In this document: positions 1-64,000 of the stretch, piece by piece | How the letters are laid out: each line of letters begins with the position of its first letter | Position numbering within the stretch: position 1 is the stretch's first letter | Assembly: GCA_036785375.1 (NCBI GenBank) | Contig: JAWMAR010000424.1 | Coordinates: 1,178,001 to 1,242,000, forward strand | Length of the DNA stretch: 64,000 nt | Reading direction: 5' to 3' | Source of the DNA: Leucoraja ocellata | Taxonomy: Eukaryota | Program-made: the position numbers and the translations under genes | Notes under the pieces: model-generated | Database searches by the model: none | Told to the model about the DNA's origin: nothing | The model's input: only the letters and a program-made list of their open reading frames with translations

Positions 1-445
1 ACCCTGCCATTCGAAACGGTAGCAGATGAAACGGATGTGAAAGTTATCATCCACAAGATGTCGACCATCATCATAGGAGAGACGAATGAAACGTGTGAAA
101 GATTCATTTTCAATAAACGAGACCAGAAATCAGGGGAAAGCATTGAATCGTATGTTGCAGAGCTGAAGGAGCTTGCTAAAACATGCAACTTCTGAGTGCC
201 TGAGCGAAAGCCTCATTCGAGATCGCATCGTCATTGGTATTGAGGACCAATCAACTAGGAAGACATTCCTTCAGAAGAGGAATCTGACACTGCAGAAGAC
301 TGTGGACATATGTAGATCCTCGGAGGTAACAGCAGCAAGAATGCAGGTCATCGGCGAAGAGCCGACAATAAACAAGGTGGAACGATTCAAACCGAGGGAA
401 AATATGGTTGATTTTCCTTCACAGAGGAAGAATCAGGGACTAGTC

Positions 446-1250
446 AATAATAATAATAATAATAATAATCTTTATTTATATAGCACTTTTCAACAAAACC
501 AGTATTTGAACCAAAGTGCTTTACAGAGATTGATTAAATTAATTGAACAGATCAAATGTCAATAAATCCATACAAAACAAAAAAGAGAAAAAAAAAAGAA
601 AAAAAGACACAGAACACTATAGAAATCAACATGAAACGTCCCCCTACAGCAGAATTCACTGTGAGGGAAGGCACTAAAAATATCCAGTTCTCCCCCTCAT
701 AGTCCACCCGAGGTCGGGGTCTATTTGTGGCCTCCTCAGCCAACTCGATGTTCTCAGGCCCTCTGCCGCGAAGCTGGATCATCGGCGTCGGGTGAACATT
801 CTTCAGCGGCCTGGACTGAAGCGGCCGCTTCCTCCCTGAAGACTGCAATGTCCAAAGTTCTCAGGCCGCGCTGGCCGGACCTCTGACACTGGCGAACTCG
901 GACACCAGGCCCCGCGGTGCTGAAATCCAGTGCCGCCCGCCCGCGCGCGGCTGGACCCTCTGCAGCCGCAGCTCAGCGATGTTGCAGTCGGCGTTCCTAG
1001 TGCCCCGGAGCTTACCCGAAGGCGACCCGGTAAGGCATCGCCTACTCCGTGTTGGTGTTGGTGTCCCAGCATCTGCACCGCCGGCGAAGCTGTAGTCCCG
1101 GCAGGAAATCGTCGCTCCAGCGCTGCTCCAGCTCGATGGTAGGCCGCACAGAGAGGACGAACAAGCGGTTCGGAAGAAAACCGCATCTCCGACCAGGTAG
1201 GACTGGGATTAAAACAGTTTCCCCCTTCCCCCCCCCCGCCACCACATAAA
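446..1250 (-). mobile_element. GC-rich non-coding retroposon with L2-type 3' tail and (ATT)n, inserted in Gypsy gag
   Basis: The - strand ends tgtaaagcactttg...aaagtgctatataaataaagattattatt. It shares a G-tract and a gccttcc..acagtga..gctgt domain with 48198-49150. Confidence 0.6.
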
Positions 1251-3679
1251 AGTGTAAGTTTTGTACTAGTCTCTACGACCTTGTACCGCACAAGGTCGTA
1301 GAGACATCTGACACAACGTCCATTTCCGGCACAGAGTCTGGGAGTTGCATTGAGATCAATGCAGCTGGAAACAATTCCTCTTCAGGCCTATTTGCTGAGA
1401 CGCAGGTTGGCACAGAAGCCATCATGTTTCAGATTGACATGGTGCTAGTGTTAATGTGATTTCCAAGGATCTTATACCCAACAATGAGGACATTAATCGA
1501 AAGAAAATCATCTTAAAGATGTACAACGGATCCAACCTGCTGGCAGAAGGTAGGATGAAAGTCGTACTACAAGCCGTAGAACAAGAAGTACCGTGTTCAC
1601 CTCATAGTGGTAGAGGAAGGCTGGCTCACATCGCTCCAGAGCGGCAAAGCTGCACAACTGATGAAACTCATCACAGTTCACTACGAGAACTTCAAGAGCC
1701 TGAATGCTGTTAGCGAGGCTGGCTCATTACTCAAGCTACAAAGATATCTTTGATGAGGAAAGACCTGGGAGACTGCCTGGCAAGGTCAAGTTGGTAACTA
1801 GGTTGGAGGATGTGACCCCATCACAGTGTCCTGCAAAGCCGGTACCTGTAGCCATGAAAGAGAAGGTCATGAATGGTCTCATGAAGCTGGTCGAGCAGGA
1901 CATCTTGACTAAAGTCGAAGAACCAACTGAGTGGTGTAGCAGGCTGGTCGTCACGGAGTAAAAGAACAGAACAGAGTTGAGGTTCTGCATAGATCCTAGA
2001 CCCCTCAACAAAGTCCTGAAAAGGGAGATCCACAGACTACTTATCATAGAGGATGTACTCCCTGAGCTGTCCAAGGCAAAGATTTTCTCCAGATTCGATC
2101 TGAAGTCAGGATACCTCCACTGCGAACTAGATGAGGAGAGCAATTTCCTAACAATCATGAACACTCCTTTTGTGAGATATCACTGGAAGAGGTGGCCATT
2201 TGGACAGAAAGTAAGTGCAGAGATCTTCCAGAAGAAGCTGCAACAAGCACTAGAAGGATTAAAGGGAGTGGAATGTGTTGCAGATGCCATCATCCTATTC
2301 GGAGTAGGGGACACCAGAGAAGATGCAGAAATGAATCACGATGCAAGACTGCAAGATCTTCTTCTGCGATACAGAGACAGAGCGATCAAGCTGAACCGGA
2401 AGAAGTCGGCAATGAAAACTACATGTATCACATTTAGGACATATAGTTACAGATCGTGGCCTGGAAGCGGATCCGAAGAAGATCCAAGCTATCCTAGAGA
2501 TGCCCAACCCAACCAATCCAACAGAAATCCAAGTTACAAGGCAGTGTAAACTACTTGGCAAGATTCCTGCCAATGTTGTCGGACACATTCAAGCCTTTGA
2601 CGAGATTGACCCACAAGGAAACAGAGTGGGTATTGTCATCAGAACATGACATGGCAATGTCAAAGATCAAGGATCTGTTGACAACGGCACCTATCCTGGT
2701 GTACTACACACCAGACGAACAGCTGGCCATACAATGTGATGCAACGCAGGTCTAGGTGCAACACTCATGCAGAAAGGACAACCACTGTCCTATGTGAGTC
2801 GAGCATTGACGCCAACCGAGCAGAGATATGTTCAGATTAAGAAGGAGGCACTAGCAATAGTGTTTGCCCTCCAGCGCTTCCATCAGTAAAACCTACGGAC
2901 AGAGAGTGATCATTCAGAGTGACCACAAGCCGTTGGAAGTCATTGTCAAAAAGCCTCTGCATAGAGGATCAAGACGTCTCCATGGCATGATGATGAGGAT
3001 GCTACACAATGACATCAAGATCAAATGGGTAAAGGGAAACAACATGCATCTAGCAGATATGTTCTCCCGAGCATACCTCCCTGACACCACAGGATCAACC
3101 AGATTCACTGATGTCAACGTAGTTGAGTCCTTGAGCATGGGAGAGGACAAGGTCAAACGCATCCAAGCCCATATCAGGGAAGATGAAACACTACAAACAG
3201 TTAAGAGAGTAATCCAAAATGTATGGCCAGATCACAAGGCAGAAGTCCCAGAGGCAGCACCACCATACTTCAACGTCAGAGACGAGTTGAGTGTGCAAGA
3301 TGGCCTATTATTCACAGGAGAGAGAGTTGTAATCCCTGTCACTCTACGCAATGATATGAAGAAGACACTCCACATCTCTCACTCTACGCAAAGATATGAA
3401 GAAGACACTCCACATCTCTCACCTGGGAGTGGAAGGAACCCCCATACGTGCTAGAGAATGCATTTTCTGGCCCGGAATGAACTCTGATGTGAAGCAGTTC
3501 ATTTCAAACTGTGAAGCCTGCAGGACGCACGAACAGCAGAATCAGAAAGAAACTCTGATGCCCCATGACCTCCCAGATCAACCATGCGAGAAAGTGGGAC
3601 TTGAGGGAGTGAACAGTAGTCTGGAACAAAGATTACATGGAAGGAGAACAAGAAAGACACTTCCAACTACATCTAACCT

Positions 3680-4160
3680 CTTTTTTTGGCTTTTATAATC
3701 TTTTTATTTGTTTTTTTCAAAAACAAAAACAAAACAAAAAAATAAAATTAAAATAATGATAAACATAACAATGATATTGATACATAGGGATCAGGATTAC
3801 ATAAATAACAAATAGAACCTAAATATGAGTCCAGTGTCTAAACATTGAGTATAGAACTCCCGGTCTCTATGTAAATATAGTTAAGTGTTTAAAAGAGAAC
3901 TTGTATATATAAAAACAAAAAGATAGAAAGAAAAAAGAGAAAAAAGAGAAAAACAAAACCCCCTAAACTAGAAAAAAAAGCAAAACAGAATCTGGGCTGC
4001 AAAGAATTTGTTGTCAAGTCCGTCCCTGTTTGTCATCAAGTCCGTTTCACTTATGAAGGTAAAATAATTATAATAACAGTTGGAGAGGGGACAATTTATA
4101 TTGTGTGAAAATGTTGCATAAAGCTTCCCCAAGTCCTAGCAAATTCAACCGAGGGTTCAA
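3680..4160 (-). mobile_element. L1/Tx1-like LINE 3' fragment inserted in the Gypsy element
   Basis: AT-rich 3' UTR with an A-rich end on the - strand; aacctc is repeated on both sides (target-site duplication). Confidence 0.55.
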
Positions 4161-5386
4161 AACCTCCTCAAACCGCGTGGTGCTGAGATACTCACAGAAG
4201 AGAGGAAAAAGATGAAGGATTTGCAAGGAAAACTGTCAAAAATCTACAACCAATATGCCAAGGATCTGCCAATCCTGGAAGAAGGTGATGTCGTAAGACT
4301 CAAACCCTATAAACTAGAAGATACCAGATGGCAGAGAGCAACAGTTCAGAGACGACTGGATGAGAGATCATACGAAGTCGAGACAGTCAGGACTTCTAAT
4401 CCGACGAGTGGATCTGAAGAAGACCGGAGAACTACCCCCACACATAACTCCTGAGAAACCACCAGACGCGGAGAAGACTGAGAAACCTTTGCAACCTCAG
4501 CTGACACAAAAAATACCAACACAACAAGCATCACCAGAAAAAGATGCAACTCGTGAAACTCATAACACAGAGAAATCTAAACAAAAACAAAGTGACACAA
4601 GAGAAGAAACTAGAAGTGATGCACAGAATGTACACACTGAAAAGAAGACACTTTTGAAAGAAACACCATCACAAAGACTAGGGCAGGAAGAGCTGTCGGA
4701 CAGCCGGAGAGGTCCAGCGAGTATGTCACAAAGTAATGTGTTTCGTTGCGATGTACCTACATGCTTATGAGAAGATAGCATGTGAACATTATTTTACGTT
4801 ATTGAAATGTCACAAGTGTGACTATGATTGAAATTGTGAGATAAGACAGAACAGTTGTTTTATTTTGTTGTTAAACCATATTACTACGGTGTAATATTAT
4901 GAAAAGTGTTTAAGTTTACTTTGTTTTGGATCGTTGGAAATGTAATCCCAAAACGTCAAAAAGGAAAGGATGTGACAATATCCATGTAACTTATGCGTAT
5001 GAGCTGTACTCATTCTCGCACATGCTTAGTAAATCAGTCAAGACCTTTGACTTGGAAATAAATCATTCCTGTTTTGATCCCAATACGAGTGTGTGTGCAG
5101 CCATCTTTCTCTGTATATTATGTGCTAGTTTACTTATTTTGTAAGCAAACATATATCAAAACAGATATGGACCAAATATGGGCAACTGGGACTAGTGTAG
5201 CTGGGACATGTTGGTCGATGTGGGCAAGTTGGGCCGAAGGGTCTGTTTCCAAGTTGTATCACTCTATGACTCTATGACTCTAAGTGCACTTGCTGAATTG
5301 TTTCATATTATATTCCCTGGGTTGACAGAGAGACATTTTGTCCAGTGTGAATAGCCCAGAAATGTTCATTCTGAAGTCTATTACAC

Positions 5387-5856
5387 ATTGCCTGGGTTTC
5401 AACAACTAAGTTACAGATATAGGTTGAATAAGTTAGGTCTTTATTCTCTGGAGCGCAGAAGGTTAAGGGGGTACCTGATAGAGGTCTTTAAAATGATGAG
5501 AGGGATAGACAGAGTTGATGTGGACAAGCTTTTCCCTTTGAGAATAGGGAAGATTCAAACAAGAGGACATGACTTCAGAATTAAGGGACAGAAGTTTAGG
5601 GGTAATATGAGGGGGAACTTCTTTACGCAGAGAGTGGTGGTGGTGTGGAATGAGCTCCCAGTGGAAGTGGTGGAGGCAGGTTCATTGGTATCATTTAAAA
5701 ATAAATTGGATAGGCATATGGATGAGAAGGGAATGGAGGGTTATGGTACGAGTGCAGGCAGGTGGGACTAAGGGGAAAAAAATTTGTTCGGCATGGACTT
5801 GTAGGGCCGAGATGGCCTGTTTCCGTGCTGTAATTGTTATATGGTTATATGGTTAT
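5387..5856 (+). mobile_element. CR1 LINE 3' fragment
   Basis: ORF2 C-terminus LGLYSLERRRLRG..TRGH..FFTQRVV..WNELP; (TATATGGT)n tail. Confidence 0.9.
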
Positions 5857-5975
5857 ATTATTCAGCTTACAGCAGGGACGGGATCAGTGGAATTTTGATG
5901 TCTAGATTGATATATTTAACTAAATAACAATTGTACGTAACTTTTGCAGCAGCAAATTGCAGATCTTCAGTCAGG

Positions 5976-6202
5976 TTAAGGCTTTGACTTTGACTCTGAC
6001 ATCGGGGGGGAGAGAGTGCAGTGGAGAGATAAGTTTATTTGGCCTTCCATCACAGCTATGTGATGGATGTTTATGTAAAATGTAATTATGTTGTGTCTGG
6101 GGTCTATTTGTGTGTAATGTATGGCTGCAGAAACGGCATTTCATTTGGACCTCCAGGGGTCCAAATGACAATTAAATATACTCTTGACTCTTGACTCTTG
6201 AC
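5976..6202 (+). mobile_element. 3' fragment of the GC-rich retroposon family seen at 23831 and 49198
   Basis: Matches 24490-24700; (CTCTTGA)n tail. Confidence 0.8.
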
Positions 6203-6346
6203 TTCTCTATTGAGCTCTTAAATTATTGGTGGGAAACTACAAAAGTTCGAGTCCTGTGATCCAGCTTCTCAGAATGTGTTGGGATACATTTTCTCAGGCA
6301 GTGTGGCATCATTACATTTGAGACTCCTTCTTGTGTTTTAATACAG

Positions 6347-6436
6347 CGCCGGTTACAGATGTCACCACAGGAAGTCCCGATGAGGATGAAAATCAAGCAA
6401 GGAATCTGGAAAATCCAAGTGCAGTAAAACAGGAAG
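6347..6436 (+). CDS. 90-nt cytoplasmic repeat exon A of probable upstream B7-H6-like paralogue
   Basis: Acceptor ttgtgttttaatacag|, donor G|GTAATG, phase 1-1, open: APVTDVTTGSPDEDENQARNLENPSAVKQE. Confidence 0.72.
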
Positions 6437-6528
6437 GTAATGCTTTTGCTGAAACATAGAACATAGAACAGTACAGCACAGGAACAGGCCCTTCAGCCCA
6501 CGGTCTGTGCTGAACGTGATGCCAAGAC

Positions 6529-6940
6529 CATAGAAACATAGAAATTAGGTGCAGGAGTAGGCCATTCGGCCCTTCGAGCCTGCACCGCCATTCAATATGA
6601 TCATGGCTGATCATCCAACTCAGTATCCCGTACCTGCCTTCTCTCCATACCCCCTGATCCCCTTAGCCACAAGGGCCACATCTAACTCCCTCTTAAATAT
6701 AGCCAATGAACTGGCCTCAACTACCCTCTGTGGCAGAGAGTTCCAGAGATTCACCACTCTCTGTGTGAAAAAAGTTATTCTCATCTCGGTTTTAAAGGAT
6801 TTCCCCCTTATCCTTAAGCTGTGACCCCTTGTCCTGGACTTCCCTAACATCGGGAACAATCTTCCTGCATCTAGCCTGTCCAACCCCTTAAGAATTTTGT
6901 AAGTTTCTATAAGATCCCCTCTCAATCTCCTAAATTCTAG
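6529..6940 (-). mobile_element. CR1 LINE 3' fragment
   Basis: SLEFRRLRGDLIETYKIL...GYGEKAGTGY* with (TTTCTATG) tail. Confidence 0.9.
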
Positions 6941-7961
6941 AGAGTGCATCTGGATATCTCCTTTAAACATTGCCCCTCTCAACAAAGCTGTGCCCTCTAG
7001 TATTTGTATCTCACATCCTGAGAAAAAGGTTCTGACTGTCTACCCTATCTATGGCTCTTTGAATTTTATAAACTATCAGGTAAATTCACAAAGATGGCAC
7101 ATTATCTGTGTGCAACTCCACATATTCATGTTCAGTTGTTACTGTTTGTGTGCTCTGCCCGTTAAAATCTTTATTCCACCTGCAAGATTTTCAATCTTAT
7201 TTTCTTCCTGTAAGTATAGAACTATATTCTGCACTTCATCTTCCCCTTTGACTTGATTATATTTATGGCTGGTACACCTGATCTGGTTGGATTGCTGCAA
7301 AACAAAGCTTTTCACTGAACCTCAGTACATGTGACAATAATAAACCTGAAGCTAAACCACGTGATTTTACTAGAATAAGATCTTCTGCCATGAGACACAA
7401 GCGCACTTGCTGAATTGTTTCAATCTCTATTCCCTGGGTTGACAGAGAGACATTTTGTCCAATGTGAATATCCCAGAATTGTTCATTCTGAAGTCTAGTA
7501 GACATTTGTCTTGTAGCAGGGACGGGATAGTCATAGAGTGATACAGCGTGGAAACAGGTACTTCGGCCCAACTTGCCCACACTGGCCAACATGCCCCAGC
7601 TACACTAGTCCCAACTGCCTGTGCTTGGTCCCTATCCCTCCAAACTTGTCCTATCCATGTGTTTAAGAGGGACAGTTAGTCTGAAGAAGGGTTTCGGCCC
7701 GAAACGTTGCCTATTTCCTTCGCTCCATAGATGCTGCTGCACCCGCTGAGTTTCTCCAGCTTTTCTGTGTAACCTTGTCCTATCCATGTACCTGTCTGAC
7801 AGTTTCTCAAACGTTGGGATAGTTGCAGCCTCAGGCAGCTTGTTCCATACACCCACCATTTAGGCCACATTTAGAGTATTGTGTTCAGTTCTTGGCACCA
7901 TGTTATAGGAAAGATGTTGTCTAGCTGGGAAGGGAACATAGAAGATTTACGAGGATGTTGC

Positions 7962-10296
7962 CAGGAGTACAGAAGGAAACAGGCCATACGGGCTGAAAAG
8001 ATGAAGTACGAAGGGAAGCTGGCCAGGAATATAAAGAAGGACAGTAAAAGCTTATTTTGATATGTTAAGGGAAAAAGAGTAACAAAGTGAATTTTGGGTC
8101 CTTTGGCGGCAGACACGGGTGAAATTATTATGGGCAACAAGGAAATGGCAGAAGAGTTGAATATGTACTTTGGATCTGTCTTCACTAAGGAAGACACAAA
8201 CAATCTCCCAGATGTACTGGAGGACAGATAATTTTAGGGGGTAGAGGACCTGAAAGAAATTTTCATTGGGCGAGCAATAGGCTAATGGGACTGAAGGATG
8301 ATAAATCCCCTGGGCCTGATGGTCTGCATCCCAGGGTCCTCAGGGAGGTGGCTCTATAAATAGTGGACGCATTGGTGATTATTTTTCAATGTTCAATCGA
8401 TTCAGGATCAGTTATAACCATATAACCATATAACAATTACAGCACGGAAACAGGCCATCTCGACCCTTCTAGTCCGTGCCGAACACGTATTTTCCCCTAG
8501 TCCCATACACCTGCGTTCAGACCATAACCCTCCATACCTTTCCCGTCCATATAACTATTATTTTTAAATGATAAAAACGAACCTGCCTCCACCACCTTCA
8601 CTGGAAGCTCATTCCACACAGCCACCACTCTCTGAGTAAAGAAGTTCCCCCTCAGGTTACCCCTAAACTTCTGTCCCTTAATTCTCAAGTCATGTCCCCT
8701 TGTTTGAATCTTCCCTACTCTCAGTGGGAAAAGCTTATCCACGTCAACTCTGTCTATCCCTCTCATCATTTTAAAGACATCTATCAAGTCTTTAACCTTC
8801 TGCGCTCCAAAGAATAAAGCCCTAACTTGTTCAACCTTTCTCTGTAACTTAGTTGCTGAAACCCAGGCAATATTCTAGTAAATCTCCTCTGTACTCTCTC
8901 TATTTTGTTGACATAACGTGGATTGGAGGATAGCTAACGTTATCCCACTTTTCAAGAAAGGAGCGAGAGAGAAAATGGGGAATTACAGACCAGTTAGCCT
9001 GAATTCAGTGGTGGGAAAGATGTTGGAGTCAATTATTAAAAATAGGTAATAATGGGGCATTTGGATGGCAGTAAAAGGATTAGTCCAAGTCAACATGGAT
9101 ATATGAAAGTGAAATCATGCTTGACTAATCTTCTGGAATTTTTTGACGATGTGACAAGTAAAATGGATGAAGGGGTGCCAGTGGATGTAGTGTATCTAGA
9201 CTTTCCAAAAGCCTTTGATAAGGTCCCGCACGGGAGACTGGTGACTAAAATTAGAGCACATGGTATTGGGGGTAGGGTGTTGACATGGATAGAAAATTGG
9301 TTGGCAGACAGGAAGCAAAGAGTAGGAGTGAACGGGTCCTTTTCAGAATGGCAGGCAGTGGTGAGTGGCGTGCCGCAAGGCTCGGTGTTGGGGCCGCAAC
9401 TATTTACCATATATATTAATGATTTGGAAGAGGGAATTAGGAGCAACACTAGCAGGTTTGCGGATGACACAAAGCTGCGTGGCAGTGTGAACTGTGAAGA
9501 GGATGTTAGGAGGTTGCAGGGTGACCTGGATCTCAATGGGGTTAGGTTAGGTAAGGGGAGGTGCAGCGAGACCTAGGCGTCCTTGTACACCAGTCACTGA
9601 AAGTTGGCGTGCTGGTACACCAGGCAGTGAAGAAAGCTAATGGAACGTTGGCCTTCATAACAAGAGGATTTCAGTATACGAGTAAAGAGGTTCTTCTGCA
9701 GTTATATTGGGCTCTGGTGAGACAACATCTGGAGTATTGTGTCCAGTTTTGTTCTCTGAATCTGATGAAGGACATCCTTGTAATTGAGGCAGTGCAGCAT
9801 AGGTTCACGAGATTGATCCCTGGGATGGCGGGACTGTCTTATGAGGAAAGATTGAAAAGACTAGACTTGTATTCACAAGAGTTTAGAATGATGAATGGTT
9901 ATCTTATAGAAACATATAAAGTTATAAAGGGACTGGACAAACTAGATGCAGGAAAAATGTTCCCAATGTTGGGTGGGTCCAGAACCAGGGGCCAGTCTCA
10001 GAATAAAGGGGGAGCCATTTAAGACTGAGGTGAGAAAAAGCATTTTCACCCAGGGAGTTGTGAATTTGTGGAATTCCCTGCCACAGAGGGCAGTGGAGGC
10101 CAAGTCATTGGATGGATTTAAGAGAGAGTTAGATAGATCTCTCGGGGCTAGTGGAATCAAGGGATATGGGGAGAAGGCAGGCACGGGTTATTGATTGGGG
10201 ACGATCAGACATGATCACAATGAATGGCGGTGCTGGCTCGAAGGTCCGATTCGCCCCCTACTGCACCTATTTTGTATGGTTCTATGTCTATGTTTC
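7962..10296 (+). mobile_element. Degenerate CR1 LINE ORF2, interrupted by an inverted CR1 3' fragment (~8414-8913)
   Basis: RT motifs [25 protein letters not shown] and FADDTKL, with frameshifts. Confidence 0.9.
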
Positions 10297-10656
10297 TAGT
10301 AGAGGGTCAGAGCTATAGGCAGAGGTTGAGTAGTCTGTGACTCTACGTACATAGGTTTAAGGTGAAGGGGAATAGATTGAGTAGGAATCTGTGGCATAAC
10401 TTTTCTGCAGGAGTGAGATACAGATCCTTTGGCAGATGAAGACTTCACTGTGGGGAAGAATAATAAAGTTCCTTGAGGTGTCTAAAGAAGAGTTTCGACC
10501 CGAAACGTTGCCTATCTCCATCGCTCCATAAATGCTGCCCCACCCGTTGAGTTTCTCCAGCATTTGTGTCTACATTTTGTCCAGCATCTCCTATACCTTG
10601 TCTCAGGCTGTGTTGCCATTATCACATCTGAGAGACTTTCTTTTGTTTAAATGCAG

Positions 10657-10746
10657 TGCCCAAGTCAGATGCTGCCACACGGAGTTGTGATGAAGGTGAA
10701 CAAGAGACAGCGAGGGAGGATACCCAAAATGCAGGAGCAAGTGAAG
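10657..10746 (+). CDS. 90-nt cytoplasmic repeat exon B of upstream paralogue
   Basis: Acceptor ttttgtttaaatgcag|, donor G|GTACGG, phase 1-1, open: VPKSDAATRSCDEGEQETAREDTQNAGASE. The upstream intron resembles that of exon A. Confidence 0.68.
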
Positions 10747-10862
10747 GTACGGCATTTCTCAAAACATCCAGAGTATTGTTGACCTTTCAGTGGCATTTGA
10801 TGCCCAACCACTGTCTGCAGACTGTACATGATTATATTTAGTTAATCCCTGCAAATATTATA

Positions 10863-13800
10863 TATTAGCGAGTCAAGACGGTAGTTGTTTTCCCAAACGA
10901 GCTTTATTGTCAAAGCAGTGAAAACAACGGAGATCATACGACAGCTAACACAAAACGATCTTACCACAACGGTGGGCGAAGTAATGAATGGGGCTAGCCC
11001 AGAAAACGTGCAAAAACAAAACGCCTCCCCAGTCACGTGACCGAGGTAGCCGACCACAGGGTTCGCACAGAGAGTGGTGAGTCCGTGTAATTCTCTGCCT
11101 CAGAGGGCGGTGGAGGCAGGTTCTCTGGATGCTTTCAAGAGAGAGCTGGAGAGGGCTCTTAAAGAATCAGGGAATATGGGGAAAAGGCAGGAATGGGGTA
11201 CTGATTGGGGATGATCAGCCATGATCACATTGAATGGAGGTGCTGGCTCGAAGGGTCGAATGGCGAACTCCTGCACCTATTGTCTATTGTCTATTGTCTA
11301 CCCACAGGCACCAGCAGGTGCCACTACATGATCCCCCCCCAGAACCCGAGGTACGGAACCGAGCCGTACGGATCCGTATGGAACAGCCAGACGTGTGGTC
11401 CGCGTAGACGGGGCGGGCGTTACATTGGGGGCCGGCAAAACAAGGCCGAGGGCAGGCAAAGGAGCAGAAAAAACGGGGTTGGGGATGACCTCTACGTGGC
11501 GGCGCAGCCATGACCAACGGGCTGTCCACATCCACATGGGCGAGTTTGAGACGGCCGATGGAGACAAACTCCTCCCGGCCTCCCATGTCCATCGTGAACG
11601 TGGCGACTCCAGCTCGCAGCAGCTAGAACGGCCCATCATAGACCCATTGTAATGGTGAGTGGTGAGGGTCCCTGCGGATGAAAACATGGGCACACTGTTG
11701 TAACACCGCGGGCACATGCACCGTGGACGAACCGTGCCTGAATGTGGGAATGGGTTAACGTGGTCAGCTGCTCGGTAAGGCCGGCCAGCAGCACCGGGGC
11801 TGATGTGACATGACCGCGGGCGGCAGGCAGAAAATCCCAGGGCACCCGCAGGGCCGAGCCGTACACGAGCTCTGCCGAGGAAGCAGCCAAATCCTCCTTA
11901 GGTGCGGTGCGTATACCAAGGAGGACCCAGGGCAGTTGATCCACCCAGTCTGGGCCCATAAGCCGAGCTTTCAACGTAGACTTAACCGATGGAACCTTTC
12001 GACCAGCCCATTGGCCTGCGGGTGGTAAGCGGTCGCATGGTGTAACCGGGCACCGTAGAGCTGGGCTAGGGCAGACCAGAAGGAAGAGGTGAACTGGGCC
12101 CCCCTGTCAGTGGAAATGTCGGAGGGCACCAAACCTGGTGACCCAGTGGGCCGCCATAGCCCGAGCGCAAGCCGCGGCGGAGGTATCAGAAAGCGGGATC
12201 GCCTCTGGCCACCGCGTGAAATGGTCCACGATGGTGAGTAGGTGCGTGGCACCGCAGGACTGATGCAAGGGACCTACAAGGTCGACATGCACGTGCAGGA
12301 ACCTACACTCAGGGAGCGCAAACTCCTGCACGGGGGGCCGCTTGTGTCGCTGGACCTTGGAGGTCTGACAAGATACACAGGCACGGGCCCAGGCAGCCAG
12401 CTGTTTACAGAGCCCATGCCAGACGAACTTGGCCGCTACCAGCGCGGACGTCGCCCGAATGGATGGGTGAGCCAGGCCATGAACGGCGTCGAAGACCCGC
12501 CGTCTCCAACTGATGGGGACGATAGGGCGGGCGCGACCGGTGGAGACATCACACACGACCATGATGCGTACAGCTCCGCAAGGCACTTCGGCCAGCTGAA
12601 GGTCCGAAACCGCGGTGCAGGAGACTTCCATACCTGCGTCCGCCCGCTGCGCTGTTGCCAGCTCGCTGTAGTCAACACCGTGGTCGAGGGCCGGAATGGA
12701 GGGGATGGCGGGGTGGGACAAGGCGTCGGCAATTATGTTAAGTTTCCCCGCGATGTGGCGGACATCGGTCGTAAATTCTGAAATGTAGGCCAGGTGCCGC
12801 TGCTGGCGGGCGGACCACAGATCAGCGATCTTACCCAGGGCGAAAGTAAGGAACTTGTGGTCCGTGAACACGGTGAACGCCCGGCCCTCGAGGAAATACC
12901 TGAAATGCCTGACGGTCAGGTACAGCGGCAGAAGCTCACGGTCGAAAGCTGTAGTTGCATTCTGGAGCCCGCAGCTGACGACTGAAAAAGGCCAACTGCT
13001 GCCAGCGGCCGTCGATGAGTTGCTCCAGAACGCCCCTAGTGCAGCATCCGAGGCGTCTACGGTGAGCACGGTGGGGGCGGAAGCGCGCGGATTGACCAAC
13101 ATGGTAGCGTTGCCCAGGGCTGCCTTGGCACCATTGATGGCCGCGTCCGCCTCCTCGGACCACACGAGGTCCCGCGGTTTACCCGCCTGGCACCGGAACA
13201 GGGGCCGCATGATGTCAGCAGCTGCCGCATGAAATGGTGATAAAAATTCACCATGCTGACAAACTCCTTTAGTCCCCTCACGGTGAGCGGCCTGGGGAAC
13301 TGACGAATGGCCTCGACCTTCGCGGGGAACGGTGCAGCACCTTGTTGGGTAACGCTGTGCCCCAGGAAGGAAATGGAGCGGAGGCCAAACTGGCATTTCG
13401 CTGGGTTAATAGAAAATAGACAATAGACAATTGGTGCAGGTGTAGGCCATTCGGCCCTTCGAGCCAGCACCGCCATTCAATGTGATCATGGCTGATCATT
13501 CCCAATCAGTACCCCATTCCTGCCTTCTTCCCATAGCCCCGCTATTTTTAAGAGACCTGTCTAGCTCTCTCTTGAAAGCATCCAGAGAATCCGCCTCCAC
13601 TGCCCTCTGATGCAGAGAATTCCACAGACTCTCCATTCTCTGTGAGAAAAAGTGTTTCCTCGTCTCCATTCTAAATGGCTTACTTCTTATTCTATTCTTA
13701 AACTGTGGCCCTGGTTCTGGACTCCCCTTAATGACGAGGCCGTGTTCACGGAGGCACTGAAACAAAGACCGGGGTTGGGTGACGTCCTCCGCTTGCGAGG

Positions 13801-13914
13801 CGCTGGCGACCAGAATGTCGTCCAAATAAATGAACACAAGTTCAGGTCATACGATATGACATGACCGCGGGCGGCAGGCAGAAAATCCCCAGGCACCCGT
13901 AGGGCCGAGCCGTA
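10863..13914 (-). mobile_element. 5'-truncated Gypsy retrotransposon (RT end, RNase H, integrase, 3' LTR ~10863-11328) with two CR1-tail insertions (~11064-11300, ~13410-13727)
   Basis: YLDDILVAS, TVDASD, FTDHK, HVHVDLVGPL, STDRGAQF and HPQANGLVERFHR motifs. LTR ends in ccactaca next to a C-run (PPT on - strand). Confidence 0.9.
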
Positions 13915-14004
13915 TCGGGTCAATGCTCAAATATGTGGAATTTTCTGTTTGGAACTCCACGTATTCAAGTTCAGTTATTGTCACCTTGTTGTGTTTTAAT
14001 ACAG

Positions 14005-14094
14005 CGCCGGATTCACATGTCACTACAGGAAGTCCCCATGAGGGTAAAAGGGAAAAGGAAAATCGGGAAAAACAAAGTGCAGGAAAACAGGAAG
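14005..14094 (+). CDS. 90-nt cytoplasmic repeat exon C of upstream paralogue
   Basis: Acceptor ttgtgttttaatacag|, donor G|GTAAGG, phase 1-1, open: APDSHVTTGSPHEGKREKENREKQSAGKQE. Confidence 0.72.
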
Positions 14095-15033
14095 GTAAGG
14101 CTTTTGCTGAAATACAGAACATAGAACAGTACAGCACAGGAACATGCCCTTCAACCCACAATGTCTGTGCTGAACATGATGCCAAGACCATCAATTATCT
14201 ACCTGCACATAACCCATATCCCTCCATTCCCAGCATATCCATGTGTCTATCCAAAAGCCTCTGAAAGGTCACTATCATATCAGCCTCGACCACCACCCCT
14301 GGCAGCGCGTTCCAGCCACCCACCACCCACTGTGTATAAAACCTGCCCAGCACATAGTCATTGTCACAGAGTCATAGAGTGATACAGTGTGGAAACCGGC
14401 CCTATTACCCAACTTGCCCACACCGGCCAATATGTCCCAGCTACACTTGTCCCAGCTGCCCACATTTGTTCCATAATCCTCCAAACAAGTCCCATCCATT
14501 TACCTGTCTAACTGTTTATTAAATGTTGGCATTAGCCCCTGCCTGAACTACCTCCTTTTGTCCCATACACCCACCACGCTTTGTGTGACAAAGTTACCCC
14601 TCAGATTCCAATTCAATCATTTCCCCTTCACCTTAAACCTGGTCCTCGATTCACCTACTCTGAGCAAGGGGCTTTGTGCATCTGGATATCTCCTTTAAAC
14701 GTTGCTGCTCTCATCTTAAAGCTGTGCCCTCTAGTATTTGTATCTTGCATCCTGGGAAAAAGGTTCTGACTGTCTACCCTATCTATGGCTCTTATAATTT
14801 TACAAACTATCAGCTAAATTCACAAAGATGGCACATTATCTGTGTGCAACTCCACATATTCATGTTCAGTTGTTACTGTTTGTGTGCTCTGCCCTTTAAA
14901 ATCTTTTTTCCACCTGCAAGTGTAGATCTTTTAAATCTTATTTTCTTCCTTTATGACATGAATTCTGTGAATCATATGTACAATAATATTTGCTTGGTTC
15001 CATTTCTAAGCCCTTTCCTTTGTGTTAATTCAG

Positions 15034-15143
15034 CATCAACTCCAACGGGAATACAAGTGGAAGCAAAAGACAGCAAAGCAGAAAATGATTTTAAATCACA
15101 GAATCAGGAAGAGAAAGGGGAAAAAGAATCGGAAAATGACTGA
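15034..15143 (+). CDS. Terminal coding exon of upstream paralogue
   Basis: Acceptor ccctttcctttgtgttaattcag|. The phase-1 frame reads ASTPTGIQVEAKDSKAENDFKSQNQEEKGEKESEND*, with composition like the repeat exons. Candidate AATAAA at 19349-19354. Confidence 0.62.
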
Positions 15144-15380
15144 GAAAAAAGAAGAAAATAATTGACAGCTTTAAACAAAGCTTCAGACAAAGGCAAAGAC
15201 ACTATAGGAACAAATGGTGTAAATTATAACATGGGGTTGCCAGCACGGTGGAGACACAAGGAACTGCAGATGCAGGAACATTGAGCAAAACACAAAGTGC
15301 TGGAGGAACTCAGTGGGTCAGGCAGCATCCTTGGAGGGAACATCAAGTGTTACGACTCCAAAGGTAATCAGTCCATTCCC

Positions 15381-18300
15381 TAGCAATGTTATAAAATTTT
15401 GAGATTTAAAAAATCAAGTCTGCAATTTATTCCATCAGATAAAGCATAAAAAGAAGTTTAATTTGACACCTAATTCACTTTCATATCTTCAGTATTAAAA
15501 AGGTTATGGCCATTTTCATACTCGGAATATGCATCTTGTTCCCTATTGTTTTTCCATTGACTTAACACAAAAGCTGTGATCAAGGACTGTCAAAGCCCAT
15601 AACTTTCTTAAAAATTAAGAGAACTGAATGAAATTTTCAGTTATTATAGATTGAAGCATTCTGAAACAGATATGAAACAATCTTACTTGAATGACCTGAA
15701 ATTAAAGCATATAATTAGTTAGTTACCCAATTGTAGCTAATTCCAAAATTCAATTACTAGATCTAAACATCTATCCATTTCTTAAGAAAAGGTTAACATT
15801 TTTAAAAAGCCTATGTATCCAAATACCATTCACACAAGAATTCACAATATAACATGATTTTTTAATCTCATTGTTATGAATTTATAGGCCAAATGGAAGG
15901 AATTTAGTGTTCAATTCCTGTAAACTAATGGGCATTTAAATCATCTTGCGAGTGGGATTTTGTGGAACGCGCTGGTTTGGAACGTTGCAGTTGCAGTGAA
16001 TTGAAACCCCATATCATATAACCATATAACATATAACCATATAACAATTACAGCACGGAAACAGGCCATCTCGACCCTTCTAGTCTGTGCCAAACACGTA
16101 TTCTCCCCTAGTCCCATATACATGCGCTCAGACCATAACCCTCCATTCCTTTCTCGTCCATATAACTATCCAATTTATTTTTAAATGATAAAAACGAACC
16201 TGCCTCCACCACCTTCACTGGAAGCTCATTCCACACAGCTACCACTCTCTGAGTAAAGAAGTTCCCCCTTATGTTACCCCTAAACTTCTGTCCCTTAATT
16301 CTCAAGTCATGTCCCCTTGTTTGCATCTTCCCTCCTCTCAGTGGGAAAAGCTTATCCACATCAACTCTGTCTATCCCTCTCATCATTTTAAAGACCTCTA
16401 TCAAGTCCCCCCTTAACCTTCTGCGCTCCAAAGAATAAAGCCCTAACGTGTTCAACCTTTCTCTGTAACTTAGCTGCTGAAACCCAGGCAACATTCTAGT
16501 AAACCTCCTCTGTACTCTCTCTATTTTGTTGACATCCTTCCTATAATTAGGCGATCAAAATTGTACCCCATACTCCAGAATTGGCCTCACCAATGCCTTG
16601 TACAATTTTAACATTACATCCCAACTTTTATACTCAATGCTCTGATTTATAAAGGCCAGCACACCAAAAGCTTTCTTTACCACCCTATCTATATGAGATT
16701 CCACTTTCAGGGAACTGTGCACAGTTATTCCCAGATCCCTCTGTTCACCTGCATTCTTCAATTCCGTACCATTTACCATGTACGTCCTATTTTGATTTGT
16801 CCTGCCAAGATGTAGCACCTCACACTTATCAGCATTAAACTCCATCTGCCATCTTTCAGTCCACTCTTCCAACTGGCATAAATCTCTCTGTAGACTTTGA
16901 AAATCTACTTCATTATCCACAACCCCTCCTATCTTAGTATCATCTGCATACTTACTAATCCCATTTACCACACCATCATCCAGATCATTGATGTACATGA
17001 CAAACAACAGTGGACCCAACACAGATCCCTGTGGCACCCCACTAGTCACTGGCCTCCAACCTGACAAACAACCATCCACCATTACTCTCTGGCATCTCCC
17101 ATTCAGCCACTGTTGAATCCATCTTGCTACTCCACCATTAATACCCAACCATTGAACCTTCTTAACCAACCTTCCATGAGGAACCTTGTCAAAGGCCTTA
17201 CTGAAGTCCATATATACAACATCCACTGCTTTACCCTCATCAATTTCCCGAGTAACCTCTTCAAAAAATTCAAGAAGATTAGTCAAACATGACCTTCCAG
17301 GCACAAATCCATGTTGACTGTTCCCAATCAGACCCTGTTTATCCAGATGCTTATATATATTATCTCTAAGTATCCTTTCCATTAATTTGCCCACCACTGA
17401 CGTCAAACTAACAGGTCTATAATTGTTAGGTTTACTCTTGGACCCCTTTTTAAACAATGGAACAACATGCGCAGTACGCCAATCCTCCGGCACTATTCCC
17501 ATTTCTAATGACATTTGAAATATTTCTGTGATAGCCCCTGCTATTTCTACACTAACTTCCCTCAATGTCCTAGGGAATATCCTGTCCGGACCTGGAGACT
17601 TATCTACTTTTATATTTCTCAAAAGTGTCAGTACTTCCTCTTCTTTGAATCTCATAGTTTCCATAGGTACTCTACTTGTTTCCATTACCTCACATAATTC
17701 AATATCCTTCTCCTTGGTGAATACCGAAGAAAAGAAATTGTTCAATATCTCCTCCATCTCTTTTGGCTCTGCAGATAGCTGTGCACTCTGACTATCTAAT
17801 GGACCAATTTTATCCCTCGTTATCCTTTTGCTATTAATATAGCTGTAGAAACCCTTTGGATTTACTTTCACCTTACTTGCCAAAGCAACCTCATATCTTC
17901 TTTTAGCTTTTCTAATTTCTTTCTTGAGATTCTTTTTACATTCTTTATAGTCCTCAAGCACCTCATTTACTCCATGCTGCCTATAATTATTGTAGATCTC
18001 TCTTTTTTTCCAAACCAAGTGTCCAATTTCCCTTGAAAACCATGGCTCTTCCCTATTTTTACTATTTCCTTTCAACCGAACAGGGACATAAAGATTCTGT
18101 ACTCTTAAAATTTCACCTTTAAATGTACTCCATTTGTCTTCCACATCTTTCCCATAAAACAAAATGTCCCAATTTACTCCTTTTAAATCCTTTTGCATCT
18201 CCTCAAAGTTAGCCTTTCTCCAATCAAAAATCTCAACCCTAGGTCCAGTTCTGCCCCTCTCCATAATTATATTGAAACTAATGGTATTGTGATCACTGGT

Positions 18301-18918
18301 CCCGAACTGTTCCCCAATGCATACCTCTGCCACCTGACCCGTCTCATTTCCTAACAGGAGGTCCAGCACCGCCCCTTCTCTAGTAGGTACTTCTATGTAT
18401 TGCTGCAAAAAACTATCCTGCACACATTTTACAAACTCCAACCCTTCCAGCCCATTTACAGAATGTGTTTCCCAGTCTATGTGTGGAAAATTGAAATCTC
18501 CCACAATCACTACCTATATCGGTAGGAAAAATACTGCCGGATTGTATATTTACATAATGACACTTTTGCAACTTAAAATTTTGATTAAAGGCATCCTAAG
18601 AAGCAAGTTTATATGAAAAAATAAACGGCATACCTTGCCTTGTCCCCTACGTGAGATCCTTCCTGATGTCGGCGTTTGAAGATTACTTTAAATTTACTCC
18701 AACAATTAAATGATCCAGCAATAATTTAAGTAAACTTAATAAAACGGCAGTCGAAGCGATGTTTCTTTAGTAACTAAACAGCCTGACGGAGATCAATTTG
18801 AATAGGTTGCTGAAAAATCGCATTTAAACCCACCCCCCTCTCAAATGCGCCAAAGTCGCGCACACGGGCAGCGACAGAACTGCAGCGCCGCTGAAGGTAG
18901 GTTTTGTAACATACCTAC
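15381..18918. mobile_element. Non-autonomous DNA transposon-like element (~1 kb; arms 15381-~16010 and ~18513-18918) split by a CR1 insertion
   Basis: Imperfect TIRs: tagcaatgttataaaa versus reverse complement taggtatgttacaaaa. Flanks cattccc/cattctc. It interrupts a palindromic Penelope/MER6-like element whose halves lie on either side. Confidence 0.6.
16011..18512 (-). mobile_element. CR1 LINE, 5'-truncated, largely intact ORF2
   Basis: 651-aa ORF (GDFNFPHIDW, KSPGPD, YADDTK) followed after one stop by the C-terminal ORF; (TATATGGT)n tail. Confidence 0.95.
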
Positions 18919-19950
18919 ATTCTCTCTACAGATGCTGACTGACCAGCTGAGTTCCTCCAGCACTTTGTAATTTGTATGTGAGGTGGATCATTATTAAAAT
19001 GAAAAGTAATGGAGTGGAACTCAATGATGAAAGGCATTATTGTATAAAGAAATCCTGATCATATGATGATCAATTCTACACTGATAAATTAATAAGTTCT
19101 ACAAATGAGACAAAGTGAATGGGCAAATCGTCCAACATTTCAACTAAAATTATATTTCAACAACATATGAATTGCATAAATTTAGAAGAAACATTTTGAA
19201 TCAATCTACCAACCATACTTTTATTTCTGTAATATAATTTTATAAAATAATTTTATTGGTACCCTCGACATATTCCTGCAGTATTAATTATGTATTGTTC
19301 CTATCACAAATTGTTTTTATTCTGTACTGCAATAGCTCAACTAATTCAAATAAATCTCACAATTAATCCCATAACAAATTAACCCAGTGATCTGAGATCA
19401 GTGATATTTTCTGCTTCAACTATTTATAGTTTTGTTCTGAATTGTATGACTACATTGTCGGCATCCGCAGACTTGCCTTATTGTCCGTTTTGCCAAAATA
19501 ACAGAGGTGACGGCCTCGGCAAGGAGGGAGGGGGCTGAGATACTGGTCTGTAGAGTCGGCCTCAGATGCTGGATATGGGAACAGATCTGCCGGCTCCGGC
19601 CGGGCTGGAGTTCCAGAGCTCTGGCCACAGGGGGCAAAATCAACCCACTGATCAGCATGGAAGTCTCGATGAGGTCGAGATCGGCCGCCTGACCCGGCCC
19701 AGGTGCCACATTTTCTAGGGAAACTCCGGGGGGGGGGATTTCAAATGCGTTCTTGTAATTTTATCCAGATTAAAGGAGGTGCCGGACCACCAGTTGCTGG
19801 AAAATCGGTGGTGAATTTGTATATAGGTTTACTATTATGTTTATTGTTGTCACCTGTACCAAAGTACAGTGAATAGTTTTGTATTACATGCTATCCAAAC
19901 AGATCAGATATACACAAAATGCTGGAGTAACTCATTGGAACAGGTAGCAT

Positions 19951-20308
19951 ATAACATATAACCATATAACAATTACAGCACAGAAACAGGCCATCCCGGC
20001 CCTTCTAGTCTGTGCCGAACACTTATTCTCACCTAGTCCCATCTACCTGCACTCAGACCACACCCCTCCATTCCTTTCCCGCCCATATACCTATCCAATT
20101 TATTTTTAAATTATAAAATCGAACCTGCCTCCACCACTTCCACTGGAAGCTCATTCCACACAGCTACCACTCTCTGAGGAAAGAAGTTCCCCCTCATGTT
20201 ACCCCTAAACTTCAGTCCCTTAATTCTAAAATCATGTCCTCTTGTTTGAATCTTCCCTACTCTCCACGTCAACTCTGTCTATCCCTCTCATCATTTTAAA
20301 GACCTCTA
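19951..20308 (-). mobile_element. CR1 LINE 3' fragment
   Basis: Same 3' end and tail as 16011-16500. Confidence 0.85.
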
Positions 20309-21083
20309 TTGGGACAGGTGGGGCCAATGTAGTGGGAGACTCCATTGTGAGAGGTACGGACAGGGGTTTCTGCGGTAACAGATGGGATTCGAGGATGGTG
20401 TGCTGCCTTCCTGGTGCCAGGATCCAGGATGTCACGGACAGAGTGCATAAAATCCTCAAGGGCGAAGGTGAACATCCGGAGGTGGTAGTGCATGTTGGCA
20501 CAAATGATGTCGGAAAGAAGGGGATGAATATTCTGCAGCGTGACTTTAGAGAGCTCGGAAAAATGCTGAAAAGCAGGACCTCCAGGGTTGTTATCTCTGG
20601 TTTGCTTCCAGTTCCTCGTGCTGGCGAGAGCAGGAACAGGGAGATACGGGACCTGTGTGGCTGAGGAACTGGTGCATGGGGCAGGGATTTAGATTCTTAG
20701 ATCACTGGGATCTGTTTTGGGGTAAGGGGGAACTGTACAAAAGGGATGGATTGCATCTTAACAGGTGTGGGACCAGCATTCTGGCAGGCAGGTTTGCCAC
20801 TGCTACACGGGTTGTTTTAAACTGAATAAGGGGGGTGGGGTGTCGAATGGGATAGTGGAGGATGGAGTTAAAGGGAAAGGGTTTCTTAAATGTATGAGTG
20901 TAGTGACAGAGGGGTGTAAAATGAGGGTTGAAGCAATAGGTAGCAAGGTGAAAAGTAAAAGTGTCAGGCCGGCAAATCCAGGGCAAAAATCAAAAAGGGC
21001 CACTTTTCTGCATAATAGTATAAGGGGTAAGAGTGTTGTAAAAACAAGCCTGAAGGCTTTGTGTCTCAATGCAAGGAGCATTC

Positions 21084-22946
21084 ATAGAAACATAGAAATT
21101 AGGTGCAGGAGTAGGCCATTTGGCCCTTCGAGCCTGCACCGCCATTCAATATGATCATGGCTGATCATCCAACTCAGTATCCCGTACCTGCCTTCTCTCC
21201 ATACCCCCTGATCCCCTTAGCCACAAGGGCCACATCTAACTCCCTCTTAAATTATGGATGCTTTATGGATTATTATACTGCATATATGCAGTATAATAAT
21301 ACTATTAATAATACTATTAATATGGATTATTATACTGCATCTACCAAACATTTGCCCACTCACCCAGCCTATCCAAGTCACCTTGCAGTCTCCTAGCATC
21401 CTCCTCACAGATAACACTGCCCCCCCAGCTTAGTGTCATCCGCAAACTTGGAGATATTGCCTTCAATTCCCTCATCCAGATCATTAATATATATTGTAAA
21501 TAGCTGGGGTCCCAGCACTGAGCCTTGCGGTACCCCACTAGTCACTGCCCGCCATTGTGAAAAGGACCCGTTTACTCCTACTCTTTGCTTCCTGTTTGCC
21601 AGCCAGTTCTCTATCCACATCAATACTGAACCCCCAATGCCTTGTGCTTTAAGTTTGTATAATAATCTCTTATGTGGGACCTTGTCGAAAGCCTTCTGGA
21701 AGTCCAGATACACCACATCCACTGGTTCTCCCCTATCCACGCTACTGGTTACATCCTCGAAAAATTCTATAAGATTCGTCAGACATGATTTACCTTTCGT
21801 AAATCCATGCTGACTTTGTCCAATGATTTCACCACTTTCCAAATGTGCTGCTATCCCATCTTTAATAACTGACTCTAGCAGTTTCCTCACTACCGATGTT
21901 ATACTAACTGGCCTGTAATTCCCCATTTTCTCTCTCCCTCCCTTCTTAAAAAGTGGGGTTACGTTTGCTTCCCGCCAATCTTCAGGAACTACTCCAGAAT
22001 CTAAAGAGTTTTGAAAGATTATTACTAATGCATCCACTCTTTCTGGAGCTACTTCCTTAAGTACTCTGGGATGCAGCCTATCTGGCCCTGGGGATTTATC
22101 GGCCTTATATCCATTCAATTTACCCAACACCACTTCCCGGCTAACCTGGATTTCACTCAATTCCTCCAACTCCTTTGATCCGCGGTCCCTTGCTATTTCC
22201 GGCAAATTATTTATGTCTTCCTTAGTGAAGACGGAACCAAAGTAGTTATTCAATTGGTCCGCCATATCCTTGTTCCCCATGATCAACTCACCTGTTTCTG
22301 ACTGCAAGGGACCTACATTTGTTTTAACTAATCTCTTTCTTTTCACATATCTATAAAAGCTTTTGCAGTCAGTTTTTATGTTCCCTGCCAGTTTTCTTTC
22401 ATAATCTATTTTTCCTTTCCTAATTAAGCCCTTTGTCCTCCTCTGCTGGTCTTTGAATTTCTCCCAGTCCTCCGGTATGCTGCTTTTTCTGGCTAATTTG
22501 TACGCATCATCCTTCACTTTGATACTATCCTTGATTTCCCTTGTTATCCATGGATGTACTACCTTCCCTGATTTATTCTTTTGCCAAACTGGTATGAACA
22601 ATTTTTGTAGTTCATCCATGCAGTCTTTAAATGTCTTCCATTGCATATCCACCGTCAACCCTTTTAGAATTAATTGCCAGTCAATCTTGGCCAATTCACG
22701 TCTCATAACCTCAAAGTTACCTTTCTTTAAGTTGTGAATTAACAATGTCACTCTCCATCCTAATGAAGAACTCAACCATATTATGGTCACTCTTGCCCAA
22801 GGGGGCACGTACAACAAGATTGCTAACTAACCCTTCCTCATTACTCAATACCCAGTCTAAAATAGCCTGCTCTCTCATTGGTTCCTCTACATGTTGATTT
22901 AGATAACTATCCCGCATACATTCCAAGAAATCCTCTTCCTCAGCAC
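21084..22946 (-). mobile_element. Inverted, internally deleted CR1 copy of the same family nested in the element above
   Basis: 3' tail at 21084-21251 and 470-aa ORF 21405-22817, nearly identical to 24703-25850. Confidence 0.9.
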
Positions 22947-23830
22947 TCCTGATAAGGCGGATGAGTTGAATGTGCAGATAGCTATTAATGACTATGATAT
23001 AGTTGGGATCACGGAGCCATGGCTCCAGGGTGACCAAGGCTGGGAGCTGAGCATCCAGGGATATTCAATATCCAGGAGGGATAGACAGAAAGGGAAAGGA
23101 GGTGGGGTAGCGTTGCTGGTTAGAGAGCAGATTAACGGAATAGAAAGGAAGGACATTAGCTTTGAGGATGTGGAATCGATATGGGTAGAGCTGCGAAACA
23201 CTAAGGGGCAGAAAACGCTAGTGGGAGTTGTGTACAGGCCACCTAACAGTAGTAGTGGAGTTGGGGATGGCATCAAACAGGAAATTAGAAATGCGTGCAA
23301 CAAAGGTAAAACAGTTATAATGGGTGACTTCAATCTACATATAGATTGAGTGAATCAAATTGGCAAGGGTGCTGAGGAAGAGGATTTCTTGGAATGTATG
23401 CGGGATAGTTTTCTAAACCAACATGTAGAGGAACCGCCGAGAGAGCAGGCTATTCTAGACTGGGTATTGAGTAGAGGAAGGGTTAGTTAGCAGTCTTGTT
23501 GTGCGTGGCCCCTTGGGCAAGAGTGACCATAATATGGTTGAGTTCTTCATTAGGATGGAGAGTGACATCGTTAATTTAGAAACAAGGGCCCTGAACTTAA
23601 AGAAACGTAACTTTGAGTGTATGAGACGTGAATTGCCAAGATAGACTGGCGATTGATTCTTAATAGGTTGACGGTGGATATGCAATGGAAGGCATTTAAA
23701 GACTGCATGGATGAACTACAACAAATGTTCATCCCAGTTTGGCAAAAAAATAAATCAGGGAAGGTAGTGCATCCGTGGATAACAAGGGAAATCAGGGATA
23801 GTATCAAAACAAAAGATGACGCGTACAAAT

Positions 23831-24706
23831 ACAGGTAGGCGGCGCGACTCTCGTCAGCAGCGGCCTCTGCAGCCCGTCCGCTTTTTTATTATTTTTGTCT
23901 ATGTTTTTATGTAGTTTTTGTTATTTTTTGTTTGGGTGTGAGTGTGTGTGGGGGGGGGGGGGGGGGGGAGGTGGGGTGGGAGGGAGGGGGTAACTTTTAA
24001 ATTTCTCCCTGCACGGGAGACCCGACCTTTTCTTTGTCGGGTCTCCGTTGTTGTTGGGGTTGCAACGTGGAGCGGCCTCCAACAGGAGAAGACCGGGGAC
24101 TCTGGTGCCGACGACTCACCTCACCATCGCGGGGCTGGCCGAGTCCGGAGCGGGTGGAGCGGTGTTGGAGCGCTGCTGCTGCTGCAGCCCGACCTCCGGA
24201 GATTCGGAGGCTGAAACTGCGGGTCTGGCGGACGGCGGCACCGGGAGCCCGCGGGTCCCTGGAGGGAGACCGCTTTTCAGGGCTCCTGCAACGGCGACTT
24301 CTCCCGCCCGAGTTGCGGGGTTGAAGAGCTCCTGGAGCGGGGCCTGACATCACTGCCCCGCGTGGCTTGGAATGGCCGCGGGACTCTGCGAGCGCACGCC
24401 GCGGGCTCTAACACCAAAACCCGGTGTGCGACCTCGCACCACCCGACGTGGCTTTAATGGCCGCGGGACAATCGCCATCGCCAGCCGGGGGCTTTGACTT
24501 TGACTCTGACATTGGGGGGGGGGGCGGGGAGAGTGCAGTGGAGAGATAAGTTTTTTTGGCCTTCCATCACAACGATGTGATGGATGTTTATGTAAATTAT
24601 GTTGTGTCTTGGGTCTATTTGTTTTGTAATGTATGGCTGCAGAAACGGCATTTCGTTTGGACCTCAAGGGGTCCAAATGACAATTAAATTGAATCTTGAA
24701 TCTTGA
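23831..24706 (+). mobile_element. GC-rich non-coding retroposon (~0.88 kb) with Rex1-like tail (TCTTGAA)n
   Basis: Interrupts CR1 ORF2 cleanly; near-identical inverted copy at 49198-50094. Confidence 0.85.
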
Positions 24707-26700
24707 AATTAGCCAGAAAAAGCTGCCTACCAGAGGACTGGGAGAAATTCAGAGACCAGCAGAGGAGGACAAAGGGCTTAATTAGGAAAGGAAAAATAGA
24801 TTATGAAAGAAAACTGGCAGGGAACATAAAAACTGACTGCAAAAGCTTTTATAGATATGTGAAGAGAAAAAGATTAGTTAAAACAAATGTAGGTCCCTTG
24901 CAGTCAGAAAAGGGTGAATTGGTCATGGGGAACAAGGACATGGCAGACCAATTGAATAACTACTTTGGTTCTGTGTTCATTAAGGAAGACATAAATAATC
25001 TGCCGGAAATAGCAGGGGACCGGGGGTCAAATGAGATGGGGGAACTGAGTGAAATCCAGGTTAGTCGGGAAGTGCTGTTAGGTAAATTGAATGGATTAAA
25101 GGCCGATAAATCCCCAGGTCCAGATAGGCTGCATCCCAGAGTACTTAAGGAAGTAGCCCCAGAAATAGTGGATGCATTAATGATAATTTTTCAAAACTCT
25201 CTAGATCCTGGAGTAGTTCCTGAGGATTGGAGGGTAGCTAATGTAACCCCACTTTTTAAAAAGGGAGGGAGAGAGAAAAAAGGGAATTACAGACCAGTTA
25301 GTCTAACGTCGGTAGTGGGGAAACTGCTAGAATCAGTTATTAAAGATGGGATAGCAGCACATTTGGAAAGTGGTGAAATCATTGGACAAAGTCAGCATGG
25401 ATTTATGAAAGGTAAATCATATCTGACGAATCTTATAGAATTTTTTGAGGATGTAACTAGTAGAGAGGATAAGGGACAACCAGTGGATGTGTTATATCTG
25501 GACTTTCAGAAGGCATTCGACAAGGTCCCACATAAGAGATTAGTATACAAACTTAAAGCACACAGTATTGGGGGTTCAGTATTGATGTGGATAGAGAACT
25601 GGTTGGCAGACAGGAAGCAAAGAGTAGGAGTGAACGGGTCTTTTTCACAATGGCAGGCAGTGACTAGTGGGGTACCGCAAGGCTCAGTGCTCGGACCCCA
25701 GCTATTTACGATATATATTAATGATTTGGACGAGGGAATTGAATGCAACATCTCCAGGTTTGCGGATGACACGAAGCTGGGGGGCAGTGTTAGCTGTGAG
25801 GAGGATGCTAGGAGGCTGCAAGGTGACTTGGATAGGCTGGGTGAGTGGGCAAATGCATGGCAGATGCAGTATAATGTGGATAAATATGAGGTTATGCACT
25901 TTGGTGGCAAAAACAGGAAAGTAGATTATTATCTGAATGGTGGCCGATTAGGAAAGGGGAAGATGCAACGAGACCTGGGTGTCATGGTACACCAGCCATT
26001 AAAAGTAGGCATGCAGGTGCAGCAGGCAGTGAAGAAGGCGAATGGTATGTTAGCATTCATAGCAAAAGGATTTGAGTATAGGAGCAGGGAGGTTCTACTG
26101 CAGTTGTACAGGGTCTTGGTGAGACCACACCTGGAGTATTGCGTACAGTTTTGGTCTCCTAATCTGAGGAAAGACATTCTTGCCATAGAGGGAGTACAGA
26201 GAAGGTTCACCAGACTGATTCCTGGGATGTCAGGACTTTCATATGAAGAAAGACTGGATAGACTCGGTTTGTACTCGCTAGAATTTAGAAGATTGAGGGG
26301 GGATCTTATAGAAACTTACAAAATTCTTAAGGGGTTGGACAGGCTAGATGCAGGAAGATTGTTCCCGATGTTGGGGAAGCCCAGAACAAGGGGTCATAGT
26401 TTAAGGATAAGGGGGAAATCTTTTAGGACCGAGATGAGGAAAACTTTTTTCACACAGAGAGTGGTGAATCTCTGGAATTCTCTGCCGCAGAAGGTAGTTG
26501 AGGCCAGTTCATTGGCTATATTTAAGAGGGAGTTAGATGTGGCCCTTGTGGCTAAAGGGATCAGGGGGTATGGAGAGAAGGCAAGAACAGGATACTGAGT
26601 TGGATGATCAGCCATGATCATATTGAATGGCGGTGCAGGCTCGAAGGGGCGAATGGCCTACTGCTGCACCTATTTTCTATGTTTCTATGTTTCTATGTTT

Positions 26701-26972
26701 TGCGGTTGCAGCACTTAGGCTGTGGAACAGCATCCCTCTTCCCATCAGAACTGCCCCCTTCATCGACTCCTTTAAGTCTAGACTTAAAACCTATTTTTAC
26801 TCACAAGCATTTCTTGAGGTCCTCTGAGGGAGCGCTGTATGTATGTATTTATGTATGTATTGTTGATTTATGTACCACTGTCTGTAGCATGTTAGTACCT
26901 GCACTAATGTAAAGCACTTTGGTCAACGAGAGTTGTTTTTAAATGTGCTTTAGAAATAAAATTGACTTGACT
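26701..26972 (+). mobile_element. L2 LINE 3' fragment
   Basis: LWNSIPLPIRTAPFIDSFKSRLKTYFYSQAF; tail tgtaaagcactttgg...gtgctttagaaataaa. Confidence 0.75.
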
Positions 26973-27436
26973 ATGTTACCCCAAATTCTCACCTACTCGT
27001 TACACGCTTGGGGAAATTTAGAGGGCCAATAAACCATCAAACCCGCATGTTTTTAGGATGTGGGAAGAAACTGGAGCACCCGAATAATAGCAGGGAGAAC
27101 GTGCAAACTCCACACAGATTCCAAACTGTCAGGGATGATGGTGGAGGCAGATTCGACAGTGGCATTTAAATGAATTTTGGATAGCTACATGGATATGCAG
27201 GGAACGGAGAGATATGGATCACGGCCAGGCAGAGGAGATTTATTTAACAGCATCATTTTCAGCATGGGCAGTGTGGGCTGAAGGGTCTGTTCCTCTGCGG
27301 TGCTGTTCTATGCTCTATGTTCTGTGTTTGTGAGTAACATTTCCCCAGTGGCACAACAGCCAGAATGCCTCGTTCCTGGCATGTGGACAATGACATGAAT
27401 TGCAATCCAATCTCAATGTGAATTCTGAGATCTTAC

Positions 27437-27503
27437 GTCAGTGGAAGACAACGATGTCACATTAAAGGCTTCTTTCAGGTCATTCAGTTCCGTTGGGTTT
27501 AAG
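27437..27503 (-). pseudogene. 2OG/Fe(II) dioxygenase next exon, orphan
   Basis: Minus strand: ttcttttcacag| (S)LNPTELNDLKEAFNVTSLSSTD |gtaaga. 67 nt, phase 2-0, in frame with 27907-28031. Contains the DLKEAF motif. Confidence 0.8.
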
Positions 27504-27597
27504 CTGTGAAAAGAAGAATATTTACATTTGTTTATATAAAGATCCGTGCTTAAATGTTACTCAGTCATTTGTCCTGACACTTCCACAGATGTGTTGA

Positions 27598-27792
27598 ATA
27601 AATTTACAGAAGCCAATTAAGCCACAAATCCACAAGACTTTGGGATGTGGGAGGAAACCGAGCACCAGAAGAAACCCACGCGGTCACAGGGAGAACGTAC
27701 AATCTGTGTACATACAGCACCCGCAGTCAGGATTGATCCCGGGTCTCTGGCGCTGTAAGGCAGCAGCTCTACCCACAGCACCACAGTGCCGT
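27598..27792 (-). mobile_element. tRNA-derived SINE (HE1-like); related copies at ~32690-32985, ~35238-35532 and ~54650-54950
   Basis: - strand ggtagagctgctgccttacagcgccagagacccgggatcaatcc (Pol III A/B boxes) followed by a V-SINE-like core. Confidence 0.7.
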
Positions 27793-27906
27793 GATGTCAA
27801 ACCTTACAGTTTATGCAATCAATAAATAATCTTCCTGGTATGTGCTTCATAATATTTCCTTTCAGCAATGTGGATGCAAGAAAGGGAAATCTGGGGGGAA
27901 CCTTAC

Positions 27907-28031
27907 CTCTCAGTCTGAAAATCTATCCAGCCATGGCATGGAATATCTGAGTCCTTGGAACGAGCATATTGCTGTTTAATGTCCTTGGGAAGTAGAAAGA
28001 ACTTCCTGCAGATGTCCATTGCTTCAAACAC
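27907..28031 (-). pseudogene. 2-oxoglutarate/Fe(II) dioxygenase (IPNS-like, DIOX_N region) internal exon, orphan
   Basis: Minus strand: ctccacag| VFEAMDICRKFFLLPKDIKQQYARSKDSDIPCHGWIDFQTE AG|gtaagg. 125 nt, phase 0-2. FFxLPxxxK..Y..GW is the DIOX_N signature. Confidence 0.8.
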
Positions 28032-28128
28032 CTGTGGAGCAATGGTCCAAGATTAAATGTACTGTACAATTGGCATAGGTACACTAAGGTTCATGTCCAT
28101 TGTTAACGATTGTCAAAGGGTGAGATAG

Positions 28129-30828
28129 ATGCAATTGTGGGAGTTTAAAGCATTGCCTAATGGTTTAACTTCGGCTCCTAGGTTATTTACAAAATTGTTA
28201 AAACCAGTGTTGGGCCTATTCCGGGCTCAAAATCATATTGTAATGGCCTATTTGAATGATATCCTAATCATAGGCAAGACTCAGAAATCAGCTGAATTAT
28301 CTGTTTCAGCTACCAAACGCATGTTTGAGAGTTTGGGGTTTCTCATCCATCCTGTTAAATCCAAATTGATCCCATCCAGAGTCATTGATTATTTGGGGTT
28401 CACCATTAATTCAACTCACATATCTATGACTCTACCTCAAGGCAAGAGGCAAGAGTTAGTCGAAGCCTGTAGCACGCTCGTTGATGAGCAACAATCTTCT
28501 TTTCGGCAGGTTGCTAGTATAATTGGCAAATTAGTGGCTGCTTTTCCAGCCGCACAGTTTGGACCTCTGCATTATCAAAATTTGCAACGTGCAAAGGAGC
28601 ACGCACTCAAAAGTCATGCAGGGCATTTTAATAGACCTATGCGGTTACCAGCTGAAGCCGTTGCTGAGTTACAATGGTGGATAGCAAATATTTAGCTTTG
28701 CACCGGAAAAATGCGGATTGACAGACATTCAGTTTTACAAACTGATGTTAGTGCTCTAGGATGGGGAGCTACTGATACCATCTCCAGCTGTGGTGGCAGA
28801 TGAAATATGCATGAGGCATTACTTCTTCAATCACATGGTATTAACTATTTAGATTTGTTGGGTGCACACTATGGCCTAAAAGCATATTGTACTAATATGC
28901 ATGATTTGCACGTGCAGCTTCAGATTGACAAAACTACAGCAGTAGCATACATTAATCACGTGGGTGGAATCAAATCGGTATCATGTGATAAGTTGTCTAA
29001 CCTTATTTGCCACTGGTGTATTACAAGAAACATCTGGATTTCAGCTATCTACCTACCAGTAGATTTAACATGGTGGCAGACACCAGGTCACAAAAATTCA
29101 ATGACAACACAGAATGGATGTTGAATCGTGAAATATTCAAAGAGATTGTCACTCGGTATGGTGTACCAGACATTGATTTGTTTACATCCAGATTGAATCA
29201 CCTGTTACCAAAGTATGTTTCATGGGAACCAGACCCAGGGGCAGTAGCAGTAGATGCATTCTCGCTACACTGGGGTGGAATGTTTTTATATGCATTTCCC
29301 CCATTTTGCCTCATCAAGATCAAGCAAGACTCTGCCACAGGCATTTTGGTAGTTCCCGACTGGCCTACAAAAACCATGGTTCTCACTAATTCTAAGATTA
29401 AAACCACAGCCTTTTATGGCTATCCCCAAAAGCAGAAGCCTGCTGTTTCATCCCATAACTGGGAAAAATCATCCACTACATGAGCGTATTAATCTGTTGG
29501 TTTGCAGATTCTGATGAGACCGTTCCTGGGGCTTGGACTATCAGGGCGTACGGTGGATGTGATTACTGCGGCCTGGAGGGACCGTACTAAAAAACACTAT
29601 ATTTCTCATATCAAGAAATGGGAGATGTTCTGCTTGCAGTGCAATGTTTCATATCACACGGCAAGGGTACCTGATGTGTTGGAATTTCTTTCCACGTTAT
29701 ATTTTGATCAGGGACTAAGTTTCAGTGCCATCAATAGTGCCTTGCCATCCTACCTCGGGCTCCAGCAGCATCTCTGTCGTTGGCCAGACTAACTCTCAAA
29801 GTGGTTATGCTCATGGCACTGGTTTTGTCATGAGCCAGAAGCTTCAACTGGACAGGATGGTTTCATCTGTAAACAACGTAACCTTTTATGTTTATGATTT
29901 ACTTAAGCAGAACAGGCCAGGGAAGTCAGGGCTTAAACTTAATTTTATGGCATACCCCATAAACCTTCGCCTCAGTGTAGTCACGCACTTACAGCAGTAC
30001 ATCAAGGTCACCAAGAACCTCAGAGGCTCTGAATTGGCAATATTCGTCAGTCATAAAAAGCCTCATAACAAGGTGTCAGTACTGACCATCTCAAGGTGGT
30101 TAAAACAGGTTCCGGTTTGTGCTGGAGTGGATACTGATGTGTTTAAATCTCACTCCACCAAGGCAGCTTCAACGTCAGCAGCGAGGGCACAGGACGTCCC
30201 TCTCGACCAAATCCTCGCGGCCGCAGGATGGTCCAATGAATTGACGTTTGAGAGGTTCTATCACAAACCTCTTGCCACACCGGGGTATTTGGGCACTCGA
30301 TTCTAAATTCTGTTTTATAGCTTTCCCCTGGGACAGAGGGGTTGCTATTATTTTCCTTTTTTTGTTAAATAAAATATACCTGGTTAAGTCTGTATTATGT
30401 TGGAATGCTTTATTTGTTATTACTCATCCTGTGCAAACCAAGGCAGTGTGTCACATGGACTCGTATACACGGCATGAAATCACAGAGCTTTGAAGTCTTC
30501 ACGGAATTACTCACGTGACTCCGAAGTAAAATAGTAAGATTAAACAAGAACTTACCAGTTTGAAGTTTGATCTTTACTTTATGAGGAGTTACATAAACGA
30601 TTACATGCCCACCGCTCCAAACCCTCATATCACAAAGGTCATCTGGTAGTTTCTAAGTTTCTAATCTTCCTATGTTACTTCAATTACTGTTACCTGTGAT
30701 TTCACACCGCTGCTTTGAAGATTGACGCGCATGCGGACTGGCGGGGTTCTTTACGTAATCGCTTATCGTAACTCCTCATAAAATAAAGATCAAACTTCAA
30801 ACTGGTAAGTTCTCATTTAATCTTACTA
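28129..30828 (+). mobile_element. 5'-truncated DIRS tyrosine-recombinase retrotransposon
   Basis: RT (LPNGLTSAPRLFTK, AYLNDILI), RNase H, methyltransferase-like domain (IDLFTSRLN..DAFSLHW..YAFPPF) and YR (HSTKAAS..GWS..TFERFYHKP). Segment ~30530-30604 is complementary to the terminus ~30755-30828 (ICR structure). Confidence 0.92.
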
Positions 30829-32337
30829 TTAGCATTCATAGCAAAACGATTTGAGTATAGGAGCAGGGAGGTTCAACTGCAGTTGTCCAGGGTATTGGTG
30901 AGACCACACCTGGAGTATTGTGTACAGTTTTGGTCTCCTAATCTGAGGAAGGACATTCTTGCCATAGAGGGAGTACAGAGAAGGTTCATCAGACTGATTC
31001 CTAGGATGTCAGGACTTTCATATGAAGAAAGACGGGATAGACTCGGCATGTACTCGTTAGAATTTAGAAGATTGAGGGGGGATCTTATAGAAACTTACAA
31101 AATTCTTAAGGGGTTGGACAGGCTAGATGCAGGAAGATTGTTCCCGATGTTGGGGAAGTCCAGAACAAGGGATCACAGTTTAAGGATAAAGGGGAAATCT
31201 TTTAGGACCGAGATGAGAAAAACATTTTTCACAGAGAGTGGTGTATCTTTGGAATTCTCTGCCACAGAATGTAGTTGAGGCCAGTTCATTGGCTATATTT
31301 AAGAGGGAGTTAGATGTGGCCCTTGTGGCTGAAGGGATCAGGGGATATGGAGAGAAGGCAGGTACAGGATGGATGATCAGCCATGATCATATTGAAGGCT
31401 CAAAGGTCCAAATGGCCTACTCCTGCACCTATTTTCTATGTTTCTATGTTTCTATGATGATGTGGTAAATCGGATTAGTAAGTATGCAGATGATACTAAG
31501 ATAGGTGGTGGATAATGATTTTTAAAGTCTACAGATAGATTTAGGCCATTTGGAAGAGTGGGCTGAAAGATGGAGTTTAATGCTGATAAGTGTGAGGTGC
31601 TACATCTTGGCATGACAACTCAAAATAGAACGTACATGGTAAATGGTAGCGAATTGAGGAATGTAGTTGAACAGAGGGATCTAGGAATAACTGTGCATAG
31701 TTCCCTGAAGGTGGAATCTCATGTAGATAGGGTGGTAAAGAAATCTTTTGGTGTGCTGGCCTTTATAAATCAGAGCATTGAGTATAGAAGTTGGCATGTA
31801 ATGTTAAAATTGTACAAGTTACAGAGAAAGGTTGAACAATGCATTTCGTTGTCTCTGTACTGTACACTGACAATGACAATTAAAATTGAATCTGAATCTG
31901 AATCTGAATCTGAATCTGAACAAGTTAGGTCTTTATTCTTTGGAGCACAGAAGGTTAAGGGGGGACTTGATAGAACTCTTTAAAATGATGAGAGGGATAG
32001 ACAGAGTTGACGTGGATAAACTTTTTCCATTGAGAGTAGGGAAGATTCAAACAAGAGGACATGATTTGAGAATTAAGGGCAGAAGCTTAGGGGTAACATG
32101 AGGGGGAACTTCTTTACTCAGAGAGTGGTAGCTGTGTGGAATAAACTTCCAGTGGAAGTGGTGGAGGCAGGTTCGATTTTATCATTTAAAAATAAATTGG
32201 ATAGGTATATGGACGGAAAATGATTGGAGGGTTATGGTCTGAGTGCAGGTAGATGGGACTAGGTGAGAATAAGTGTTCGGCACAAACTAGAAGGGCCGAG
32301 ATGGCCTGTTTCCGTCCTGTAATTGTTATATGGTTAT
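30829..32337 (+). mobile_element. Two adjacent CR1 3' fragments, with a short Rex1-like tail insertion (~31840-31920)
   Basis: LVRPHLEYCVQFWSP and MEFNADKCEVLHLG; (TGAATC)n insertion flanked by tgaacaa. Confidence 0.85.
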
Positions 32338-32395
32338 AGCTTTACTTTCCTTATCACATGTTCTTTATATTCTTCATCTAGCAAATCATTCAGTT

Positions 32396-32489
32396 ACTTT
32401 CACTTAGTATTGAATTGTACAAAGGTTGATCTAGCCTAGGAAGTAAAACAGTGTTTCTTACAATAACCAAACCGTTCATGGATATAAAA
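32396..32489 (+). promoter_or_regulatory. Putative promoter of distal leader exon (IRF-E, ETS, TATA-like)
   Basis: ACTTTCACTT (AAGTGAAAGT on - strand) 32396-32405, AGGAAGT 32438-32444, TATAAAA 32483-32489. Motif matches only. Confidence 0.4.
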
Positions 32490-32512
32490 TGGTGTAAAGG
32501 GGTGAAGCAAGG

Positions 32513-32561
32513 ATGAACATTCTGACTCTTTGCAGTGTGGTCTCATTTATTTCAGCATCAG
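32513..32561 (+). CDS. B7-H6-like gene, leader exon, distal duplicate copy
   Basis: Same 49-nt exon and donor as 35061-35109, inside a ~2.55-kb tandem duplication. Confidence 0.6.
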
Positions 32562-34944
32562 GTGAAGTATTACTGATCAGTTTTTCTTACCTTCTCCCTC
32601 TCTGTTACACTATCCTCTGCACTCAGTTTTATTTCTCTTTTTGCACTACCTGTTACACTCATGTTTGGTATGTTTTGTATAGTTTAGAGATACAGGGCGG
32701 AAACATGTCCTTCGGCCCACAGAGTCCACACCGTCCAGCGATCCCGTACATTAACACTATCCTACACACACTGTGGACAATTCTTTACACATACACCAAG
32801 CTAATGAACCTATAAACCTGCACATCTTGGACTGTGGGAGGGAAGCGAAAATCTCGCTGAAAACCCACGCAGTCACAGGGAGAACGTAGTCACACAGAAA
32901 CCCACGCAGTCACAGTAGTCGCGATGGAACCCGGGTCTCCGGTGCTGCAAGCGCTGTAAGGCAGCAACTCTACCGTTGCGCCACCATATGATTGTACACA
33001 CCTATGTGGTATGATCTTCCTGGATATCATGCAAAGCAGAGATTTTGGGCTGTATCTCGGTACGCGTTAAACCAATACTAAAACCAATGCCGTTTTCTTT
33101 AAGAGGCATTGGAGGGGAACAAGCAGGAAATGGATGGATATAGAACATATCCAGTTTAAATCGGCATTAATTTAAGGTGGCGGGAAGGAACTGCAGATGC
33201 TGGTTAACACCGAAGAGACGCAAAATGCTGGAGTAACTCAGTGGGTCAGACAGCATCTCTGGAGAGAAGGAATGGAATCAATTTAACATAGCGGGAAGGG
33301 GTGATCTTATAGAGGTGTATAAAATCACGAGAGGAATGGATCAGGTAAATACACAGAGTCTCTTGTCCGGAGGAGAGGAACCGAGAACCAGAGGATTTAG
33401 TTTTAAGGTGAGGAGGGAAAGATTTAATAGGAACCTGAGTGGTAACTTTTTCATACAAAGGGTGGTGGGTGTATGGAACAAGCTGCCGCGGGAGGTAGTT
33501 GAAGCAGGTACTATTGCGACATTTATGAAACATTTAGACAGGTACATGGATAGGACAGGTTTAGAGGGAAATGGGCTAAACGCAGGCAGGTGGGACTAGT
33601 GTTGCTGGGACATGTTTGCCGATGTGGGCAAGTTGGGCGGAAGAGCCTGTTTCCACACTGTATCACTCTATGACTCTATCAAGATTGGCACAGACATTGT
33701 GGGCCAAAGGGCCTGTTCCTACATTGTCTATCATAGTTATACTTCCATACAGCACAAAAACAGGCCCGTCGGCCTGACTCATGCACACCGACCTAGATGT
33801 CCCATCTACACTAGTCCCACCTGCCCGCGTTTGGCCCATATTTCTCTAAACCTTTTCCCATCCATGTGACTGTACAAATGTCTTTTAAATTTTGTTTTGT
33901 AGTACCCGCTTCGACTACCTCCTCTGGCAGTTTGTTCCATACACCCACCATTCTGTGTGAAAAAGTTGCTTCTCAAATTTCTATTAAATCTTACCCCTCT
34001 CACTTAAACCTCTGTTCCCTGGTTATTGAAGATAGACACAAAATGCAGGAGTAACGCAACGAGACAGGCAGCATCTCTGGAGATGGAATGGGTGATGTTT
34101 CAGGGCAAGACCCTTCTTCAGACTGATGTCAGGGGAGAGGGAGATACATTGATTAAGAAGTGTAAGGTGTGAAAATAGGACAAAGGGAATGTAGATCAAG
34201 GACAATGTAGAATAGATCATTGTTCGCTGGTAGAAGGTAACAACAAAGCAAACAGAGAATAAAATGTAGTCGTAGATGTAAGACTGGTCCGAGAACTGGG
34301 AAGGGAGTTGGATGGAGAGAGAGGGGAAGCAAGGGCTACTTGAAGTTAGAGAAGTCAATGTTCATACCGCTGGGGTGTAAGCTGCCCAAGCGAAATATGA
34401 GGTGCTGTTCCTCCAATATGCGCTGGGCCTCACTCTGACAACTGACTAAGTTACAAAGAAAGGTTGAACAAGTTAGGTCTTTATTCTTTGGAGTACAGAA
34501 GGTTAAGGGGGGACTTGATAGAAGTCTTTAAAATGATGAGAGGGATAGACGGAGTTGACGAGGAGAAACTTTTTCCATTGAGAGTAGAGAAGATTCAAAC
34601 AAGAGGACATGATTTGAGAATTAAAGGACAGAAGTTTAGGGGTAACATGAGGGGGAACTTCTTTACTCAGAGAGTGGTAGCTGTGTGGAATGAACCTCCA
34701 GTGGAAGTGATGGAGGCAGGTTCGATTTTATCATTTAAAAATAAATTGGATAGGTATATGGACGGAAAAGGATTGGAGGGTTATGGTCTGAGTGCAGGTA
34801 GATGGGACTAGGTGAGAATAAGTGTTCGGCACGGACTAGAAGGGCCGAGGTGGCCTGTTTCCGTGCTGTAATTGTTATATGGTTATAGCTTTACTTTCCT
34901 TATCACATGTTCTTTATATTCTTCATCTAGCAAATCATTCAGTT

Positions 34945-35038
34945 ACTTTCACTTAGTATTGAATTGTACAAAGGTTGATCTGGCCTAGGAAGTAAAACAG
35001 TGTTTCTACAATAACCAAACCGTTCATGGATATAAAAT
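34945..35038 (+). promoter_or_regulatory. Putative promoter of proximal leader exon (IRF-E, ETS, TATA-like)
   Basis: ACTTTCACTT 34945-34954, AGGAAGT 34987-34993 and TATAAAA retained in the duplicate. Confidence 0.4.
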
Positions 35039-35060
35039 GGTGTAAAGGGGTGAAGCAAGG

Positions 35061-35109
35061 ATGAACATTCTGACTCTTTGCAGTGTGGTCTCATTTATTT
35101 CAGCATCAG
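35061..35109 (+). CDS. NCR3LG1: B7-H6/NCR3LG1-like gene, leader (signal peptide) exon, proximal copy
   Basis: ATG 35061 reads MNILTLCSVVSFISAS, then G|GTGAAG phase-1 donor. It joins in frame to the V exon (G+AT = Asp). Short hydrophobic stretch ending in small residues. Confidence 0.7.
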
Positions 35110-36574
35110 GTGAAGTATTACTGATCAGTTTTTCTTACCTTCTCCCTCTCTGTTACACTATCCTCTGCACTCAGTTTTATTTCTCTTTTTGCACTACCTG
35201 TTACACTCATGTTTGGTATGTTTTGTATAGTTTAGAGATACAGGGCGGAAACATGTCCTTCGGCCCACAGAGTCCGCGCCGTCCAGCGATCCCGTACATT
35301 AACACTATCCTACACACACTGTGGACAATTCTTTACACATACACCAAGCTAATGAACCTATAAACCTGCACATCTTGGAGTGTGGGAGGGAAGCGAAAAT
35401 CTCGCTGAAAACCCACGCAGTCACAGGGAGAACGTAGTCACACAGAAACCCACGCAGTCACAGTAGTCGCGATGGAACCCGGGTCTCCGGTGCTGCAAGC
35501 GCTGTAAGGCAGCAACTCTACCGTTGCACCATCATATGATTGTACACACCTATGTGGTATGATCTTCCTGGATATCATGCAAAGCAGAGCTTTGTGCTGT
35601 ATCTCGGTACGTGTTAAACCAATACTAAAACCAATGCCGTTTTCTTTAAGAGGCATTGGAGGGGAACAAGCAGGAAATGGATGGATATAGAACATATCCA
35701 GTTTAAATCGGCATTAATTTAAGGTGGCAGGAAGGAACTGCAGATGCTGGTTAACACCGAAGAGACGCAAAATGCTGGAGTAACTCAGTGGGTCAGACAG
35801 CATCTCTGGAGAGAAGGAATGGAATCAATTTAACATAGCGGGAAGGGGTGATCTTATAGAGGTGTACAAAATCACGAGAGGAATGGATCAGGTAAATACA
35901 CAGAGTCTCTTGCCCGGAGGAGAGGAACCGAGAACCAGAGGATTTAGTTTTAAGGTGAGGAGGGAAAGATTTAATAGGAACCTGAGCGGTAACTTTTTCA
36001 TACAAAGGGTGGTGGGTGTATGGAACAAGCTGCCGCGGGAGGTAGTTGAAGCAGGTACTATTGCGACATTTATGAAACATTTAGACAGGTACGTGGATAG
36101 GACAGGTTTAGAGGGAAATGGGCTAAACGCAGGCAGGTGGGACTAGTGTTGCTGGGACATGTTTGCCGATGTGGGCAAGTTGGGCTGAAGGGCCTGTTTC
36201 CACACTGTATCACTCTATGACTCTATCACGATTGGCACAGACATTGTGGGCCAAAGGGCCTGTTCCTGCATTGTCTATCATAGTTATACTTCCATACAGC
36301 ACAAAAACAGGCCCGTCGGCCTGACTCATGCACACCGACCTAGATGTCCCATCTACACTAGTCCCACCTGCCCGCGTTTGGCCCATATTCCTCTAAACCT
36401 TTTCCCATCCATGTAACTGTACAAATGTCTTTTAAATTTTGTTTTGTAGTACCCGCTTCTTCTACCTCCTCTGGCAGTTTGTTCCATACACCCACCATTC
36501 TGTGTGAAAAAGTTGCTTCTCAAATTTCTATTAAATCTTACCCCTCTCACTTAAACCTCTGTTCCCTGGTTATT

Positions 36575-37040
36575 GAAGATAGACACAAAATGCAGGAGTA
36601 ACGCAACGAGACAGGCAGCATCTCTGGAGATGGAATGGGTGACGTTTCAGGGCAAGACCCTTCTTCAGACTAATGTCAGGGGAGAGGGAGATACATTGAT
36701 AAGGAAGTGTAAGGTGTGAAAATAGGACAAAGGGAATGTAGATCAAGGACAATGTAGAATAGATCATTGTTCGCTGGTAGAAGGTAACAACAAAGCAAGC
36801 AGAGAATAAAATGTAGTCGGAGATGTAAGACTGGTCCGAGAACTGGGAAGGGAGTTGGATGGAGAGAGAGGGAAAGCAAGGGCTACTTGAAGTTAGAGAA
36901 GTCGATGTTCATACCACTGGGGTGTAAGCTGCCCAAGCGAAATATGAGGTGCTGTTTCTCTAATATGCGTTGGGCCTCACTCTGACAATGGAGGAGGCCC
37001 AGGACAGAAAGGTCAGTGTGGGAATGGGAGTGGGAGATAA
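36575..37040 (-). mobile_element. Penelope-like element 3' remnant (duplicate at ~34028-34441)
   Basis: - strand encodes LEKQHLIFRLGSLHPSGMNIDF (C-terminus of the Penelope GIY-YIG ORF), followed by a hammerhead-like CTGAAGA..GAAACGTC motif. Confidence 0.75.
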
Positions 37041-37835
37041 AGTGATTCCCCTACTCTGGGTAAAAGACGCTGTGCATTCATCCTATCTATTCCCATCAGG
37101 ATCTAATACACCTTTGTAAGATCACCACTCATCGTCCTGTTCTAGCCTGCCCAACCTCTCCCTGTAGTTCAGGCCCTGCAGTCTAGGTTCGATATTTGGT
37201 TAAGGGTTGCATAGAAACATAGAAACATAGAAACTAGTGCAGGAGGAGGCCATTCGGCCCTTCGAGCCAGCACCGCCATTCATTGTGATCATGGCTGATC
37301 GTCCCCTATCAATAACCCGTGCCTGCCTTCTCCCCATATCCCTTGACTCCTCTAGCCCTTAGAGCTCTATCTAACTCTCTCTTAAATCCATCCAATGACT
37401 TGGCCCCCACCGCCCTCCATAGTGGTGAAATAATGGTGCACTGGAGATCCTGGCTTGGATCCTGACTTCAAGATATGACAGTGGTGTTTAAGAGGCTTTT
37501 GAAGGGCACATGGATATGCAGGGAATGGAGGGATCACGTGCTGGCAGAGGAGATTAGTTTAATTTGGCATAATATTCGTCACGGACACTTTGGCTGAAGG
37601 GTCTGTTCCCATGCTGTACTGTTTTATGCTCTATGTTTAAATGCTGACTGTGTGGAGTTTGCATGTTCTCCATGTGACTGTGTGGCCTGGTTAATTGGCA
37701 ACTACAAAATCCCTCAGTGTAGGTGGGTGGCAGGAATACAGGGAGGGAGATGATGTATGGATTGATTAATAGATTATAAGGGAGGGAGGAATACTGAGGC
37801 AGCATCCTTCCATACTGATAGCTTTCCTCTGTGCA

Positions 37836-38697
37836 AATAACCTGCTCCTCAACACCTTAAAGACAAAGGAAGTAATAATAGACTTCAGGAAGAATAAAAC
37901 GGACATGGTACCATTGACTATCAGAGGGGACTGTGTGGAGAGGGTGGCGGATTTCCGCTTCCTGGGAATCCATATTGAGGAGGACCTGACGTGGAGCGTG
38001 AACACCACTGCGCTGCTGAAAAAGGTCCAGCAGAGACTGCACTTCCTGAGGGTGCTCAGGAAGAATAACATCACTCAGAGACTGCTGCTGTCCTTTTATC
38101 GGTGCTCCATTGAGAGCATACTAACATACTGTGTATGCGTGTGGTACACCAGCTGCACAGCGGCTCAGAGTAAAGCGCTCCAGAGGGCCATTGACAACGC
38201 CCAGAGGATTGTCGGCTGCCCTCTCCTTACCTTGGAGGACTTACACAGTTCCCGCTGCACCAAAAAATCCCAGAGCATCATAAAGGACATTTCCCACCCC
38301 GGACACTCCCTGTTTGAACTGTTGCCGTCAGGCAGACGGTACAGATCTACAAGGACAAGGACGAACAGACTAAAAAACAGTTTTTACCCCACTGCTATAA
38401 AAGCACTAAATGTAGCCTCCAAGGAACGCAGGGGCGAGACAAACTAAGGGACTGTGGTTCACTGTGAAATCGACAGAAGGATGGAGGGTTGGGTGTTTAT
38501 GCGTGCTATTTTCGTGATATTTATTTAGTTGTTTATCTTTTAATATTTTACCTTGTATGTATTGTTAGCTTTTAGAAATGTTTGAATGGTGCACTGACTG
38601 GCTGACATTTTTAAATTTTGTTGTACATGGCTCATGTTACAATGACAATAAAGAAACTATTCTATTCTATTTTATTCTATTCTATTCTATTCTATTC
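37836..38697 (+). mobile_element. Rex1/Babar LINE 3' fragment
   Basis: FRFLGIHIEEDLTWS..FYRCSIESILTYC..LLPSGRRYRS..SFYPTAI; (TCTAT)n tail. Confidence 0.9.
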
Positions 38698-38974
38698 TAG
38701 CTGCCATAGACTCATGGGTTGAATGGCCTTCTACATATTGATTGATTGAAAGCTGCAGCCCTTTCTCTTCTCTCCGTCTCTTGGAGCGGCATCCGATCCA
38801 ACCGAGCCCCAGGCTATTGCAGGGCCTCCAGCAGCCCACTCCCCCGTCGAGGCCATGTACTCCCTCCCGCAGCCCACATGCTCACAGGCCCTCCTATCAG
38901 GGTGGGCTTTTCGGGCGGGTTCATGTATTTCTGGTCCGTGGTGTGGGTTCCCGTGTTCCCGCTCTGTGGTTGGT

Positions 38975-40030
38975 TCCCGTGATCCCAGTCCGTGTTGCCA
39001 TGTTCCCAGTCCGTGTTCCCGTGATCCCAGTCCGTGTTCCCGTGATCCCAGTCCATGTTCCCGTGATCCCAGTCCGTGTTGCCATGTTCCCAGTCCATGT
39101 TCCTGTGATCCCAGTCCATGTTCCCGTGACCCCAGTCCGTGTTGCCATGTTCCCAGTCCGTGTTCCCGTGATCCCAGTCCATGTCCCTGTGATCCCAGTC
39201 CATGTTCCCGTGATCCCAGTCCGTGTTGCCATGTTCCCAGTCCATGTTCCCGTGATCCCAGTCCATGTTCCTGTGATCCCAGTCCATGTTCCCGTGATCC
39301 CAGTCCGTGTTGCCATGTTCCCAGTCCGTGTTCCCGTGATCCCAGTCCATGTCCCTGTGATCCCAGTCCATGTTCCCGTGACCCCAGTCCGTGTTGCCAT
39401 GTTCCCAGTCCATGTTCCTGTGATCCCAGTCCGTGTTGCCATGTTCCCAGTCCATGTTCCCGTGATCCCAGTCCATGTTCCCGTGATCCCAGTCCATGTT
39501 CCCGTGATCCCAGTCCATGTTCCCGTGATTCCAGTTCATGTTCCCATGATCCCAGTCCATGTTCCCATGATCCCAGTTCATGTTCCCGTGTTCCCAGTCC
39601 ATGTTCCTGTGATCCCAGTCCATGTTCCTGTGATCCCAGTCCATGTTCCCGTGATTCCAGTTCATGTTCCCGTGTTCCCAGTCTATGTTCCCGTGATCCC
39701 AGTCCTTGTTCCCGTGATCCCAGTCCATGTTCCCGTGATCCCAGTCCATGTTCCTGTGTTCCCAGTCTGTTCCCATGATCCCAGTCCATGTTCCCGTGAT
39801 TCCAGTTCATGTTTCCATGATCCCAGTCCATGTTCCCGTGATCCCAGTACGTGTTCCCGTGATCCCAGTCCATGTTCCCGTGATCCCAGTACGTGATCCC
39901 AGTCCATGTTCCCGTGATCCCAGTACGTGTTCCCGTGATCCCAGTCCATGTTCCCGTGATCCCAGTACGTGATCCCAGTCCATGTTCCTGTGTTCCCAGT
40001 CTGTGTTTCCATGATCCCAATCCATGTTCC
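38975..40030. repeat. 21-bp tandem satellite, consensus TTCCCGTGATCCCAGTCCATG
   Basis: Direct tandem units with a recurring variant TTGCCATGTTCCCAGTCCGTG; produces 7-aa periodic ORFs in all frames. Confidence 0.95.
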
Positions 40031-40359
40031 CCTGTTCCCGGGCTGTGGCATGGGTTCCCATGTTCCCGGTACGTGGTGTGGGTTCCCGTGTTCCCAGTCC
40101 GTTATAAGTGAGGGGGGAAAATTATGGCAGCATCCCCCCATACTGACAACTTTCCTCTGTGCTAGCTGCCTCTGTGCTAGCTCATGGGCTGAATGGCCTT
40201 CTGCATATTGATTGATTGAAAGCTGCAGCCCTTTGCCCCATCGAGTCCACGCAGCCCATCGATCACCCGTTCACAGTAGCTCTATGTCATCCAACTTTGT
40301 CATCCACTTCCTGCACACCAGGGGCCAATTAACCTACAAGCAATAAGTATTTGCACGAC

Positions 40360-40850
40360 AAGAGAGAGTACAGAGGAGATTTACTAGAATGTTGCCTGGG
40401 TTTCAACAACTAAGTTACAGAGAAAGGTTGAATAAGTTAGGTCTTTATTCTCTGGAGCGCAGAAGGTTAAGGGGGGACTTGATAGAGAGGTCTTTAAAAT
40501 GATGAGAGGGATAGACAGAGTTGATGTGGATCAGCTTTTCCCTTTGAGAATAGGGAATATTCAAACAAGAGGACATGACTTCAGAATTAAGGGACAGAAG
40601 TTTAGGGGTAACATGAGGGGGAACTTCTTTACTCAGAGAGTTGTAGCGGTGTGGAATGAGCTTCCAGTGGAAGTGGTGGAGGCAGGTTCGTTGGTATAAT
40701 TTAAAAATAAATTGGATAGGCATATGGATGAGAAGGGAATGGAAGGTTATGGTATGAGTGCAGGCAGGTGGGACTAAGGGAAAAAAAGTTGTTCGGCACA
40801 AACTTGTAGGACTGTTTCCGTGCTGTAATTGTTATATGGTTATATGGTTA
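40360..40850 (+). mobile_element. CR1 LINE 3' fragment
   Basis: Same as 5387-5856. Confidence 0.88.
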
Positions 40851-41015
40851 AAGTACAAAATGAATTAAAGGTTGTAGTCTATTTGTACATTTCTTATCAA
40901 AGTCCACTCTTTACTGATTGGCAAAGTTACAAATCAAGTGTAACATGATCTGTAATAAATGTCAGGACTTTACATTCAGATTCTGCAGTAACAATGGTAA
41001 TGATAATAATGGTAC

Positions 41016-43250
41016 TTTGGCGGTCTCAAGAATGACAACTGAGTTTACAAACAAATTTTTATTCAGAAAATCACTTCTCAGTTTACAGGCTCTCACGACA
41101 CGTCTGGCCACAACGGTGGTCAGCACTGAACTAACGCGCGAAAGCGAAACGGCGCGAAAACAAGCAGCCCCTCCCGAGTCACGTGACCGCGGCTTATGAA
41201 CGCTGGGTTCGATACCTGCGTGCGCCAGTAGGCGCCGCTACATGCCCCCCATCCCCGCCCCGTACGGAAACGCACGGATAACCGGACGGTCAGACCGGAA
41301 CGCGTAGTCCAAGGTCGCGGGGCGAGCGTAACATTCAGGTCTAGCGAAACAGAACCGGAGGGACGCGACAAACGCGAACGAGGAACGGGCATAACAGAGG
41401 GGACCGGTGAAACATAACTGGGGATAACAGGTGCAGAGGACGGCAAAACGGCCGGCGGATGCCCTCTACGCCGCGGAGTGGCCACAGCCACCGGGCTATC
41501 CTCATCAACGTAGGCTGCCTTAAGGCGGCTCACGGAGACAAACTTCTCCCTGCCACCCATGTCCAATGTGAACGTCGAGGTACCGGTCCTCAGCACCCTG
41601 TATGGACCTTCGTACACCCGCTGTAACGGCGAGCGGTGAACATCCCTACGAAGGAAAACAGAAGTACAATCCCGTAACATAGTAGGCACATGCACCGCGG
41701 ACGACCCGCGCTCGCGAAGGTCAGCTAGTACCACTGAAGTCGGGACCTCCTGATCCCGGGGGACGGGCAGAAAATCCCCAGGTACCCGCAAAACTGAGCT
41801 GTAAACAAGCTCGGTCGAGGAGGCGTTGAGCTCTTCCTTAGGCATAGTTCTGATGCCCAGGAGACCCCAAGGCAACTGGTCGACTCAATCGGGGCCGATG
41901 AGCCAGGCTTTCAATGCCGACTTGAGGTGCCTGTGAAACGCTCAACCAAACCGTTGGACTACGGGTGATACGCGGTGGTCTGGTGCAGCTTCGCGCCATA
42001 CAGCTGCGCCATACCACACCACATGGAGGACGTGAACTGGGCCCCACGATCAGTAGTGATATCGGAAAGGGACCCCTGAAACGAGCGATCGAATGCGAGA
42101 CGATGGCCCGCGCGCAAGCTTCAGCGGAGGTATCCTTTAACGGTATTGCCTCCGCCCACCTGCTAAACCTGTCCACGATAGTCAGGGACCCACCAGGTCG
42201 ACATGGATGTGCAGGAACCTGCCGTCTGGAACAGCGGAATCCTGCACGGGCGGGCACACATGAATCTGTACCTTGGAAGTCTAGCATGGGATGCAAGAAC
42301 GGGCCCATGCTGCGACATGCTTCCATAACCCATGCCAGACGAACTTGGCCGTGACCAAGGCAGAGGTGGCGCGAATGGACGGGTGCGCTAGGCTGTGGAT
42401 AGTGTTGAAAATCCGACGCCTCCAAGCAACCGGGACAATGGGACGGGCTTTGCCCGTGGAGACATCGCAAAGGACTCGCACGCCGGTGACGCTGCAGGGC
42501 ACCTTGGACAACTTAAGGCCTGACTCAGCATTGCGGTAAACCTCCATACCAACATCTGCCTGTTGGGCAGCGGCCAGCTCCTCATAATCCACACCTAGAC
42601 TTAACGTTGAAACTTCGGGTGCTGCCGGACAGGACAGCGCGTCAGCCACAACGTTCAGCTTCCCCGCCACATGCCGAATATCAGATGTGAATTCGGAAAT
42701 GTAGGCCAGGTGCCTCTGCTGCCTGGCAGACCAGGGATCGGACACCTTGATCAAAGCGAACGTGAGTGGCTTGTGGTCCTTGAATGCGGAGAACGCGCGC
42801 CCTCTAGGAAGTTACGGAAATGGCGGGTCGCTAGGTAGAGCGTGAGGAGTTCCCAATCGAAAGCGCTATACTTAACTTCGGGGGCTCGCAGTTGCCTGCT
42901 GAAAAATGCCAGTGGCACCCAGCGGCTACCTACTCGTTGTTCGAGGACGGCACCTACCACGGCGTCGGAGACGTCCATGGTGAGGGCCGTTTGGGCTGAT
43001 GCTCTAGGGTGTTCCAGCATAGTGGCATTGACCAATGCAGTGTCAGCCCCCTCGAACGTCTTCTCCGCCTCCTTGGACCAGACCAGGCCCTTAGGCTTAC
43101 CGGCCAGACATTGGAACAACGACCGCATGATGGTGGCTGCTGACGGGATGAGTCGGTAGTAGAAATTAACCATTCCGATAAACTTCTGCAGGCCCTTGAC
43201 AGATAGAGGCCTTGGGAAGCGACAGATAGCGTCGACCTTCTCGGGCAGTG
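41016..43250 (-). mobile_element. 5'-truncated Gypsy retrotransposon (RNase H, integrase, 3' LTR 41016-41242), related to 10863-13914
   Basis: PLAFFSRQL..KYSAFD.ELL, WSARQQRHLAYISEF and GPYRVL motifs. LTR ends in ccgctaca. Both LTRs carry gtcacgtgac. Confidence 0.9.
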
Positions 43251-43616
43251 GATCAGGCAGCATCTCTGGAGAACATGGACAGGTGACGTTTAGGGTTGAG
43301 ACCCTTCTTCAGATTGAGAGTCAAGGGAGAGGGAAACTAGAGATATGAAGAGGTACAGAACAGATCAGAGCCAGCACAATGGTCCATATTTGGCTGTGGA
43401 GGAGGTGATATGAACAGTATAGCAGTGGTCCACAGAGACAGTTTAGAGTCACCAGTTTGGCACCATTTCCAAGTCCCAGTTGTTGTGAGTGCAGGGTTCT
43501 TGACCCGACTATGAAGGCCCGTTGTGCTGACGGTGTTGCAGGGTCAGTCTGGCCAAGCGTAGTCATGGTGTTCTCCGTCACTGTTCCACCGTTATAGGCC
43601 GCATCCGGTCCACGCG

Positions 43617-44237
43617 CTCCGTCTCTTGGAGTGGCACCCGGTCCAACCGAGCCCCAGGCTGTTGCAGGGCCTCCAGTGGCCCATTCCCCCACCGAGGCCA
43701 TTCACTCCCTCCCGCAGCCCACATGCTCACAGGCCCTCCTATCAGGGTAGGTCATCTGGGCGGGTTCCCATGTTCCCGTGTCCCCGGTCCGTGGCGTGGA
43801 GTCCCGTGTTCCCGTGTTCCCGGTCCATGTTCCCAGTCCGTGGTGTAGGCTCCCGTGTTCCCGGCCCATGGTGGGTCCCCATGTTCCCAGTCCATGTTCC
43901 CGTGTTCCCATGTACCTGGTCCGTGGCGTGGGTTCCCATGTTCCCAGTCCGTGCTCCCGTGTTCCCAAGTTTCATGGTCCGTGGCGTGGGTTTACGTGTT
44001 CCCGGTCCATGGCGTGTGTTCCCATGTTCCCAGTCCATGCTCACGTGTTCCCATGTTCCTGGTCCGTGGCTTGGGTTCACGTGTTCCCGGTCAATGGCAT
44101 ATGTCCCCATGTTCCCGGTCCGTGACGTGGGTTAATGTGTTCCCAGTCCGTGTTCCCGGTCCGTGGTGTTTGTTCCTGTGTTCCCGGTCCATGGCGTGTG
44201 TTCCCATGTTCCCAGTCCATGATGTGGGTTCCCGTGT
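43617..44237. repeat. Degenerate relative of the 21-bp satellite with the same unique left flank as 38770-38960
   Basis: ctccgtctcttggag..ccaaccgagccccaggct..gcagcccacatgctcacaggccctcctatcagggt is shared, followed by irregular tgttccc repeats. Confidence 0.85.
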
Positions 44238-44331
44238 GGATGTTGACAATGCTTCTCATAATTTTATAAACTTTTATCATGTCATCATTATATACGTCTT
44301 TCACAATTTATGTTTTTTATGCTTTTTTTAG

Positions 44332-44664
44332 ATACCCTTGAGCTGGAGATATTTGCAAGTCCACTGAAGGTATTTGTAAATGACAATGTGACTCTGAAAT
44401 GCGTGGTTACTGGGTCTGGAAACGTTGACTTAAAAACAATGGCATTCAGATGGACCCTTAATGAGAAAACAGAAGTGTTTTCCTTTAAAGGAGGAACTAA
44501 ACAGCGAAATCGATCTGGTGCCAATATTTCTGAGGCTGAATTACTGAACGGAAACGTTTCAATTCGTCTTCCAAAAGTTCAGATCTCTGACGAAGGAATG
44601 TACACATGCACTGTGTTTATCTTCCCTGAAAGTGCCAGTCGCTTTTCAACAATGCACGTGTTAG
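44332..44664 (+). CDS. NCR3LG1: B7-H6/NCR3LG1-like gene, Ig V-set domain exon
   Basis: Acceptor tttttttag|, donor G|GTAAGA, 333 nt, phase 1-1, no stops. V-set motifs: VTLKC, FRW, GNVSIRLPKVQISDEGMYTC. NDNVT, VFxFxG and RxGA match recalled B7-H6 V-domain features. Confidence 0.9.
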
Positions 44665-44727
44665 GTAAGATTAACGATAACATTCAGGAATATAATTCCA
44701 AGGAAATGGTTTAGAAGTTTGAAACAA

Positions 44728-46115
44728 GGATGAACAGGGATTTAGATTCTTAGACCACTGGGATCTGCTTTGGGGTAAGGGTGAATTGTACAAAAGGGGC
44801 GGGTTGCACCTTAACAGGCGGGGAACCAGAATTCTGGCAGACAAGCAGGGGGGGGGGGGGGGGAGACAAATTGGAAATACAAGAATGGAGTTAAAGGGAG
44901 AGCACAGGAAAAGTTAAGAAAGACACCAGAATTAACGGGGCAGGAAGCTCACAAAGGGATAGGAGAGTATGGCCAACTGAAATAGGAATCAATGTGAAAG
45001 GTGAGGAGAGTAATTGATTAAAAGTATTATATATGAAGTATAAGAAGTAAAGTGGATGAGCTTGAGGCTCAGTTAGAGATTGGTATATATGGCATTGTGG
45101 GGATTACAGAGACATGGCTGCAGGAGGATCGGGCCTGGGAACCGAATATTCACGGTTATACATCCTATAGAAAGGACAGGCAGGTGGGCAGAAGAGGTGT
45201 GGTAGCTCTGCTGGTGAGGGATGAAATTCAGTCCCTTGCGAGGGGTGACATAGGGACTGACGATGTAGAGTTGCTGTGGATAGAATTGAGGAATTGTAAA
45301 GATGAGAAGACATTAATGGGAGTTATCTACAGGCCCCCAAACAGTAGCCTGGATATAGGGTGCAAGTTGCAGCAGGAGATGAAATTGGCATGTAACAAAG
45401 GTAATGCCACTGTGGTTATGGGAGATTTCAATATGCAGGTAGACTGGGAAAATCAGGTTGGTTCTGGACCCAAAAAAGGGAGTTTGTGGAGTGCCTCCGA
45501 TATGGATTCTTAGAGCAGCTTGCACTGGAATCAACCAGAGAGAAGGCAATTCTGGATTTAGTGTTATCTAATGAAACAGATAAGGGAACTCAAGGTTAAG
45601 GAATCGCTAGGAGATAGTGACCATAATATGATGTTTTAATTTGCAATTTGAGAGGGAGAAGGTTGAAACAGAAATGTCAGTGTTGCAGTTGAACAAAGGG
45701 GACTATGAAGGCATAAGAGAGGAGCTGGCTAAGGTAGACTGGAGAAGGATCCTATCAGAAATGACGGTGGAACAGCAATAGCAGGAATTTCTGGACATAA
45801 TCCAGAAGATGCAGGATCATTTCATTCCAAAGAGGAAGATGGAGGATCATTTCATTCCAAAGAGGAAGAAAGATTCTAAGGGGAGTAAGAGGCGACCATG
45901 GTAGCAATTGAAGTTAGGGATGGAATAAAACTAAAGGAAAAGGTGTATAACATAGCAAAGAGTAGCGGGAAACCAGAGGATTGGGAAACATTCAAAGGAC
46001 AACAGAAGGTAACAAAAAGGACAATACGGGATTAAAAGATGAAGTGCGGAGGGAAGCTGGCCAAGAATATAAAGGAGAGTAAAAGCTTCTTTAGGTATGT
46101 TAAGAGAAAAATATT
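44728..46115 (+). mobile_element. Degenerate CR1 LINE (ORF1 end, ORF2 endonuclease)
   Basis: GITETWL..RKDR..GVIYRPPNS..MGDFN, with stops and frameshifts. Confidence 0.85.
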
Positions 46116-48197
46116 TAGTAGGTGTGTCTGTCCTCTAGTGATATAACTACCCAGAAAACACAACAGTGAATAGAACTGGTTCATTTGACTCTCCATTAAT
46201 GAAGCTGGATCATTGTGTTTTAATTCTTGTAATTTTTCATTTATTTTGTGTTTTTTAAAACAATTGTTACTTCACCAATTTTGAAATTTCTACTATCCAG
46301 GGGCAATAGGCAGGGATGCGCATTATAGCCCCTGTTATTTGCTCTTGTGATAGAGCCCCTAGCAGAAAGTATAAGAATGCATCCGAATATCCATGGTTAT
46401 AATACCAAACACTCAAACAATAAAATTTCATTATATGCAGATGACGTATTATTATACATTACAAAATCGCAAATCAGCATACCAAATATATTAAATTTAA
46501 TAGAGGAATTTGGTTCCTTTTCAGGATATAGAATAAATTGGAATAAAAGCAAAATTATGACGATAAAACCTCAAGAGACGACACCTTTTAAAATTCCCCT
46601 TTAGAATTGCAACAGAAAGATTTAAATATTTGGGTATCCAAATTACTAGAAAATTTAAATCTTTATTTAATGCAAACTATATGCCTTTACTAACTAAATT
46701 AAATGCGTTGGAAAAAACTCCCGATGTCTTTAATAGGCAGAATAAATGCTATAAAAATGATTTTTTGACTTTATTTAAATCAATACCAATATACCTTCCT
46801 AAAAAATCCTTTAAAAAACTTGACTATTATAAACTTCATATGGGACTATAAATCACATAGAATTCAAAGAAAACATCTGTGTAAACCTAAAAAATTCGGC
46901 GGACTGACACTACCCAATTTTTTGTATTACTATTGGGCAGTGAACATCAAAAATGCAATTCATTGGTTGGACAAGTCTGCTCAACAAGTAGACTGGATAA
47001 TAATGCAGAAAGAGGATTGCTCTCCTTTTAATATAGGAGCGATCCTTCTCTCCCCGATAAAACGGGAATAATACAATATACAAGAAGAATCCAATTATTC
47101 ATAGTACAATACGAATTTGGAAACAAATAAAATTAACTCTCAAATTAAGAAATCTATCGCTTCTTTCTCCAACAGTTAATAACCCGTCACTTAAACCATC
47201 TATTATTGATAAAACGTTTACCCATAGGGAAAGAACAGGAATTAAAACGCTTGGAGACATGTATGAAATGGGAAACCTTTTATCATTTCAACAACTACAA
47301 CTAAAATACAACCTGAAAAGTAATCAATATTTCAAATACCTACAAATCCGAGATTACTTGAAGAAACACACACAAGAATATCAAACCTTAACCTCAGATC
47401 TATTAGATGAAGGAATGAACAGAAAAGCAGAATCAAGTAATTTAATATCATATTTGTATAACATCATTTTAAATATAGAAATACCATCGTCAGAGGCAAT
47501 TAGAATGGACTGGGAACAAGAATTATCTATAAAAATTCCGAATGACAGATGGGAAAAATACTTGCTATATGTACATAAATGCTCGATTAATGTAAGACAT
47601 AACTTAATTCATTTTAAAATTTTACATAGATTATATTACTCAAAAACCAAACTGAATAAAACATTTTTCCAAATGTTTCTCCCATATGTGATAAATGCTT
47701 ATCTCAAAATGCTGCTATAGTACACTCTTTTGTCTCTTGCATAAAACTTCATACATTTTGGAATGAAATCTTGTGAATTTTTACAAAATTATTTAAAATA
47801 AAATTGAACCCCAATACAGAATTGATTATCTTTGGATCAATGGAAGACTGTAAGCTGACTTCGTTTCAAAAATGTCTCCTTAATTATGGCTTAATAACGG
47901 CAAAAAACTTATACTTAAATTCTGGAAAAATGCACCCACACCAACGCTCAAAATGTGGATTTCAAACATGTCGGAAATGTTACACCTTGAAGATATGAGA
48001 TCAAAAATGCAATTCATGGGTTGGACAAGTCTGCTCAACAAGTAGACTGGATAATAATGCAGAAAGAGGATTGCTCTTCTTTTAAAATTCCCCTTTAGAA
48101 TTGCAACAGAAAAATTAATCCTATCAGGCAAATCAGACCAATTCTTAAAGATTTGGTCTCCCTTTATCAACTTATTACAAGCATATGGTGCAACGCC

Positions 48198-49150
48198 CAA
48201 CAACCGGTGGGGGCGCTGCACTGGCAGCAGCCCTGTCAGCAGCGTGTTAGTCTTTTCAACTTTTTTTATTTTTTTAGTATGTCTTAAAGTCTGTTTTTAG
48301 TGTTTCTTAGTGTGTTTTGTGTGGGGGGTGGTGTGGGGGGGTAAGGGGGAAACCGTTTCGGCCGCCTCCTCCATGGAGAGGCGACTTTTTCCAGGTCGCC
48401 TCCCCCGTGGCCTAACAGCGAGGATCGGCGCGGCCTTTCCCGGAGACGCGCCCGGGGCTCGGGACTCCGGCGGCGGGTGCAGCGTGGAATGTCAGCAACG
48501 GGACACCGGCGGCGGGTGCAGTGTGGACTGTCAGCACGGAGCTGGGGCTCGCTGGAGGGGAGCACTCCGTTCCGTTGGCCCGCAGCAGCCGGCAGCCTGC
48601 ACAGCTCCAGCTGGCGCGGCGTCTACAGCCCGGGATCCCCCGTGGGGGACCGGGGGGGAAGAAGAAGCTTCCTCCGCCGGCCCGCGGCCAACTTCTACCG
48701 CGGGTCCGGTATGGACTTAACATCACCCCTGGACGGGAGCTTCGACCGCCGGCCCTGCAGACTGCGGTGCTTACGGCTGCGACGTGGAGGGAACTTTAAA
48801 TCTTCGGCCGCCGGCCTGCGGCCTACACCAACTAAAAGCCGCGGTCTCCGGTGGGGAGGAGCCGACTCTGGACTTACCTGGACTTGTACCTTGTCCTTTT
48901 ACCATCTGGACGCCCGCAGCAACGGCTGCGGAGGGTTGAGGTCCCGACCACGGGGGGAAATGGAGGAGGACTGGCCAAATTGTGTGCCTTCCACCACAGT
49001 GATGAATGCTGTGGTGGATGTTTATGTTAAAAATTTTATTGTGTTTTTGTGTGTGCCCTTTATAATTGTATCGCTGCTGACGTATCATTTCACTTGCACT
49101 TTTTGTGCAATGTGACAAATAAACGTTGTATTGTATTGTATTGTATTGCA
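48198..49150 (+). mobile_element. GC-rich non-coding retroposon with (TTGTA)n tail
   Basis: GC head, T-rich tract, G-tract, GC core and gtgacaaataaa + microsatellite tail; interrupts L1. Confidence 0.7.
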
Positions 49151-49197
49151 AACTTAGAAATTAACTGTTTCAGAACCGGGTGAGGGGTGGGTAGATA

Positions 49198-50094
49198 GAT
49201 ACAAGATACAAGATACAAGATACAAGATACAATTTAATTGTCATTTGGACCCCTTGATGTCCAAACGAAATGCCGTTTCTGCAGCCATACATTACACACA
49301 AATAGACCCAAGACATAACATAATTTACATAAACATCCATCACATCGCTGTGATGGGAAGCCAAAAAAACGTATCTCTCCACTGCACTCTCCCCCCCCCC
49401 CCCCCCCCCGCCCCCCCCCGATGTCAGAGTCAAAGTCAAAGCCCCGGCTGGCGATGGCAATTGTCCCCGCGGCCATTAAAGCCACGCCGGGTGGTGCGAG
49501 GTCGCACACCGGGTCTTGGTGTTGGAGCCCCCGGCGTGCGCTCGCAGAGTCCCGCGGCCATTCCAAGCCGCGCGGGGTGGTGATGTCAGGCCCTGCTCCA
49601 GGAGCTCTTCGACCCCGCAACTCGGGCGGGAGAAGTCGCCGTTGCGAGAGCCCTGAAAAGCGGTCTCCCTCCAGGGACCTGCGGGCTCCCGGTGCTGCCG
49701 TCCGCCAGACCCGCAGTTGCAGCCTCCGAATCTCCGGAGGTCGGGCCGCAGCAGCAGCAGCAGCAGCGCTCCTCCACCGCTCCACCCGCTCCGGACTCGG
49801 CCAGCCCCGCGACGGTGACGGTGAGTCGTCGGCACCAGAGTCCCCGGTCTCTTCCTGTTGGAGGCCGCTCCTCGTTGCAGCCCCAACGATAACGGAGACC
49901 CGACAAGAAAAGGTCGGGTCTCCCGTGCAGGGAGAGATTTAAAAGTTTCCCCCTCCCTCCCACCCCACCCCCGCCCCCCCCACACACACACCCCCCAACA
50001 AAAAATAACAAAAACTACGTAAAAACATAGACAGAAAATAATAAAAACGCGGACGGGCTGCAGAGGCCACTGCTGACGAGAGTCGCGCCGCCCA
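49198..50094 (-). mobile_element. GC-rich non-coding retroposon, same family as 23831-24706, (TCTTGTA)n tail
   Basis: Reverse complement aligns end to end with 23831-24706. Confidence 0.85.
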
Positions 50095-50471
50095 CTTTAC
50101 GAAGATATATCCCTTTCAATTTCTCTTTTTTCTTCTCTATTCCTTTTCTTTCTTATTTCACCTTCTTGTTTTCTTTCAGGCCATAAGGCCTTATGAGCTC
50201 TTTTTCCCCCCTATTTTTTCACGGATTAACAATATTACTACTTTATATAATATTCCCTTCCTCTCTATTTCTTGCTTTTCTTACTCTTCTTTTTTACTAT
50301 TAAATTTAAAATAAGAAGTTGTACATGAAATGTAATATGTTATTCATGTCTTATATTATTGTACACTACTTCTAATAAAAATATTTAAAAACAAATTTAA
50401 AAAAGAATGCTCCCCTCTCTGCAACTTCACTGAACAGCGCAGGAACACGCTATTCAGCCCACAATGTCCAT

Positions 50472-50930
50472 TCAAGTGTTCAAGTTCAAGTGAGTGTTCA
50501 AGTGAGTTTATTGTCATGTGTCCCTGTATAGGACATTGAAATTCTTGCTTTGCTTAAGCACATAGAAAGGCACACTACAAAACAGATAAACGTGTCCATA
50601 TACCATGATATAAATATATACGCACATGAGTAAATAAACAGATAAAGTGCAAATAACAGAAAGTGGTTATTAATAATCAGAGTTTTGTCCGAACCAGGTT
50701 TAATAGCCTGATGGCTGTGGGGAAGTAGCTATTCCTGAACCTGGTTGTTGCAGTCTTCAGGCTCCTGTACCTTCTACCTGAAGGTAGCAGGGAGATGAGT
50801 GTGTGGCCAGGATGGTGTGGGTCTTTGATGATACTGCCAGCCTTTTTGAGGCAGCGACTGCGATAAATCCCCTCGATGGAAGGAAGGTCAGAGCTGATGA
50901 TGGACTGGGCAGTGTTTACTACTTTTTGTA
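50472..50930 (-). mobile_element. Rex1/Babar LINE 3' fragment
   Basis: SIIKDPHHPGH..LLPSGRRYRS..RFRNSYFPTAIRLLN. Confidence 0.85.
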
Positions 50931-51133
50931 CTCTGAACATAATGCCAAGACCATCTCTTATCTACCTGCACTTATGTGTAGTACATATCCCTCCATTCCC
51001 TGCATTTCCATGTGTTTATCAGTGCAGTAGATTTAGTTTATCGTCGTATCAAGGTGTACATTTTGTTGCTTTTGTTGTGTGCTAACCAGTCAGTGGAAAG
51101 ACAATTACAATTGAGCCATCTATAGTGTACAAC

Positions 51134-51389
51134 TGGGCGAAGCAGGATCACCACGGGAGTGCGTGCAGCTGGGAAGGGGCGCGCCGCAGAAACACAGAGG
51201 AAACGCGCCGCGCGTGGGGCTCGGGCCACTTTAGCTTCTACTGCGACGCCCACCCAGCTGTGTCCCATATGTGAACGAGCCTTCCAGGCCCGGATCGGGC
51301 TCACCAGTCACCTGGGGACCCACTAACAAAAACACTGAAGTCATCGTCTTCTTCGACTATGCAGGATGAACAACAAACAACAACAACAG
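51134..51389 (+). mobile_element. RTE LINE 3' fragment
   Basis: Encodes ..CPICERAFQARIGLTSHLGTH* (RTE C-terminal C2H2); (CAA)n tail. Confidence 0.75.
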
Positions 51390-51489
51390 ATACATGATCA
51401 GAGAATAACGTTCAGTGCAAGATAAGGCCAGTGAAGTCCAATCAAAGATAGTCCATGGCTCACCAAAGAGGTAGATGGTATTTCAGCAC

Positions 51490-52020
51490 TTTGAGGAATG
51501 ACATTGTTGCTATTGAGGGAGTGCAGCGTAGGTTTACAAGGTTAATTCCCGGGATGGTGGGACTGTCATATGCTGAGAGAATGGAGCAGCTGGGCTTGTA
51601 CACTCTGGAGTTTAGAATGATGAGAGGATATCTCATTGAAACATATAAGATTGTTAAGGGCTTGGACACACTAGAGGCAGGAAACATGTTCCCGATGTTG
51701 GGGGAGTCCAGGGGCCACAGTTTAAAAATAAGGAGTAAGCCATTTAGAATGGAGACGAGGAATCACTTTTTCTCACTGAGAGTGGGGAGTCTCTGGAATT
51801 CTCTACCTCAGAGGGCGGTGGAGGCAGGTTCTCTGGATGCTTTCAAGAGAGAGCTAGATAGGGCTCTTAAAAATAGCGGAGTCAAGGGATATGTGGAGAA
51901 GGCAGGAACGGGGTACTGATTGGGGATGATCAGCCATGATCACATTGAATGGCGGTGCTAGCTTGAAGGGTCAAATGGCCTACTCCTGCACCTATTGTCT
52001 TTTGTCTATTGTCTATTGTT
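51490..52020 (+). mobile_element. CR1 LINE 3' fragment
   Basis: AIEGVQRRFTRLIPG...EKAGTGY*; (TATTGTC)n tail. Confidence 0.88.
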
Positions 52021-53405
52021 ATCTAGTTGGCGATTGGATGGTTCCGTTGCCTGATAACAGCGGGGAAGAAACTGTCCCTGAATCTGGAGGTGTGCATTTT
52101 CACACTTCTATATCCTTTGTCTGATGGGAGAGGGGAGAAGAGGGAGTGGCCAGGATGCGACTCATCCTTGATTATGCTGCTGGCCTTGCCGAGGCAGCAT
52201 GAGGTATAAATGGAGTCAATGGAAGGGAGGTTGGTTTGTGCGATGGTCTGAGTTGTGTCCACAATTCGCTGCAATATCGAGCGGTCTTGGTTGCAGCTGT
52301 TCCCAAACAAGGCGATAAAATGCTTCCCACAGTGTATCTGTAGAAGTTGGTGGGAGTTGTAGGGGATGTTTTGGATGTGCCTATCAAAAAGTCTCCTAAA
52401 TGTCACTATCGTAACTGCCTCCACCACCACCCCTGTTAAAGTGCATTCCAGGCATCCACCACCCTCTGTGTAAATAAACTTGCCCCACACATCTCCTTTA
52501 AACTTTGCTCCTCTAACCTTAAAGCAGCGGCTTCTAGTATTTGATATTTTCATCCTGGGAAAATGGTTCTGACTGTCTTCCCTACCTGCGTCTCTCATAA
52601 TTTGATATGCTTCAATCAGGTCTTTCTACAACCTCTGGCATTCCAGAGAAAACAATCCAAGTCTGTCCAAGCTCTCCCTGTAGCTAATGCCCTTGAATCC
52701 ATCCATTCTGGGAAATCTCCTCTGCACTCTCTCCAAACCTTCCAGACCCTTCCTGTAATGGGGTGAACAGAAGTGTGAAAACGCACACCTCCAGATTCAT
52801 GGACAGTTTCTTCCCAGCTATTATCAGGCAGCAGAACCACCCTACCACAAGTGGAGAGTAGTCCTGAACTACTATCTACTTCATTCGTGACCTTTGGACT
52901 ATCTTTAATCTGACTTTACTGGCTTTATTTTGCACTAGGGGTAATTCCCTTATCATGCATCTGTACACTGTGAATGGTTTGATGTAATCATGTATTGTCT
53001 TTCCACTGACTGGTTAGCATGCAACCAAAGTATTTTATGTACCTCTTTACATGTGACAATAAACTAAACTGACATGAAACCGAACTGCCCACAACAGTCT
53101 AAATGCAGGTGAAACAAAGTCCCATGAAGCTGAATCATGACTTCCTGACTCTTATACTCAAAGCCCCAACCAATGAATGCAAGCACACCATGTGCCTACT
53201 TTATCATATTAATGTCTTCAGATGCTAATGGTTCTAACATTCCTAACTCTGATGAAGAGACCCCAGCCTGAGGAAATGACCCTGCTCCATTCCCTGGCAA
53301 TGTTTTGGACCTGCTTAGTGCTTCCAGTATTGTCTGCTTTTGTTTTCTATCTCCAGCACCTGCAGTCTCTTCCTTTAATATTTAAATGTACATTTTTTAA
53401 TGCAG

Positions 53406-53717
53406 CTCGACCAAACGTTATATTGACAGAGTCCATCACAACTGAGAAAGGTTCAGAAGTTTCTCTGACATGCAAAGCCAGTGGATTTTACCCTCGACCG
53501 ATAAAGATCACCTGGGTGAAGATAACAGGAAGAAGAAATGTTTCCATGACTAACTATACAACTCAAATCACTGCCAATGGTGATCGCACTTTCAATGCTG
53601 AGAGTGAACTGAAGATTCACCCGACATTGAAGGATAATGGTGATCAATACAGATGCGTTGTGACACATCAAACATTACTGAATGGTCTCACAATAGAACC
53701 TTCTCTCATCGTGCCAG
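53406..53717 (+). CDS. NCR3LG1: B7-H6/NCR3LG1-like gene, Ig C1-set domain exon
   Basis: Acceptor ttttttaatgcag|, donor G|GTGAGT, 312 nt, phase 1-1. C1 motifs: LTCKASGFYPRPIKITW, NGDRTFNAESELKI, YRCVVTHQTL. Confidence 0.92.
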
Positions 53718-56000
53718 GTGAGTTGAACACAGTGCGAGAGTCTAGGACCAGAGGCTACAGCCTCAGAATCAAGGACGCACCTTTAGACAGATGTGGAGGA
53801 ATTTCTTTAGTCAGAGGGCGGTGAATCTTTGGAATTCATTGCCACAGACGGCTGTGGAGGCCAAGTCATTGGGCATTTTTAAGACAGATTGTTGGATTCT
53901 TGATTAGTACGGGTGTCGGGGTTATGGGGACAAGCTAGGAGATTGCGATTGGGTGGGAAAGATAGATCAGCCATAATTGAAAGGTGGAGTAGACTTGATG
54001 AATTAGTCTGAATTGCCTAATTCTGCTCCTATCATATGAATTTGAACTTATCTAAGCATTTGGCCCTTATCCCTCTAAACTTTTCCTATCCATGTACTGT
54101 ACAAAAATCTTTTAAATGCTGTTATAGTACCAGCCCTAACTCCCTCCTCTGGCAGCTTGTTCCATTTACCCACCGCCCTCTGAATGTGACCGTTTCCCCT
54201 CTGCTTCCTATCTTTCCCCACTCACCTATGTCCCCTGGTTCTTGATTCCCCTTGGCTGGGGGGTAAAAGTCTCTGTGCATCCACCCCATCTATTCCTCTC
54301 ATGATTCAATACACATTTAATAATTAAATAATTAGAGGTATTAGCCTTTTGTAATGAGCGCTGATGTACATCATCCATGAATAAAGTGAGGGGTCAGATG
54401 TGAAGTGCATCAGGACACTCAGCTCTGGAGATAACTGTTTCACTGATGGAGTCAGTGTGTGGCTCAGCGGCAAAATGGATTCAGGGCAATGAGCAGTGTT
54501 CCACAGTTGAATCACCACCGGTTCAATGTTTGTCTGGTTATGTCTAACAAGTCAGGTTCTAGAAAATTAATCTAGATATATACAACTTTGCAGATTGCCA
54601 TATGTCTAGAAACTTGTACATAAAGGACCACTGATCATACCCAGAGACTGGGGCAGCACAGAATTGCATCAAGTAGAGTTGCTGCCTCATGGCTCCAGAG
54701 ACCTAGGTTCGATCCTGACCACGGGTGCCGTCTGTGTGGAGTTTGCCCATGCTCCCTGTGTCCACGTGGGTTTTCTCCAGGTGCTCCAGCTTCCACCAGC
54801 ATCACAAGGACGTGCAGGATTGTAGGTTAATTGGCCCTCTGTAAATTGCCCCTAGTTTGTAGGGAGAAGATGAGAAAGTGGGATAACATAGAACTAGTGT
54901 GAACAGGTGATCGATGGTCAGCATGGTCTTGGTGGGCTTTAGGGTCTGATCAATCAATTCAATCTCTCAATTCAATTCAATACAATTCATCAAATCAAGG
55001 ATTATTAACACATTCCTGGCCATTTAAGTCAATCTAATGCTTCTTTTATTCAAAAACCAGAAATCAAATTACTCTTTAATTATAATCTGCATCATGGTGA
55101 TGATATGTATAATCCTTGGAATCTTAAATGCTGCAGCTGTTTCACACCCGGGAAATAAACACAATATGTACCAGTTAAGTACAGAACCTAGAACAGTACA
55201 GCACAGGAGCAGGCCCTTCAGCCCACAATGTTGAACATGATGCCAAGATAAACTCATCTTCTCTGCCTGTGTGTGGCCCATGTCCCTCCATTCCCTGCAT
55301 ATCCATGTGTCTATTTATAAACCTCCCAAACGCCACTATCGTTCGTATCTGCCTCCACCACACATAGCAGTGCAGTTCACGGCATCCACTCTCTGTTTAA
55401 AAACATGCCCTGTACATCTTGTTTAAACTTTACTCTCTCACCTTAAAACTATGCTGTCCAGATTCTCACTAATACACCCTGGGTAAATATTCTGACTGCA
55501 CCTTATCTATTTCTCTCACAATTGTATATACTTCCATCAGTTCTCCCCTCCACTTCCGTCATTCCAAAGAAAACAATCCAAATCTATCCAACCTCTCAGT
55601 GTAGCTGATCCCCCTAATCCAAGCAAGCGCTCTGATAAACCTCTTCTGCACCCTTTCCAAAGCCTCCACATTCTTTATGTTACGGGGTGACCAGAACTAC
55701 ACCAATTCCATGAGGGATTAAACCAATCTGATAAGTAGAATAAGTTAGTGATACATTCTGTGGAATATTGTACATAAATCAAAATGCTGGAGGAACTGAA
55801 CGGGTCAGGCAGCATCTGTGGAAGGAATGGAGAGGTGATGTTTCCTCCACAGATGCTGCCTGACCCACTGAGTTCCTCCAGCACTTTGTGTTTTGTTCAA
55901 GATTCCAGCATCTGCAGATTCTAGTGTCTCTGATGAATGTTGTAAATGGCCTAGTATATGTATTATTCACGTTTTCATAGATCTATGCCTGTTTTAACAG

Positions 56001-56102
56001 AACATGGAAAAACAATGCTGATTATCGGAGGCATCTGTAGCATCGGCATATTTCTCTGTGTTGTGTGCATAGCATTTTATACGTGGAAGAAGAAATTTAA
56101 AG
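56001..56102 (+). CDS. NCR3LG1: B7-H6-like gene, transmembrane exon
   Basis: Acceptor gttttaacag|, donor G|GTAAAC, 102 nt, phase 1-1. Reads EHGKTMLIIGGICSIGIFLCVVCIAFYTWKKKFK: a hydrophobic helix followed by a basic stop-transfer motif. Confidence 0.85.
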
Positions 56103-56336
56103 GTAAACGCTTTTCCATCTTATAGCAATCAACAAAAAATGAAAATTCTGACTGTCTACCCAATCTATGTCTCTCATCATTTTATTTACTTGCATCAGAT
56201 CTCCCCTCAACCTCTGGCATTCCAGAGAAAGATATATTGTCCAGAAAGCTGGAATTGATCTGTGTATTTTTATACTTTTTAAACTGGCACCTGGTCAGCT
56301 TGTTTCCCGGCTAATTGTCTTGTTTATGTTGTTCAG

Positions 56337-56414
56337 GACCGGTAAATACAACGGACGTTGAAGACCCAAACCGTACACCACTTATCGCCAAGACGGGCTC
56401 ACAAACTGCACGAG
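56337..56414 (+). CDS. B7-H6-like gene, first cytoplasmic exon
   Basis: Branch-point-like ctaat, T-rich tract, gttcag| acceptor and G|GTAATT donor. 78 nt, phase 1-1, open: GPVNTTDVEDPNRTPLIAKTGSQTAR. Confidence 0.7.
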
Positions 56415-56715
56415 GTAATTGATTATGGTGATTAATTATATCGAATACAAGATTCCTATTCTTCCCACGACACACACAATTAGATGAACTTTTAAACCAA
56501 GTTTTGAAACATTAGTACAAAACCACGGGTGCTGTCTGTATGGAGTTTGCACGTTCTCTCTGTGACTGTGCGGGTTTTCTCCATGTTCATAAGTTCATAG
56601 GTTATAGGTTATAGAAATTGGCCATTCATAATCAAACAGTCATACAATGATACAACTTGGAAACAGGCCCTTCGGCCCACCTTGCCCACACCGGCCAACA
56701 TGTCCCAGCTACATT

Positions 56716-56779
56716 AGTCCCGGTGAGGGCGAAAGGCAAGCAATGAATCTGGAAAATCAAAGTGCAGGAAAATGGGAAG
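56716..56779 (+). pseudogene. 5'-truncated copy of the 90-nt cytoplasmic repeat exon
   Basis: SPGEGERQAMNLENQSAGKWE plus G|GTAATGCTTTT matches the last 64 nt and the donor flank of exon 6347-6436. The acceptor and first 26 nt are replaced by a LINE-tail remnant. Confidence 0.75.
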
Positions 56780-56799
56780 GTAATGCTTTTACTGAAACA

Positions 56800-59294
56800 T
56801 CAAGTCAACTTTATTTGTCACATACTCATACAAGATGTCCAGTGAAATGAGAGTGGCAATGCTTGCGTGATTGTGCAAAACAACATGAAAGAACAAACAT
56901 AACCAGTATTTACATTTAAAAAAGTAGATGCAACAGCATGAGATCAGAGTTTACAGTCCTAATGGCCTGTGGGAAGGAACTCCATCTCATCCTCTCTGTT
57001 TTCGCAGTGTGACAGCGGAGGCGTTTGCCTGACCGCAGCTGCTGGAACAGTCCGTTGCTGGGGTGGTAGGGGTCCTTCATGATCCTGCTGGCTTTGGATC
57101 TGCACCTCCTGGTGTATAGGTCCTGAAGGGGGGATGATGTAGTTCCTGTGGTGTGTTTGGCAGAATGCACTACTCTCTGCACTATTCTCTGCAGAGCCTT
57201 CCTGTCCTGGGCAGAGCTGTTGCCAAACCAGATGGAGATGTATCTGGCAGGATGCTTTCTACAGCACCAGAGTAGAAGGAATGAAGGATCCTCAGAGAGT
57301 CTCTGAATTTCAGCTGCCTGAGGTGGTAAAGGCTCTGCCTTGCCTTTCTCACCAGTTTGGCAATGAATGTTGTCCATGTCAGATCCTCTGTGATGTGGAC
57401 TCCCAGGTATTTACAGCTGCTCACCCTATCCACAGTAGTCCCATTAATCCCCAGTGGTGTGTACGTTCTCAGTTGTTGTGTCCTTCTAAAGTCCATAATC
57501 AGCTTCTTAGTTTTTGTGACATTCAAGAGGAGACTGTTGTCCTGACACCAGAGTGCCAGATCAGCCACCTCCTCCAGGTAGACCTTCTTATCGTTATCGG
57601 AGATCAGGCCCACCACCACTGTGTCATCAGCAAACTTGATGATGGAGTTGGAGCTGAACCTGGCCACACAGTCATGTGTGTACAGGGAGTACAGTAGGGG
57701 GCTGAGGCCACAACCCTGGCGGGATCCTGTGGTAAGGGTGTGGGGGTTGGAGGTATGTCTCCCCATCTTGACCACCTGGTGCCTGGCGGTGAGAAAGTCC
57801 AGGACCCAGGCACACAGGGGAGTGTTCAGTCCCAGTTCCAGCAGCTTCTCAGCAAGTCTGGTGGGGACTATGGTGTTGAAAGCTGAACTGAAATCAATGA
57901 ACAGCATCGTCACATAGCCCCCCTTCTGGCTGTCAAGGTGAGAGAGAGTGGTGTGTGAAACCTGGGAGACCGCATCATCCATGGATCTGTTTGGACGGTA
58001 TGCGAACTGCAGCGGGTCCATGGTACGAGGGAGGAAGGCGCAGATGTAGTCCTTCATCAGTCTCTCAAAGCATTTCATGACCAGTGAGGTGAGGGCTACT
58101 GGTCGGTAGTCATCAAGCAGGCTGGAGAGATATTCTTAGACAATGGGACAATAGTGGATCACAGGCTGGGACCACGGACTTGGCCAGGGAGAGGTTGAAT
58201 ATTGTGATGAACACTGGAACTAGCTGATTAGCTACTTTAGTACTTGCCCAGATATACCATCTGGGCCAACAGCTTTCCTCGTGTTCACATGCATTAGAGC
58301 CCTCCTCATGTCGTGCTCAGACACTGAGAATGTGTGCATATCCCCAGCAGTGGAACTCACTCCAGCCGTGTTAGCCAGCGCGTTGATGATGTTGTTGTTG
58401 TTAGCCGGCGAGCTAGGGATAATGTTGTCACCTCAAATCGTGCATAGAAAGAGTTCAGGTCATCAGCTAATGAGGTGCCGCCACTCCCGGTTGAGTGGGT
58501 CTGCTCTGGTAATGGTTATAGTCCGTAGCCCCTGCCAAAGGCATCTGGTGTCATGCTGTTCCAGCTGCCACTCCATCCTGTCCCTGTACCTGCTTTTTGC
58601 GTCCTTCACCGCCCTCCGCAGTTTGTAGGACTCTGCCTTGTAGTCATCCATGTTGCCGGATGCCAGGCCGGAGTTGTTAGCAGCGGTGCGATTATTCAAA
58701 GCAACGCGAATAGACCTGTCCACCCAGGGTTGTTGGTTAGGAAAGATGCTAACCCTTACCATGGGGATGATGTTGTCGGCTAGTGTTGCTATGAAGTCTG
58801 TGACAGCTTCCGTAAACTCACTGACGTATCTGGAACCTGAGTGGAACATATTCCAGTCAACGTCACTCAGTGCATCCTGTAGCATGGGCTCTAAATGGTC
58901 AGACCACCACTTTACGTCCTTCGTCACTGCCGCTTACCGTACTATCCGTTGTTTATACTCTGACAGCAGAAAATTGGCAGCTCGGTCAGATTTTCCAAAA
59001 GGAGGGAGAGAAACGGCCTTGTATCCTTTCTTGAATGGTGTGTAACAGTGGTCCAATGTTCTTTCCCCCCTGGAAACACAAGTGATGAGTTGGCAGAAGT
59101 TAGGCATAATGTTTTTGAGGTTCGCCCAATGAAAATCCCCAGCCACCACCATAGCCGTGTCAGGATGCTTGTTCTGATGCCGACATAACACATCATGTAG
59201 GACCGATAGTGCCGTGTCGGTGTCCACATGCGGTGGTATGTAGACCGCTGTTATGATGACTCTGCTGAACTCCAGTGGAAGGTAGAATGGATGG
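56800..59294 (-). mobile_element. Degenerate Rex1/Babar LINE, interrupted at 59295 by a Gypsy element
   Basis: [39 protein letters not shown]; endonuclease motifs AGDF and TLDHCY. Confidence 0.9.
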
Positions 59295-62200
59295 TGTAAA
59301 GGGACTCAGTCTGACGCACTGTAGCCTTTACTAGAGCCTTTATTATAGCACTTGGCACACACGTCCCAGCACTGGCTGCACCCAGCCTTCAGGCGTACCA
59401 GGACAAAAATGGGAGGAAGGAAGGGGAGGAGATCATAGTTATACTGATATGATGGGGCGTGTTAATGGTGATGAGGTAGCTACATTATAGGTTGCATGCA
59501 TAAACCATCTACATCCTTTCCCATACAATTTAAACAAAGTTGCAAAAGTAGCAGGTTAATTATACAGGACCTGCAAAACTAAACGAAGTCTCCGTAGCGA
59601 TCCGGAGCTTTGACAATCTGACCCGAGCTTGTGCGCACAGCACCCTCACCCTCCCCACCCGAAAGAAGAGAGGGCAGAATGGGAACAGGAACAGGGGGGA
59701 AGGAGAAGGCTGGCGGGGACACCGGCTGCAAGGGGGAACCGGCAGGCACCGGGGAACCAGGTGAGAGAGAAGGGGAGGAACGAACGGCAGTTGGAGAGAG
59801 AGAGAGACGGGCAGGAGGAGAGTGGATCGGAGAGCGGAAACCGGGAAGGGCAGAGGGAGGAAGGCGAGGGACGCGAACCGACCGAGGCATGTTACGGGCA
59901 GAGGGCATGTTACTGGAGAGGGGCACCGCAGGCGGAGGAGAATAAGGAACAGCAGGAGGAGGTTTCGGCTCTCTGATCGCCAACAGGTGCTGGCGGCTGC
60001 GCCGGTAGATAGTGCCCTCATAGTCCACCAAGTAGGAACGCGGCGAATCGTCGACCCCCACCACGGTAGCGAGCTTGGAGAAACCGGTAGATGTCTGCAA
60101 CCGGACGACCTGGCCTGGCAGTAGTGGGGAGAGAGGACGGCTGGACTTGTCGTGCGAGTGGCGCTGGATTTCGTGCTTTTGAGCAATCCGCTGCTGGACG
60201 GCAGAAGGCTGCAGGACCCTGGGCACCAGAGTTTGCTGGGCAATCGGCATCGGAGGGCGAATAACGCGGGACATGAGCCGTTGGGCAGGCGATTTCATGG
60301 TACTGTCTCTGGATATATTCCGAAGGTTCAACAACCCCTGGTAGAAATCACCATTAGAGAGATAGGACTGTTCAAGCAGGTGCTTTGCACTGCGCACAGC
60401 GCGCTCAGCCAGGCCATTGCTCTGCGGGTACTCTGGACTGCTGGTGTAATGATCGAAGTTCCACTCGCAGCGAAGGCTTTAAACGCAGCGCTAGTGAACT
60501 GGCGGCCGTTGTCAGTCTGTAACCGGACAGGAGATCCAAACGTTGCGAAGTGGCGACGGAGCTTGCTGATGCCCATCACCGAGGTGATGGCAGGGAGAAG
60601 GTCCACCTCGAACCAGTTTGAGTAAGAATTTACCAAAACGAGGTACTGCTTTCCACGCCATTCAATAATGTCGGCAACCAGCGAGGACCATGGTATGTCA
60701 GGGGCAGGATGTTGTAGCAGCGGCTGACGCTGCTGATGCGGGGCAAGAGAGTTGCAGTCCGGGCAGGAGGCCACTCTGGCCTTGATGTACTTCGCCATGC
60801 CCGGCCAATAGTACTGTTCCTGGGCATGCGAGACGGTGGCGTCAGCCCCAGGATGCCCCATGTGGGCAGCATTGAAGTACAGGTCGTATAGTGAGGCAGG
60901 GACGACTAGTTTGTGGCCCTTGATGATAATGCCATCGATGAGCACCAGCTCATCACGAACCAGGAAGAAGGGGTGAACGCCAGCAGGTAAAGAGGTGCTT
61001 TTGACAGGCCATCCACGCCTGATGACAGCGGCAAGCTGTTGGAGATCGGGGTCGTCGGCGGTGTGTGCAGCCAGGCATTGGAGCTGCTTGGAAGGGACGA
61101 AGTTCATGTTCAGCACCTGTGGGTCATCCTGCTCGAAGGGGTGCTGGACACATGAGGTCCGGGGGGCCCAGGACAGCGCGTCAGCCACATGCATCTCGGT
61201 GCCCCTTTTGTAGACGATTTTAAAGTCAAAGCGCTGCAGCTGCAGCATCATCCGCTGCAGCCTGGCGGGAGCAACGTGGATAGGTTTGTTTAGGATCGTC
61301 ACCAGAGGTTGGTGATCCGTCTCGACAGTGAACCTGTTGCCAAAAAGGAAGTCTCGAAACTTTGAACAAGCGAATACAACTGCCAGCAGCTCCTTCTCAA
61401 TCTGCGCGTAGCGCTGCTCCGTGTCCGTCATGGTCCTAGAGGCATAGGAGACCGGCTGTAGAGAACCATCATCATGCGGCTGTAGACAAGCAGCACCCAG
61501 ACCAAAACGTGAGGTGTCACACGTTACCACCACAGGACGCTGCAAATCAAAGAACCTCAGAGTGGGTGTGCTGATCAGCTTTTTCTTCAGCAGGTCGAAA
61601 GCTTGCTGGTGGTGTGGGAACCAGGACCAGGCAATGTATTTTTTAGTAAGCTGTCTTAGGGGTGCGCTCAGCTCGCTGAGGTCAGGAATGAACTTGCCCA
61701 GGTAGTTGAGCATGCCCAGGAAGCGCTGTAGACCGGCAATATCAGTGGGGGCAGGCAGTTCAGAGATTGCGTTCGTCTTTTGCGGGTCGGGCTTCAACCC
61801 GTTGGCCGTGAAAATGTGGCCAACGTATGGGACCTCAGGTACTCGGCAACGACATTTTGACGGGTTCAACTTGAGATTTACCTGCCGTGCGCGGTCCAGG
61901 ATTCTGCGGAGATGGCGGTCATGCTCAGCCACATCTCTGCCGTAGACCAGAATGTCGTCCACAATAATCGCACAGGGTAGACCTGCAAACAGTTGCTCCA
62001 TAGAGTGCTGGAATACCTCACTAGCGGAGTTGATGCCGAACGGCATGCGTAAGAATTTAAACCTGCCGAAGGGTGTACCGAAGGTTGTTAAGTCAGAGGA
62101 GCGTTTGTCCAAGGGGTATTTGCCAAAATGAACTCCTGGCGTCGAGGACGGAAAACACCGTTGCTTGTCTGACTTGGGCGGCGACGTCTTCAACGGTCCG

Positions 62201-64000
62201 CATTGGGTAGTGGGGTCGCTTGATTGCCAAGTTCAAGTCCTTGGGGTTGATGCACACCCGTATCTCATCCTTTCCTTTTTTCATCGTGGCGACCATGGTG
62301 GAGACCCACTCGGTGGGCTCGCTGACTGACGCCAGAACACCCATATCGACCATGTCCTTTAGCATAGCCTCCACCTTGCCCTTCATGGCGAACGACACTC
62401 TGTGCGGCGGGCGAATTACAGGCACCACGGAGGGGTCAGTTGCAAGCTTGTACACTAGCGGCAGCTTCCCCAGCTTGCCGTCAAAAAGGTCTGGATACTC
62501 GGATAGCGGATCCATCACAGCTTGTACCTCGTGGACCGTCCGGTCGAAAGACACCAGACCGAGATCCTGGCAGGTCTGGTTGCTCAGCAAGGTGACACAG
62601 TCGCAATCCAGAATAAAGAACGACAGGTCACGGGACGATTTCTGCAGCACACAGTGGAAAGTGGCCCTCCCCACAGGTGTTAGTTCCTCTCCCCCATAGG
62701 CACGCAAAACAGAGCGATCGGCAGTTAACAGCTCATTATTTCTTATCTTGTTGAAAAGCGATGTTGACATAACATTGACTTTTGCACCAGTATCGAGTTT
62801 AGCAGAGAATGACTTGTTATTCACCGTAATGAGCACAGAAGGATCAGGGAGGCGAGAGTGGCTGTGAAGGACTGTGTAAACACTTGACTCTCCCATGGAA
62901 TATCCGATCACAGAGTCGTGGGCAGTGTCGACAGTAGACTGAGAGTCCATCTCACTATCAAGTTGCTGAAGGTTGTTTAGGATTTGCTTAGTAGCTGGTG
63001 GCACTTTCCCACGGGAACGGCATGCAGCTGCAAAATGATTCATTTTCTTACAGAAATTGCAGGATTTTCCGAAAGCCGGGCACTGAGACTGCACGGGGTG
63101 GACATAGTTACAATTAGGATACTTAGGAGCCCGCGGGTCCCGAGACGTACGGGCGGGCCGCGGTGGAGGGCGAGAGTTGTCCTGCAAACGTCGTGGCCCT
63201 GTAACGCCAGTCAGATGGACAGCGCGGCTGTCAAATCCCCTCACCCCATGCGTAGGGGCTACCACCTCGGCGATGCGGCACGCATTGCCTGAGTCAGGGT
63301 CAGGTCAGGTCAGGTCAGGTCGTTGCAGCAAATCAGCACGTAACTTCTGGTCTAACATGCCAGTAACTAGAATGTCCCTGGTGAGCTGGTCACGCATATT
63401 CTCAAAACGGCACCGCTGAGCAAGGTAGCGCAGGTCAGCGATGAAACACTCGACAGGTTCATCTGGCTGTTGCTTCCGCGAGAAAAACCTAGCCCGCTCC
63501 AATATGCGGTTGGAGGGCAGGTCGCAAATCTCGGTAAATTTACGCAAAAGACATACCGGGTCGTCGGCACATTCAGCTGGCACGACGGGCTGGCCGTTGT
63601 CATCCAGGACCGCTGGATCATAGACGAAAGCCTGAGCTCTCTTTATAGCATTGGGACCTGCTAGATTAAGCAGGAGGGAGGCACAGACCGCAGCTGGGTC
63701 ATTTCTGTGCACAATGTTGACGAAGTGGGTGTAGTCCATTACAAAAGTAGCCCATCGGTCCGCAATGTCTGCATCAAAGACAAGGGGAGAAGGTTTCCTG
63801 CACGAGGAGGCCATTAAAACTGACAGGGAATTACGGGCAAGAATAAAAAGAAAACCGGTAAACGGGAGGCGCGAGTCTAACTATCTGACACCATGTAAAG
63901 GGACTCAGTCTGACGCACTAGCCTTTACTAGAGCCTTTATTATAGCACATGGCACACACGTCCCAGCACTGGCTGCACCCAGCCTTCAGGCGATCCAGGA
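59295..64000 (-). mobile_element. Near full-length Ty3/Gypsy LTR retrotransposon (3' LTR 59295-59513; 5' LTR from 63894 beyond window; gag ATG 63814)
   Basis: Matching LTR sequences; PBS TGGTGTCAGA (tRNA-Leu-like); PPT gggaaagga. Gag CCHC, protease LDTGA, RT IVDDIL, RNase H and integrase TDNGRQF, in protease-RT-RH-IN order. A few frameshifts. Confidence 0.95.

Follow-up and report, generated by a model that had tools for sequence, protein, structure and literature searches.

An exon array predicted to encode long acidic tails of B7-H6-like proteins in the skate Leucoraja ocellata

Introduction

Chicken BG genes belong to the butyrophilin/B7 family and form a head-to-tail cluster encoding type I proteins with a single V domain. 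The BG tail is encoded by numerous small exons with split codons, each 21 nt long and specifying coiled-coil heptads; one haplotype has 13-36 of them per gene (PMC5938342, PMC4046983). The same accounts describe exon numbers that differ between genes, unequal crossing-over, truncation of tails by intron read-through, and selection on the tail. Human B7-H6 (NCR3LG1) is a 454-aa protein with a Gag-homologous tail that carries an ITIM and SH2- and SH3-binding motifs (PMC2715080). A further acidic tail is the EP tail of LAG-3, whose repeats are proposed to act through charge and Zn2+ competition with CD4/CD8-LCK (PMC10768021).

B7 ligands are usually viewed as ectodomains with short tails, and the function of the BG tail is a long-standing open question. 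The locus described here offers a comparator with a different chemistry. We consider, with a probability of roughly 0.6, that four exons of Leucoraja ocellata are the 3' end of a frame-symmetric array of 90-nt exons likely to encode an acidic cytoplasmic tail of great length, predicted to be disordered, on a B7-H6-like type I membrane protein.

Cassette exons in the window

The window is the stretch of 64,000 nt at positions 1,178,001 to 1,242,000 of Leucoraja ocellata contig JAWMAR010000424.1 (C424). Positions are those of the window unless C424 or C2905 is stated, and all features lie on the forward strand. The upstream gene ends here with a class A cassette exon (6347-6436; phase 1-1), which is third from last in its array, a class B cassette (10657-10746) carrying a class-invariant Cys, a class C cassette (14005-14094), and the terminal coding exon T (15034-15143), which encodes 36 aa including a split codon, followed by a stop. 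The coordinates, AG/GT splice sites, lengths (90, 90, 90 and 110 nt) and phase-1 peptides given in the initial annotation were all confirmed. Its proposed shift in charge from acidic to basic holds at the acidic end, A and B each having a net charge of -5, but not at the other: module C has 6 K/R against 6 D/E and is net 0, within a class that ranges from -4 to +1. Exon T matches the T exon at C424:1,309,111, which belongs to the next gene, with 100% identity over 211 nt.

Cassettes A and C share 70/90 nucleotides and 15/29 amino acids, compared with 52/90 and 9/29 for A and B, and 52/90 and 11/29 for B and C. The adjoining introns are also related. The segment at 7030-7190 is homologous to that at 14764-14920, and 5285-5385 to 7400-7500, the two pairs having identities of 96% and 91-92%. 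These segments are cassette-specific, with 41/41 and 57/57 near-full-length matches falling in cassette-gene regions across the 1.65 Mb searched, which supports the earlier proposal that whole exon-plus-intron cassettes were duplicated.

The next gene and its likeness to B7-H6

The next gene starts in the window with a signal-peptide exon present twice, at 32513-32561 and 35061-35109, in a 2.5-kb tandem duplication. An IgV exon (44332-44664; Pfam V-set), an IgC1 exon (53406-53717; Pfam C1-set) and a transmembrane (TM) exon (56001-56102) follow, the last found by a TM scan with a loosened filter; a basic stop-transfer stretch comes next, and the topology is probably type I. Beyond it lie the 78-nt, phase 1-1 juxtamembrane exon X1 (56337-56414), where read-through of the donor meets a stop after two more codons, and a broken cassette (56716-56779) comprising the 3' part and donor only, its 5' part being missing. 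The broken exon had been noted in the initial annotation and is real, but the gene continues beyond the window with 16 intact cassettes, two Ig-like exons and its own exon T (C424:1,245,761-1,309,220).

Signal peptide, IgV (V-set), IgC (C1-set) and a single TM segment constitute the layout of the B7 family. When a 293-aa relative was compared with the PDB by phmmer, human B7-H6 was the best two-domain match at 97 bits, against 59 bits for two-Ig CD276, whereas four-Ig CD276 came first by summed score (112 bits over two stretches). By sequence, B7-H6 thus appears to be the closest characterised ectodomain, and this match, together with the V-C1-TM heads, supports the initial assignment of the tail to a B7-H6-like V-C1-TM gene. 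A TRIM66-like gene, the sole neighbour identified among the 143/533 candidate ORFs scanned, lies on the same scaffold in a different piece from the window. In human, NCR3LG1 and TRIM66 are linked on 11p15.

Size and assembly of the arrays

The array of the upstream gene contains 27 intact cassettes and runs for 145 kb upstream as far as a scaffold gap (C424:1,043,991-1,044,190) that breaks the gene. The three cassettes originally taken for the whole tail are therefore genuine exons, but their scale was underestimated: they end these 27, and the number per gene ranges from 10 to ~50 (10, 16, ~47 and ~51). The search for an upstream V/C1/TM head that the initial annotation had proposed gave none in the present order of the scaffold. 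Between C424:778,001 and the array there is no exon of the V, C1 or TM kind, and on this ground we rejected a head lying immediately upstream in that order.

Contig overlaps point to another arrangement. On the head side, C424:328231-337822 (reverse) matches C2905:1-9592 at 100.000%, and on the window side C2905:79613-100188 matches C424:1044191-1064766 at 99.57%. These overlaps would tie the window array to a signal peptide-V-C1-TM head, in a gene of ~280 kb with ~51 (or 53) cassettes, two Ig-like exons and a tail predicted at ~1,900 aa with a net charge of ~-170, but the phasing of head and array is ambiguous because the same head overlaps a second array too, at 100%. The scaffold has 6 gaps, and C2905 duplicates C424 sequence. 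Three gene copies show the order signal peptide-V-C1-TM-X1-cassettes, and in two of these an unbroken sequence runs as far as T; every internal exon checked has phase 1-1. Predicted tails across the cluster are ~650-1,900 aa.

Within the 1.65 Mb covered, 121/126 full-length cassette copies are intact, and there are 25 partial copies. A search with nhmmer gave no extra divergent cassettes at E<1; four of the 11 further matches (E 1.4-9.5) are T-exon acceptors. Of 86 and of 54 candidates, the 40 scored matches were all on C424 or C2905. In a decayed segment, C424:445-540 kb, frameshifts affect cassettes as well as Ig-like exons and exon T.

Composition of the tail

Cassette residues are 25.6% D/E, 8.5% G and 5.8% P, with L, I, V and M together at ~5%, Y and W at 0.3%, and no F. 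The tail had been described as free of tyrosine motifs, and near absence is indeed observed, Tyr accounting for 4/3509 cassette residues in 4/121 cassettes. The tail also holds exons of 423/432 nt, missed by the initial annotation, that are predicted to encode an Ig beta-sandwich. The AlphaFold2 model of such an exon has 11 strands at pLDDT 74, Foldseek places V-type Ig domains at the top (TM-scores ~0.45-0.64), and its ESM Atlas neighbours are V-set (0.91-0.93); there is no Pfam match to this exon. Pfam side matches of P0004 (HYDIN, TM_PBP2_N) were below cut-off and were rejected, and the Pfam scan of P0004 and P0005 gave no Gag family. Of the profile matches P0006 and P0007 (E ~3e-5), P0006 is an unrelated Cys-rich repeat protein.

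Selection on the cassettes

The frame and length of the cassettes are under selection; their amino-acid sequence is not. Counted along spanning-tree edges, which are non-independent under gene conversion, and with three 82/83-nt frameshifted copies left out, stop changes make up 0/170 codon differences against 7.4 expected under neutrality (P=0.0005), and exon indels number 1 against 9.7 expected from the flanks (P=0.0007). A conservative column-wise count gives 0/86 stop changes against 3.9 expected (P=0.018). The two alternative frames contain stops in 15/64 and 64/64 distinct exons. Substitutions per site per edge amount to 0.022 in exons and 0.031 and 0.020 in flanks, and the dN/dS-like ratio is 1.1-1.6. 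Classes A, B and C differ by 22-42% in nucleotides, yet are exactly 90 nt each. The deficits of stops and indels bear out the earlier claim that length and frame survived while the sequence diverged.

Some positions are nevertheless constant. T8 and E30 are invariant in 64/64 distinct exons, E13 is found in 63/64, S10-x-x-D/E13 is present in 109/121 copies, and Cys11 in 49/49 B copies. Synonymous variants are in deficit (14 vs 20.4, P=0.038; class A 0/18, P=0.006, post hoc).

Splicing

A search of 1.84 billion representatives returned two strong matches, both skate RefSeq models. In Rhinoraja longicauda, XP_078271721.1 connects V-C1-TM-X1 to the modules, and the module is still 30 aa in this second skate genus. 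In Leucoraja erinacea, isoforms X3, X4, X7 and X8 of LOC129705962 (X1-X8) are without one or two modules, in frame. Splicing of the cassettes, their in-frame skipping as put forward in the initial annotation, and a short-tailed form produced by X1 read-through are thus suggested by RefSeq isoforms, which are computed models in which near-identical paralogous exons can fake skipping. Four runs read over the TM, X1, Ig-like, B and C exons gave mostly transposon reads; no exon junction occurred among the 15 joints listed, out of a set with 1450 others, and depth was near zero in 3/4 runs in the bin with most of the Ig-like exon. Additional exons of 38 and 45 aa in the RefSeq isoforms were rejected as cassettes, since they match dispersed repeats on both strands, and are treated as exonised transposon pieces.

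XP_055505892-899 (LOC129705962), XP_055505900 (CD276-like) and XP_078271721 contain the same modules, with several identical peptides, and the same junctions. They are automatic "uncharacterized" annotations with 7-12 modules and no family description. In Leucoraja erinacea the head and the array are annotated as two genes, the head protein ending by X1 read-through. Our analysis corrects this annotation, as current RefSeq models split or truncate skate cassette genes.

Alternative explanations

In one alternative, the membrane protein would normally stop at X1, and the array would be translated mainly as a soluble acidic repeat protein in its own right, starting internally, or as a minor isoform. 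The 293-aa head of Leucoraja erinacea that ends at the read-through stop, the separate cassette protein of 479-577 aa, the Met within the Ig-like exon at which 7/8 of its isoforms begin, the stop present in 4/4 X1 copies, and the short tails of stingray and devil-ray relatives annotated at 264-273 aa would all fit. Yet X1 has a canonical donor in matching phase, the 880 nt past the read-through stop contain no AATAAA or ATTAAA, all 9/9 full-length Ig-like exons are open across the internal Met, which one predicted fold spans, and the Rhinoraja model splices X1 onto the modules. We regard a normal stop at X1 as unlikely, and think equally little of a tail serving as a sequence-specific signalling or decoy scaffold, in which partners would bind to repeated CK2-type phosphosites (S-x-x-E), to the Cys of class B and to the Ig-like domains, and pathogen pressure would diversify the rest. 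Such a role would account for the invariant or near-invariant T8, E30, E13, S10-x-x-D/E13 and Cys11 and for the synonymous deficit, and cytomegalovirus is reported to suppress human B7-H6 (PMC5367895). Against it, exons are substituted at the rate of their flanks (0.022 vs 0.031 and 0.020), and the invariant positions may stem from recent duplication or splice-site constraint.

A further reading, which is very improbable, sees in the array a recent segmental duplication without function, whose size is exaggerated by redundant haplotypes and mis-scaffolding and whose frames are open because it is young. Many units are 95-100% identical, C2905 repeats C424 sequence across a scaffold with 6 gaps, 25 copies are partial, and the dN/dS-like ratio of 1.1-1.6 is what such a history might leave. 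Classes 22-42% apart in nucleotides have nevertheless kept exactly 90 nt, and a second skate genus has kept 30 aa, whereas the decayed region at C424:445-540 kb does carry frameshifts. Age is accounted for in the stop and indel deficits because these are measured per observed difference.

For the long membrane-attached tail that we prefer, the likely mechanism, which taken alone we hold at somewhat under even odds, is that the ectodomain would bind a putative NKp30-type receptor while the tail would serve as a polyanionic bulk spacer or brush. Tail length and charge, not sequence, would then set clustering, turnover, or cation or kinase availability at the contact. Unequal crossing-over might tune the tail from gene to gene and from one haplotype to another, and splicing might do so inside a cell. 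More tentatively still, skates may possess a family of B7-H6-like NK ligands with polymorphic, spliceable polyanionic tails of up to ~1,900 residues, assembled from ~50 interchangeable exons and intracellular Ig domains. The length and charge of these tails, set by copy-number haplotype and splicing, might adjust signalling at the immune contact in the manner of a rheostat, or might present viral antagonists with a moving target. With 10-50 frame-locked exons per gene and drifting sequence, the cluster offers a natural experiment on selection that acts on length and charge in a region predicted to be disordered.

Comparison with known systems

We found no account of the skate cassette tail in the literature; it might be mentioned in comparative B7H6 papers or supplements. 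The initial annotation knew of no description of such a modular tail, but missed that an exon-array tail in the B7 family is known from chicken BG (PMC5938342, PMC4046983).

Human B7-H6 and the skate genes both have a V-C1-TM ectodomain. The human tail is Gag-related with ITIM, SH2 and SH3 motifs, whereas the skate tail consists of cassettes and Ig-like exons almost without tyrosine; the skate genes form a multigene cluster with predicted tails of ~650-1,900 aa, and human B7-H6 has 454 aa in all. The LAG-3 EP tail likewise places a repetitive acidic sequence in the cytoplasmic part of an immune IgSF protein, but it is short and belongs to a receptor, and the likeness is one of functional analogy only.

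Chicken BG is the closer parallel. Both tails arise from many small frame-symmetric exons in variable number. The BG exons are 21-nt units of a heptad coiled coil behind a single IgV domain without a C domain, whereas those of the skate are 90 nt, encode acidic 30-mers of low hydrophobicity behind a V-C1 ectodomain, and, unlike BG, extend over up to ~280 kb with Ig-fold exons intermixed. The likeness is probably convergent, and we claim no sequence homology. If our reading is true, the skate array would add to chicken BG a second exon-array tail of apparently independent origin, and this suggests that the tails of the B7 family are under some general pressure.

Cassette exons and their maintenance

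The four exons that the initial annotation had placed in this tail are correct in coordinates, size, splice sites, phase and reading frame. Three are cassettes, i.e. AG/GT-bounded, open phase 1-1 exons of 90 nt coding for 30 amino acids (6347-6436, 10657-10746 and 14005-14094), and the fourth is a terminal exon (T, 15034-15143) that ends in TGA. The cassettes share 52-70 of 90 nt pairwise, and the proposed intron homologies also hold; in the 1.65 Mb examined (C424:1-1,552,000, where C424 is the contig of the window, which occupies C424:1,178,001-1,242,000, and all of C2905, a second contig overlapping it) 41/41 and 57/57 matches are restricted to cassette-gene regions. Module C, described as basic, has a net charge of 0 and is neutral.

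The 1.65 Mb contain 126 cassette copies of full length and another 25 that are partial, assembly redundancy included; on the same redundant count, 121 of the full-length copies are stop-free, AG/GT-bounded and 90 nt long, with 63 distinct sequences. The window's three cassettes close a run of 27 intact ones, which starts 4.4 kb past a 200-N gap (C424:1,043,991-1,044,190). Five full-length copies are defective: one has lost its AG, three at C424:455-538 kb measure 82/83 nt, and one of 91 nt on C2905, possibly a sequence error, has a 90-nt counterpart in the overlapping C424 sequence.

Selection was tested on natural copies only, by joining 64 distinct 90-nt exons in a minimum spanning tree and leaving out the three 82/83-nt cassettes, which lie in a segment that also holds a broken T and the broken Ig-like exon at 447 kb. 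Along the tree there are 170 codon differences (142 non-synonymous, 28 synonymous), none creating a stop where 7.4 would be expected (P=0.0005, 4000 simulations). Because tree edges can count one event repeatedly, distinct variants were also tallied per column and class, giving 0 stops in 86 against 3.9 expected (P=0.018). The exons show 1 indel where the rates in the flanks predict 9.7 (P=0.0007, based on 87 flank-distinct copies, with 6 comparisons dropped as non-alignable). The exon substitution rate resembles that of the flanks, and the N/S ratio of 1.1-1.6 is at or above neutral, with a synonymous deficit (P=0.038). Thus the exons have retained their frame, length and splice sites while the amino acid sequence is free or mildly diversifying, as had been proposed. 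The array is real, under selection and bigger than the three cassettes first described.

Assignment of the array to a gene

Upstream of the array in scaffold order, no V, C1 or TM exon is found back to C424:778 kb. C2905:1-9,592 is identical to C424:328,231-337,822 (reverse) with zero mismatches, and C2905:79,613-100,188 dovetails with C424:1,044,191-1,064,766 at 99.57%. These overlaps tie the array to a head at C424:391-365 kb (minus strand) consisting of two signal-peptide exons, V, C1, TM and X1, a 78-nt juxtamembrane exon. The window exons would therefore be, as proposed, the tail of a B7-H6-like gene, with 7+17+27 = 51 intact cassettes, two Ig-like exons and T. An alternative overlap register, longer by one 11-kb unit, also fits and would give 53 cassettes. 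The predicted tail is ~1,900 amino acids long with a cassette net charge of -174, and the gene would span ~280 kb. This head also has a 100% overlap with a second array, at C424:1-186 kb, which would give 7+40 cassettes; the two arrays may thus be the two haplotypes of one gene. When reversed, piece 2 of C424 shares overlaps at 100% with C424:1 as well as with C2905:1, and piece 7 forms a dovetail with C2905; among pieces 1, 2, 7 and C2905 the scaffold is apparently mis-ordered or haplotype-redundant.

When 1.84 billion representative sequences were searched with a profile, two strong matches emerged, both computed models. In XP_078271721.1 (Rhinoraja longicauda), signal, V, C1, TM and X1 continue into an Ig-like domain plus seven modules. 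The L. erinacea isoforms X1-X8 of LOC129705962 string together 10-12 modules at the junctions predicted for the cassettes; four of them (X3, X4, X7 and X8) are missing one or two modules with the frame intact, in agreement with the suggestion that cassettes can be skipped; reads from paralogues could imitate such skipping in these models. In RefSeq Leucoraja the head terminates at a stop directly past the X1 donor, which counts against the link between head and array; this stop is present in 4/4 X1 copies. Two further RefSeq isoform exons of 45 and 38 amino acids (C424:12,423-12,557 and 1,054,487-1,054,600) match dispersed repeats and are likely exonised transposon pieces within the array.

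The V and C1 exons match Pfam V-set and C1-set. Among database proteins the closest is XP_055505900.1 (Leucoraja erinacea, 89% over V), for which human B7-H6 is the top two-domain match in the PDB (97 bits; two-Ig CD276 59, four-Ig CD276 112 summed). A TRIM66-like gene was found on the scaffold among the 143 of 533 candidate ORFs scanned; its RING, PHD and bromodomain exons lie beside the cluster at C424:689-932 kb. The name B7-H6-like denotes sequence likeness, and the gene is a putative orthologue or NKp30 ligand.

Other genes and Ig-like tail exons

Two genes are each complete within a single scaffold piece: one at C424:201-320 kb, with 10 cassettes and two C1 exons, and one starting in the window. 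The latter has signal-peptide exons starting at 32513 and 35061, V at 44332, C1 at 53406, TM at 56001 and X1 at 56337; its 16 cassettes, two Ig-like exons and T all lie past the window end. Both signal-peptide exons are intact and fall in a 2.5-kb tandem duplication (31917-34441 and 34465-36988, 97.9%); two signal-peptide exons likewise occur in each of the other two heads. Between signal and V exons, homologous 21-nt-type minisatellite arrays in opposite orientation (38731-40101 and 43531-44331) border a decayed LTR-element-like stretch. Judged by ORF appearance, decayed LTR-retrotransposon-like sequence occupies 1-4780, 11483-13405, 41120-43308 and 59579-63880, and LINE-like ORFs occur at 16555-18513, 21405-22826, 24700-26598 and 57182-58135.

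The Ig-like exon, found via the RefSeq matches, is a phase 1-1 exon of 423 or 432 nt interspersed with the cassettes (e.g., C424:1,253,332-1,253,754, with 9 other copies within cassette arrays; none lies in the 64-kb window). It is open in 9/10 copies, and the 9-nt length difference is in frame. It has no Pfam match; the predicted fold is an Ig beta-sandwich (pLDDT 74) with V-type Foldseek matches and V-set neighbours in the Atlas. Three further divergent B7-H6-like genes or fragments are located at C424:512-540, 557-575 and 616-647 kb. In these (genes at 512, 559 and 616 kb) several Ig-like or C1-like exons lie 3' of the TM exon, apparently coding for intracellular Ig chains. Together with the Ig-like exons in the arrays, they mark predicted Ig domains after the TM as a feature of this cluster. 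The region C424:445-540 kb is decayed, with an X1 lacking a TM match, a broken Ig-like exon, the three 82/83-nt cassettes and a T that is frameshifted. Of these cassettes, the last one (82 nt) sits before the open T of the 512-kb gene.

Possible function and comparison with known systems

Cassettes contain 25.6% D/E and no F, and long runs alternate acidic B with near-neutral C modules. Tyrosine motifs had been held to be absent; Y is indeed scarce (4 of 3509 cassette residues). We suggest that the tail, probably disordered, most likely acts as a polyanionic spacer: its length and charge in bulk would modulate ligand clustering, turnover or the local cation/kinase balance, and the Ig-like domains would form folded nodes in it. 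Exon+intron units would have multiplied by unequal crossing-over, and tail variants could arise from in-frame cassette skipping and truncation by read-through. Alternatively, the tail might be a motif-specific scaffold, as favored by S-x-x-E in 109/121 cassette copies and a Cys in 49/49 B copies. The spacer function is the preferred reading.

A full-text search, in which the comparative B7H6 literature was covered in part, returned nothing on this tail, and the available portions of PMC8509619 and PMC10751288 have no bearing on it. The tail had been put forward as undescribed; within the literature covered this holds for the tail itself, but the exon-array design is known from chicken BG. According to the portions available, the tail of human B7-H6, a protein suppressed by viruses (PMC5367895), is Gag-homologous and carries tyrosine motifs (PMC2715080). 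LAG-3 has an acidic tail (PMC10768021), to which the skate tail might be a functional analogue. The closest system in these partial sources is chicken BG, a tandem cluster of B7-family genes with tails from many 21-nt exons, where unequal crossing-over alters exon number and intron read-through truncates the product (PMC5938342, PMC4046983). The likeness lies in gene design; exon size, coiled coil and ectodomain differ, and on these grounds the skate cassette genes are not BG members.
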